The notes beneath the pieces were generated by a model. That model saw only the letters and a list, made by a program, of their open reading frames with translations. It made no database searches and was not told the DNA's origin. A stretch of 64,000 nt of DNA from Cyanophora paradoxa CCMP329 (lineage: Eukaryota > Plantae > Glaucophyta). Made by a program: the position numbers and the translations under genes. How positions within the stretch are numbered: position 1 is the stretch's first letter; every line of letters starts with the position of its first letter. This document shows, in pieces, positions 1-64,000 of this stretch. The stretch is from NCBI GenBank assembly GCA_004431415.1, contig QPMI01000503.1:124001-188000 (forward strand), written 5' to 3'.

Positions 1-178
1 GACGAAAGTTGGACGAAAGTTGGACGAGTTGGACGAAAGTTGGACGAAAGTGGAACGAAAGTTGAACGAAAGTGGAACGAAAGTTGAACGAAAGTTGGAC
101 GAAAGTTGAACGAAAGTTGGACGAAAGTTGGACGAAAGTTGGACGAAAGTTGGACGAAAGTTGGACGAAAGTTGGACG
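1..178. repeat. Tandem 11-bp minisatellite (GGACGAAAGTT)n, about 16 copies, cut by the window start
   Basis: Directly visible; variant units GAACGAAAGTT and GAACGAAAGTG. Confidence 0.95.
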
Positions 179-340
179 TCGTAATCGCAACGTTAACTTA
201 GTAACTCTGATTCCGATCGTAATCGCAACTCTGATTCCGATCGTAATCGCAACTCTGATTCCGATCGTAATCGCAACTCTGATTCCGATCGTAATCGCAA
301 CTCTAGATCTAATTCTGATCGTAATCGCAACTCTAATTCT
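179..340. repeat. Tandem 24-bp minisatellite (GTAATCGCAACTCTGATTCCGATC)n, about 6 copies
   Basis: Directly visible; central copies perfect, outer copies degenerate; no unique spacers. Confidence 0.93.
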
Positions 341-371
341 GCTTTTTCTCTATATCGCTTCAAATTGAAGA

Positions 372-535
372 ATCGTAATCGCAGATCAAAGCTAAGACAT
401 CCTAATCATAGTAATTATGATCGTAATTGCAGATCTAGATGAAGGACGCCCTAGCTAATCGCGATCGTAATCGCAGATCAAAGCTAAGACGTCCTAATCA
501 TAGTAATTATGATCGTAATCGCAGATCTAGATGAA
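372..535. repeat. Two-copy ~72-bp repeat with 92-bp period, sharing the ATCGTAATCGCA core
   Basis: ATCGTAATCGCAGATCAAAGCTAAGAC...GATCTAGATGAAG at 372 and 464. Confidence 0.85.
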
Positions 536-574
536 GTACGACCTAGCCCTCAGCCTAGAAAGTGCAAGTTTTGC

Positions 575-2158
575 TCAGCACGCGGTTTGGCATGCTCTCG
601 GCACAATGAAAATCTCATGTTCAACATGTATGAAACCTTGCACAGCTACCGCATCGCTCGAACAGGGCGAATGCCAGTATGCGTAGCATGGGACTTCATT
701 CCCAGTGCAGGAGATGCACGGACAAGCTGAGCAGGGGGTGATGGCGCCCGCTTGGTCCCGCCGATATCGGCTCTTAGCTCTCAGCTCCCAGCCCGCCGCA
801 ACCGGTACCGTGATTACGATCGTACTTCGGATCGTAATAGTAATCGTTCTCTGCTGCATAGCTAGAAGGGCCTTGCATAGGCCGCCAAAAGGACCCCTTG
901 CATTCAGTTTAATGTGAAGTCTCCGAAGAAGGTCGAGCTTGAGGGAGACGAGACTTTCCAGCGCCTGCTTGCCAACCTGCAGACAGTCATTTGGAAGGCA
1001 CTGGGGGCCAGAGGCCAGAGGAAATTAAACGGGCTACCTTTATGGACAGGTCCTCAAGCTTTGGGAGGTGCCCTTCTGCAAAGGCCTTCATGGCGGCAGG
1101 GCCAACTTCTCCGTGAAACATGTGCAGCTCCCGGAGCTCGGACAGCATAGGGATAGCCACGTTCTTTGGTGGGTAATGAATCCGAAGATGTGTCAAAGGA
1201 AGCAGCATCAGCTTCTGCAGAGCCTTTCGATTGCCACAAAGTTCGTTTAGCTTGAGGGACTGGAGCTTTGGAAGTGCACGTGCAATGTAGCCCAAGTGAT
1301 GTTCTTTAATCTCCACTGATTCAGGGAGAGTCAACACTTCGAGCTCTGAGAAAATAGTGAGAGAAAGAGGCAAGAGGATGGAGCAAGAACAGGAGTATGG
1401 AGAGGATGCATGCACACGTGGGAAAGGACTGAGGAGAGCGTACAGCTGCTTGGTCATGTGTCCATCACGGCATCTTACATCCGGGAAGTCGAACTCCCCG
1501 GCATCTTACATCCGAGGAAAACCTGCATTGGTAACGTCTAAAGCACCTGTGCAGGCTCCGACGAACAGCTCCTCATACCAGTTTTGGTTGTCGTAACTGT
1601 CATCCTCATCCTCACTGTCATCTTCGCTTGCCTCCCATCTTCCGAATGCACAAATGCTGACGGAAGCCAGGGGGCTAGCATGCGCGAGAGTGCCGAGCAC
1701 GCGAAGGGCAGCCTCGCCGCATATTGTGCCACGGAAGAACCAGCAATTGATGTAAAGATCGAGCTCCAGACGCTCGACACCGGTGACAAGTCCAGCGCGT
1801 GCTGCACCAGCCATTGCCTCCAGCTGCAGCTGCATCTTGAGCTGTTCTGCTTCGAGCTCTTCCGCGCTCACAGGGATGCCGCGAAAGCTGATCGTGCCCC
1901 ACTTGACGGCGCCAGACTTGAACAGGCGGTAGAGCCGTCTCGACACCATCCAGAGACGCGACTCGCAGATCGCCTCGACCGAGCCGACGTTCTGTATGAT
2001 TATGGGCAAGGACTCGAGCGCATTGATAACACAGGCATGCTCAGCTGCGCGCTCAGCGCGCTCAGCTCGAGCGCGCTCAGCTGCTCGTCGGAAGCCGGCT
2101 CGGGCTCGATGCGAGCGCGCTTGCACGCAGTTTCGGTATCCGCTTCATCCTCGGCCAT
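575..2158 (-). pseudogene. F-box-like / leucine-rich-repeat protein, apparently frame-disrupted
   Basis: ATG at 2158 (MAEDEADTETACKRARIE); F-box-like LPIIIQNV...RLWMVSRRLYRL in another frame; LRR-like units (ELEVLTL, ALPKLQSLKL, LPLTHLRI, LSELRELHM, LPKLEDLSI); frame breaks near 2040 and 1500; 3' end uncertain. Confidence 0.5.
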
Positions 2159-2475
2159 AGCGCGAGCGCGCCCAAAGATCCGGGGCCTGACGAAGTTGAG
2201 AAGTGCGAGCATGACGTCCGCAGCCGGTCCAGGTGTCAGACTATGCCAGCTGTGCCAAAGGAGGTCAGCGCGCGCGGCGTACGCGGCCGAGCGCGCGCGG
2301 CGTACGCGGCCGAGCGCCGCGGCCAAGGCGAAATCGCGCACCGACGCTCTTCCGGTTTGCTGCCTCATGCCGTTCGCACCCCGAGCAAGAGGCGCACCCG
2401 ACTGCCGCCGTCCGAGCTGCAGCGCGGCAAAAGTTTTTTCGCGCAAGGGGGGTACCGTCACGACGCGCTGCAAGA

Positions 2476-5400
2476 ATGCGGGCGTTCAACGTGCCGCCGG
2501 AGGCGGTGCAGGCGTCCCCGGTGCGGGACGTTGTATTGTCAGCGCCCAGTGGAGCCCCCGGTGCGACGGATCAGATTCCCAAAATTCAAACGAACGCGCG
2601 CTCCCGCCCTCGCTGACCCGGCGCCCTCAGGCGTCGCTGTGCGTGTGAAAAGGCTGCAGCAGGAGCCTTCTGTTGTCGTGCGGCAGGCCGGGCCGCAGCC
2701 GGCGGTTGTCGTGCAAGTCCCTGCCGCGGTCAGAATTCCATCTCGCTTCCGGCTCCACGCCGGGCCGGGCCCCTCTCGCGCTGACGTCTTTGACACCTCA
2801 GAATGCACCTGTGCTTGCAGCTGGCGCGCGCCCGGCGACAGTGGCCCCGGAAGCGCAGGCCGTGCCGAAGGTCGACCGCGCTCCCCCGCGGGAAGCCTGC
2901 GGCGGCGTCTCTGACATTGTTCTTCTTGCAGCCTTTGAAACGTACGCAAGATCAGCCGGAGACGCGCCGCGCGGCGGCATCTGCCCAGGAGCGCGCGGCT
3001 GCCAGGAATTCAAAACCGTGCGCGGCCGCTCGCGCCTGGAGTCCGGCGCAGCAGACAAACAGCGCGAGCTTCTCGCAGGCGCTCCAATGCCGATCGCTCG
3101 CCTCCCCCGTCGAGGCGCGAGCGCTGCGAAGAACGGTCCCCGGAGGGGCGCCGGCGCCCGGATCCGGCGTCCAGCCCGCCAGCGACGTCGGCGACGCTGA
3201 GCCCGGGCCCCGGCGACACGAGCGCGCAGTCCCGCAAGATCGGTGAGCCCGAGAGCCCGCCTCGCTCGAGGGGGCGCCCACCGCCGCGCAGACATGACCC
3301 CGACGCTGGCGCTGCGGGCCCTCGACGCGGAGAGGCAGCAGAAGCGCGAGCAGGAGGAGCTGCTCAAGCGTCGAAAGGGTGCAGAGGCTCTGCGCGCTTG
3401 TTCTTCCCCCGCCTCGCGCGACCGGAGCGAGCGCAGAGACTGTGGAGAAGCTGATGCAGACCGTGCGGGAGCGGAACCAGCGGGCCCTCCGCCTGCTCCA
3501 GCGCTCGCCGGGCGCCGATCCGGAGCAGAGCGACGAGGACGAGACGGGGGGGTACCTCGCCCTCGCGGAGCGCCTCGCGCGAGAGCGGTGCGCCCTCCGC
3601 GCGCGATTTGATCCGGCCGAGGCTGACGCGCGCGCAGCTCCGCCTCCCCTTTGACGGCGGCGGCGATGGCGGCGCGCGGGGACAGCGCCGGCCCCTCGCC
3701 CGCCCGCCCGACGGCGGCCGACGTGGCCGAGGCGTCGCACCGCCTCTTCGCCCGCGCGATGCCGAAGGGGGGCGCCCCCGCCGAGGGCGACATCGTCCCG
3801 GCCCCGCGGCCCGCCACCGCCCCGGCGCCCGCGATGACCGGCGGCCGCCTGCGGCGCGCCGGCCCCGCCCGCCGCTCGCCTCCGCCGGCGCGGCCCGCGC
3901 CGCTCTCGCGGAAGCGGGCGCCTCTGGACTTTGACGAGGCGGACGGGGCCCAGGCGGCCAGGGACGGCGCCCGCGCCTCGGCAGAATGGGAGCCGGACGT
4001 CATCCCGGCCCCGCGGCCGCCCCGCCGCCCCGGCCCGCCCCCGCCGCCGCCCCTCCGCCCCCGCCGCCCCCGCCGGCGCCGGCCCCGCGGGGCACCACCC
4101 GAAGCCCCGGCCCTCGGCCGCGGCCGCGGCGCAGGGGAAGGGTAAGGGTGCGGCCCCGAGGAGCGGGGCGCGCGGCCCCGGCCCGCGACGGCCCCAGCGC
4201 CCACCAAGTCCCCTTCTTCCGCCCTCGCGCCGGCGGCGGCCTCAGGCGGCGCCCCGGGGGCGTCCGCGCCCCTCTCCAGGGCCCGCCGGCAGCTCTTCGG
4301 TGCGGAGGGCGGGGCCCCCGCCGGCTCCGCGACGGCGGCGGCCTCGCCGGGGCGGGCGTCGGCCCCGCCGCGAGGAAGCCGGCGGCCTCCTGGGAGGACC
4401 TCGTTCTCCCCGACGACAGCTCGGAGGCCGGGCCCGGGCCAGCGCCGCCGGCCCCGGAGCCCTCTGCCTCGCCCGAGAGGCAGGGCCGCGGCCGCGACCG
4501 CGCCAAGGAGAACGCGCCGCCGCGGCAGCCGGCGGCCGCCCCCACGAAGGAGAGGGCGCAGCCAGCGGAGGCCGCTGAGCCCCCCCGGAAGAAGTACGAC
4601 GCCGATCAGGTCAAGGTGCGGGCCCGCGGCTTCCGTCCTCGTCGGCCGCGCGGAACCCTTTCGGCGCAGGCGTTCATGGCGCGGAAGCGGGAGGAGGACC
4701 GCCGCAAGGAGCGCGAGGCGAAGGAGCGGCGCGAGCGCAACCGGCGGCGCCTGGCCGAGACTCTGAAGGTCCGTCCCCTCCGAATCGGATCCGGAGGACG
4801 CCCGGGGCCGATCCGAGGGCGCAGGGACTCGGGGAGCGGAGCCGGCGCATCGCGGCGGCGTCAGCGGCCCGCCGGCAGCAGCTGCGCGACAACGGGGCGC
4901 TGACGGGCAGCGAGAGCGAGGGGTACGCCAGCGGCCGCAGCGGCCGCAGCGGGCGGCGGCGCTCGCCGTCGGCCACGCGCGCCCCGCCGCCGGTCCTGTC
5001 GACCCTCGCGGCGGCGGCCGCCGAGCTGGAGGAGGGGCTCCGGGCCTCCCTGGGGCGCGAGGGGGCTCCCGACCCCCTCGTCGCCCGCGCCGTCGTCCGC
5101 GCTCGGAACGCCCTGAAGCTGGTGCCCCGCCCGGCACCCGAGCCCCGTCCCCGTACCCCCTGACAGGCCTCAGGTGAACGACTACGTGCACGAGCACGGG
5201 CTGGACGGCCTGGACGAGGAATCCGTACCCCTGCGGCGGGCCCGGCAGCAGCAGCGGCGGCCCTCGGCCCCCGCCGCGCCGCGCACCCGGGGCTCCTCGG
5301 GCCCGTCCCGCTCCGCCTCGCGCTCCAAATCGCCCGCCGCGGTGCGGCCCGGCGCGATCCGCCGCCGCTTTCCTCCGCCCCTCTGACCGCCCGCGCAGGC

Positions 5401-8400
5401 CGCCCCGCCCCAGCGCCGCGCTCGCAGCGCCGGGCCCGTCCCGACCCGCGGCCAGCGCCCGGCCTCCCGCCCCGCCGGCCCCTCGCGGCAGCAGCCGGCC
5501 GGCCGCCTCTCCCGCTCGGGCCCTCCCTCGCCGGAGCGGCCGCCGCGGGCGCGCCCCGCCGAGCCCCGCACGCCCCCGCCGCCGGCGGCGCGCTCCTGGC
5601 TCTCGTCGGAGGCCGCCGCGCTGGACGCGCGCGACCGCATGCTCACCGAGAGTCTCGAGTGGCTCCTCCGCCGCTCCGGTGACTCCGGGCTGGTCTGCCC
5701 CCGCCCGCCCCATCCCCACTCCACCGCCGCCTGACGCCGCCGCAGCGGGAGCTGCTGAGCTCCGCCCGCTGGAGCCCGCTGCGGGCCCTCCAGTCCCGCT
5801 GGAGCCCGCCCCGCACGGTCCCCACCGTCCCGCTGAGCCCGCCCACCGCGAGCGGGCCCTCGTCCGCCCGCGTGCGCCCCGCCCCACCCCGCCTCGCCTC
5901 GCCGGCGCCGCCCGGCCTCCGCCCTGAGCGCCCGCAGACGGCGGCCTCGGCGGAGGTTCAGGGCGGGGCGGCCATCGTCATCCAGTCGGCCCTCCGCTCC
6001 TTCCTCGCCCGCAGACGCGCCCACGAGGTGCCGCCTCCCCTCGCGTCCAGCGCGCGCCGCTCTGCTGACGGCGCCACGGCAGCCCGAGCCCGCGCCCCGC
6101 TTCGCCCTGGCGCGCCCGCCGCCCCGGGCGGCGCCCTGCCCCCGCCCGCCCCGGCGCCGGCGCCGGCATCGGCACTGGGGCGCCAGACGGCCCGCGCCGC
6201 GCCGCCGGCCGACGAGGCCCGCCGGTGCGCGGCTCGCTTCGCGGCTCTCCTCCTCCGCATCCTGAGCTCTAAGCGGGCGGTCGCGCGCGCAGGGCCGTGG
6301 GCGCCGCGGTGGCGGCCATCCTGGCGAAGGGCGAGTCCCGGGAGGCCGCCGTCCAGACCTTCGAGACCGCCCTCGCGCCCCGCTGGGGTACGCCTTTCTC
6401 GGGCTCCGAGGACCGCGCCCCGCTGACCCTCTTCCGCGCCCGCAGTCGACCGGGGGACGGCGACGAGCCCCGACGCGGTGCCGCCGCCGATGCACTCGCC
6501 GCCACGCCGCCCCGCCCCGGTGGCCGTCCCCTCCGCAGCCCCGGCATTCCAGCCCTCGGCGCCCCGCGCCGAGCCGCCGTCGCCCGAGTCCCCTAACGCC
6601 CGCCGCCGGCACCGCCGCGAGGGCCGCGCCACCTCGCCGCCCCCGCCCCACCCCGCCGCCCCGCCCCGCGGCCGCCGCCGCCGCTCGGATCCCGCCCCCC
6701 GCCCCCCTGGTCGAGGGTACATGCCCCGCCGGGAGCCGACGCCCACGTACACGTCGTACCCCTCCGACCTGAGCTCCCTGGAGCCCTCGCCGGCCTCGTC
6801 TCTCGCGTCGGACGCGTTCTCGTACCCCCCGGCACCGGTCTTCCAGCGCGCCGCGCCGCGCCGGCTGCTCCTCCCCGTCGAGCTCAGCGCCTCGCTCGAG
6901 CGGCCGGAGCCGGCCTCCGCCTCCGCCGCCGCAGCCGCGGCGAGGCGGGCCGGCGAGGCGCCGGCGGCGGCGCTGCCCGCCCTGCGGGAGGCCGAGGAGC
7001 GCCTGGCGACCGTCCTCCCACGCATCGCCCGCGCCCTGGACGCCCTCGGGCACGCCCCGCCCTCCGCCGCCGGCCCCCGCTTCAGCACCCTCGCCCTCCG
7101 CCCCGCCTCGCCGCCCCGCGCCGCCGCCGCCGCCGCCGCCGCCCGCGCAGAGGCCGCCGCGGCCCGCGCGGAGGCCCCGCCGCCGCCCCAGCAGCGCCGG
7201 CGGCGGATGCTCCGATCGACTACGGCGGCGTCATCGCTGCGGCGCAGAAGCGCCTCACCGATCTGCGCGCACGCCTCCTCACGAGCCCCTACACGCTGCC
7301 CTCGCCCAGCCGGCCCAGCCGGCCCCGCGCGCCCCCGCCGCGGCCCCGCCCTCGCCCCCGCTCCGGCCCCGGCCCCGGCCCGGCCCCAGCCGCGGCCTAC
7401 GCTTCGGCTCCTGCGGCTGCCCCGGCGCCGGCCCGGAAGGACCTGGCGGCCGAGGAGGAGGAGCTCAGGAAGCAGCTCGCAGTGCGTCCAGCCTCGCCCC
7501 TCGCCCTCCCCTCCCCCTCTGACGCGTGCCGCCGCCGCAGGAGACGGAGCGCGCAATCGCGCGGGACCGCGGCTGGCTCGCCGCCGCCCCCGCCGTCCTC
7601 GCCCCGCCCCCGCCGCCGCCCCGCCCCCGCCGCCGGCGACGCCTCGTCCCTCTCCTCCGCCTCGGACGCGGACCGGTCGGCGTCGGAGGCGGAGGCGCGG
7701 CCGGCGCCGGCGGCGGCGGCGCGGCCTGCCGTGGCGCTGCTGCCGGAGGCGGAGGCTGGCCCGGACCCCACCCTCGAGTCGTCGGCCCTCTTCCCGCCCG
7801 CCCCGCCCCGCCCGCCCCGCCCTCGCCCCGGGCCCGCCCCGCGGCCCTCCCCGGTCCGTGCCCCGCCTCGCCCCGTTCCTCTTCCCGCGCCATCCGAGGG
7901 GGCGCCGCGCCGCGCCGCAGTTGCTGGAGGGCGACGTGGGGCGCTACCTGCAGACGCCCACGCCGGAGATGACGGCGCTGACCCGCGGCCTCCTACGCGC
8001 CGCGGAGGGCGCCCTCTCTTCCCGCGTGCGTGGGTCCCTCCGCCCCGCCCCGCCCCGCCCCGCCCTCCCTCACGCGCCCCGACCGCAGGGCGCCTCGTCG
8101 GCCACCACTCCGGCCTCGTCCTTCGAGGGACCCTCCATGCGGGCCCTCACCCTCGCCCCGCCGGCGCCCGCGCCGCCCGCGCCGCAGCCCCCGCCCCGGC
8201 GCCGGCCCCGGCCCCGCGCCCCAGGCCGCGATTTCGCCTCCGCCGGCCGCGGCGGCGCCGGCCCCGGCGATCCGCCTCCCGCCCCGGTACCAGCAGGCCG
8301 CCCAGCAGGGGTACCGCGCGCCGGCCGCCGCCGCCGCCGCCGCCGCCGCGCCGCCGGCGGAGCCCAAGCCGGCGGCGCACGAGCCGGCGCGGGTGCCGTC

Positions 8401-11400
8401 GCGCTGGGACGACCTGCTCGTCTCCTCGTCCTCCTCGTCCTCCTCCTCGAGCCGCGGGGGCCGGGCGAGCAGCGCGGGGCTCGCGGAGGTCTCCGCCACC
8501 GCCGGCGCCGCCGGCCGCCTCTCCCTCAACGACCTCGAGGACTCCGACAGGGAGGAGGCGGAGGAGGTGGAGGAGGACGGGGGGGTAGACGAGCTCGAGG
8601 AGGAGGAGGAGGAGGAGGCGGAGGCGGAGGCGGAGGGGGCGCGGGACGAGGGGCGCGGGCTGGAGCTGGAGGAGGAGAGCGAGGACGACCTGAACACGGG
8701 TCGCCCTCCAAGCGCCTCCGCCACCTCCGCCGCGCCGCTGGCCTTGCCCCCGCCCCGCCCCCGCCGCCCCGCCGGCCGCCCCGCCTGCGGCCCCGCCGGC
8801 GGCGCCGACGCCCGTCCCCACGCCGCTGGCGACCCCGCCCTCCTCGCGGCGGGCGCCCCCGGCGCACCAGCAGCACGAGGCGGGTCCGCTGGCGACGCCG
8901 CCGCCGCGGGCGGGGCCCTCGTCGCCGGGCTCAGGCGGGGCCTCCTTCGTCACGCCGCAGCCGCAGCCGCGGCACGACGACTCGTTCGACTCGTTCCCGG
9001 CGGGGGCGCGGCGGGGCCGGCCCGGGGCGACGCCCTTCCCGCCCCGCGGCGCCGCCTCGTCGGACGCCTCGCTCGACATTGACGAGGTCGATGTGACCCT
9101 CGAGGAGGAGGAGGAGCCGGCGGCTGCCCCGGCCCCGGCCCAGGAGCAGGAGCAGGAGGAGGAGGAGGAGGAGGAGGCGGGGAACACGTCGCTGCTCTTC
9201 ACCGCGGCGCGCGCCGCGGGGCCCCCGCCCGGCGCCTGCGGCGGCGGCCGCCGCTGCGCGCGGCGAGACGAGCATCGGGGCGCTCTCGTCCATCGACGGC
9301 GCCCACAGCGGCTCCGACCGCGCGGAGCACTCGGCGGCGCGCCTCCTCCTCCTCCTAGGAGCCCCTCCTGGCGTCGCCCCGCCCTTACACGCCCCCCGCA
9401 GGTCTCGGCCTCGGTGCTGGAGTCCCTCGAGCGCGCGCCGCTCGGGCTCTTCGGGTCGCCCCTCTCGCCGGCCCCGCCCCGCCCGCCCGCCGTCGTCCCC
9501 GCGGCCCCCGCCGCGGCCCCGGAGGCGGCCCCTGAGGAGGAGGAGGAGGAGCCGCCCCGGCCGCTCTGGAGCCGCGGCCGGCCGCAGCCGCCCCCGCCGA
9601 GGAGGAGGAAGAGGAGGAGGAGAAAGAGGAGCCAGCTCGGAAGCCCGCCTCTCCGCCCCTGTCGAAGCCCGTCTCTCCGCCGCTGCCCAAGCCCGTCTCG
9701 CCGCCGGCGCCGGCCGCCGCGGCGGGGCCGGGGCCGGGCTCGCCGGGGGCCGCGTCGGAGGCGAGCGGGCCCTCGGAGGCCGCCGAGGTCGTCGACGAGG
9801 AGTCGGTGCGCTTCTTAACGATCCCAGGGGGCGGGGCGGGGCGGGCCCGGGCTCACGAGAGGCGGCGCAGGTGATCGAGGAGGGCTCCCTCGTGGGCGCC
9901 GAGACCTCCGACGACGACGAGGCGGCGGCCGCTCCGGCGATGCCGAAGCCCGCAGCGGCTGCGGCCGCGCCGCCGGCGCAGCCGCCGCTTTCGCCCGAGG
10001 CGCTCTCGTCGACGCCGACGCCCAAGCAGGAGGAGAAGCTCTGGGAAATGTCCTCGGTGCGCCTTAGGAGTCAGGCCGGGCCCGCGGCCGCCCCGGCCTG
10101 AGCGGGCGGCGTCGCGCAGGGCATGGAGTCCGAGCCGTCCCCGACGGGCAAGGGCGGCCTGCGCGGCCGCATCCAGGAGGCGGCCGCGGCCGCCGCTGCC
10201 GCCGCGGAGCGCGAGGAGGACGAAGAAGAAGAGGAGGAGGAGGAGGCGCCGCCGCCGGGCCCCGCGGAGCGCTCCTTCGCGAGCGAGGTCTCCGGCTCGG
10301 GCGCCGGCGCCTCGTCCGTCGCGGACGAGGTGGAGGAGGTGGAGGAGGACGTCGCTGGCGCGGTGCGGCCTCTCCCTCCCGCCCTCCCTCCGCTGTCTCT
10401 GAGAGGGCGGGCGGGGGCAGGATGCCTTCCGCTCGGGCCGCTCCTCCTCCGCCGGCTCGGGCTCCGCTGGCGGCTCCCTGGGCCTCGAGGTGCGCCGAAG
10501 GCCGGGCCCCGCCCTCGCTTTCCGTTGCACGCGCCGAGCCGGGCCGCGCGCAGCAGCTCTCGGTGAGCGGCGGCTCCGGGCCGGCGTCGTCGATGGCGGG
10601 GCCCGTGCGGGGCCGCCAGCTCGCGCTGCCGACCTCCCCGACCGAGGGCCCCCGCGGCCGCTCCCGCCTCCTCGTACCCATCTCCATCACCGGCATTCCC
10701 TCCAGGCCCGCCCCACGGCCCCGCCCCGCGCCGCCCCGCCCCGCACCGCGCGCCCTCTGACCCCCGCGCAGCCCGGACGCGTCGGTCTCGCCCATGCGGG
10801 AGCGGCCGCTGCTCTCGCCGCGGGGCGCCGACGACCACTGGCCGAGCGAGGCGCTGCTCCGCGAAGCGGCCTCCCACCACCGCGCCCCCGCCGGCCTCGC
10901 GCCCGGCGCCGCCGCCGCCGCCGGCGCGGGGCCCGAGCGCTCGCCGACAGCGGCGCGCCTCTCGCCGCCGCCCTCGCCGCCGCGCCTGCGGCCGACGGCG
11001 GTGCGGGCCTCGCCGAACCGGCGGCTGGCGGGCGAGCAGCTGGTCGAGGAGCTCCTCACTGAACTCGTCAGCGACGCCGTCTCCTCCGCCGCGCCCCTCG
11101 CCCTCGCCCGCCGCGCCCGCGCCGCCGCCCCGCGCCGGCCGCCCCGCGGCTCGGCCCCTCCAGTACGTGGGGGCCTCCTGGGCTCGGACGCCCCCGCCGT
11201 GCTGCCCCCGCCGGCCCCCACTCCCCGTCTCCTCCGCCGCCTCCTCGCCCGCCGCCGCGCCCCTCTCCCCGGCCCGTCGGTCGGCTCCCCCGTGCCCTCC
11301 CGCCCTCGGCCGCCCCCGGCCCGCCGCCTGGTCCTCCCGCTGGGCGCCGCGGCCCCGGAGTCCCCATGAGCCCGCCCTCGCCCCCGGGGCCTCCCTCCTC

Positions 11401-12120
11401 GGCTCCCTCCCCCCGTCCCGGCGCCCGCGCCGCGGCCCCTCGGCGGCCGCGCAGCAGCGGATCCTCTCGCCGGGTGTGCCCGGGGGCGGCCCCGCGGCGC
11501 TGCACCCGCCCATCCACGCCGACGCGGCGTACGCGGAGGACTTCGCGCGGGCGCTGCTGAAGGAGCGCGCGGCGGCGGCGGCGGCCGGCGGGCCGCTCCC
11601 CGCCGCGGCCTTCCGGCGGGTGCAGGAGGCGCGCGGCGTGGCGGACGCGCACCAGCAGACCTTCGACCGCGCCCTCTTCGACGCCGCGAACGCCGTCCTG
11701 GCGCCCCCGCGGCCCAAGGGCCCCGCCGCGCCCCTCTTCCACCCGCGCCGCGCCGAGGAGGGCCCGCGGGCCGCCGCGCGGCCCAAGTCGCCCGCCTCGG
11801 AGCTGGAGGCGGTGGCGGCGGCGCTGCGGGAGTGGCTCGCGCAGCCGTCCCGCCCCCTCGACGAGGCGGTCCGCGCCGAGCTCGAGGCCGCCGACGGCGA
11901 CCGCGAGTGGGTCAGCGCCCCCCGCCCCGCCCCGCCCCGCCCCGCCCCGCCTTCGATCTCTTGAGCTTAATTTCGGGGGCGCGTGCAGGGCGCGCCGGCG
12001 GCGGAGGAGGCGGCGCTGGCTGCAGAGGTCGGCGACGCAATCGCCGCGGATCTCGTGGCCGAGGCGGCCGCCTGGCTCGCAGCCCGCCCGCCCCGCGCCC
12101 GGCCCCAGCACGCGGCCTAG
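2476..12120 (+). CDS. CEP350/CAP350-like centrosomal scaffold with C-terminal DUF4378/TRM-type motifs and an IQ motif; multi-exon
   Basis: Spliced KKYDADQVK|AFMARKREEDRRKE (~4590-4770) resembles the CEP350 YDADEVRQYI..QQEER segment; IQ motif AAIVIQSALRSFLARR (~5968-6016); C-terminal FDRALFDAANAVL and EW|...EVGDAIAADLVAEA, stop TAG at 12118-12120; start exon inferred. Confidence 0.7.
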
Positions 12121-12951
12121 CGCCCCCGCCCATCGTCCGCCTTGCTCTCTGTAAATCAGCTAGATCGTCTCCAGCTAGAATGTAGCTTGCTTCGAAATCG
12201 ATCCGATGTTCGAATCAGGTCAGAAATGCCATGCCGAGTTCCCGCGGGATGCCGGCTGCAGGCTGCAGGCTGGCCGTGGCCGCCGGGCGCGAAATTAAAG
12301 TTTGCGAACTTCGGAAAGAAAGCGGGCCTGAGCTCGAGGCGTTAGCTATAGCCTATAGCCTAGTAGCGTTCACAAACATTTAATTGACATTAAACTCGAG
12401 CCCTGATCAGCATCATCAGCCTGGCAGAGGCTCTCAGAGTCTGATCTGATGATTATGACAGACTCTGATCGTGATTTTCAGGGATTGGGAGTCCCTCGAG
12501 CTCGAGGCAGGGGCACTGCAGCTGCGGCAGGTCTAGGTGGATTGATAACATGATCATGACGTCGACCCGCGATATCGATCGTAACGTGTACTTGCAATTG
12601 GTGCAAGTTGACGAATATACTTTAGTCGACACTCAACAAATTAAATGCTAGCGCTCAGAACTACAGTAATAATTGCGATTGCACTACAGAAATGATCACC
12701 GGATAAGATAAACGCCCTGACTCAGTGACATTGACGATGCGTACATTGACGATGTTGCATGAAAAACAAAAATGCAAGAATGCGATGGCTAATGCGCTAC
12801 AGCTACCTAATGCAAGTACTTCGTCAAAATTCGAAACTCAGCAATTCGCAAAAACGGAGCTGATTTCACGTGCAATGAACAGCAACTTCCAGGTGCATAT
12901 GCAGAAATGATTGCACGTGCAATGCACGACGCGCCTACTTGCCCGGCCCTC

Positions 12952-15900
12952 TCAAGGGGGCGCCGGCGCCGGTGCGTCGGGAGCGGCGACGGCGACGGCG
13001 ACGGTCCAGGAGGTGGAGGCGTGGTGGACGGCGACGCCGCCCCCGACGCCCTCGTTGAAGCGGCACGCGAGGGCCACCGTGTAGCGCCGCAGCACCTCGC
13101 CGGGGGTCGCCCTGGCGCGCGCGCGCGAAGTCATAAAAATGAACGGACTCGGGATCGATCGAACGCGGCGCGGGGCTCACAGGTCGAGCTTCTCGTTCCG
13201 CACGAGGCCGGAGAGGTGGACCGTGAATGCGTTGCCGGGGTAAATCTCCCACGCAGCGGGCAGCTGCCACGCCACGCGGCTGGTGTTGAAGGCGAGCTCG
13301 CCCGAGGAGAGCACGTCGGGGTCGTTGGTCCGCACGCGGACGCGGCAGACCCGGTAGATGTCGGGGCAAACGGCCCCCGACACGAGCTCCCAGCTGCCCG
13401 GGCGCACTGGCCTCAGCAATCTGCAATCGCAAGGCCCGCCGCGCGGCGGGGCGGGGGGCCGGCGTCACCTGAGCTGCACGGGAGTCCAGTGCGGGCCGTC
13501 CCTCTCGATGGACGAGGCGGCGATCGGGGGCGGGTGCGCGTACAGCGCGGAGGGCCTGATGACGGGCGCCGATGCACGGTACACCTGAGCGCGCGCAGGC
13601 GTAAGAGACGCAGCGGGGCGTCTCTTACGCGAGAATGCGTCACACCGCGAAGCGCGTCTTGCAGATGGGCTGGCTGCTGGCGCCAGCGAAGATGTTCACA
13701 TCTTTGTGTTGTCTCGTTTCATCCGTAAAGATCTGCGCGAAGACCGCAGACGCGTCAGAGCAGTTCCACTGCACTCAAACAGATGGCACGCGGAACTGAC
13801 CAGCTGGCTGGCGGTATCCAAGTAGGCGCCCTGAGGCGGATGCGGCCGCACGCAGGTCTCCGCTGGAAGCTTGACGTACTCGGGCGACGCGAGGTCCGGC
13901 AGGTTGGCGGAGCACGCTGGCTCCACGAGCGCCTGGGCGACCAGAGGGGGCGGGCACGTGCCGGCGCAGGGGCGCGGGGTCGGGACGTCGACCTGCAGAC
14001 TGAAGCTGCACGTGCCGACGGGGCCGGCGCCCGACGGGTTGTGCACGGTGACGTTCACGCTGTACATGCCGGTGGAAGAGGTCGGGAGGGACCCGTTCCA
14101 CGCCGGGTTGCTCACGTAATCGAAGGCCGGGTACAGCACCTCGCCGGCCGCGGGCGTCTGGCTGATCGTCGCGCCCGTCCCTGCCGCGGCGGTCAGACGC
14201 GATCGCGGGCGGACGAGGATTTCCTGAAATCGGACGGGCGCGCCGGCAAGGGCGAAGTAGCGGGAGAGGTCGGGCATGCGGACGGCGCAGGCGCGGCCGG
14301 TGAAGCCGGGGACGGAGACGCCACCGACGTCCTCGGGCGCGGGGGTGACGCGCATGGGGGCATCGGGGCAGCGGATCTGCATGCAAAACACAGTTTAGCT
14401 CACAACAACCGATCGCACGATAAAGCCTTTGAAGATCATTCAACGCGAAGGCACCTGGTACGCTTTCACGGGCTGCTTGCTCTGGAGATCAGAACCCGGA
14501 CAGGTGTTTGGCGGCTGCGAGTCGGTCGGGTCGGTCGGGTCGGCGGTATCTGCTACCAATGATCACGATCATGCATATGAGGATGCCTTCCCCAACCGAA
14601 AATCGTGTTCTTCTCGATACGACTGTCCGCACCTGTATTGTTGCGGGCGTTGCGGAGCTCGTTGTAGTACGACGCGCTGCTGCCTGAGACGGTCCCGAAG
14701 TCGGTCTGCGCCTCGACCTTCCATCCAAACTCGTTTGGACAGCTGCACAAGCGCCCACGCATGCGCAGTCAGCGATTCCGACTGCAGTGAGCCCGGGGCG
14801 CTCTGGCGCAGCGGCCGGGACCGGATCCGGATCGCCTAACAAGACTCTCGACCGTCGGAGTCTCGGGGCAGCTGCAGCCTAGAGCTAGGCCGCGCGCTGG
14901 TCGACCGAGCCGCCGATCGCGAGCTCGCCCTCAAATCCGAGCGCACCGAACTGCAGTGGTGCCGCCGCAAAACCAGCCCCACACGTCAAAGGGCACGGTG
15001 ACCGAGGCAGGACTGCTCACGCCCTGAGCGAGCTGCGCACGGGTCACGAAGAACAGCATGCGCATGCGGCTTTAGCGAGCTCAATGCAGAGGCGATTCAA
15101 CACGGATATAACGGCCGAGGTGGCTGGCTAGATGCTGGCTGCTCACAGCAGTACTAGGCTTAAATCCGTCTGTGGGAACGTGCCCGTGTCCTATGCGCGC
15201 TATAGCAGCTATGCTGACCATAGGCACTAGAAACCCATAGGGCTCGCCGTGCGCACTGGCCGCAGTGCCACATTCCCCTCGCAAACTAATTTCGCTGAGA
15301 GACCAAGAGGACGAATAAACGTTGTTTAGGAAAAGGGTGCGGTCGGCTTCGGTTTCTTTATTTGAGCTCGTCAGTGGTGAAACTTCTAGATCATCCGATC
15401 GCGATGTGGGAAGAATTCGCGTCGCATCCATCGCGAGGAAAACGTATACGTATCATCAACTTGCGCACCAGCAAACAGTTGGAGCCATCGTGCCACATAT
15501 AACTGCAGAAGTAGACGTTGGCACTCGGGTACGTGGTCACGGGAGTCCACTCGACCGTGCACGGCTGGCCGACGGTGCAAGTCGTGGGCGAAGAGAGCAC
15601 GAACAGTGGAGCCGGCGCTGCGTCCGAACGCCGCCCGTCAGCGATGGAGGAGAGACGTTCCGCGCCTACCGCTATAGCTAGCACTACGATGCGAATGGTA
15701 GACGCCTACAGCGAAACTCGGAGCCGCCGCCTTCGCATCTATACACTGTCCTGCACATGGATCGCGAGCGCCGCGTGCGCTGCAACAAGAGCATCTAGAG
15801 CGACTAGGGCTAGATCTAGAGGCGCAATTGCAAGCGCTGCTCGCGCCCTCGCGATTCACGAATATAAACCCGCCGGCGGTCATGCTCATCATTAGCGCCG

Positions 15901-18900
15901 CATGCGCACCTGGCTGCACGGTGACAGAAAGCGTGGCGAAGTTCAGCGGCGACGTGCTTGACACCACGACCCACTTTGCTTGGCATCCAGAGCTGCGCGC
16001 ACAAATATGAGTTCAGGCTGTACATGTCGGGACCAATCATGCTTACTTGCTATTCTAGAACAATTCTGAAATCGAGACGCGCCGAAAGCTAGCGCTAATT
16101 ATATATAATCGTGACAGAGCTCTTATCAAAGTGAACGCTAAAGGAATAATGTTGACGTGAGATATAGCGCAATTGTTTGTCATGATGTGATCGCGATTTC
16201 AGCGTTCGCTTATCAGTGGGTGCATTGCAGTGCAAGGATCCGGAGCAACGCACGTATCGCTGAAATATCCGCACGCGGTGGTGAACGCATCGTACTCCAG
16301 AGAAACCGATATGGACATTGCCACCGCGGAATCGACGTACTCAAACTGTGCGCACGCGCACCGACATCAGCGCAAGCCGCTGAGCCACGACCACCACCCC
16401 TCGGCCAGTACAACAGATGATCATCGGTATCTATGGATAATATCTAAAACAGCGCAAGCATGCGTGTACATGCGCTCGAGTCTCTAGAATGACTGAGATG
16501 CATACAAAAGCTGGACCTAGACGCGTACGATAAATCTTTTATAGGCTGGGGCCGAGTGATGGGCGTTTCGCACTACAGGGCTCTAGATATCGTTAGAGAT
16601 CTAGCCGCTGTGTGCTGCAAAGGCTCGAGGCTTCCTATATCCCGCGCGTGCGCACCTCGTGGCAGCCCGGGGTGGTGGCGTTGTAGGAGACGTCGGGGAC
16701 GCTCGAGCTGCAGATGAGGACCGAGACGTAGCCCGTGTAGCCCGTCCAGCCGACGGTGCAGGAAGGGGGGTTAAAGCCGCTGCCCCGTTGCCGGCACGTC
16801 CCGTTGGTGTTCGCGCTGATCGAAATCTGCGTCTCGGGCACTGCGTCGTACACATCGTCAATTCGCATCGAAACAGAATTACCCGGACGATAAGAAGCTT
16901 GCTTTAAATATCAATATCTTTCGTGCATAGAATCGCACCGGTTACGTTGCGGGCGTTGCGGAGCTCATTGTAGTACGACGCGCTGCTGCCTGAGACGGTC
17001 CCGAAGTCGGTCTGCGCCTCGACCTTCCATCCAAACTCGTTCGGACAGCTGCACAAGCGCCCACGCATGCGCAGTCAGCGATTCCGACTGCAGTGAGCCC
17101 GGGGCGCTCTGGCGCAGCGGCCGGGACCGGATCCGGATCGCCTAACAGGTACTCTCGACCGTCGGAGTCTCGGGGCAGCTGCAGCCTAGAGCTAGGCCGC
17201 GCGCTGGTCGACCGAGCCGCCGATCGCGAGCTCGCCCTCAAATCCGAGCGCACCGAACTGCAGTGGTGCCGCCGCAAAACCAGCCCCACACGTCAAAGGG
17301 CACGGTGACCGAGGCAGGACTGCTCACGCCCTGAGCGAGCTGCGCACGGGTCACGAAGAACAGCATGCGCATGCGGCTTTAGCGAGCTCAATGCAGAGGC
17401 GATTCAACACGGATATAACGGCCGAGGTGGCTGGCTAGATGCTGGCTGCTCACAGCAGTACTAGGCTTAAATCCGTCTGTGGGAACGTGCCCGTGTCCTA
17501 TGCGCGCTATAGCAGCTATGCTGACCATAGGCACTAGAAACCCATAGGGCTCGCCGTGCGCACTGGCCGCAGTGCCACATTCCCCTCGCAAACTAATTTC
17601 GCTGAGAGACCAAGAGGACGAATAAACGTTGTTTAGAATAAGGGTGCGGTCGGCTTCGGTTTCTTTATTTGCGCTTGTCAGTGGTGAAACTTCTAGATCA
17701 TCCGATCGCGATGTGGGAAGAATTCGCGTCGCATCCATCGCGAGGAAAACGTATACGTATCATCAACTTGCGCACCAGCAAACAGTTGGAGCCATCGTGC
17801 CACATATAACTGCAGAAGTAGACGTTGGCACTCGGGTACGTGGTCACGGGAGTCCACTCGACCGTGCACGGCTGGCCGACGGTGCAAGTCGTGGGCGAAG
17901 AGAGCACGAACAGTGGAGCCGGCGCTGCGTCCGAACGCCGCCCGTCAGCGATGGAGGAGAGACGTTCCGCGCCTACCGCTATAGCTAGCACTACGATGCG
18001 AATGGTAGACGCCTACAGCGAAACTCGGAGCCGCCGCCTTCGCATCTATACACTGTCCTGCACATGGATCGCGAGCGCCGCGTGCGCTGCAACAAGAGCA
18101 TCTAGAGCGACTAGGGCTAGATCTAGAGGCGCAATTGCAAGCGCTGCGCTGCTCGCGCCCTCGCGATTCACGAATATAAACCCGCCGGCGGTCATGCTCA
18201 TCATTAGCGCCGCATGCGCACCTGGCTGCACGGTGACAGAAAGCGTGGCGAAGTTCAGCGGCGACGTGCTTGACACCACGACCCACTTTGCTTGGCATCC
18301 AGAGCTGCGCGCACAAATATGAGTTCAGGCTGTACATGTCGGGACCAATCATGCTTACTTGCTATTCTAGAACAATTCTGAAATCGAGACGCGCCGAAAG
18401 CTAGCGCTAATTATATATAATCGTGACAGAGCTCTTATCAAAGTGAACGCTAAAGGAATAATGTTGACGTGAGATATAGCGCAATTGTTTGTCATGATGT
18501 GATCGCGATTTCAGCGTTCGCTTATCAGTGGGTGCATTGCAGTGCAAGGATCCGGAGCAACGCACGTATCGCTGAAATATCCGCACGCGGTGGTGAACGC
18601 ATCGTACTCCAGAGAAACCGATATGGACATTGCCACCGCGGAATCGACGTACTCAAACTGTGCGCGCGCGCACCGACATCAGCGCAAGCCGCTGAGCCAC
18701 GACCACCACCCCTCGGCCAGTACAACAGATGATCATCGGTGTCTGTGGATAATATATATATCTAAAACAGCGCAAGCATGCGTGTACATGCGCTCGAGTC
18801 TCTAGAATGACTGAGATGCATACAAAAGCTGGACCTAGACGCGTACGATAAATGTTTTATAGGCTGGGGCCGAGTGATGGGCGTTTCGCACTACAGGGCT

Positions 18901-21900
18901 CTAGATATCGTTAGAGATCTAGCCGCTGTGTGCTGCAAAGGCTCGAGGCTTCCTATATCCCGCGCGTGCGCACCTCGTGGCAGCCCGGGGTGGTGGCGTT
19001 GTAGGAGACGTCGGGGACGCTCGAGCTGCAGATGAGGACCGAGACGTAGCCCGTGTAGCCCGTCCAGCCGACGGTGCAGGACGGGGGGTTAAAGCCGCTG
19101 CCCCGTTGCCGGCACGTCCCGTTGGTGTTCGCGCTGATCGAAATCTGCGTCTCGGGCACTGCGTCGTACACGTCGTCAATTCGCATCGAAACAGAAATAC
19201 CCGGACGATAAGAAGCTTGCGTGCTTTAAATATAAATATCTTTCGTGCATAGAATCGCACCGGTTACGTTGCGGGCGTTGCGGAGCTCGTTGTAGTACGA
19301 CGCGCTGCTGCCTGAGACGGTCCCGAAGTCGGTCTGCGCCTCGACCTTCCATCCAAACTCGTTCGGACAGCTGCACAAGCGCCCACGCAGTCAGCAATTC
19401 CGACTGCAACGAGCTCGAGCCCGGGGCGCTCTGGCGCAGCGGCCGGGACCGGATCCGGATCGCCTAACAGGTACTCTCGACCGTCGGAGTCTCGGGGCAG
19501 CTGCAGCCTAGAGCTAGGCCGCGCGCTGGTCGACCGAGCCGCCGATCGCGAGCTCGCCCTCAAATCCGAGCGCACCGAACTGCAGTGGTGCCGCCGCAAA
19601 ACCAGCTCCACACGTCAAAGGGCACGGTGACCGAGGCAGGACTGCTCACGCCCTGAGCGAGCTGCGCACGGGTCACGAAGAACAGCATGCGCATGCGGCT
19701 GTAGCGAGCTCAAGGCACAGGCGATTCAACACGGATATAACGGCCGAGGTGGCTGGCTAGATGCTGGCTGCTCACAGCAGTACTAGGCTTAAATCCGTCT
19801 ATGGGAACGTGCCCGTGTCCTTTGCGCGCTATAGCAGCTACGCTGACCATAGGCACTAGAAACCCATAGGGCTCGCCGTGCGCACTGGCCGCAGTGCCAC
19901 ATTCCCCCCGCAAACTAATTTCGCTGAGAGACCAAGATCTAGATCTAGAGGACGAATGAACATTGCTTAGAATAAGGGTGCGGCTTCGGTTTCTTCATAT
20001 CAGCTTGAGAAACTTCTAGATCATCCGATCGCGATGTCGGGAGAATTCGCGACGCATCCATCACGAGGAAAACGTATACGTATCATCAACTTGCGCACCA
20101 GCAAACAGTTGGAGCCATCGTGCCACATATAACTGCAGAAGTAGACGTTGGCACTCGGGTACGTGGTCACGGGAGTCCACTCGACCGTGCACGGCTGGCC
20201 GACGGTGCAAGTCGTGGGCGAAGAGAGCACGAACAGTGGAGCCGGCGCTGCGTCCGAACGCCGCCCGTCAGCGATGGAGGAGAGACGTTCCGCGCCTACC
20301 GCTATAGCTAGCACTACGATGCGAATGGTAGACGCCTACAGCAAAACTCGCGGCCGCCGCCTTCGCTTCTATACGCTGTCCTGCACATGGATCGCGAGCG
20401 CCGCGTGCGCTGCAACAAGAGCATCTAGAGCGACTAGGGCTAGATCTAGAGGCGCAATTGCAAGCGCTGCGCTGCTCGCGCCCTCGCGATTCACGAATAT
20501 AAACCCGCCAGCGGTGATGCTCATCATTAGCGCCGCATGCGCACCTGGCTGCACAGTAACAGAAAGCGTGGCGAAGTTCAGCGGCGACGTGCTTGACACC
20601 ACGACCCACTTTGCTTGGCATCCAGAGCTGCGCGCGCACAAATATGAGTCCATTTGCATCGTCTGTATTTATGTTAGAAAGCTATCGGAATTTCGAGACG
20701 CGCCGCGAGCCCGGGCTTATATATGCAGCCCATGAGCAAAACAAATGCTAAAAGAGTTCTTATCAATGCGTGATAGCATTCGATCGCTTATATATACTTA
20801 TCAGCAGGCGCGCTGCAAATGGAAGAAGGACGCACTTGTCGGAGAAATACCCGCACACGGCAGTGAACGCATTGTATTGCAGATTTACTGTCAAGTTCAT
20901 TTCCGTCGACGAGTACAGATACGAAAGCTGCGCGCGCCCATATGCCGGCCGCGGTAAGCTCAAGCCACTGAGCCCCGACCATATGCATGGGCCACCGGAA
21001 CCGCGCAGCCGATTTCATGTCTATGGCCAACCCGCCGACTCAAAAGGGCCTCGAGGCTACCTATATCCCGCGCGTGCGCACCTCGTGGCAGCCCGGGGTG
21101 GTGGCGTTGTAGGAGACGTCGGGGACGCTCGAGCTGCAGATGAGGACCGAGACGTAGCCCGTGTAGCCCGTCCAGCCGACGGTGCAGGACGGGATGCCGG
21201 TGGTACCGGTGCCCTGTGATCTGCATTCCGTGCTGCTGCTTGCCGAGATCGTAATCTCCGACGCAAGAAGTGCACGCTGCAGCTGCCCTGTTAACTTGGA
21301 CGCTGACGAAGCGCTGGACGGCCAGTGCCGGAAGGGGCCGCGCTGCTCGGAGGGCTTGACAGCGGCGCCCGCCGTAGGCTGGATGGACCACGTGCGGAAG
21401 GCGGCCGACTCGCCGCCGGCCGCGGAGACGCGGAGGCCGTCCCCGCCATAGTGGACGGCGACGGAGCGGACGGGGCCCTCGGGCACGACGAGCGGCTCCG
21501 AGAGCGCGCCGCTCGAAAGGTCGACGAAGAAGGCGCGCGGCTGGTCCGTCCCGACCGCCGCGAACGCGCCGTGCGGGGCCACGGCGAGCTCCGTGAAGAC
21601 GGCGCCGCTCGGTTCCTGCACGGCGTGCAACTGCACGCCGCGGCGGAGGTCCCACACCCGCAGCGCCGCGCCGGTGCCGTCGATCGCGACGAGCGTGTCG
21701 CCGCTCGCGAGCGCCACGCGCCGAGCCTGCCGCGGGGCGAGCGTCGACGGCAGCCTGAGGGGAGGCGAGAGCGCGCGTGGGGGAGGCGCACCCCGAAAGG
21801 CAGCGTCGCGATCGGGATCCACTCGTCCTTGACAGAGCGGTAGACGCGGACGCTGTCCATGCCCGCCACGGCGAGGGCGGAGCCGTCGGCCGACCAGGCG

Positions 21901-22469
21901 GCGCCGCCGTGGGCGGCCACGGGGAGGCTGGCGGCGAGGGCCCCGTCGGCCGTGCTCCACAACTTCACGCCGGCCTCCCGCGCCCGCGCGCCTGCGCGAG
22001 CGACGCGTCAGCGCTCGTAAACGGGGGGATATCCGCAAGATATATGAGGGGGGCGGGGGGGGGGGAGGAGTGGAGTGAAGTGTGGGGGGGGGAGGAGAGG
22101 GGGGGGATGGACTGGGGAAGCGGACTTGGGAGGAGAGCCAGGGAGCCGGGGAGCAGCGGGCGGGGGGCGGCGGAGGTAGGGGAAGAGGGGCGGAGAGGGG
22201 CGAAGGGCGGGGAGGGGAGGGGGGGGGGGGGAGGAGAGCGGGGGATCTCTTAGACACGACTCGGTTTGGCGCTCTAGACGAGCGGGCGCTCGAATGCCGG
22301 TAGGCGTAGAGCTCACAGGGCCCGGTCTAGGCTAGAGGCTTCGAGCGCTCTCGGGGACAGAGCGCGCGCGCGGGGCGGGGTCGGGGGGGGGGGGGGGGGA
22401 GGGTCGGGGGGGGGGGGGTTAGGAGGAGGAGGAGGGGGGGAGGAGGAGGAGAAGGGAGGAGGAGGAGAA

Positions 22470-22500
<31 letters not shown>

Positions 22501-23338
22501 CGCACCGGAGGTCGCGACGAGCTTGCCGTCCGGCGACACGGAGACCCTGCGCGGCCGGAGTCGGCCCCCGCGCGCCGGGCCCGAGCCCACGGCCCTCGCT
22601 CGCGCAGGCGCACTCGGTGGCCTGCGCGTGGCAGCAGATGCTCCGGACGAAGCGCCCGCTCTCCGCGTCGTGCAGGCTGCGCGGGAGCGAGAGGGAAGCG
22701 CGTGAGCGCGGGGCGGGGCAGGGAGGGACGGGCGGGGCGGCAGGGAGGCACCTTACAGAGCCGTCAGAGGCGAGGGAGGCGACGAGGCTCCCGCCGGCAG
22801 CCGCCGACGTCGACTCGATGCGCACGTCACCGCTGGCGCTGCGGTCGGCGGGCGCTGCGTTAGGCAACAGCGTGCGCGGGCGAGTTCCACGGATCTCGAG
22901 CTCACCGGTGGAGGACCTTAGGGGCGGCGGAGGCCTCGACGCTGGCGCCTGCCGCGCGCGGGCGCCAGACCCGAAGCTCGTGCTCAGAACCCTCTTGACC
23001 TGCGCACAGAGAGCACCAAGTCACGCGCGCGAGGTCAGTTCGGGCGCAGGCAAGGCCACGCCGCGGCGGGAACCAAGCGCGCGCGCGCGCGAACCTTTTG
23101 AGGCGGAGACTACGGCGAGGCCATCGCGCAGCGTCCGAACGGACTGGACGCTGGCGCCCGCCCGGAGGCCCAGGGGCGAATCGCCCTCCAGCCGGGTCTC
23201 GAAGCGCAGCTTCGGCGAGGCGCCCGCGGCGCTGGCGGTCGGGGGCGCTTCCCCAGAGGCCGCCTGCACGCCGGCAGCGCAGGCCAGAGTGGCGAGGACC
23301 ACAAACGCGTACAGCTGCAGGGGCCGCGGGGATGACAT
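12952..23338 (-). CDS. Secreted modular protein: signal peptide + WD40 beta-propeller + 3x(two Cys-containing Ig-like domains) + HYR-like domains; multi-exon
   Basis: Signal peptide MSSPRPLQLYAFVVLATLACAAGVQA; WD40 features (SLASDGSVR, VSPDGKLVAT, VKLWSTADG, AWSADGSALAV, LRVWDLRRG); repeated CTVGWT/CTVEWT modules; CP...CSANLPD and SQTPAAG motifs; most exons join in frame across repeat junctions. Confidence 0.7.
14641..21193. repeat. Intragenic tandem triplication of a ~2.3 kb multi-exon unit (14641-16946, 16947-19268, 19269-~21193)
   Basis: Near-identical exons and introns; the ORF track repeats the same peptides at ~2.3 kb spacing. Confidence 0.95.
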
Positions 23339-24558
23339 CGACCCCCGCGAGCGAGCCCGCGCAGCGTTGGCCATTGAGCCGCTCATTGCCACATGCACAG
23401 CAAATGCGATCGAACAGCTGGTGATGCCGCGAGGCGGGTCGGGCCAGGTGGCAGGCTCTGGCAGCCCGCCGACTACCGATTACGTGCTGCGGTTCGTGCC
23501 CACCGGGCCACGTGCACGAACTCTTCGGAAGGCAGGCGAGCTCACGGGGTCCAAGCCGAGCTGCTCGCCGGCTACCTCGAGCTGCTCGCCGGCTTCTGCA
23601 GCGAGTCCTGCTGCAGCTGGCAGGCTGTGGCAGCTGCCTGAGCTCGCAATCCCGGGATGAATCCCCTACCCCTGCGAGATTCGGAGGACTCGAGTCAAGT
23701 TGAATTGGCGGTCCGCGCCGAACACGACAGTCAACCGGTTTTTTTTTTTGCAATTGCGAGTCAGACGAGCGTTCAACTTGCAACGGCCAGCCGGGCCAGG
23801 CCGGCGCCGTCGCGGGCGACGCCGGCGCCGCGGCGCCCCGGCGGGCCTCGGGCCTCGCGGCCGGCGGGCCGGCGCCGCGGCCGCGCCGCGCGCACGTGCA
23901 CGCTCAGCGGCTGATCGATGTCCGAAAGAGCGTCGGCCGGCCACTGCGCATGCCCTCGGAGCAAGCAGCTAGCAGCGAATGCGCATGCGCGCGCTAGCGC
24001 TCTAGATCTACGAATTCGAATCAAAAAAGCATCGATATCGCGATCGGCGGACTGTTGTTTAAAGAAGCCCACTACATGTACATCTACGTTTACAGCTGTA
24101 GGCGCCCCCGAGCCCCGGCTAGCTATTCTACTAGCTAGCTATGATCATGATCATGGTAGATCCAGCTGCAGATCTAGAATCGGCAGCCGACTCACAAGCT
24201 CTAAATCTGACGTCGACACTGATGAAATCGAAACCTTGCGCATTCAATTTGCAAATGAAGATCAAGGAATTCGAAACCAAAAAATCGATGAGCATCACGA
24301 TCGCTCAGAGAAGAACCTCATAGTATGCGTAACGCTGTCTAGGCCTTGCGCAAAAATATCGCAATGAAATATGGTGTCAAAGTACACGTACTAGCTTGCA
24401 TGCGCGACTACAAAATTGAAATGAAATGAAATTCCACAAATCAATCAATTGACTCGGTGAAAGGAAGGGCGGATTCGGGCGTTCCGAGCTCGAGCTGCAG
24501 CTGTAGGCTAGCGCTCGCGCGAGCTCGAGCTCGATCGCGAGGCGCCGGCTGCGACCGC

Positions 24559-27500
24559 CTACGCTTGGACGGGCGGGGCGGGGCCCGGGGCGGGCGGGGC
24601 GGGGCCCGGGGCGGGGCCCGGGGTGGGGCCCGGGGCGGGGCCGGGGGCGGGGCCCGGGGCGGGGCGGGGCGCGAAGGTGACGCGGCCGGCCGCGGCGTCG
24701 AAGATGCCGGAGTGGTCGCAGGCGCGGAGGAGGCGCTCCTGCTCGGGCGTGCACCCCGCGATCCGCAGCGCCCGCCCCGCCATCGACCAGTGCTCCACAA
24801 GCACCTGCGCCACGCTTAGATCTTCTAATATAAAATCGATATATTCGATATAAATAGGAAACAGATTAAAGAATCGCTAGCTATAGCTATAGCTTAAGAA
24901 AGAGAACGTTAGCCAAGGAATAGAACCTAGATCCGATTTTGATCTCAAGGTTATCTGATTATATTAGCGGACCTCGGCGCCGGTCACGTCAATGAGGGTG
25001 ACGGCGGAGAAGTCGACGCAGACGGGCCGCCGCGGCTCGGCCGCGAAGGCCCGCTCGAAGGCGACGGCGAAGGCCCGCAGCGAGCGCGACTGCGCGAACG
25101 TCACGGGGCCTGCGCGCGGAGAAATCGAAGGTGAATCTCAGGTTGGAGGAAGATAAAGGGAGGGCCTCGCGGCCGGCACCGGCGAGGCGGATGTGGTAGC
25201 AGCCGTCGCTGCCGCCTCCGCCGCCGGCGCCGGCGCTGGCTGGCTGGGGCTCGGGGAAGGAGAACCGGAGGGGCGCGAACTGCTGGCGGGCGGCGGCGAG
25301 GGCGAAGGCCGCCGCCATGCCGGCCCCCACGCCGGTCATGACGTCCGTCAGGACGACGCCGGCGGCGGTGGCGGCCCAGACGGCGGCCTCGGGGCGGGAG
25401 GCCCGCGCGATCGAGAGGACCTCCCGCGGCGAGAGCATGCTGCGAGTTCCGGGCGGGGCGGGAGGCGAAGGTCAGGTCCGAGTCTAGATCGAGATCCCCT
25501 TCACTTCTGACCATCTAGATCTAGCCTAGTAGATCTTCTAGGTCTTCTAAGCCTTCGTCGGTCGCGGATCGGATCTCAAGGCTAATTATAAATAGAGATC
25601 TGCATCGGCTTTACTCCTCTGGAGCTCGAGATCTTAAGCTCAGGATCTTATGGCCGAATTCGAAGAGTCGAGGCGGCGCCGGGGCCGGCGGATCGGACCT
25701 CACTGCGACGGAGAGGAGGACGCCGGAGAGGACGGGGAGGGGGATGTGCGCGATCGCCGGCGCCGCTGTATACACCGCCCCCAGCTGCCCCCGCCCGCTC
25801 TGTCAGATCCGGAGGAGGGCCGGGGCGAGGGCGGGGGAGGGGCGGGCCACGATGAGGGCGTGGAGGAGCGGGGCCCGCCGCGTCATCGCCCCCGCCTGAA
25901 CAAGAAACTCAGACGGGGCCCGGCCCAGCGGCGGCGAAGCGTGGCTGGGGCGGCTGGGGCGCACGGCGACGTGGAGGGAGGAGCGGACGACGACGGCGGA
26001 GACGGGGATGCCCCCGAAGGCCGCCGAGGCCGCGTTCGCCAGGCCCTGGCCCACCAGCTCCTGGTCCGGGCAGTGCCGCAAGACCCGCCCCTGCCCAGCA
26101 CCCGAAGGCGTCAGCTGCAGGAAGGCGGCGCTAGCGCTGGGCGCGCTTGGGGGAAGGCGGAGAAACTCGAGAAACTCGAAGCCGAGGCCGATAGCTAGGG
26201 GGAGCTAGGCAAGCTTATATCACTCAATTTGATCAAGGCAAGCTTATATTTAGAACGCAAGGCAAGCTTATATTTATACGCTCGGCGGACCTTGGCGAGC
26301 TTGTCGACGGCGCTGCAGGCGAGGAGCGCCTCGCACGAGGCGACCCCGAAGAGGACCGCTCCGCACCCCGCGAGCTCGGCGAGGGAGGCGGCGGAGAGGG
26401 CCGAGAGGTCGGGGAGGCGGGCGGGGGGCAGCGAGGCGGGGATCGCCCCGACGACCCCCACGTCGAGGGGGAGCACCAGCGCCGAGAGCGCCGTCAGGCC
26501 CGCCACCTTCGAGTTCGAGAGAGATCAGATCGTTTAAATATATGAAAAGGGAGCGGTTCCTACTATGATAGGAATGATATGATATGATACTAGTACTACT
26601 ATGATACTAGTACTATGATCAGATCGTCTGAATATATAAGAAGGAAGCGGCTCCGGGCCGGGCGCACGGCGAAGAGGGTGGCGGGGACGCGGTTGAGGTA
26701 GGGGACCCTGGGGAGGAGGACCGAGAGGCCGACGGTCGCCAGCGCCAGCCCCAGCGCGTGCGGGTTCACCTCCCCCAGATGCTGAAGGGGGGGGGAGAGT
26801 GAGGGGGGTACGGTATTTTAAGAGCGGGAGGGGGTACCTGGAGGACGTGCGGGGCGACGTCGACGATGCGGCTGGAGGGCGCGGGGCTGATCCCCAGCAT
26901 CTTCGGCAGCTGCGAATTCGAATTCGACCGCCCAGAGTCAACTCGAGCTTCGTTCTCATCTAGCCCCTTGATGATGCTTCCGATGCTATTTCCTAAGCTC
27001 CATAATAATCTAATCTAACTATAACCTAATCTAATAAGCTCCTTAAGCTTGATCGAGCTTCTTTCTAACAAATATAAATAATCATAAGCTCCCGGGGCGG
27101 ATGCGGACGCGGGCCGCGGCCGGACCTGCTGGGCGACGACCATGACGCCGATGCCCGAGGTGAAGCCGGCGATGACGGGCGCCGGCACGAAGCGGGCGAG
27201 GCCGCCGAGGCGGAGCGCGCCGAAGAGCACCTGCAGGAGCCCGCACGCCCCCGTGAGCCTGCGGGCAGCGATTGTTCAGCGAGTTGGCCGAGCTCGGGCC
27301 TCAAAATCATGATCAAAAGCTCTAGCTATATATAGATCTGTGTTTGGGGCGCACACGACGAGGCCATCGACGCCGAAGCGCTGCACGACGTCGAAGCAGA
27401 GGAACTGCGCCCCGCTCCAGGCTTCAGCTTAAGCTTCAGCTTATAAATCAAGCTCGAGCTCGAGCTTCAGCCTCAGCTTAAGCTCGGCAAGGGCGGGGCG

Positions 27501-28651
27501 GGGCCTCGCACGGAGAGGGCGGCGGCCGGCCCGCTGATGGCGAGGGGCGTCGCCCCGAAGACGGAGGCCACCGCGCCCCCGATGACCGCTGCGAGCGGTT
27601 CGAAGAGATTTGAACTCGGGGGCCAGGGTAGTAGGGGCGCGCGCGGGCGCGCGGACCTGTGAGGAGGCCAGTCTCTGCTGAGACTCCGGACCCCAAACCT
27701 GCGCAGCAGAGTTCATGATCAGCGAGACGAAGGCGGGGGGGGAAGGGGGGGGGGGGCGGAAGGGGGGGGGGGGGGCGGCTCTCGGCGCGCGGGGTCTAGA
27801 TCTTCTGCAGCTGCTTGAGCTTGCAAGATTGAGCTCGGCGCATGCGCACCGACCGCGAGGCACAGCGGGACCGAGACGCAGGCCACGGTCTGCGGGAGGA
27901 CGGGCGAGGGCGCCGCGTTGACGTTAGCTTTTGAAGCACATTCAAGGGCAGGGCGCTAAGCTCCGGGCGAGCTTAGCTCGAGGCCTATAGCTAGCGCTAG
28001 GCGAGCAATTAAACTGATATATATATATATATCGAGTATCAATCACGCAATGCGGTGATTACTCTACGAATCAGCGGGCGCGACAGCCGGGCGCACCGCG
28101 CCGGCTTTGATATCTGCCGCTAGATCGCGCGGGTTGCTGAGAAGGGCCACCCATTCCTTCACGAGACGCCTCGCGCCAAGATCAAATTTGATCCGGTTCA
28201 CGAACGAGTCCTTCCCGGGGGCGGCGGCCTGGGCGCCGGCGGAGCACGCCGAAGGGCTCGCGGGTGCTTCATGCGTAGATTCGACGGGAGAGGCTGCATC
28301 GAGCGGGCTCGCTGCGTGCGCGACGGTCGACTGCGACCGGCTGGAACTCGAGCTAAAGCTGGAGCTCGGCGACCCCGTCGCGTTCCCAACACCGCTGCTG
28401 CTGGCGGAATGGAATGCTGAGCGCGCGCAAAGACTGGCGTAGCCGACTGCGCGCAGCTCCGGCTTGGACCACGGCTGGGCCGCCGCAATTCGCATACGCG
28501 ATGCATATGCGCAGGGGAGCGCGCCCCTCGCTGAGAGCTCTCGCGGGAGGGCGCTGTGCTTGATGAGAGCTTGTTGAGAGAGCGATAGGCGCATCGCGGG
28601 CTGCTGGGAGACGACGGCCCGAACGGCTGCCGACATGGACGCTGACGACAT
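24559..28651 (-). CDS. SulP/SLC26 anion (bicarbonate/sulfate) transporter with C-terminal STAS domain; multi-exon
   Basis: DLAADIKAG, VFGATPLAISGPAAA, LRLGGLARFVPAPVIAGFTSGIG, CEALL, DQELVGQGLANAASAAFGGIPVSAVVVRS, HIPLPVLSGVLL; STAS: IRLAG|PVTF, VDFSAVTLIDVTG; long R/S/A-rich N-terminal extension. Confidence 0.92.
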
Positions 28652-29001
28652 CGAACACGAACTCGGGCGCGCGGCCGCCGCTGCGCTCCGGAACAGCGGT
28701 TTCGGGCTTTTCTGACGATTTCAAGCGTGGTGCGATCGCGCGCACGCCCCTGGCTGCTGTGCCTGCAGCGCTGGCCTGCGGATCCGGGTGGCCCCGTTGC
28801 GAACTGGCCCCGACCCTCCCGTGAGTCGAACCCGCGGCACTCTGCCTTCATGCGTCAATTGCGGTTAAGGACGCTCAAGCCATAAAATTCGGGACTAAAC
28901 TGTAAGGCGGCTAGTGCGCTCGACGTACCGATCGACTCTGAGGCCGTGGCTTGCGCTAGATCTATAGAGGCCCCTCGCAGCCTGCAGCTGGCAGCTCGAG
29001 C

Positions 29002-31604
29002 TCATATGGCAGCTGCGGGGTCGAAGCCATCGCCCTCCGCAGCTGCAGGGGCGGCGCGGGCGGAAGCGCCGGCACCGGGGACGGGGCTGGGGCTCGGGGC
29101 GGGGCTGGAGCCGGCGCGGGCGGCGGCCTCGAGCCGCTCGAGGACGGCGTGGGCCTCCTCGGCGGTGGGGCGGCCCCCCGGCTCCCGCCCCCAGCACCCC
29201 TCGAGCAGCGCCCGCAGCGGCCCCGGGCACTCCGCCTCCCCCGGCAGCGGCAGGTCGGCGGCCCCGGCCCCGGGGCCGGGGGAGCCGTCCCGGAGCACCC
29301 GGTCCATGATCTCGCCCCCGGAGAGGCCCTCGTAGGGCCGCCGCCCCGTCAGGATCTCCCAGCAGACCTGTACCCCGCCGGTTTGAGGGGAGCAAGGGAG
29401 AGGGAGAGGAGGGGGTATCGTACCGTCGCGAAGCTGTACATGTCGGACTGGGTACGGGATCCGGCCCCGCGCATCACCTCCGGCGCTGCGGGTGCGGAGG
29501 CGCCTCAGAAACAAGAGAAGGGGCGGCGAGCCTCGGGCCCGAGGCGCCGAACAAAGGGAAGCCTAGGGCTGTACCCATCCAGGGGACGGAGCCGGGCCCG
29601 GCGGCGCGGCGCTCGCCGGCGGAGGGCAGGTCCCCCGTGCTCGCGCTCGCGTCCGACCGCAGCTTCGCGAGCCCGAAGTCCGAGAGCTGCGCGCGGTACC
29701 CCGCTCGGAAAGAGGCGGGGGGAAGGCGCGAGGGGGTACGTGTACGCGCCTTGCAGCTGAAGCCACCGGCGCCGTCCGCGCGCACCAGCACGTTCGGGCT
29801 CTTGATGTCGCTGCCGGGTACAGGGTTCATCGGAGGGACGGGCGAGTGGGGGAGGGGGGGGGGGTCGAAGAGAAGGGAGTACGCTCGCCTGTGGACGACG
29901 GAGGGGTGGCAGCCGTGCAGCGCGCAGAGGCCCTCGCAGACCTGCCGCGGGTTCGAATCCGAGAAGGGAGATTTTCGGGTTGAAAGGGGTACGGGGGCGC
30001 GCTTCGCGCATGAGGCGGAGCTTGTCGGCGGGGCCCAAGGCCCGCGGGCCGTCCAGCACGTGGCTCCTCAGGTCACCGTCCATCATCTCCTGTACCCCGC
30101 GGGACCGGTAAGCAGCCGGAACCCCGTCAGAGTCGCTGGGAGGATCATCGGATCGGACCATGACGATGCGGAAGGGGCGGGAGCGGGTGCAGGCGCCCAT
30201 GATCTGGACGACGCGCGGGTGGTGCACGTTGAACTGGATGAGGAACTGCGGCGGGCCGAGGGGCGGGGTCTCTCGGCGGCGGCGGGCGCCCGGCGGCTCG
30301 GGAGGGGTACGCGCGCGCCTCGGCCTCGGCGCCGGCGACGGGTACGAAGAACTCTTTGACGGCGACGCGCTCGTGCATCCAGGTGCCCTCGTACACCGCC
30401 GCGTAGGACCTGCCGGGCGGGCGTGCGGGATCAAATCTTATCATCAGAGAGTCTGCGTGGGCGGGCGGCGGCTTGGCGGGTCGGGCCGCGCACCCTCGGC
30501 CAAGGCAGCGGTCGTAGCGGATGACGAGGTCCTCGGGGGCTGCGAGACACGGGTTCGAATCCGGGGAGGGAATTCTCTGCGGGGGCCGGGCGCGCACCGA
30601 TCTCGGCAAGGCCGGCACCGCAGCTCTCGCGGGCGGCGTCTGGGGGCCGCCCGCGGGGCTTGGGCGCTGGCCTCGCCTTCTGCGGCCCGCGCTCGGGAGA
30701 CGGGTGCGCGTGCGGAGGCGGCGGGGGCGGCGGAGGCGGCGGCGGAGGGGGCGGGACGCCGGGGCGGGGCGCGGGGAGGGGCCGGGAGAGGGCGGGGGCG
30801 GGCGGCTGCCGTGGGCAGGGGCGGGGCGGGCGGTGGGCGGGGCGACGCGGACGTGGGGGCGGGGTGCAGAGGGAGTACGCTGTCTGGGGATGCAGGGAGT
30901 TCAGCGGCGGATGGGGAGGCTTCTGGGGCTCGTCGTGGTCGGGGCGGGAGGGGCGGGCGGGGGCGTGCAGCCGCGGCGGGGTGCACGGCTGCGTGTCCGT
31001 CGCGGGGGCGGCCACCGGGGCCGGCGCAGGTGCCGAGGCGCCGGCGGCTTCCGGAGGAGGAGCGAGGGGCCTTGGAGGGGCGGGAGGGGGGCCGGCCGGC
31101 GGCTCGCGGGGGGGTTCGCCGCTCGGCGACGAGGCGCCTTCGCGCGGGCGCACGAGCCGGTCAGCGCGGCGGCTTGCGATTCCTTTGTAGCTAGCAGGCG
31201 CACCTGAGAGGACTCCCGGGATGGAGGGGCGCCGCGGCTCGTACAGGGCGCGGTCGGGGGGGAGCCAGCGCGGGGGCGGCCCGAGGAGCTCGGCGAGCGG
31301 CACGCGGCGGGTGGCGCCCGTCCGCGCATCGACCTCGTCGACGAAGCGCACGCTTGCGCCGCCCGCCCGCTCGCGGATGAGCTCGGCGGTCAATTCCCGC
31401 GAGTCGATCGTCTCGGGCTGAGCGGCCGGGTCCAGGCGAATCGCCACAGCGACGCGCTCCTCGACCGGCAGGGATCCCGAGCCGCGCCGGCCTGGCGGGG
31501 GAGGGCCCGCGGGCGCAGAGCCCGCTGCGTCCCGCGCCCGTGAGCGAGCCGGCGGGGCGAGGCGATAAGGGGGCTTGGATTCATTTGAACGCACCGCGGC
31601 GCAT
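29002..31604 (-). CDS. Tyrosine-kinase-like (TKL) protein kinase, non-RD, with an unknown N-terminal domain and Pro-rich linker; multi-exon
   Basis: LGRG|SYAAVYEG, VAVK, HPRVVQIMGAC, HS|DIKSPN, K|LSDFGLAK, GSVPWM|APE, SDMYSF, WEILTGRRPY, CW...RP. Likely start ATG CGC CGC G|gt at 31604; alternative in-frame ATG at 31705. Confidence 0.92.
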
Positions 31605-31750
31605 CCGTGCCCCCGCACTCTGCAACAGGGGCTAGCCGAATGTTCAAGTTGGCCCTCTTCGTGCCGTACCCCGGCAGGCCATCTTCGGCCGACGCGCAGG
31701 AGCATCGGTGGCGAGCGTCCCGCTCAGCCCTCGTCCCCGCCAGCTCCACT

Positions 31751-34700
31751 ATGGCAACGGCGGCGCAAAGGCGGCCGCGCCCGGTCGCGGGCTCGGACAG
31801 CGGCGCTCGGTCGGCTCGGCCGCTGCCTATTTACGTGCCGGTGCCGATGCTTGAGGCGGAAGACCGAGTGCGCTGCCCCGCCTGCCCCCCCGCGCCGACG
31901 TCCCGAGTCGACCGTCGCGGGCCGGCGGCCCGCGCGCAGCACCTGAACCTGGCGGGAGTCATCGGGAGGCAGATCGACTACGTGACGAAGCTGCAGCGGG
32001 CATTGCGCGAGGCCGGCAGCGTGACCGAGATCCGAGTCTACATCTGCAGCTCGCACGCAGACATGGTGCGCGCCGCGCCGCCGCCGGAGGGCGCGCGGCT
32101 CCGCGCGCCGCGCTGAGCGCCTCCTCAGATCGCGGAGCGCGACCAGCTGCACAAGACCGTGTTCCCCCGGTGCGCGCCTGTGCCCTCCGCGCGGCGCCCG
32201 CCGCCCGGCCGGCCGAGAGCCCAACCGCCGCCCCGCCCATCCCGCCCCGCCCCGCGCCAGGCTGAACGAGTGGGCGGCGCGCTTCCGGCTCCGCTTCATT
32301 CCAGTGGACTTGGTACGGGCGCAGAGGCCGCGCCGCGGCCCCCCGCCCTCCCCGCCCTCAGGCGCCTCTTCTCCCCGCAGCGGACGCCGCCGGGTCCCGA
32401 GGACGCATCCGTGACGTCACGGGGCCCCTTCCTGCTCGCAGCCCACGAGGTGGGGCCCGTCGCGGCGCGCCCGCGCCGCTCGCGCTCGCGCTCACTCGCC
32501 GCCCATACCCGTCCGGAAGATCGCGCGCTGTCGTCCGTGGGTTGTCGCCCTGGTCGGCAACAAGTACGGCCCCCCCGCGAAGCGTGCGTATCCCCCTTTG
32601 CGCGACCGGAGCCTCGCGAACGCGAACGCGTACCCCCCAGGGCCCCTGGTGCCCGATGCGTGGAACGTAGAGGGGGAGTGGGACTGGCTCGCAAACCTGG
32701 ACCCCGCCGCCAGGTGGGCCCGTACCCCTCCCCGCGAGAAACCGTACCCCTGAGATCGCCCGGCAGCGCCTACGAGGCGGAGTGCTACTACGCCTTCCTC
32801 GGCGCCACCGTACCCCCATCCCCTGCCTCTCCCCGCGGCCCTCCCCAAACGGCGTACCCCCCAGGACCCGCGGCTTCGGTGCGTTGCACTGCTGCGGGAC
32901 GGGCGCTTCGCGGCGGACATTGCGGACGCCGCCCACCGCGCCGTCTTCTCAAGGTCGGTACCCCCCACCCCGCTTGGCTTTGAGGCGTACCCCCCTCACC
33001 ATTCCGCCAGCGACGAGACAGACGACATCGTCAGGACGGCCGCGGTACCCCTCTACCCCGCCCCCCGCCTCCTGTACCCCCTCCCCGCGTCCGAGCACCG
33101 TACCCCGCTCCAGTTCCGGGAGCGCGTGAAGACCCACAAGCTGGTCCGGGTGGAGGTGCCCCGTACTCTCCGCTTCCCTGCGCCTGAAGCCCCCCTCCGA
33201 GACCCGCGCAGGAGTACGGCTGCACGTGGCGAGTCCCGAAGGGCGGCTTCAAGGGACCCCCCGAGGTGACTCACGCGTACCCCCTACCCCTCGACCCCCG
33301 TACCCCCCGCCCCCCCCCCCTCACCCCACCCCAGGTCGCCGGCCTCGACGAGTTCGCGGAGAAGTGCATCGCGGTACCCCCCCGTCCCCAGCCTTTCCCT
33401 GTACCCCCCTGAGCCTCGGAGGGGTACAGGCGCTGAAGGCGATGGCGGAGGACGAGTTCATCGGCCCCGGGGGGGCGGAGGCCGCTGCCTCCCTCGGGCC
33501 GGACGGCCTACCCCCCGGGCTCTCCCCCTCCGACCGCGCCTACATCGAGGTGGCTCTACCCACCCCACCCAATCGCGCGGGGTACGTGAATTTAAGAGGG
33601 GTACCGCCTCAGGCGATGGAGTCCCTCGCCGCGGACCGCGTCTTCCAGGACTCCCTCGTCGAGTCCCGCGCCCGGTACCCCTCTCTTTTGCCCCCCGGCC
33701 CCAGCTTCCCCCCCCCCTGATCCGGGGGTACGGCGTGCAGGGTGTTCGTGGGGCGGGAGGAGCTGCTGGCGGACATAGCGGCCTTCATCAACGCGCGGCC
33801 GGCCGGCCCGGGCTCCCGCAAGGCCCGCCCCCGCCCCCGCCCCGCCCTCCGAGTACGTCCGAGAACTTCGTTCGCAGGAGCTGACGCGGTCGGCGACCTC
33901 GCGGGACTCGCTCTCGCCGCCCCGCGGGGGCCGCCAGGGCAGCAAGAGCCCGCCCCGGTGCGCCCCCTCGCGGCGCGGGACAGAGGCGGGCGGGCGGGCG
34001 GGCCCCTCCGGCGGGCCGTGCTGACGGGCATGTCTGCCTGGGGCGCGGCCCGGCAGGAACCGGGGCGGGCGGTCCCCGCCCAGGGCCGGGGGCGCGGGCT
34101 CCGGGTCCGGGGCGGGGGCGGGGGCCGGGGCGGGGGCCGGGGGCGAGGAGGGGGCGCGGAGGCACGCGAACCCCCTCGAGGACGACATCTTCTCCCAGGT
34201 CCGATCTGACCCGATCTGATCTGATCTGATTTCATCTGTAGAACGCTAGGGAGCTACTTTTAGGCTAGGATGAGGCGTGCGTCTGTAGATGAGGCTTCCA
34301 GGACAGGACATAGGCCCGGCCCGGCCCGCCCCTACCCGCCCCGGTCGGACCCGACGTCGACCCGGGCCGGCCCGGGGCCAGATGGGGGAGTACCTGAAGG
34401 CGAAGAAGGAGGGCCTCAACCCGAGCGCCCGCGCCATCATGGCCCCCGGCGCCTCCCCGCGCCCCGGTACCCCCCGGATCCCCCCCCTGTAGTTTAGATT
34501 TCTAGATTTCGCCCTTCAAATTCTTATTTGCTCCCTAGATTTCCCACCCTTCTAGCTCCCCCTTCGATCCCCCTCGGCCCTAATTATCCTCTACAAATAT
34601 CTTCTCCTATTCCACGATTTTCCTCTCTTTCGCCCGCGCCATTATGGCCCCCGGCGCCTCCCCGCGCCCCGGTCCGCTCTCCATCTGCATTCCCCTCTGT

Positions 34701-37700
34701 GAATTCTTAGACCCCCTCTCTAGATTCTTACTTGCTCCCTAGATTTGCCACCTCCCCTCTCCTAGATTTCCCACCTCCCCTCTCTCTTCGTCCTGGGCCT
34801 TAATTTTTCCCTCTAGAAGAACGCCCTCTATTCCACTATTTTCCTCTCTTTTGCGCGCGCCATCATGGCCGCGGGCGCCTCCCCGCGCCCCGGTATGCTC
34901 CTGTCGCTTTTCTAATCTGCTGCGATCCCTCTCCTTTCTATTCTACTATTGTTTTGGCCCTGAACTCCCCTGCCTTCCTTCTCTCGAGCAGGGCAACCTG
35001 GGTTCCAGCGGGGGGGCTCAATGCGGGAGCCCGCGTCTGCCGCCGCCGGGCGGCGCCCCGAGACCGAGCCCGCCGACCCCGATGCGGGGCCCTACGACGA
35101 GCCGGGCGGAGCCGCCGGTGCCCCCGCCCCCGTCCCTCCCTCCTCTACTCCTCTCACACCCCCAGTCAGAGGGACCGCCGGTGGACGCGCACGAGTCCAT
35201 CTTCTGCGTCACGGGCGAGCCCGGCGTCGGCAAGGTGCCCGGGGAAAGGAAGGGGGGGGATCCCAGGACCCCTCCGCCCGCGGCGCGCTAGGCGAGGCGG
35301 CCCCGCCCCGCCACGCCAGCTCTGCGGCAGGCGGCGCTGCCCGTCAAAGCACGCCCCGCCCCGTCCCCTCCTGGGCCGCCGGATCGCGGCAGGCGGCGCT
35401 GCCCGTCAAAACACGCCCCGCCCCGTCCCCTCTTGGGCCGCCGGATCGCCGCAGACGCAGACGCCGCTGCCCGTCTCCCTAGGAGATCCTAGAAAATCCC
35501 TCAAAGCGCGCCGGCTCTGCCCTGACGCGCGCGCGCCGGCCCCGCGGGCGGCAGACGGCGCTGCTGGCGAAGGTCGTGCTGGAGCGCCTCTGCGGCTGGT
35601 CCCGCCGCCACGTCTACTACTTCGCCGGCTCCACCCCGGGTCCCTCCGAAGCTATCTCCTAACCTATCTCCCTCCCCTATCTCCTAACCTTCGGGCAGGG
35701 CCGGCGAGCGCGGCGACGCTGCTGCGGCACCTCACCGCCGACCTCCTCGAGCTGCTCCCCAAGGACCAGGCCCGCTGTACCCCCGCCCCGCCCCGCCCCG
35801 CCCCGCCCCGCACCGCCACGAACGCGTCCCTCTAACACGCCTCGCGGCGCCGGCCCCGCCCCGCTCCGCACCCGCCCCGCCCCGCCCCGCGCGGCACCGG
35901 CCTCTCCCTCTAAGGCGCCCCTCGCCTCCGCCTGCCCCGCGCTGAGGGGGCGGGCAGGAGGTGGTGGGGGACGCGGCGGTGCCGTCGCTGGCGCGGGCGG
36001 GCGACTACCCCGCCCTCGTCAAGGCCTTCCGAGCCGCCCTCGACCTCGTGAGCCCCGCCCCGCCCCGCCGCCTAAAGCTCAAGCTTAACAGATCTTGAGC
36101 TTGGCTAAGAGAAGCTTAAGCCGCTCAAAGCTTCGCCCCGCCCAGAGCCTAAGCTTAGTTATTATACAAAATGAGCAATAAGCGCACCCTTGGCCTGGCT
36201 GGCGCACCTGAGCCGAGCCTTCTGCGCCGCCCTCGACTTCGTTCGCACACCCCGCCTGCGTTTATAACGAGCCCGCCGCCCAGAGTTTAAGCTTGAGCTC
36301 AGAGCGGACCTGAGATAGAATGAGTTTCCTTGGTGCTTGGCGTTGTGAGACACCTAGGCCAGGCCTGGCCTTGAGCCGCCCCCCCCCCCGCCCCCACCTA
36401 ACCCCCCCCCCCCCCCCCCCCCCCCCCGCCGCCTTCCGATACTATGCCACCTTTCTCGATGCTGCGCTGCTAGCGCGCGATGCTAGCGACCGCCTTGTTA
36501 GATCACCGTAACTGAGCTCAAGCCTCCTCCGCCTCCTCCTCCGCCTCCTCCTCCTCCGCCTCCGCCTCCGCCTCCTCCGACCCGAGCTGCGCGTCAGGCG
36601 GCGCGGCGGCGGGCGATCGTGGTGGTGCTGGACGCGCTGGAGCGGGTGCCCCCCGAGGGGGACGGCGCGCCCCTCGCCTGGCTCCCCTCCCGCATCCCCG
36701 CCGGCGTCAAGTTCGTGGTGCGCCCGCAGGCCCGTCGAGCCGAGGAGAGCGCATAGCGCCGCCGGCGTCGTCTTCGCTGACGCGGGGGCGGGGCCGGGCC
36801 GGGGCGGCAGGTCTCGTGCCTCGAGGGGTCGGCCCCCGTCGCCGCCCTCCGCCGCCGCTTCGGCGTCCAGCCCGTGCGCCCCGTCCCTCCCGGACAGACC
36901 CAGCAATCAAGAAGGACCCAGACAGATAGATAGACCCAGCAAGCCTCATCGCAACTTAAAGCAGGACCCCGCGCGCCCCGCCCGCCCCTAACGAGCTTCT
37001 CGCCTCGCCTGCACAGGTGCGGCTGGGGCGGCTCTCGGAGGGGGAGGCGCGCGTGCTCCTCGGGCACCACCTCGAGCAGCGCGGCGGTGATCCGCGCCCC
37101 CGCCCCCGCCCCCGCCCCGCCCCCGCCCGGTTCTCTAGGGAGACTTTAGAAGGACGCTGTTCCCCCGGGCCCTTCCCCCACCCCCCGCGCCGGCCCCGCC
37201 CCTGCCCCTCGCTGGCCCCGCTTCCGCCCGCCGCCGGATCTAGTCTCATGTCCCGCTCTGCGCTCGCCCCGCCCTCTAGCGCGCCCTCTAGCATTATTAC
37301 GATCTCGTGCCATTTCCCGCCCCGCCTCGCCCCCGCCCAGTTCTCGAGGGAGACTTTAGGAGGACGCTTCGTTGCCCGTCCCCGCCCCCACCCCATCCCG
37401 CCCTGCCCGGTTCTCTAGACTAGATCTAGATCCCGCCCCGGCCCCGCCCCCGCCCCGCCTCTCCATATTCCGCCCCGCCATGTCTAGTGCCACAATCCGC
37501 CCCGCCGCGCCCCATCCCTGCCCCGCCCTCCGCTGAAGCCGGGGGGCCGGGGCAGTGCCGGTGGACGAGGAGGGCTTCTACGCGCTCGCGGGGCGCGAGG
37601 ACGCCTGCCTCCCCCGCTTCGCCGAGGCCGCCCCCGCCGCCCTCGCCCAGTGCGCACGCGAGCCGAGCCGAGCGAACTCTTCCTCTGATCACGCCGGCAG

Positions 37701-40700
37701 GTTCGGGGGCGCCTCGGCGGAGGCGTGCGGGGCGCTGGTGGCGGCGCTGCCGGGGACGGCGGAGGAGCTGCTGGCGTGGACGGCGGCGCGCGCCGAGGCC
37801 GAGATGGGTCCCGACCTCGTCCACGTGCGAACGAAGCGGGGCGGGGCGGGGCGGGGCGGGGCGTCTGTCGGATTCGGCTTCGATGTTCTGCTGGCCGGGG
37901 CGGGCCGGGGCGTGGCGGGGGGAGCTCTAGCCGTCGCCTTCGGTTTCGACGTTCTCCTCCGCGCTCACCCGCCCGCTGCTTTCGGCGCAGGCGCTGCTGG
38001 GGGGCCTGGCCTGCGCCCGCGCCGGCCTCTCCGAGCAGGAGGCCGCCATCGTACCCCCCTCCCCGCTCCCCCCCCCTCACTCCCTGTTTCTGCTCGCCTC
38101 ACCCGCGCGGCAGCTGCTGGCGCGCGCGACCGAGCCGGCGCTTCCCCGCAGGCGCGGCCGCCCTTTAAATCCTGTACCCCTGCTTTCGTGACGGCGGCGG
38201 CGCAGGCTGCTCTCGGAGCTGACGCGGTCGCTGGCCCCGCTGCTGCGCCCGCCCTACGAGGGGGGCTACACCCTCGAGCTCGCCAACAAGCAGGCCCGCC
38301 TCTACCCCTGATTTGATCTTAGACCTTTGTCCCGCGTAAACTAAAGAAGGTAGGGCCGCGCAGGTGCGGCGGGCAGTGGCTCGGTCGCTGCTCTCCGCGT
38401 GTCCCCAAAACTGCGGCCTCTCCGCCTCGGGGGCCCCCTGCCGGCACCTCCACTCCGGCGCCGGCGTCCCAACATGGGCCGCCAAGGGTCCGCCCGCCCG
38501 CCCTCCGCCTACAAATCTGATCCGATCTGATCTGAGCGCGCGTCGCCCCGCTGCCCCGCCCCGCGCCGCCCCGCGGCAGACGCGGCGTTCCACCGGCGGC
38601 TGGCGAGCACGTTCCTGCGCTTCACGCCGCGGGAGCAGATTTCCTCGCTGCGCGGCCGCGCCATCACCGAGCTCCGCTTCCACATCCGCGAGGCCCGCCC
38701 CGCCCCGCCCCCGGCCCCGCCCCGGCCCCGCAGCTCTCGCTCTAAGACTTAAGATCCCCTCTCCTTTTCGACTCCCTTCTTCTTCCCCGCCTCACTGGTA
38801 CCCCAGGGCCTGGCGTGGGACCTCCTCGCGGAGCAGACGGCGGGGGGGACGACGCTGCGGCTCGACCGCGCCCTCGCCGTCTTCGCCGACCCCGCCACCC
38901 TCTCCCTCATGCTCGGCCCGCCCCGCCCGGCCCAGCTGAGCGAGGGCGCCGTCCGTCTCTGACCTCTCTCCGGCCTCGGCAGGGACGCTGGCGGGGCGGG
39001 ACGGGATGGCGGGGATCGTCTTCGCGGGGGCGACCCCCCTCGTCACCGAGCAGAGCGCGCCCCGCCCCCGCCCCGCCCCCGCCCCGCCGGCAGCTTCGCG
39101 GCTCCGAGCGCCGCCTCCGCAGCGGGGGCCGTGCTCGCCAAGTACATCGCCTCCTCCAAGGTCCCCCTCCCTCTCCCGGCCCCGCCCGGGGCGCGCCGCC
39201 CGAGCCGCCCTCGCCCCCGCCCTCGCCCGCGCAGATGCTGCGGACGCTCGCCATCCGGAACACCGCCTTCGCCGAGCCGGGTGCGCCCGTCCACCTGCTC
39301 CGCCCCGCCGCCGCCCCTAGGCCCGGAAGCCTGCGTCGCGCTCGACCTGTACTCCGGCCCCCCGCCCCGTCCGACCTCGTCTCGGGCCCGCAGCGCAGGA
39401 GGCGGTCTTCGGGGCGCTGGGCGGCAACAAGAGCGTCGGCGCCCTCGAGCTCGACGCCTTCGCCTTCGAGCCCAAAGGTCCGTAGGATCTGCAAATGAGG
39501 GCAGATTCCACGCAGATCCCTGCTTTAGGCTATTTTATTTAGAGCGGGCTCTTAGAACGCGGCTCTCAGAGCGGGGCTAAAGCTCTCCGCTGAGTTCGAC
39601 GCCTTCGCTCGCGAGCCCAGGGGTCCGCGCTGCATGCCCGCCGCTCCCGAGCGCGGCTTGAGATCTCTGCTGCGCATCCGGTCCCCCTTCAAAGCCGGCG
39701 CCCCCCGCCTGACGAAGCGGGGCAGGGGCGGCGGCGCTGGCAGCCTCTCTCAAGGCGAACGCCGTCCTCAAGACCCTCACCCTCTCCTCCTGCCGCCTCT
39801 CCGACGCCGGTGCTCCGTTTCCATCTAATTTGTACCCGGCTCCCCTCCCATTCCCTCCTCTTACTCCGGTCAGCGGCGGGGGCGCTGGGAGAGGGCCTCT
39901 CCTCCAACGGCGGCCTCGCGCAGCTGACCCTCGCCGGCTGCACCCTCTCCGACGCCGGTGCGCCCCGAGCTCGAAGCCGGCACAGGCGCCGGCCGCGCCT
40001 GCGGTCGCCCCCGGGCTCCGCCTCCGCCTTCCTTTCAGCTTCCCGAGCCTCGCCAGCCCCGGCCTCGTTCGCCTCCGTTCTAAGGCTCGCGCCGGGGCCC
40101 CCGCAGCGGGGGCGGCGCTGCTGGCGTCGCTCGCGTCGAACAAGGTCCTCAAGCGTCTCGAGATCCGCGCCACCCGCCTCGGGCCCGCCGGTTCGCTCGA
40201 CTATGATTAGAATGAAAGGCCCAGGCCTAGGCCTAGGCCTCACGCCGGGGGCGGGGCCGGCAGGGGTGCGGGCGCTGGGGGAGGGGCTGCTGCGGGGCAA
40301 CAAGCAGCTCGCGGAGGTGGCCGTCGAGCAGTGCGGCATCGACTCCCGCGACCCCGGCGTCGCCCAGGTGCGCCCGTGCCCGAGTTCAGCGCGCGGGGCC
40401 TCGCTTACGCTTTCGCCCCCGCGCGAGGCAGGCGCTCGACATTGTCGGCGACGGCCTCGGCGGCAACGAGGCCCGTCTTTCAAGTTGAAACCCAAATTAT
40501 TCGATCTGCGCTGTATAACGCCCGCGCAGATCCTGCTCTCGTTCTCGCTGTCGGGGAACCTGGTGGGGTCCCGCGGCCTGCAGGCCCTCGTGCGCGGCGT
40601 GCGGCGCAACCGCACGCTCGAGTCCCTGCGCCTCGCCGGCTGCGGCGTCGAGTCCGAGGGCGCCGGCGAGCTCGCCACCCTCATCACCGAGCAGGCCAAG

Positions 40701-41108
40701 AGCTTCACCCTCCAGGCGCCCATTTCTTATATATAATTTAATAACTGCCTTATAATAAGCTTCACGAGCTTTTCGTTCTTCTCTCTGACTGTTCCGGGCA
40801 GAGCATCGACCTCTCCGGGAACGCGATCGGGCGGCAGGGCCTCGACATGCTGCAGGCCGCCAAGGCGAACGCCAAGGCCCTCCAGGTCCTCCCCTCCCCC
40901 TCCCGTCCCTTCCGGCTTCCGCTCTGCTGAGCGAGCGGGCGGGTGGGCGGCGGCCCGGCGGCTGCAGACGCTGAACCTGGAGGGGAACGTGGCGTCCGGG
41001 GGGGCGCCCTCGCCCTCGCCGCCCCCCACGGCGGGGGCCGGGGCGAGCCCGCCGGCCACGACGACCACCTCCAAGCGCTCCCACGCGCCCTTCGACGCCG
41101 CCGCGTAG
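31751..41108 (+). CDS. NLR-like STAND protein: DUF4062 + NACHT-type NTPase (TEP1/NPHP3/NWD-like) + ribonuclease-inhibitor-type LRRs; multi-exon
   Basis: DUF4062: RVYICSSHADM|IAERDQLHKTVFPR|LNEW...PVDL|R, EIARCRPWVVALVGNKYG; FVGREELL; Walker A GEPGVGK|TALL (35215-35570); Walker B IVVVLDALE (~36616); WLPSRIPAGVKFV; GLSEQE; LRRs NKVLKRLEI, SLSGNLVGSRGLQALVRGVRRNRTLESLRLAGC, IDLSGNAIG, LNLEGN; stop TAG 41106-41108. Confidence 0.88.
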
Positions 41109-41357
41109 CCCCGCGACCCATCGAATGCCGCTGCAGTGATGCTGCTTGTCGCTAAAAACGAGTGTGGTATTTATACGTTATATCAATCGCGCAACATAGC
41201 AGTAATTAGTCGGGGGCGAAAACTCAGTGACTCTTCCCCAGCCAGAACCCTAGCCTTCCCCGGCCCCGGCGCCCCGGCTCCCGAAGGCCTACAGCGCTGT
41301 TGAGCAATGAAATATCATAAGCTGTTCAGCTGTGTTCATGATACCGCTCATTTAGCT

Positions 41358-42840
41358 CTAGATCTGCAGTGGCGCCAAAGCTGCAACGAACTTGGTGAAA
41401 GATGAGTTTCGTAGACCGAAGTTCGCAGCGAGAAGGTCGACGGCCCGGCGCGCAGCCTCGGAGACTGACTTCGGGCCACCCGGCAGTGCCAGGGCGGTCC
41501 TCGAAGTTTTGATAGCCTCCACGGCCTCCGCGAGGGCATTGTCCGCCACACGAACCAGCTCGTGCGAGCGCTGCGCCGACAATATAAATATTAATTGAAT
41601 CATAAGATGATGATTACTTCATGGACTTCGAGCCTATATATTACATCCTTTTCCAATTAGTTTGTAATTGAGGACTTTTGAAATTCAGACCTGAAAAGAC
41701 TCGATGCGTGGCTCTGGCACCGGGGCCGGCGTTCGAATTCTTGACTTAAGCTTAGGCTTGGAAAAGCAGGGTTGCAGAGTCCCTCGAGCGATAAACGCGT
41801 TTGCTACCTGAAGGCAGCTCGCGTCCCCGTGGAGAAGACCCTGAGGAAGTGATATAAATGAATGGGAAATATATAATCAAGGTGAAAATCAAATGAATCG
41901 CTTACCAGTTTAATGAGACACGACAAAGCGTCGGAAACATTCTTGGTCTGGCAAGAAGGGAATTCGGAATACGTAACAAACAAATGTTTCTCTCCTGGTA
42001 AATCCAGCCAAGTTTTCAATAGCTTGTGCGCATGCTCCGCCGTGCCGAGAGCGGAAACCACAGCGAGGCTGCCCGCGGCGTACTTCCAGTTGGTGATGGC
42101 TGCTGGCAGCGCGCTCCACACGTCCTGCTGCGCGTCCTCCGGGGTTTCGCCTGGCCGGAGCCGGGACAAGCGCCCACGGAGAATCGAAATTATATGAGGG
42201 ACAGATTCAGAATCGCCGCTTTGAATGCTGCCAAGAACGATGTGCTTTAACGCGGTGCCGCTCACGACAGGTGCTTCCAACGCCTTGACAGCATCTAAAT
42301 CCGCCAACCTCGCAGCTGTCTCTGGCGACAGGTTGGAAGCGATTTCTTCGGCAATCATCTCCGCGTCTTCGGCAGAAAATCGCAGGCCACTCAGATACTC
42401 AACAGCGGCACTGACGCCTTCGTCCCATCTGGGAACGTATTTGGAAAATTCAGATAACTCTTGCAATATTAATAGTATTCAGGGTAATGACTTCAATTCG
42501 CAAATTCGCACATGTACGCGTTGAAAATTCGGAGCAGCTCGAGCGTCCGCGCCACGCTCGAAAACGCCTCGCCGAATCTCCCAAAGTACAACAATCTCAT
42601 GAACGCCTCGAACAGCCCCTCCACGTCGGCCTCGTGAGGCGGATCGTCGAGGACGACGCGGACGGGAGAGCCGATCGCGAGTTTCGCGGCGCGCGCCCCG
42701 CTCCAGCGCTCAGAGAAGAGAGCGTCGAAGTATTTCGCGCGGCGGAGGAGGTCCGAATCGATGAAGTACGAGCGGTCGCGCACTACGAGCTCGACATCGG
42801 AGTGCCGGGTGCTTGACAGGAAGAACGATTCTTGACCTAC
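41358..42840 (-). CDS. BTB/POZ domain protein; first exon not found
   Basis: HSDVELVVRDRSYFIDSDLLRRAKYFDALFSERW...FEAFMRLLYFG followed by helical exons; stop at 41358. Confidence 0.75.
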
Positions 42841-43003
42841 GCAATCCGATGATCAGGAACCGTGAACAAAATCATTGGGCATTGCACGCAACTAAATTTA
42901 ACGACGTGTACATGTGGGCACGTGCACGTGCACCCGACATTTCTGCGGTGTTGCGGTACGGCGCGCCGGCCCCGGCCCGTGACAGTACGGTGCGTATATA
43001 TAT

Positions 43004-43040
43004 ACAAGCAGGGGGGCAAGCCCCCCCGCACCCCCCCATT
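43004..43040 (-). mobile_element. Possible Helitron-type 3' terminus (GC hairpin followed by CTTGT)
   Basis: Minus strand GGGGGG-CTTG-CCCCCC-TG-CTTGT; the terminus deviates from the CTRR consensus; no Rep/Hel coding seen. Confidence 0.3.
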
Positions 43041-44265
43041 TATTGAACTTGTATAATCTGCAATGTCAATGAATCGCAAATCTCGCAATTTCGCGAACGC
43101 GTACGTGAATCGCAGGGCTTCTCCAGTACTAGTCTCTGTGTGTGAAGTCTCTGTGTGAACGTGAATCGCGCCGCGACACCATGAATTGTAATCGCGATAT
43201 TCGCACTGCTGTCTCTGGTGGGCAGGTGCCACGGTGCTTTAATTTGCGCATGCGCTCTCATCGGAGCATGATTATAATTAATAACTGCACGTGCACATGT
43301 TGGACGCCGGCCTCGTCATCGATATATATCGTCACTATCGTGGCAGTCTGCCAGACATTCTCGTGGCAAAAGAATAATCACGATCCTAGGGCTCATGATC
43401 AGCTTCGTCTTCAAATTGCTACAGCCGCGCTACTTCGAATTCAGGGAAGCGGGCGCTTCGCTCGAAAACTAGATTACTAGCAGCATGCGCAGCCCGTTCA
43501 CGTGCACAGATCTAGAAGGTCCGGTGCAGCATGCGCAGTTGCAGCACCCAGTGCCTGTACATGTGTGTACGCGGTTGTTCAGCCAACGACAGCTGCAAGC
43601 TGTAGCTGCTGTACAGCCCGTACGTATACTACGCCCGCGGTAGTACGCCCGCGGCCATATGCATGCACGAATTCGAATGCAGCTGCAGCCTACAGGCTAC
43701 AGCCTACAGGCTACAGCTTATACCAGTGATTACTTGCCGGCGTTTCCGTTACTTTCCGTTAACGTTATCCGCCACCGTCCGTTACTTTCGGTTATCCACC
43801 AGTGGCCGCCAGTGTCCGCCACTAGGACTTTCCGTGCACGTGCACACCAGTGACACCACTGGCCAGCTTAAAGCCTTGAACTGTTCGGAACTTCTTCGAA
43901 GTCGCAATTCCGGTACCTGGTACCGGACTCCGGGAGCAACTTCCGATGATAACAATGAACGTCATCGGGATATTGGACCGATTCGTACCGCATCGGCGGC
44001 ATCGCGTCGCGATCGATTTCAACTTGGCAACGTTTTTAACGACCGATCGGACGGATTCAGCTGGCCAGCTGGCCAGCGCCCGGGCGGCGCCGCTGCATAC
44101 CGGCGCGCGCGGCCGCGTCGCCCGGTGCGGCGGTGCCAGCGCGCCGGCTGGCCATGGGCGGGCCAGGGCGGCGGGCGCGCGCGGGCGCCGGCTGTGCGGC
44201 CGCCGGCCGGTTGTCACGTGCACAGTGTGGGCATGCGTGCGCTCACTGCTCAGCTGCGCTGCGCA

Positions 44266-44800
44266 TGCGCGTTCACGTGGCAGCCCACTGGCAGGCGCCG
44301 CCAGGCGGTGACAGCGGTGTTTTACTACTGGTCCGAACTCAAAGTGCCAATTGAGTATGAGGTCGGGAGTTTGAATAGGGGCTCCGTCACGTACCGTAGA
44401 CTCCGTAGACTGGTACAGTCACGTACTACAGTGGTACGTATACTAGGCTAGTACGGGGCCTCTATACTCAGTAGCTACAGCCGCCTACTACGGGCCGCTG
44501 TGCGGCCGTCCCGGAGTCCGTGGCCGGGCTAGGCAGCTGCGCAGCCTGCAGCTGGCATGCTGCCAGGCTGGCTGATTAACGTTGTGCCAGCCTCTGCCAG
44601 CCCAGCTAGTGCCAGGCTGCCAGCGCAAGCTTAAGTCAAGTGCGTTGGCCAACGCATGCGCAGTCACGCGCGTGCGCTGCGCGTTCACATGGCAGCCCAC
44701 TGGCAGTCGCCGCCAGGCGGCGACAGCGGTCTTCTACTACTGGTCCGTACTCAAAGTGCCAATTGAGTATGAGGTCGGGAGTTTGAATAGGGGCTCCGTC
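44266..44800. repeat. 123-bp direct repeat pair (44266-44388 and 44678-44800)
   Basis: TGCGCGTTCAC...GAGGTCGGGAGTTTGAATAGGGGCTCCGTC twice with few mismatches; internal hairpin ACTCAA-n8-TTGAGT. Confidence 0.9.
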
Positions 44801-45046
44801 GCGTTTTGGCTCGGCTGTTGCGTACTACTCGTGTTTTTTTCCGTGTGTGCGCTTGCGTCATAAGTAATAAGTTATAACTTAGTATATAGGGGGTGCGAGT
44901 CTAGAAGAGAGAAAAAGCCCCCGACCGCGAGCTCGAGCCCCCTGTATTTTCGATCTCGCGATCGCGATCTCCCCTGGACGTACATGTACATTTTCAGTCG
45001 AATTCGACGGCCACATTGCAATCATAAGTAACGAAAAGCCGCACTG

Positions 45047-46209
45047 ATGAACAGCATGCCGGGATGCAAGTGTCCGTGGGAGGGGTGCGGCGAAGAGATC
45101 GAGGATATCGATGATGAGGACGAAATGGCGGAGCACCTGCTCTTGGAGCATAGCCACATTGCGGACGCTCTCGTGAACAGAACGCAGCGAAAGGCGAAGC
45201 AGCGCGCACGCGCAGCCGAGGATCGAGCGCTCTTGGCAGAGAGCGAAGCGAGCCGTCTCTCCTCGGAGCGCGACAAGCTCAAGACCGCGCTCCGCAACGT
45301 GAGCGATGATCTCGTGGCGGACCTGCGCGGCCTCTTCGAGCGCTGCTGCGTCCGCGGCGAGGAGCCTGGCGACATCGTCTTCTCCTGTGAGCGGTTGGGA
45401 GTTTGAATTTCCTCGTAGATTATTTTCGCAAGCTAAGCCCGGGCCCGGGCGCTGGACAGTCTCCGCCGATCGCGAGGACGGCACCACGTGCACCGCAGGC
45501 GGCGAAAATGATTCCGCGACTGCGAGCTCGAGTTCGGTGGCGACAATCCACGCCCACTCCTTGATTTTGAAGGTCCGTTATCGCCGCGATCATCGGATAA
45601 CCCCAGTTATATTGCGAAAGAATTTGATTGCGATCGAATTTGATGGGACTCGTGGCACCGCGGCCGCGGCAGGCTCGAAGCGAGTTCTTCCGTCGCATGC
45701 TCTCGAATCAGGCGCGACGGATCGGATCCGGAGTTCGATATATAAAATTAAAGTTGTATCCGCGTTTCCATATATATGTTTTGCTTATCGAAAACGCGCG
45801 CGCAGATGAAGGAGGCCGCCACAGGGACCGTCACGGTGCCCGGCTGCGACCCGGCGACGTTCCTCACCCTCCTCCGCTTCCTCTACACCTCGGAGCTCAA
45901 GGTACGCGCTTCTGAATGAATTGAGAGAAAGAACTCAAGCACTGATCATGAGAGAAATTATTTGGAATCCCATCTTATATTTAGGTGGACGCGACGAACT
46001 CGAAGTCGGGCGAGGGCGGTGAGCTCGAGGGGGCGGCGCTGCTGGAGCTCGCGCGGGCGGCGGACTACTACCTCCTGCCCCGCCTCCGCGCCCGCGCCAC
46101 CGCCCGCCTCCGCGAGCTCGCGATCGCGACCGGCGGCGCCTCGAGCTCGAGCTCGGCCGAGGCCCGCGCCGCCCTCGCGGCGCTCATGATCAGCGTCGCC
46201 GACGAGTAG
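45047..46209 (+). CDS. Zinc finger + coiled coil + BTB/POZ (SPOP-type BTB) protein; multi-exon
   Basis: CPWEGC...HLLLEH; DLRGLF...GDIVFSC; IHAHSLILK|ARSEFFRRML; MKEAATGTVTVPGCDPATFLTLLRFLYT; LLELARAADYYLLPRL; stop at 46209. Confidence 0.88.
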
Positions 46210-46413
46210 CTAGGCTAGCGCTTCGGCGACTATATATATGTATAGCGAGCGCTGGTTGATAGTGCCCGCATAAATAAATTCTGCATCCGCGCGATTCATA
46301 CTATGATATGCATGATTATGTATAGCGCCCGCGGCCGGCGGCCAACCAAGCTTTAAGACTGGCTTCACCTCGCATCATGCGGCGTGGCGAGTATAAATTA
46401 AAATCATGCATAT

Positions 46414-46620
46414 GGCCGCCCAACGAGGGGGACTACATCCTCGAGCTCGCCAACAAGCAGGCCCGCCCTCGATCCTAATCTGAGCGGCGGGCGGTGGCCC
46501 CGGGCGCGGTCGCTGCTCTTGGCGTGCCACGGTGCCGTATACGTAATTATATGACTTCGCCTAATTACCGATCGCGAGCTCGAGCTCCGCTTCCACATGT
46601 AAATCCGCGAGGCCCGCCCC
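46414..46620 (+). pseudogene. Deleted, degenerate relic of internal exons of the NLR-like gene
   Basis: Matches 38245-38300 (CTCGAGCTCGCCAACAAGCAGGCCCGCC), ~38365-38400 and 38662-38700 (GAGCTCCGCTTCCACAT..CCGCGAGGCCCGCCCC) in the same order. Confidence 0.8.
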
Positions 46621-47029
46621 TCCGAGGCTCCGGACCGGATCCCGGATCCCCGCCCGGCCCCAGCTTACGGGGCGGGGTGGGGAGGGAAGCGCGGACGACA
46701 GCGTGGAGGTATCCGAACTCGAAGCGCGGGCAGTTACAGGTGGAGCAGAGAGCGGGGAGGGTGGGGGCGAGGCGTGCGGCGAGGGGTCGGGCGGAGTCGG
46801 CCGCGGGCGGCGGACGGGGGCGGACGTCGACAGGGTCGGCCACACGGGCCAAGGCCGGGGGATCTGGAGTGGCCGAATTCGAAGCCTGGGGGGGGGGGGG
46901 GGGGGGGGGGGAGGGAGGGAGGGAGGGTGGCGGCCGAAGCCGAAAGCGCGACCGATCGGGAGGCCCGCGGCCGGTCGGGGGGAGGGGGGGGGGGGGAGGG
47001 GGGGGGGGGGCGACCGAATCCGAGCTCGA

Positions 47030-48790
47030 GGGGGTTGTCGAATTCCGATCGGACCCGTGGTCGGACCCGTGGGTCACGACCGGGTCGGACCCGTGGGTCA
47101 CGGGTCAGGGGGTCGACCCGACCCGCGGGTCGCGGGTCCAGGTTTTAGGACCCGCGGCCGGGCCGGAGCCCTACCGGATACCCCCGGCCCGCGGCCGGGG
47201 CGGCCGCCGAAATCGAAAATTCTATTCAACGGCCAACTTAAAATTTCATGAAATTGTGGAAATTCATGTTATTATGATACTAATATTGATCGAATCGCAT
47301 GATCTTTTCGATCTTCCGAAGTTCCTCAAAAAAAGCTACTCTTGCCGTCATGCGGACGCCAATTATACTTGCTGACACTGGCACACTGCCTCAGTTGCGC
47401 ATGCTGCCACAGCCTGCCAGGCTGACAACTTGCTGTACGTCATCCGGACGCGCAACCAACGGACGCGACCGTCGGACGGACGGGCGGCTCCGACGCCGGC
47501 GCCGGCGAGCCGGGCTCGGCCGGGCGCCGGCGCGGGGGCCGGGGCCCGGGGGCCGGGGCCCGGGCCCCGGGGGCGCCCGGCCGCCTCGCGGTGCATGCGC
47601 AGCCGCGCGGCGCGTGCGCCGCTCGTTGCTTCCCTTGCAAGTTGCAACTTGCAACCGTCACGGGCCCCACCGACGGGGCCACCGACCGTGACCGACGGGC
47701 CCACCGTCCCCACGCCGCGGGCCACGCGCACGGAGTCGCCACGGACGGTGACGGACCGCCCCACGTGCACGGGCCACCGTGGCACGGGCCACGGCGCGGG
47801 CCACGGCCCACGCCGTGACGGGCCACGGGCCCCACCGTCCCCAGTGACTCCCCAGTGAGAGTCCCCACGCGTACCGTAGTACCTGCACGGGCCGCGGGCC
47901 GCGGCCCACGTCACACGGGCCACCGTGGCACGTGCACGGCCCGCGCGCGCGGGCCCACGGGCCACGGCGCGGCTGGCACGGATCGATATCCCGCGGCCCG
48001 GACGTCGACGCGTTAAAAACCGGCCACCGCCGCACAGTCTCTAGACACCAGCACTGCGGGGGCTGCCCAGGGGGCATAAAGACAAAAAAGCAAAATAACT
48101 AAGACAAGAGCACGAAGAAAGATAAGACAAAGAGCCAAAATCGACAATAAAAAAGGAAAGACACACTGTGACAGAGCTCGATCGCGAGACAGATCGATAT
48201 CGATAGCGAGAAGAGACGATAAATCGAGCAGATCTAGGGACAGAGGATAACTACGGCACGAGGTCGAGGAGGACACAGGAGGCGGAGCAGGCGGATCAAG
48301 AGCAGGCAAAAGGACAGTCAAAGGAATCACTAAAGCCGGCCGGGGTCGAGGCGGGCATGCGCAATCGATATCGAACTGCAATTGCAAACGACGGCGAACA
48401 ACAGGTCGAGCACGAGGACTATAGCTAGTATTGAAACTAACTCTAGCATCAACACTACGATCAGAATCCGAACCAGACCGAACTAAACTAGAAGACGAAG
48501 AAGTACGCCGGCGCCGGCGGGATACGATCGCAACCAGCGAAGCAGAAAGTGTCTGGCGAATATAGTCGAAATTAAACGCTGGCGGATATTTGTAGTATAA
48601 TTTTGTACGTTTACGTATACAGTACTAGTATACTACGCGCGCACTTACCGAACTTACCGGGCGGGCCGGCGGAAATCCTAATTTCGGCGGGCCGAAAATT
48701 GGCCCGAAATCCGATCGCAATCGCGAGTTCGGGCACTGTTCCGAAAGTTCGGCCCTCCAAAAACCGAATCTCCGAAATTCGGCAACCCTA
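47030..48790. mobile_element. Cluster of hAT-like DNA transposon termini with subterminal repeats
   Basis: Three repeat-rich blocks (GACCCG, GGGCCACG, CCGAA motifs) ending in GAGCCCTA (47173), CAGTCTCTA (48043) and GGCAACCCTA (48790), i.e. TAGGG/TAGAG termini on the minus strand; no transposase or TSD confirmed. Confidence 0.5.
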
Positions 48791-49143
48791 CTAGTAACTT
48801 AGTAGTAAGTGCATGCGCAGCCGCGCCGTACGTACTACGGACCAGTCTACGGTATACGTGCGCGACCGTCGTACCCGCGCCGCTCGTTGCTTCCCGCCGA
48901 GTTCCCGGCCAACTTACTAGTTAAGCTTCGCAGACTCTGAGATCGAGATCGCGATGATCCGATATCGATCGCGATATGATCATGATCATGAGTTGCAGAT
49001 AACATTTTTTAGAATTAATATTGTTTTCGAAATTTTTTTTGAGAGACTACGGTGGGGCGAACCCCCCGTAGGTAGTGATATTAAAGACAACAAAGCAATC
49101 ACAAATCAAAGATACAGTAAACTAGCACAAAATATATACAGAA

Positions 49144-50837
49144 TCAAGAGGGATCACGAGAAGGGACACGATCAGAAGAACGCAAAAGATAAGGAGAACG
49201 AGCACGAGGAGAAGGAGTAGAAGAGCTCAAGGGCGTCGATGCATAAGTACTAGTCACACTAGAACGACGAGGAGCACGGGGACGCAGCAAATAAGGAGAA
49301 CGAGCACGAGGAACTACAGTCGAAGACGAAGATCTAGACGAAGACGACAAGACAGAGCTAACAGCAGAACTAGAAGACGTAGTCGCAGGAGGCAAAGGCG
49401 GTAGAACAGTAGGAGAGGCGAAACGTAGGACACCACTAGAGGGGAAAGTCGAAGCTGGCGGAGTGTCTAAACGGAATCGAGATTGTAGAGTTGGTAAAAC
49501 AATGGACGGCTGAAGACTAATCTGAGGAACTGGGGACGACACGAGGAAAGGGGCAGAGCTCGGGTGCAGACTCGGAATCGGCAGTATAAGAGGAGGGGCG
49601 AAACGCAAGCCAGTAGTGACAGGGAAGGCAGACGATGGGGCTGAACCAGGCGGGAGAGGCAAATATAGCGAAGTAGAAGAGAGAGAAGGGTACACACGAG
49701 GAACGTCACCATACACAAAATACTCGCTGCCAAAAACTATACGGTCTGACGGTCGCTGAAGATAAAGAGGCGGAACTGCCTGAGGGCTAACAGTGAGAGA
49801 TGGAGGAGGAAGAGGCAGAGCTAACGACAAAGGGAACGGAATCAAAGGTACAGGGAAGGCATGGAATACACGAGGAACTGGAAGGTGGAGGGGGCCAGTG
49901 CTCCTAACTAACATCGATGAAGCATCTGATGGAGGTGACGGCAAAACAACTGAGGGTAAACTAAGTTGAGGTGAAGCGAAGATTGATACAAGACTATCAT
50001 GAATCAAAGGGGGCCATGCAGGAACCGGCGGGCGAGGTGGATCTGGCGGGACAGCCAGAGGGGAAGCCGAAGGTACAGGAGAGGAAAGCCGCAGGCGCCG
50101 AGACACATGGACAGGGGACGGATCGGCATCGGGAGGCAAGGTTGAATTCGACGGAGACCGGGGGCGGCGGATTCGTGAAACGGAAGGTATCAGAGAAGGA
50201 CTAGGGGGGGGCAGGGAAGTACGGAGCCGCTGAGCAGGTGGCGACGGTGAGGGTGCAGGGGAGCGAATCCGTCGCAAAGTCGGAACAGGCTGACGGGGCT
50301 CGGCATATGTAGCCGCAGCTGCAGGAGCTGGAGCAAGCACTGGGGGTGCCGGATCCGGAGACTGGAGGCGGGGGCGCTGGGCAGGAGGCACAGGATCTGG
50401 AGGATTCTCTGAACTAGAGGGGGTTCGAGGTCGGCGAACGCCACGGGCGTTAGCAGGATGTTTATCAGCCCGAACATGACGGTCACGATCAGCAGAAGAC
50501 TGAAAGTTCTTCCCACAATAGGGCATATTAATGTGGAGGCAGAAGCGGCGCTAGCGCTAGCATCGGCAGACGAGCTCAAACGAGAACTCGAGGGAGCCGG
50601 GACCGAAGCTGTATCAGCGCTAGCAGATGGCCTCGCAATGTGCTGAACTTGAGGATTCACGCCGACGCCATTAACTGTAGCAGCAGGCCTAGGGGTAGCG
50701 ACTGCAGGGGGCCCGGGACCGCGACTGCTGGGGGCCCGAGCGCTGTAGAGGGATAGCTCCGCGCACAGAAAAGAAGCTCGCATCAAAAATAGATTGAGGG
50801 GGGCTAGGGCGGTCACGTGACTCAGGGTTTGAACCAT
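49144..50837 (-). CDS. LINE ORF2 C-terminal extension or ORF3: C2H2 zinc finger + Pro/Ser/Arg-rich tail (frameshifted)
   Basis: LIC|PYCGKNFQSSADRDRHVRADKH restored by +1 base in the C-run at 50521-50523; 460-codon open Pro-rich frame ending in two RARSPYLLR motifs. Confidence 0.6.
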
Positions 50838-53800
50838 CGTAATCAGAGCCCTCCCCTAAATGCCGTAAACGAAGAAGCTCAATGCGCTCGACAGCAGGAG
50901 GCAACGTAATCTCGAGAATATCCAGAAAACGTTTCCACAGGTTTAGCAGAGCATTAACGGAGTACACTGGTACCCGCTCAGCAAGTAAATTATCGGGTGA
51001 GAGATATGCACGGGACAGCTGAAAAATTGCGTAAATGCCCGCCAAAATATAACCGAGATACCGAACACAGAAATCGGCATCCACAGAAGATGTGATCAAT
51101 GTCCCCGCAACACCGGGAACTTGTGGATCTAGAATAGCGGAGAACGTAATAGGAGGCAATGGTAAAGAGGGCTGCACGTCCTCGGGCAAAGCCTCTGCTA
51201 AGGATGTGAGCTCAGCATGCATGGCCCGCCAAAAACCCTGCACCACAGGGCAATCAAAGAAAACGTGCCGCACTGAACGATGCTGCCCATCATTACAAGC
51301 GCGGCAGAAAATAGCCGCGACCGGCGGCCGTTGTAAAGATGGGAAAGCCTTATATCGGAGACGGAAGAGGACATCGAGCCACAGCATAGGAAAGGCACGA
51401 AGGGCGACGAGCTGAGACACGCGATTAAGAGGGAGATCCAGACCCCAGTGTTCTGAAGGCATCTTAGCCCTACTCCGCACCCGCCACAGTCGCTGTACCT
51501 CGAGCTGGTAAAAGCGCCGAACAGAAAAGCCCTGAAGCGTGAGCATCTTATCGAATGTGAAAGCAAAATTGCTGTAGGAAAGCGTAGCTGTCGAACCCGT
51601 GCCAAGCGAAACCAGAATTGGACGCGAACCTCTGCGCAAAGAAATAAAATACTGGGAGGAGAGCACATGAAGCGGCAAGAGGCCAGCTGGTACGCCAGGG
51701 TACAAGAGCGGATCTGGAGGGCGGCCACGGGGCCACGGGACGAAATCCAACACCCGTGGGACAATCTCACCTTCAAAAAGAGGGAAGGCCACAAAAAAGC
51801 CCGAGGGACCCCTCAGATACACATATTTATCATCTTTCGATTTATACCATAAGAAACGTTCCGGTACGGCATTAGCAGTAAGCGTTGTAAGCCAACTGGA
51901 TGGCAGGGCACGACAAATTTGATCAAAGGCAGCAGTATAATCAACTAGCATTGCAGGGGGAGCACGAAATCGGTGCAACTGTACATCCCAAATGTCAGCG
52001 ACGCGCTGTACACCGGCTCTCGCAAACTCAGTATGTGTCTGTGCTGCAATGTCACTAGGAAGAACATATAAAGGATTAAGAAAAATAGGCTGGGTCAAAA
52101 TTTGATGCACGGTTGTAGGAGATGCAACGGCTTGACGATCTCGCCACGCCTCAAACAGCATCTGCCAAAGCGGTGGCAAATGCAATCTTGGCAAGATGGC
52201 AGACACATCAAGCCCCAAAATGACATTAGCATAAGAGAATGGAGCCAACTGACGGTCTATTTGGTATTGAATATATTCCTTCCAAGGAGCTGAACAGGCC
52301 GGGTCGTTAAGGAAGGCAAGCCATTTAGATTTAAAGCCAGCGAAAACGTAACAATATCTGGGCAATTTAATCCACCGTCTTTAAACGGAAGCGCCGTAAC
52401 ATATGTAGATACGGAGCCGCGTACACCCGAAAAGTTGCGGATTAAATTACTCCAAGCTTTATAACGATCACCTCCCGGTTCTAAAATATACAGCGGATAA
52501 TGTAGTGATCCCACAATAGCAGCCCACGCAAGTAAAACACCAGAGCGTAGAGGCATCCGATTCCGGTTAACTGACTGTGCGCGCAGAACGAGAGCAGCAG
52601 TCTTTTTATTCCAAAACCGGTCATGCACTAGCTCCAGAGGGAACCCGAGATATTTGGCGATCTTGGCATCTGCGGAAATCTCAGAAGGATCAACCTTCAT
52701 ACGCTCAAAAGGACAAGCAGGTGGAAGAGATAAATTTGAGTGCATGGGTAGTATATGCGATTTTTCGAGATTAATTTTCGCCCCTGTTAACCGTTGAAAT
52801 TTCTTAATGAGAGCGTCCCAAATGGGGAATTCCGCAAAGGAGGCAATAAGGGGAACAGTATCATCAGCAAACTGGAGGACCTTGCATATGGACCGCCCAG
52901 AAATTTGCACCCCGCGTATACGGGGTTCAGTATCGATTAACATGATTAATAGATGCGCACACAAATTATATAGATATGGCGATAGAGGACCACCCTGCCG
53001 GACTCCGCACCGGATGGGAAACCGAGGCGTTGTCCAGCCATTAATATGGATCATCCCCGACAGATCAGAATACAAAAGACGGACCCAGTCAGTAAAGTAT
53101 GACCCAAATCCATATTGATTCAAGGTCCAGAAAAGAAACTCCCAATTCACCCGATCATAGGCTTTGGAGAAATCAAGGAACCCCAAACAAAGTTCCTCGA
53201 GATCGGATTATCCCCCTCATAATACATCAATAAATATACGAGCATAAATTGATGCACCGCAGAACGTTTGGTGATAAAACCCGACTGATATTTTGATATT
53301 AAGCGGGCATGATAGGGGTCAAGCGGTTAGATAATGCCCGCTCGACTGCTCGCTCCTCTACATTCGATAGAGCGATAGGCCGACGGTTAGTGACCAAAGT
53401 CGCATCCGTACCAGGTTTCGGAATTGGGACAATGAGGATATCTCGTAGCGAGCCAGGGGCCGCCTTCCGATTATGCATAGCCTTAAGGTATTCCATAAAA
53501 TCTGGACCAATGTCGCCCAGAAAGTACTATAAAATTCAGGTACTAAACCATCAAGTCCAGGGGATTTTCTAAGCCCAGATATATCCTTAAACGATTGCAA
53601 CAATTCATAGGCGGCCAGTGGGTATCGAGATCCACGGCCTCCCGCGGAATGAGTTTATAAGGCGCATACAGTGACGCACATTCAGCCCGTTCATCACGAT
53701 GCGCCGCCACCACACTTTGAGCTTGCTGACCATCGTATAAATCAGCGAAATGAGCTGCCGACAACGTCATAAGCACAAAGGGATTATCAGAAGCATAAGA

Positions 53801-55099
53801 GGGATCCGGGGTGTTGGCCGGCCGGAGTTTATTCTCACATCCGGTCTCCTGCTCAGCAGTTCCGAAATAATGAGTGAAAAACTCCCGCCTCGATGTGGCC
53901 TCGTTCTGACTTGAGAATAGCGAGTCAGCTTGAACGGCAGCCCTACACACTTGAGGCATGCGCTCCCGCAGCTCTCTATAAAGAGCAGAGCGGCCACTCA
54001 AGAAACTGTCCCGTAAGATCTCGCCCTGCGAATAGGCGGTGATGAGACGTTCGAGACGTTTCATGGCAGACCAGTAAGCCGACTTATTCTTGCGCCGCTC
54101 AGTCGACTCCCACGCAGAGAGAGCAGTCTGTAGATACCGTTTAAGAGCTTCGAAGCGAAGAATAGAATCGGATGCAGGCGAAGGCCACTCAGCACGCCAC
54201 ATCTGAAAAACCTTCCGAATTTCAGCGAGATACGCTGGGTTCTTCCCATAAAGGTCCCATCGCATCTTCCAGCGACCCGGCCCACGCTGATGAACTGGAG
54301 GGGACAGCGTGAGTTGAATTCCAATGTGATCAGAAAGAGGCCTATCAAGATGTCTGGAAGTGTATTTCATCCATGGGACGAGCACTGGGTTCCATGCGAG
54401 TAGGGATTGAGAGACAAAGAAATAATCTAGACGAGATTCGACGGCCCCCGAGGCTGCCTGGGCATTAGTCCGATAAAATGTTTTAAATCGATTAGACCGG
54501 CGCTCATCCGTACAAAGCGATGCAACATCCTGGAGTTGATATTGCGAGCAAACCGCTTCAAAGGATGCAGGGGGCGACACCCGCCCCGAAGTACTGTTCG
54601 CGTCAGAAGGCAAAAGGTGAAAGTTAAAATCACCACATAAGATTAAATGGGACCCCACAGGAACGACCGACTCCAGAGTATGACACAATGTCTCGTAGAA
54701 GCCTAACCGTTCAGCATCCTGAACAGGTGCGTAAATGTTGCACAGGTAAATATTTACAGTTCCAGAGCGCAACAGGAACAGCTGCAGCCGGGAACTCTGT
54801 GCAGGAGCTAGCGAGGTAATGCTAAATCGCTTATTAGGGAAGAGAGTAGCTACACCTTGACTGGCAACTTCTGGATTGAAAGCCCAGTACGAAGGGGTAG
54901 CCCCCCACTTGCCTTGCAGAAAAGCAGCGTCTACTTTACTCGATACGTGAGTTTCCTGTAAACAAACTATGGATTTGCGAGACTGTTCACGAGCACACTT
55001 AAGGAGATAATCAACGCGGTGCATACCAAGTGAAGCACAGAAGCTTGTGTCTCCTACTAATTTCCCTGCAACGTTCAGGGAGACAATATTGATGGCCAT
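50689..55099 (-). CDS. LINE ORF2 (APE endonuclease, reverse transcriptase, C-terminal CCHC), split by several single-base frameshifts
   Basis: SLNV, CLQETH, NIYAP, CGDFN, RLDYFF, SDH; KSPGLDG, PIPK, RPIAL, LDFSKAYDRV, GVRQGGPLSP, QFADD, KINLEKS, KYLG; CRAC...HVFFDC. Confidence 0.93.
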
Positions 55100-55408
55100 A
55101 GTATGATCACGGTGGTTTAAAGAATCCAGAGAAAACTATGTACAAGCTTAAATTGAAGAAGGGCAAAATACGAGACGACCCTACTTGCCAGTGCCAGAAC
55201 CGGCACCAGTGCCAGAACCGGCACCCCGAACGCGTGTTGGAATTGTACGGCCGGCGGCAGCGATCTGCATGTTCGTCATCTCCGTGGGCAGGCCAGCGGG
55301 CTGCGCTCAGAAACAAGGTGAGGGCGAGTTGAAAAAAGTAATAAGAGTGCCAATTTATGAGATGTCTATGCATCGTATTTAAACAGTAATCCAGTTTTAA
55401 AGCCCAGA

Positions 55409-56753
55409 TCAGAACAATTGCAAGTTCAAGGTGCCGCAGCTGCAGCGCAGCCTTGGCATCATGCCGCAGCTGCAGTGCAGCTTTGGCAGTCCACAACCCC
55501 AACTGCAGCGCAGCCGGGGGGCCACCAACTGTACACCCCTATTAGATCTGAACAAAAAGAAAGAGCTCACCGGGTCTATAGCCATGTCCGAAGGGCCGCC
55601 AGCGGAGCCAGAGGGGGCGGGAGGTGCGGCAGAGGCCTTCCCGGCCCGGGCTTGGAGAATGGCCTGAAGGGGGAAGACAATGCGGTGGGCAGGCTTGGAG
55701 AGCTGTCCGTCAGGCCCTGGCGGGGCGGAGAGCTCAAGGCCATAGGACCAGTTGCCTCTGTCCAACGCGGGCCAGTTGCTGGGTAAGAATAAGTAAACTG
55801 ATCAGCTGCAGGCTTATCTGCAGCTGCGCTGGGCCCAGCTGCGGCTGTCTCCTTGCGGGCCGCCTTCTGAGGCCGGGACGCTGAGGACGGAGTGGACGCG
55901 GCGGAGAGTTTGGAGGTATGAAATTCAGAGAGAGAGGGGTGATGGTCAGCTAGGGGATGAGGAAGGTGAGGCCGGCCTCCGCAACCATACAGGCGGCAGT
56001 CCCGCCAGCTGGCCGCCACACGAAGCTCAAGCCCGTCGCCAAAGGTAACCGTATTAGGAAGAGCAACTTGCACATCGAGCGGGGCAGCTCAGAGAGATAG
56101 ATCTTCATAATCCCGGCTGGCATGCCCCGCTGCTGATAATGAATGTGCCGGACTTTCAGGCCGCGCTGCGCCAGCCAATGGCGGATAGGGTCCTCATCGG
56201 GCCGATGCTGAAACTTCTCAAGCCAGATCCAGTGATCCTGGCCCTGCGGGCGCTGAAGCGGCGGCTGGCCAGGGTCAGGAGGCAGACCGCCCGCCGGCGG
56301 CGTCGGCTCACGGCCGACAATCCAAGCGGCCGCAAGAATGCCAAGGGCTGGAACGGCCAACTGGAGGCCAGCTGCACCGACCGATGTCAGGAACCGCTCA
56401 CAATGCGCAGTACTACTGAAGATCACAAGAAAACCGCGACCCCAGCGCGCGACCGAATGCGCTGGCTCGCTGGTAAGAGCGCTCACACGCTCAGTGATCA
56501 GCTGCTGTAGCGCATCGAAGGCCGGCTGCGTGTAGAAGGTCCAAGCAGTCGGAGGAATGATGCTAGCATAACTGAAGGTTGGCGGATAGAGCTGGGCGAC
56601 GGTCGCAACAGTAACAAGCGTGAGCACTGTCAATGGCACAGCGCTAGTCGGAAACAGCCGCTGCCACTCCGCCTGCAGCGGGGCAAGGTCGAAGTTGGCT
56701 GTCGCCCGGTTCTGCTCTGATCGCGGCATACGCTCAAGCTCGTCTAGAGCCAC
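55409..56753 (-). CDS. LINE ORF1 (RRM-like region + degenerate knuckle), frameshifted
   Basis: Lies upstream of the APE ORF within the TSDs; WIWLEKF...IRHWLAQRGLKV...IMKIYL then LPNTVTF...CRLYGCGGRPH in the next frame; ends uncertain. Confidence 0.7.
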
Positions 56754-57430
56754 AGATTACGATCCAGATGGTTGACGTGAGAGACGTGCACGCGTCTGGG
56801 CTAACAGACGCGCTCCCGCAGCGCGGGGGGGTACCTATATTGTTTTCGAAAGAGCCGGCGGCGGACCCGGGTCCCGGCCCCCAGGAGCTCCGACTCTTAC
56901 CTCCGAGGCCCGGGTTCACACTGACTTCACAGCCTAGCCAGGCTAGCCTAGCCTAGCCAGTTCGGAAGGCACTGGGCCAAGCGCCGGCCGCGCCGCGGCG
57001 GCGTCGAGACTCGACTCTGGCGCTCCACTGGGCCAGTGCCTTCCGAAGTTCTATAGCTACTGGTACTATAGCTAGGACCGTCGGACCAGCCCTGAACCAC
57101 TGGGCCAGTACCGTGAGTACTAGTGCCTCGACTCGGCCCGAGGAGTCGGCGACCCTTCACTGGCATGGCCCTCCAGACTCACTCGACCCAGCCCTACTAC
57201 TAGTACTAGTAGGCTAGCGGCCCAGCGGTGAGTCGCAACGATACTAAGATACTACGGCGATAGATCTAGCCTAGTATACGTAGAGCTATAGGCCCAACGC
57301 GGCTGCTGCTCAAATCCGACGGACCGTCGTCTACCGTGTGGCACTTTGCATCATGTACGCCGTATGGCGCTTGAATCCGGACCCGCAGCCTTGCGACTCG
57401 GCTGGAGATATCGATAAAACGTCGAGCGAC

Positions 57431-60389
57431 ATGCAACCGATCATGAAGGTCCCGCTCTTTATCGACGGGCATGCGGTTGCCTCGAAAGCACCGCACGACC
57501 GATGGATCCCTTGTGTAAATCCGGTGCGTCGACGTCTGAGATCATGATCCTTAAGCTTGTGTTGTGTTGTGTGCGTTATGCCTGAAGCCGCGTGCGTACT
57601 CATCGCAGGCTACGCAAACGACAATCGCCTTCGTGCCCGAAGCGACACCGGACGAGCTTCAACAGGCTGTCGATTCTGCCCTTGCCGCATTTCCGAAATG
57701 GGCGATGACGTCGGTGGCAAAGCGCGTCACGTTGCTTACCAAGTTGTGCGTGCTCTCCGCCATTCATCCTCATACATCTATGACTCTAGGACGCGTACGG
57801 GCATCAGGTACTCTCTGATTGAGGCTAATCGGGATGAGCTCGCCGAATCAATTACGTTGTCCATCGGAAAGAGCGCAAAGTCGTCACAAGACGAGATTGA
57901 CTTCGCGCTTCGTGCGCCGTCTTCGTGTTTTTAGATTGGAACTGCAGTGTCTTGTCTGACTGCTGCAAAGGCTTGCTGCAGGCGTCATTCTCAGCGGGAT
58001 TTGTGATCCAAGGCGAGACGGTGACAGATGTAGCTCACGACCTCGATTCCTTTTCGATCCGCGAGCCAGTTGGCATTTGCGCTGGAATAGGCAAGCGATT
58101 CTCATGCGCATGTATAGTTTGCTTTGGCGAAAGGTATAGCTAACGTCCAAGTTTCCTCCAGGCTCGTTCAACTTTCCGTTGGCAATGCCCATGCTCGAGA
58201 TGGCTCGTGCCGTGATTACTATTTTGATGCTTGGCGGCGTTAGATCACAGATAATTATAACGTTAACGTGCGCAGGCCATCGGTATTGCTTCTGGTAACT
58301 GCTTCGTGTTCAAAGTGCGCACAAAATCTGTTCAGTCGTTGTCTTTTGTTCTGATCTCTAATTAAAAATCTGCGCAAGCCTTCGGAGCTCGCCCCGCTTC
58401 CGATGGCCATCTTTGCGAGACTGTTCGCTGAGGCTGGCTTCCCGCCTGGAGTGCTCAACATCGTCCAGGGCACCCGGGTGTGCTTATGTTACTCGAGCTC
58501 GCCCCTTTATCATCGATCACCACCAGGCACGTGCACATGCACTCATTACACGCTCAGGACACTGTAAACTTCCTCTGCGACCACCGGTCTATCGCGACCA
58601 TGTCATTCATTGGCGGCACGACGGCCGGCAAGGCAATATACAACCGAGCAAGCGCAGCGGGAAAGAATGTCCAGGCCAACATGGGAGCCCAGGTTCGCTG
58701 ACGATATCAATCAAGACACGATGACCGTCCTGATATACATCATTGCAGTGCCACATCTGTATAATGCCCGATGCCGAACTCGCTGCGACGGCGGCAGCAC
58801 TTGTGCACGGCGCGTACGCTGAATGCGGCCAGAAGTGTGTGGCGCCGAAAATATTGATCCTCGTTGGCGAGCCTTCCTACTGGTCTGTGTTTATTTATCT
58901 CCGCTTAAAACACAAATGTACACACTAAAGACGCTCTGCTCGCTTTCAGGAAGACGTTCAAGGATTTGCTAGTCGAGGAGGCTTCCAAGCTTCGGTTCGG
59001 CGACCCGACCGATCCGCGAACCTTTGGGGGCTCGCTTGTGTCCAAGGCGGTCCGTCTTGAGATTCGATCTTATGTGAAAATATCTGGTAGTAACGTTCTG
59101 AGCTTTGCCCAGGCAAAGTCAGTTGTGGTCGATCTGATCAGCAAGAGCGTGGAGCAAGGTGCCAGAGTGCTCTTGGATGGCAGAAACATCAAGGTGCACT
59201 CTAATCTGCATCTTCATAAATAAGATGTGCAAATCGCATCACTCACACTCTTCAGGTTGCTGGTTTCGAAAACGGCGCCTTCGTCGGTATTTGAGTTTCC
59301 TTGCATCGATATGTTTATTGCAATTGATAGATATAACATAATGATTGACCTGTATTGTATGTATAAACTTCCAGGTCCGACGATTCTAGACTACGTGACA
59401 ACAGACATGGCATCCTATCAGAACGAAGTATTCGGACCTTGCCTCAACTTGATGTATGTTCCAACTCTGGAAGCAGCCATCCAGCTCATTAACAGGTGGG
59501 CTTTGGCGACGTGGTCACAACTTGACACTGGCTGAGCGATATATTTTGCAGCAATGCATTCGGAAACGGTGCTTCGATATTCACTCAAAACGGGTGCGAG
59601 CGCATCCTTTGACTTCTGTTTAAATAACTATGGTTTTTGCGTGCACGCTTGTTATCCTATATATTGCTAAAGGCCTTTCTTTTCTTAGCTCAATCGCCCG
59701 CAAGTTCCAACACGGTATGCATGCAAGTTTGATACTGTGAAATATCAATATTCATGTCACTTATTCCGCGCACTTCAGATATCAACGTTGGTCAAGTCGG
59801 CGTGAACGTCGCTATTCCTCTTGCAATTCCCAGTATGCCATTCAGCAGCTGCAAGGTAGGCATGCTAAAGTGCAAGTTCCAACCAACGCAATATTTATTT
59901 CACCGCCAGGACTCGTTTCGCGGCACGCTTCACATGCAAGGGAAAGAGGGTACGCAACCCCCTTAAGCTTGTTCATCCTTGGCATATTAGAATCCATATG
60001 GCTGGCTCTGCAAATGAATGTTTACTGATTACTCTCTTCTCTCAGCCTACGAGTTTTTCACCAAGCGCAAGACGGTGTTCACACGCTGGGACTCCAAGCT
60101 GGCCAAGCTCAAGCCGCTGGCCACGGAGAGCTACATGAGCTCCTCAATTAATATTGCAAGCTCCGCTAGCGCTGCATATGCACGGGCTTTCAGCACGTCC
60201 GCGGCGCCGGCTGTGCTCTCTGCAGCTGTCAAGGTTCCAGCTCCGAAGGCAGCGCTCCCAAAACCAATTGCTCTTGCACTGCGGGCCAGCTCTATATATG
60301 TAGCTAGCTCTGGAGCGCTAACTCCGGTTGCGCTGCGGGGTCTTTTTAAGCCTGCCGCCCCTCTTCTGCGAGGCTTCCTGAGGATTTAG
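57431..60389 (+). CDS. Divergent methylmalonate-semialdehyde dehydrogenase-like aldehyde dehydrogenase (ALDH6 family); multi-exon
   Basis: VPLFIDG, VNP|ATQ, REPVGICAGI|GSFNFP, K|PSE, PPGVLNIVQG, VNFLCDH, VQANMGA, GQKC, LLDGR, EVFGP, GNGASIFT, GQVGVNVAIP, SFRG, FFTKRKTVFTRW. Confidence 0.9.
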
Positions 60390-60708
60390 GTCGGCACCAG
60401 TCATGATCAACAGTTCGATTATACACTTTCAAATCAAATACAGCAGCAATCAAATACGCCATCATCTAATATCTGCAGCAATTAAATGCAATTGCAAGCT
60501 TTCACGCGGGATCGCCCCGAGGGGGGAGCTCGCGAACGACGGGGGGGGGGGGGGGGGGTGTAGACAAGGGGGTATGTTGCATCAGGAATAAGTTGATGGA
60601 AAGAAAGCTTGAGAAATACTGTTCAAATATAAGCCTAAGCTCACGATGTTGACGGGAATAGGATCAGATCCTGCACTAATTATAAAGAACGAGGCCCACC
60701 GGAAGAGC

Positions 60709-60945
60709 CCCGAGCTCTCGATGCACTTGGGCGCCCTGCGGACTGCAGGCGCGCTCTACGGAGGGCATCTGCGGGCGGATTTCTCAGAGATCGTTGCGAG
60801 AGCCGCTCGACCGCGCCGCCAGCTCACCTGGCCCAAAGAGCGAGGCCCGCTGGACCACTCCCGAGCTCTCGATGCGGCTGGGTGCCCTGCGGACTGCAGG
60901 CGCGCGCTACGGAGGGCATCTGCGGGCGGACATCTCAGAGATCGT
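60709..60945. repeat. 86-bp direct repeat pair (60709-60794, 60860-60945)
   Basis: CCCGAGCTCTCGATGC...CTCAGAGATCGT twice. Confidence 0.88.
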
Positions 60946-61068
60946 CCGACGGTCGCGAAGAAGGGCAGGCGTGCGCCTGCCTTTCGATTCTAGATCTTCC
61001 TTCCCCATGGCCAATTGCAACCTCCCGCCCTCCCCCCCGGCCCCCCCCCCCCCCCCCCCCCCCCTCCA

Positions 61069-61632
61069 GATGGAGATCGACGACGGATCCGGATCCGGAG
61101 GCGCTGGCGAGCCTCTCGTCACGGGTGCGGGAGAGCGGGGATGAGATGCTCATCCTCACCGAGTCGTACGCGTGCGCCCTCATGATCAGCTCCGGCTTCT
61201 CATGATCACGCCTCGGCCACCGGGTCCTTTTCCTTTCTCCTAGCTGTAATTATAAGAGATATCATCTCCATGCATATGGCCAGCAGCGTTCAGAGAGCTC
61301 GAGGGAGGAAGATTCTCTTCCTTCCGTAAGATCTAGAAAATTAATTCTGGTTCTGCAGGCTGTTCCACCCATAAGAAGCCCCCCCCCCCTCTTCCCCCCC
61401 CCCCTTCCCCCCCTGATTCACCAGTGCACCAGTCGCGACGCGGTGGAGGGGGTCGAGCTGCCCGCTGGCGCCGATCGCGACTCGGCAACGCCCGCTGCGG
61501 CCGGAGAGAACTTACCGTAGTATACGTAACGGGGGGCGCATCGCCATCAAGCAGGCGCGCATCTCCTCCGCGCCGAGAGCCCAGCGCTAGCACGGGGGCG
61601 CCAACCGAGCGGCGGCGCCCCGCCGCGAGTGC

Positions 61633-61672
<40 letters not shown>

Positions 61673-62830
61673 ACGGGGCCCGCATTCCTATGCATGACCA
61701 GCCACTCATCTCCCGCCAGGTGACCCTCATGGCGCACCTGGCGCGATCCCCGGGCCCGGTGCACGTCCCCGGGGATCTACCTGGCGCACCTGGCTACGTC
61801 CCCGGTGCGGGCTCGGGCCTCCCGCCGGCCGCCGGGCCCCATCGGGAGCCTTAGCTGCCCCCGCAGCCAAGCTTGCGTCCCTTCACTGCCTCGCGATCGA
61901 CCACCTCTTCACGCACCTCGCGATCGCGATCGGGTACCCCCGCCCCCCCCCCCCCCCCCCCCCGCCCCTCCCCGCCGCCCCCTCACAGCGCCGCAGAACG
62001 TGACGAAGCGGGAAGCTAAGCTGCGTGGCACCGCGCGCCACCCTCAGCGCCCTTAAGCTTGGCTCGGAGGCCTGCCCTCTCTCCCTGCCTTCCCGGCCCT
62101 TCGCCCCCCTTCATGACCTGGCCATGCCCACAGCGCGCGCGAGTTCCTGCTGAGCACGTGCGGCTACACCCTCTTCGCCACCCACTTCCAAGGTCCCCTC
62201 GCGATCGGCCCCATTCTGCTGTGATCTCCGTTGCGAATCGAACCGATATCCGATGTCACAGAATGTGCGACGGGGCAGCCCTCACGGAGCTTGCGAGGAA
62301 AACTTCCACCGCCCCTGTACCCCCCGTATTCCTTTTAGAACACGCATGGCAGACGGATGTGGGGGTGGCGATGGGCGGCCGCGGATACCTCCACTTCCAG
62401 TGCACCCTTGCGGAGGTCCGAACCCGCGCCCCGCGCCCCGCGCCCGCCCAAATTTATAATCCAACTCGCCTCGAGCTTGCAGGGGCGGAACATGGAGGGG
62501 CACTACGGGATCGCGGTGCACGTGGCGCAAACGGAGGGCGGCCGGCCTGCCCCGCCCCCTCGTCGACTGCGCCGAGCAGCTCGCCGTCCATGGGCCAGGT
62601 CCACCTGGGCAGCGTGCTCCGCTTCGAATTCGCTTTCGGGCCCGATCGCGAGGCACGCGGGGCAGAGCAGGGGTGCAGGTGCGGGGGCGCCTGGAGCGGG
62701 TGGGCCGCCTGTGCGCATGCGCCCTCGAGCTCCCCAGCCTGGCAGGCGCCCGCCCTATTTTTAGGCCGTCTGAAGCGTTTGATGGCGCGCTCTCAGGAAC
62801 ACGCGTGCGCGTGCAAACGCGCGTGCGACC
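61069..62830 (+). other. Possible spliced gene or gene remnant of unknown function
   Basis: Exon-like segments between CAG acceptors and GT/GC donors (TDVGVAMGGRGYLHFQCTLAE|GRNMEGHYGIAVHV; QVHLGSVLRFEFAFG); no family recognised. Confidence 0.3.
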
Positions 62831-62973
62831 CGTGCGTGCTTAAAAGTTCCCTCCTCCCTCACGCATGTGTTCATTTGGCAATTAATTTTGTTAGATTAAA
62901 CTGTGCAAGACAGACCATCGGAAGACTAAATGAAAGAGAATTCGAAATGCAGGCCAAAATAAAGGGGAGGGGC

Positions 62974-64000
62974 TTAGTCGGTGGTCATGACGATGCGGTA
63001 CTTGGCCTGGCCCTTGTGGCACCGCTCCATCGCCTCGTTGACCTGTCGGACGGGCGGGTCAGCGCTCGAGAAAGAAAGCCAAGCGGGTTCGACAGAGGGC
63101 AAACCTGGCTGAGCTTCATGAGCTCGATCTGGGGGCGGATGCCGTGGATCGAGACGAAGTTGAGCATGGCGCGCATCTCGCGGCGGCCGCCGACGACCGA
63201 GCCGACGATCGACTTCTGGCCGAAGATGAGCGTCATGTTGCCGACCTTGACGTCCGTGACGGGGATGCCGATGAGCACGAGCTTGCCGTCTGCGCGCGGG
63301 ACGATGCGTATGTCAGCACGCACGCGACTGCCGGGGGCACTCACGCGCGGTCGCGCACTGTTGCGGAGGAACGAGCAGAAGAGGTCGTAATCGATCGGGG
63401 CCGGGCAGGTGTTCAGGATCTGCATCTGTTCAGGATTGGAACGGGGAGGCGAGCGGGCGGGCGCACGAGGTCCTGGGTGGCCTTGGCCGCCTGGCAGTGC
63501 TCCTTGTCGGAGAAGTCAACGAAGCGGTGCGCGCCGAACCGCTTCGCGTCGGCCTCCTGGTTGGCGAACGCCGAGAAGGCGGTGACCTCGCAGCCCATGG
63601 CGTGAGCGAACTGCAGGGCAAGGTGGCTGCTCGCCCGTCAGCTCCGGTCCGCGGCCCGGCCCCGGCGCAACGCGCGGACGAACCCGAGACCGCCGACTGC
63701 AATGACGCCGACCTTCATGCCGGGTTTGGCCCACCGGTCGAGGGGCGAGTAGACGGTGTGGCCTGCGGGCGACCAAAACATTAATCGAATATTGGGGAGA
63801 TGGGAAAGAAGGAGCGCCGCGCGTCTTACCGGCGCACATGAGGGGCGCGGCGTACTCGCTCGGCAGCCTGGAGAACGGAGTCGGTTGACGGAAGAATTCG
63901 AAGACCGTCGGACGGCAACTGCAACCGTCGGGCAAGAACGCACGCGTCGGGGATCTTGAAGCAGAAGCGCTCCGAGGCGCGCATGCGCTCCTGGAAGCCA
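62974..64000 (-). CDS. Zn-dependent NADP alcohol dehydrogenase, cinnamyl-alcohol-dehydrogenase (CAD/YahK/Ahr) family; 5' part outside the window
   Basis: FKIPD, AAPLMCAG|HTVYSPL, KPGMKVGVIAVGGLG|HLALQFAHAMGCEV, GKLVLIG, KSIVGSVVGG, VNEAMER...KYRIV; stop TAA at 62974-62976. Confidence 0.93.

Follow-up and report, generated by a model that had tools for sequence, protein, structure and literature searches.

Pairs of a kinase and an NLR are established in plants (bioRxiv 10.1101/2024.08.30.610185, 10.1101/2024.08.30.610287; PMC12365797), and non-RD kinases have been linked to immune signalling (PMC8463890). DUF4062, now named NIR, is a TIR-like NADase, and NIR-NACHT is the common eukaryotic architecture of DUF4062 proteins (bioRxiv 10.64898/2026.09.04.749371, 10.64898/2026.05.01.722283). 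In the genome of Cyanophora paradoxa, within a window that is the whole 64,000-nucleotide stretch analysed here, a kinase gene on the minus strand and a receptor-like gene on the plus strand stand head to head, in the orientation given in a preliminary description of this DNA, and the strand switches at about 31.6 kb. The linkage is tight and head to head, as it often is in paired immune modules, and both genes appear by sequence to be of immune-associated types. We lean slightly toward reading them as two separate genes that diverge from a short shared promoter region, their adjacency a by-product of a dense genome and of immune-gene clustering (with chance assumed) rather than the sign of a dedicated sensor/helper pair.

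How close the two genes lie depends on their starts, for which several candidates exist. The minus strand offers ATGs at 31604 and 31705 and the plus strand an ATG at 31751, and the distances of 146 bp and 45 bp previously reported between them are arithmetically right. The 146 bp between ATG 31604 and ATG 31751 (31605-31750) would hold a candidate shared divergent promoter region and the 5' leaders. For the plus-strand gene, the in-frame ATGs 31640 and 31847 are further candidates. With the kinase starting at ATG 31604, the ATG-to-ATG spacing is 35-243 bp, depending on the receptor start. With ATG 31705 the spacing is 45 or 141 bp, and pairing that start with receptor ATG 31640 would make the two genes overlap by 66 bp. 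The most conservative bound, taken between conserved kinase coding sequence from 31462 and the first DUF4062 motif at about 32030, leaves <550 bp between the genes. A shared region of 35-250 bp would probably give the kinase and receptor genes some co-expression. The caution, voiced earlier, that this genome is compact proves justified, with a mean intergenic distance in C. paradoxa of 770 bp. The spacing of 35-243 bp lies well under that mean, an observation that counts against a by-product of packing. The locus is also simply the switch point between a block of minus-strand genes (12-31 kb) and a block of plus-strand genes (32-47 kb), an observation that counts in favour of one.

On the minus strand, the kinase gene ends in a stop codon at 29002-29004. 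Aligned by tblastn, its exons follow the order of two Cyanophora paralogues from EukProt, P0001 (tig00021582_g22621) and P0051. Searches for both genes of the locus were run exon by exon or with database proteins; among the long stop-free pieces and single exons compared with Pfam, the last kinase exon and the LRRs were the two to score. The last kinase exon (29002-29367, minus strand), which encodes the C-lobe from the V-C-W-E-I-L-T motif onward and includes the stop codon, gave Pfam, library and PDB matches. Alone it matches Pfam PK_Tyr_Ser-Thr at E 5.6e-4 over profile positions 193-256, under the gathering score, and 166 proteins of the library match it at E<=1e-3, P0001 being best at 3.6e-19. 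Over this exon the window kinase is 47% identical to P0001 and 53% to P0051. A near-identical protein was not found in the representative protein library, where the best match is 47% identical, and a length-filtered protein search with the paralogue P0021 as query did not recover the window kinase, perhaps owing to that filter.

Moving upstream, all on the minus strand, the next exon carries the APE motif and the start of helix F (29424-29485; tblastn to P0001 and P0051, splice scores), followed by one with the DFG motif and activation segment (29575-29686; tblastn to both paralogues), upstream of which lies a 63-nt GC-AG intron. The catalytic-loop D-I-K-S-P-N motif (29750-29810; tblastn to P0001) is separated by an intron from an exon that covers helix E and the start of the catalytic loop and ends in V-V-H (29889-29941; tblastn to both). 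Beta4-5, the hinge and helix D are encoded by two exons (30159-30245 and 30003-30089, together spanning 30003-30245), for which the tblastn gaps equal the intron lengths. The exon with the V-A-V-K lysine and the alpha-C glutamate (30319-30409) and the glycine-loop exon (30494-30541) are placed by tblastn to P0001 and by splice scores. Two donors compete after the V-A-V-K exon, one GT (30345) and one GC (30318), and they agree equally well in length with the paralogues. With the GC donor the segment from K-E-F to I-Q-F is as long as its counterparts in P0001 and P0051. We rejected the GT donor, which would turn the alpha-C Glu into Gln, whereas the GC donor keeps the Glu and gives better codon bias. 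GC donors are used in 7 of the 20 introns of the annotated neighbour gene g15841.

The preliminary description had read the catalytic loop as HSDIKSPN rather than HRD, and this reading is borne out. Ser-Asp is encoded in the genome at 29812-29807, the sole acceptor AG lies inside that Ser codon, and the His is supplied by the exon that ends at 29889; because the Ser codon precedes the Asp codon in the genome itself, no splice choice yields HRD. Removal of the 78-nt GC-AG intron at 29811-29888 (GC donor score 2.0, CAG acceptor score 3.6) joins H to S-D, and its length equals exactly the 26-residue alignment gap against P0001, the closest paralogue, so that the loop of the predicted spliced kinase is H-S-D-I-K-S-P-N. 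V-A-V-K, H-S-D-I-K-S-P-N, D-F-G and A-P-E are all present in the exons aligned to P0001 and P0051, and the alpha-C Glu is present under the predicted, homology-consistent splice at GC donor 30318. With all catalytic residues in place and Ser standing for the HRD Arg, the kinase is probably active, and it should not need the activation-loop phosphate clamp on which RD kinases depend.

The corresponding loops read HSD in P0051 and HGD and HGN in P0001; as judged from them, the non-RD state is a trait of the whole kinase clade and not of this copy. The best PDB matches are MLK1, MLK4 and DLK for the last exon and Src, MLK1 and TAK1 for the second kinase domain of P0001, and the paralogues score 1.6e-75 and 2.1e-37 against kinase family profiles. 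These matches identify the predicted product of the minus-strand gene as a TKL-type kinase whose nearest relatives among solved structures are MLK, DLK, TAK1 and Src, not IRAK/Pelle/RLK.

Upstream of the kinase domain an open frame extends over 30434-31723 on the minus strand. It contains a low-complexity linker rich in proline and alanine (30560-31234), probably coding, with a weak codon signal; an Ala/Pro-rich linker occupies the same place in P0001. Beyond it lies a conserved N-terminal module of ~76 residues (31235-31462) that matches P0001 residues 1566-1643 (phmmer, E 7.5e-7, 38% identity). The same program found no match to this module in library proteins other than P0001, and a homologous-protein search returned no homologues of the N-terminal open frame. 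The AF2 model of the module has a pLDDT of 48.8, too low for a fold call. We considered an SH2-like reading of the module and rejected it, the STAT-type module of P0001 occupying residues 1206-1470, outside the matching segment. At its 5' end the gene may begin with a 10-nt coding exon at ATG 31604, followed by a candidate 103-nt GT-AG intron at 31492-31594 (exon and intron together 31492-31604; donor GTGCGT score 3.6, acceptor 2.1, phases compatible). Because codon bias in the kinase frame from 31723 to ~31490 is non-coding-like, this start and its intron are favoured over ATG 31705.

The product would be a soluble TKL-type kinase made of the small N-terminal module, the proline-rich linker and the kinase domain. 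Its paralogues carry further domains: P0001 is a giant Cyanophora protein with TIR, kinase and STAT-type SH2, and P0051 is a Cyanophora kinase-SH2 protein. The window kinase ends directly after the kinase domain and carries no TIR domain, and tblastn revealed no SH2-like module in it, the P0051 residues beyond 336 being unmatched in the window. P0001 fuses a TIR domain to the kinase type of the window gene, a circumstantial and independent hint that lends some support to a link between this predicted kinase clade and NADase-type immune signalling. That the fusion includes the N-terminal module is an observation on the side opposed to a mere by-product.

The receptor-like gene is best defined at its 3' end, where it closes at 41108 with a stop codon at 41106-41108. 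The annotated protein P0160 (tig00020912_g15841) maps exactly onto 37556-41105, the 3' half of the gene, a match that places the window on C. paradoxa contig tig00020912; a search for contigs encoding P0160 returned no record. Ribonuclease-inhibitor-type LRRs (~12 repeats), a C-terminal tail and the stop occupy 38807-41108 on the plus strand, as placed by Pfam, PDB and AF2. LRR_6 scores 47.8 bits in P0160 (cut-off 23.4) and 27.6 bits in a piece searched directly from the window; the PDB matches of P0160 include ribonuclease inhibitor (E 5.8e-26) and NLRP14 (5e-12); and in its AF2 model, strands and helices alternate in repeats over residues 220-580. The gene as read here ends in ribonuclease-inhibitor-type LRRs, and this part of the DUF4062-NACHT-LRR gene put forward earlier is confirmed. 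Between the putative NTPase and the repeats, an exact exon map assigns 37556-38806 on the plus strand to a helical region (P0160 residues 3-216). Its look-alikes are WHD_TANC1, WHD_NWD1 and WHD_NOD2/NLRC4_HD2 at 0.77-0.82, at lead level only; for P0160 residues 1-345, the Atlas look-alikes are winged-helix clusters of STAND proteins at 0.77-0.84, short of the 0.9 level. Modelled by AF2 without an alignment, the N-terminal half of P0160 has a pLDDT <50.

The DUF4062 and NACHT parts of the earlier claim stay at the level of ordered motifs. A candidate first exon from ATG 31751 (31751-32065, plus strand), placed by reading and a splice score, ends in the I-C-S-S motif of the first DUF4062/NIR strand, and short exons at 32129-32169, ~32500-32570 and 32762-32809, the last with an S-A-Y-E-A-E motif, were read as its continuation (32129-32809; codon model and reading). 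By eye, the I-C-S-S...E-R-D motif spans the 32065|32129 junction. Single DUF4062/NIR exons, too short for profile searches, gave no Pfam or PDB matches. An F-V-G-R-E-E-L motif, of the type that normally precedes a NACHT P-loop, was found by reading in an exon at 33741-33822 (plus strand). NACHT-like exons follow over 35171-37085, assigned from motifs, with Walker A at 35171-35234, continued at 35555-35639, Walker B at 36598-36717, and then further exons. G-E-P-G-V-G-K|T (Walker A) and V-V-V-L-D-A-L-E (Walker B) occur in the expected order and in codon-biased exons. Searched exon by exon, which is too short a query, these gave a weak AAA_22 match in Pfam (E 0.12), no match to the NACHT profile, and no match in PDB or Atlas searches.

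The N-terminal and NTPase parts of the plus-strand gene are most likely a putative DUF4062/NIR domain and a putative NACHT. Its product would most likely be a STAND receptor in three parts, with a DUF4062/NIR domain (TIR-like NADase) as effector, a NACHT-type NTPase as switch and the ribonuclease-inhibitor-type LRRs as sensor. In such a receptor, NAD+ hydrolysis would be turned on by ligand-driven oligomerisation. This layout also suggests that the public model g15841 covers no more than the 3' part of an NLR-like gene that is much longer; g15838 to g15841 have no entry in the supplements of the genome paper.

We consider it distinctly improbable that the gene models at the junction are wrong enough to change the picture of a kinase beside an NLR. 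They might be so in two ways: the plus strand could carry two genes, a NIR-domain gene from 31751 to ~34212 and a NACHT-LRR gene beginning at one of three repeated ATG exons in 34402-34900, or further 5' exons of one gene could overlap the other. The public annotation, confined to 37556-41105, begins with a split codon at a splice acceptor. From the pre-P-loop motif to the Walker A exon the gap is 1.0-1.4 kb, against a mean intron of 86 nt, and three copies of a 73-nt unit lie in it, all of them in phase with the Walker A exon and each equipped with a GT donor and a Kozak-like ATG. The unspliced frame past 34198 runs into a stop at 34217-34219, and on the minus strand the kinase frame upstream of 31490 looks non-coding. 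A splice-chain search found the main exons again but splits too freely and does not settle the frame, since the three phases score about equally; it serves as a list of candidate exons only. Against these points, exons can be chained in frame from 33741 by way of 34162-34198 and 34382-34466 to the Walker A exon, and NACHT NTPases normally need a preceding helix and an N-terminal effector. Even two genes would leave the kinase facing a NIR-domain gene.

Returning to two neighbours brought together by packing, we compared this reading with the possibility that kinase and receptor form a functional immune-type module, independently invented and analogous to the plant pairing, which we regard as rather unlikely. 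The LRR-NACHT protein could then guard the kinase, as target or decoy, and sense its modification; or the two could signal together, with the kinase either phosphorylating the receptor or being activated by it. In either case the NIR NADase would be the executioner. The starts diverge at a distance of <=~250 bp, as a module would have it, but in a compact genome, and two metagenome scans returned no relatives of the locus. A non-RD catalytic loop would also suit a module, given the immune link and the plant precedents cited above, but among the Cyanophora paralogues the loop is clade-wide. Kinases of the IRAK/Pelle/RLK group are the source of the rule that ties the non-RD state to immunity, whereas the window kinase is nearest to MLK, DLK and TAK1. 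The joining in P0001 of this kinase type and its N-terminal module to TIR hints at a clade that works with NADase-type effectors. Adjacency, from which a guard/decoy or sensor/executor coupling had been proposed, cannot tell whether the two proteins are coupled.

Between the kinase gene and the receptor gene, tblastx gave only low-complexity matches (<=28 bits), and no shared sequence was found; the predicted receptor carries no copy of a domain of its partner, as an integrated decoy would. The lack of similarity between the two genes is an observation in keeping with a by-product of packing. The boldest form of the module, in which a glaucophyte independently evolved a kinase-NLR pair whose NIR(NADase)-NACHT-LRR receptor monitors or signals through a non-RD kinase across a shared bidirectional promoter, with the same kinase clade TIR-fused elsewhere in the genome, we hold to be unlikely.

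If the two proteins do work together, they would form the first kinase-NLR module from outside the land plants, built from other parts: NACHT would replace NB-ARC, and a NIR NADase would take the role of the TIR or coiled-coil head. Such a module would bear on whether STAND receptors guard kinases by an old strategy or by one repeatedly invented, and would make that strategy recurrent across Archaeplastida rather than a land-plant invention. The solid results are modest: a curated set of exons for a non-RD kinase that seems to be unannotated or mis-annotated, the recognition of g15841 as a 3' fragment, and the tie between the window kinase and a TIR-fused kinase clade of Cyanophora.

Among described systems, the plant kinase-NLR pairs (Pto/Prf; wheat WTK3-WTN1; Sr62TK and its NLR helper) likewise link a cytoplasmic kinase gene to a nucleotide-binding LRR receptor gene, and the tandem of kinase and pseudokinase seen in plant tandem kinases recurs in P0001, with its HGD and HGN loops. 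The parts differ: the plant receptors are NB-ARC NLRs, whereas that of Cyanophora is a putative NACHT-type STAND protein with a NIR/DUF4062 head and ribonuclease-inhibitor-type LRRs, and the plant kinases are of IRAK/Pelle type, whereas the Cyanophora kinase is a single-domain TKL resembling MLK and TAK1. The plant pairs are known for joint function and belong to land plants; the Cyanophora pair is known here from its genes and belongs to Glaucophyta, far from land plants. The head-to-head NLR pairs RRS1/RPS4 and RGA4/RGA5 diverge, as at the Cyanophora locus, from a short shared promoter, but consist of two NLRs, one with an integrated decoy, whereas one partner in Cyanophora is a kinase and tblastx indicates no shared or integrated domain.

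On the receptor side, the NIR-NACHT proteins TEP1, NWD1, NWD2 and NPHP3 have the same motif order, with DUF4062 in front and then a P-loop NTPase whose Walker A and B are NACHT-like, and WHD_NWD1 is among the look-alikes of the Cyanophora post-NTPase region; the putative Cyanophora receptor, its NIR and NACHT recognised from motifs, differs from them in its sensor repeats, which are ribonuclease-inhibitor-type LRRs. On the kinase side, the closest relatives are P0001 and P0051, non-RD loops being common to all three. In P0001, as in the window kinase, the N-terminal module and a Pro/Ala linker precede the kinase domain, there the second of the protein, whereas the SH2-like module of P0001 and P0051 and the TIR domain of P0001 have no counterpart in the window kinase.

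The window kinase, which lies on the minus strand, has its catalytic domain divided among nine exons, and for this reason Pfam run on stop-free pieces recognised only the C-lobe (PK_Tyr_Ser-Thr, E 5.6e-4). With the last exon as query, HMMER returned 166 matches from a full search of 1.84 billion representatives, and the three nearest relatives are Cyanophora proteins. The top match (E 3.6e-19, 47% identity) is P0001 (tig00021582_g22621), a Cyanophora protein of 2,292 residues in which a TIR_2 domain is combined with two kinase domains. When P0001 and P0051, a Cyanophora kinase-SH2 protein of 605 residues, are compared with the window by tblastn, all kinase subdomains align in order, and the gaps in the alignments are introns of 56-89 nt. 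Together with splice sites, these alignments place the minus-strand exons at 30494-30541, 30319-30409, 30159-30245, 30003-30089, 29889-29941, 29750-29810, 29575-29686, 29424-29485 and 29005-29367; the stop codon occupies 29002-29004. The SH2-like module found 3' of the kinase domain in P0051 and P0001 is absent from the window kinase by tblastn. The nearest solved structures are MLK1, MLK4 and DLK for the last exon, and Src, MLK1 and TAK1 for the second kinase domain of P0001; TKL is a fair label for the window kinase. The closest kinase paralogues, P0001 and P0021 (g22617), share a contig, on which their gene numbers differ by four. Directly 3' of the kinase and on the same strand, at 27100-28700 (-), hydrophobic segments read by eye mark a putative SulP (sulfate-permease)-like membrane-protein gene.

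The exon bounded at 29889 closes with a His codon and AG, and the following exon, from 29810, opens with C and an Asp codon. The two exons are separated by 78 nt that keep the frame and correspond exactly to a 26-residue gap against P0001, in agreement with the spliced loop H-S-D-I-K-S-P-N read in the preliminary description. Because Ser-Asp is encoded in the genome and the sole acceptor AG lies within the Ser codon, HRD is ruled out for any choice of splice sites, and the claim that the kinase is non-RD stands. Since P0051 has HSD and P0001 has HGD and HGN, non-RD status is a trait of the kinase clade and not of the window copy; among the 150 best library matches, 84 have HRD, 34 HGD and 6 HSD. 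Being common to the clade, it counts against the proposal that the kinase and the neighbouring receptor-like gene form a true functional module, a guard/decoy or sensor/executor pair. So does the origin of the rule that associates non-RD kinases with immunity, which comes from IRAK/Pelle/RLK kinases (PMC8463890), not from MLK-like TKLs. The kinase retains the lysine (V-A-V-K), Asn, DFG and APE, and also the alpha-C glutamate if the intron 3' of the lysine exon uses a GC donor at 30318, a choice that reproduces the spacing of both paralogues. With its catalytic residues thus complete, the kinase is expected to be active. GC donors occur in four of the eight kinase-domain introns, which is normal for this genome, since 7/20 introns of the annotated neighbour g15841 have them as well. 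GC-AG introns are very frequent at 29002-30541 (-) and 37556-41105 (+), with donors resembling GYSCGC and acceptors that are always CAG.

Upstream of the kinase domain, some 76 residues encoded at 31235-31462 (-) form a module that matches P0001 only (residues 1566-1643, E 7.5e-7), outside the STAT-type SH2-like module of that protein (residues 1206-1470). In P0001 too, the module is followed by an Ala/Pro-rich linker and then by a kinase domain; an AF2 model of the module (pLDDT 48.8) is unusable for fold. The window kinase belongs to a small clade found elsewhere in Cyanophora as a fusion with TIR, N-terminal module included, a point in favour of a functional module and a fusion-type hint that the clade may act with NADase-type effectors.

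The minus-strand open frame bearing the module has one ATG, at 31705, and the kinase frame from 31723 to about 31490 has a strongly non-coding-like codon bias (GC3 0.4-0.8). We consider ATG 31604 the better candidate start: 10 nt on lies a good donor, GTGCGT (score 3.6), and splicing from it to the CAG acceptor at 31494-31492 would remove an intron of 103 nt and return to the module frame in the right phase. The plus-strand receptor-like gene has in-frame ATGs at 31640, 31751 and 31847, and its first exon closes at 32065 with a GT donor. Both distances proposed earlier, 146 bp (31604/31751) and 45 bp (31705/31751), are reproduced from these positions. Across the receptor alternatives the spacing is 35-243 bp with kinase ATG 31604; with ATG 31705 it is 45 bp (31751) or 141 bp (31847), and pairing 31705 with 31640 would make the coding regions overlap by 66 bp. 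That the ATGs lie far closer than the genome mean for intergenic distance again favours a functional module. Under every model, the conserved coding of the two genes is separated by <550 bp.

The 3' half of the receptor-like gene is secure. A search with the LRR part matched one protein, P0160 (tig00020912_g15841.t1; 619 aa; EukProt, Cyanophora paradoxa), all 21 exons of which map to 37556-41105 with zero mismatches, with introns of 51-166 nt and a CAG acceptor every time. This exact map assigns the window to C. paradoxa contig tig00020912. P0160 contains LRR_6 (47.8 bits), its top solved relative is ribonuclease inhibitor (E 5.8e-26), with NLRP14, NLRP5 and NLRP3 next, and AF2 gives about 12 strand-helix repeats. 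Atlas look-alikes of residues 1-345 are STAND winged-helix clusters (TANC1, NWD1 and NOD2/NLRC4 types, 0.77-0.84), a lead only. The public model g15841 spans only the winged-helix-like and LRR part and, because its first codon is split at the acceptor 37553-37555, is truncated or split.

Further upstream on the plus strand, the codon model, together with direct reading of the translation, indicates a DUF4062-like start (I-C-S-S...E-R-D) at the 32065/32129 junction, more short exons to 32809, an F-V-G-R-E-E-L motif at 33741, a Walker A motif (G-E-P-G-V-G-K/T) split by the 35234/35555 junction and a Walker B motif (V-V-V-L-D-A-L-E) at about 36620. The single DUF4062- and NACHT-type exons, each too short for profile matching, gave no Pfam, PDB or Atlas match, and we therefore grade both identities as probable. 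Of the DUF4062-NACHT-LRR gene first described, the LRR part is confirmed; NACHT and DUF4062 are probable from motifs in the right order. The stretch at 33000-33700 (+), between the exons to 32809 and the 33741 motif, is poorly understood. From the pre-P-loop motif (33822) to the Walker A exon (35171) there are about 1.35 kb with lower GC, an unusually long gap (1.0-1.4 kb), through which an in-frame chain runs (34162-34198 and 34382-34466). Within this gap, at 34402-34900 (+), a 73-nt unit occurs three times at spacings of 205 and 221 nt, and every copy combines a Kozak-like ATG and a short open frame with a GT donor in a phase that fits the Walker A exon. Alternative first exons, mutually exclusive exons and intronic duplicates are all candidate readings of these copies, and a separate NACHT-LRR gene may start in this region. 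That a gene-model problem alters the picture of a kinase next to a receptor nevertheless strikes us as improbable.

The locus coincides with a single strand switch, from a minus-strand gene block at 12-31 kb to a plus-strand block at 32-47 kb, and GC skew reverses there. GC is 70-82% across much of the window, and exons are short. At 4000-12000, 8 kb reach 81-83% GC and the codon model scores both strands as coding; composition alone is not enough to call genes there. The stretch at 48000-52000 is unlike the remaining window: its GC is about 50-56%, its GC skew is positive and its AT skew is strong (0.32-0.38). A tblastx comparison of the kinase with the receptor-like gene found no decoy-like similarity, and the window holds no second kinase gene, both of which weigh against a functional module. 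Two metagenome scans turned up no relative of the kinase or of the receptor-like gene, and neither gene is listed in the supplements of the genome paper. On balance we lean slightly towards the adjacency being due to chance, with shared promoter activity at most, and regard a true functional module as rather unlikely. The preliminary description was largely right in its observations, and its coordinates are good; its functional pairing is a reasonable hypothesis.

Both genes belong to known kinds, and their interest lies in the possible kinase/receptor pairing and in the tie of the kinase to a TIR-fused kinase clade. Two 2026 preprints identify DUF4062, which has been renamed NIR, as a TIR-like NADase and report that in eukaryotes it mostly heads NLR-like proteins, such as TEP1, NWD1, NWD2 and NPHP3 (bioRxiv 10.64898/2026.09.04.749371, 10.64898/2026.05.01.722283); the DUF4062-headed NLR-like architecture is therefore already known. 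P0001, in turn, resembles the tandem kinase proteins of plants, in that it pairs an HGD-loop kinase with one that has an HGN loop and is probably inactive.
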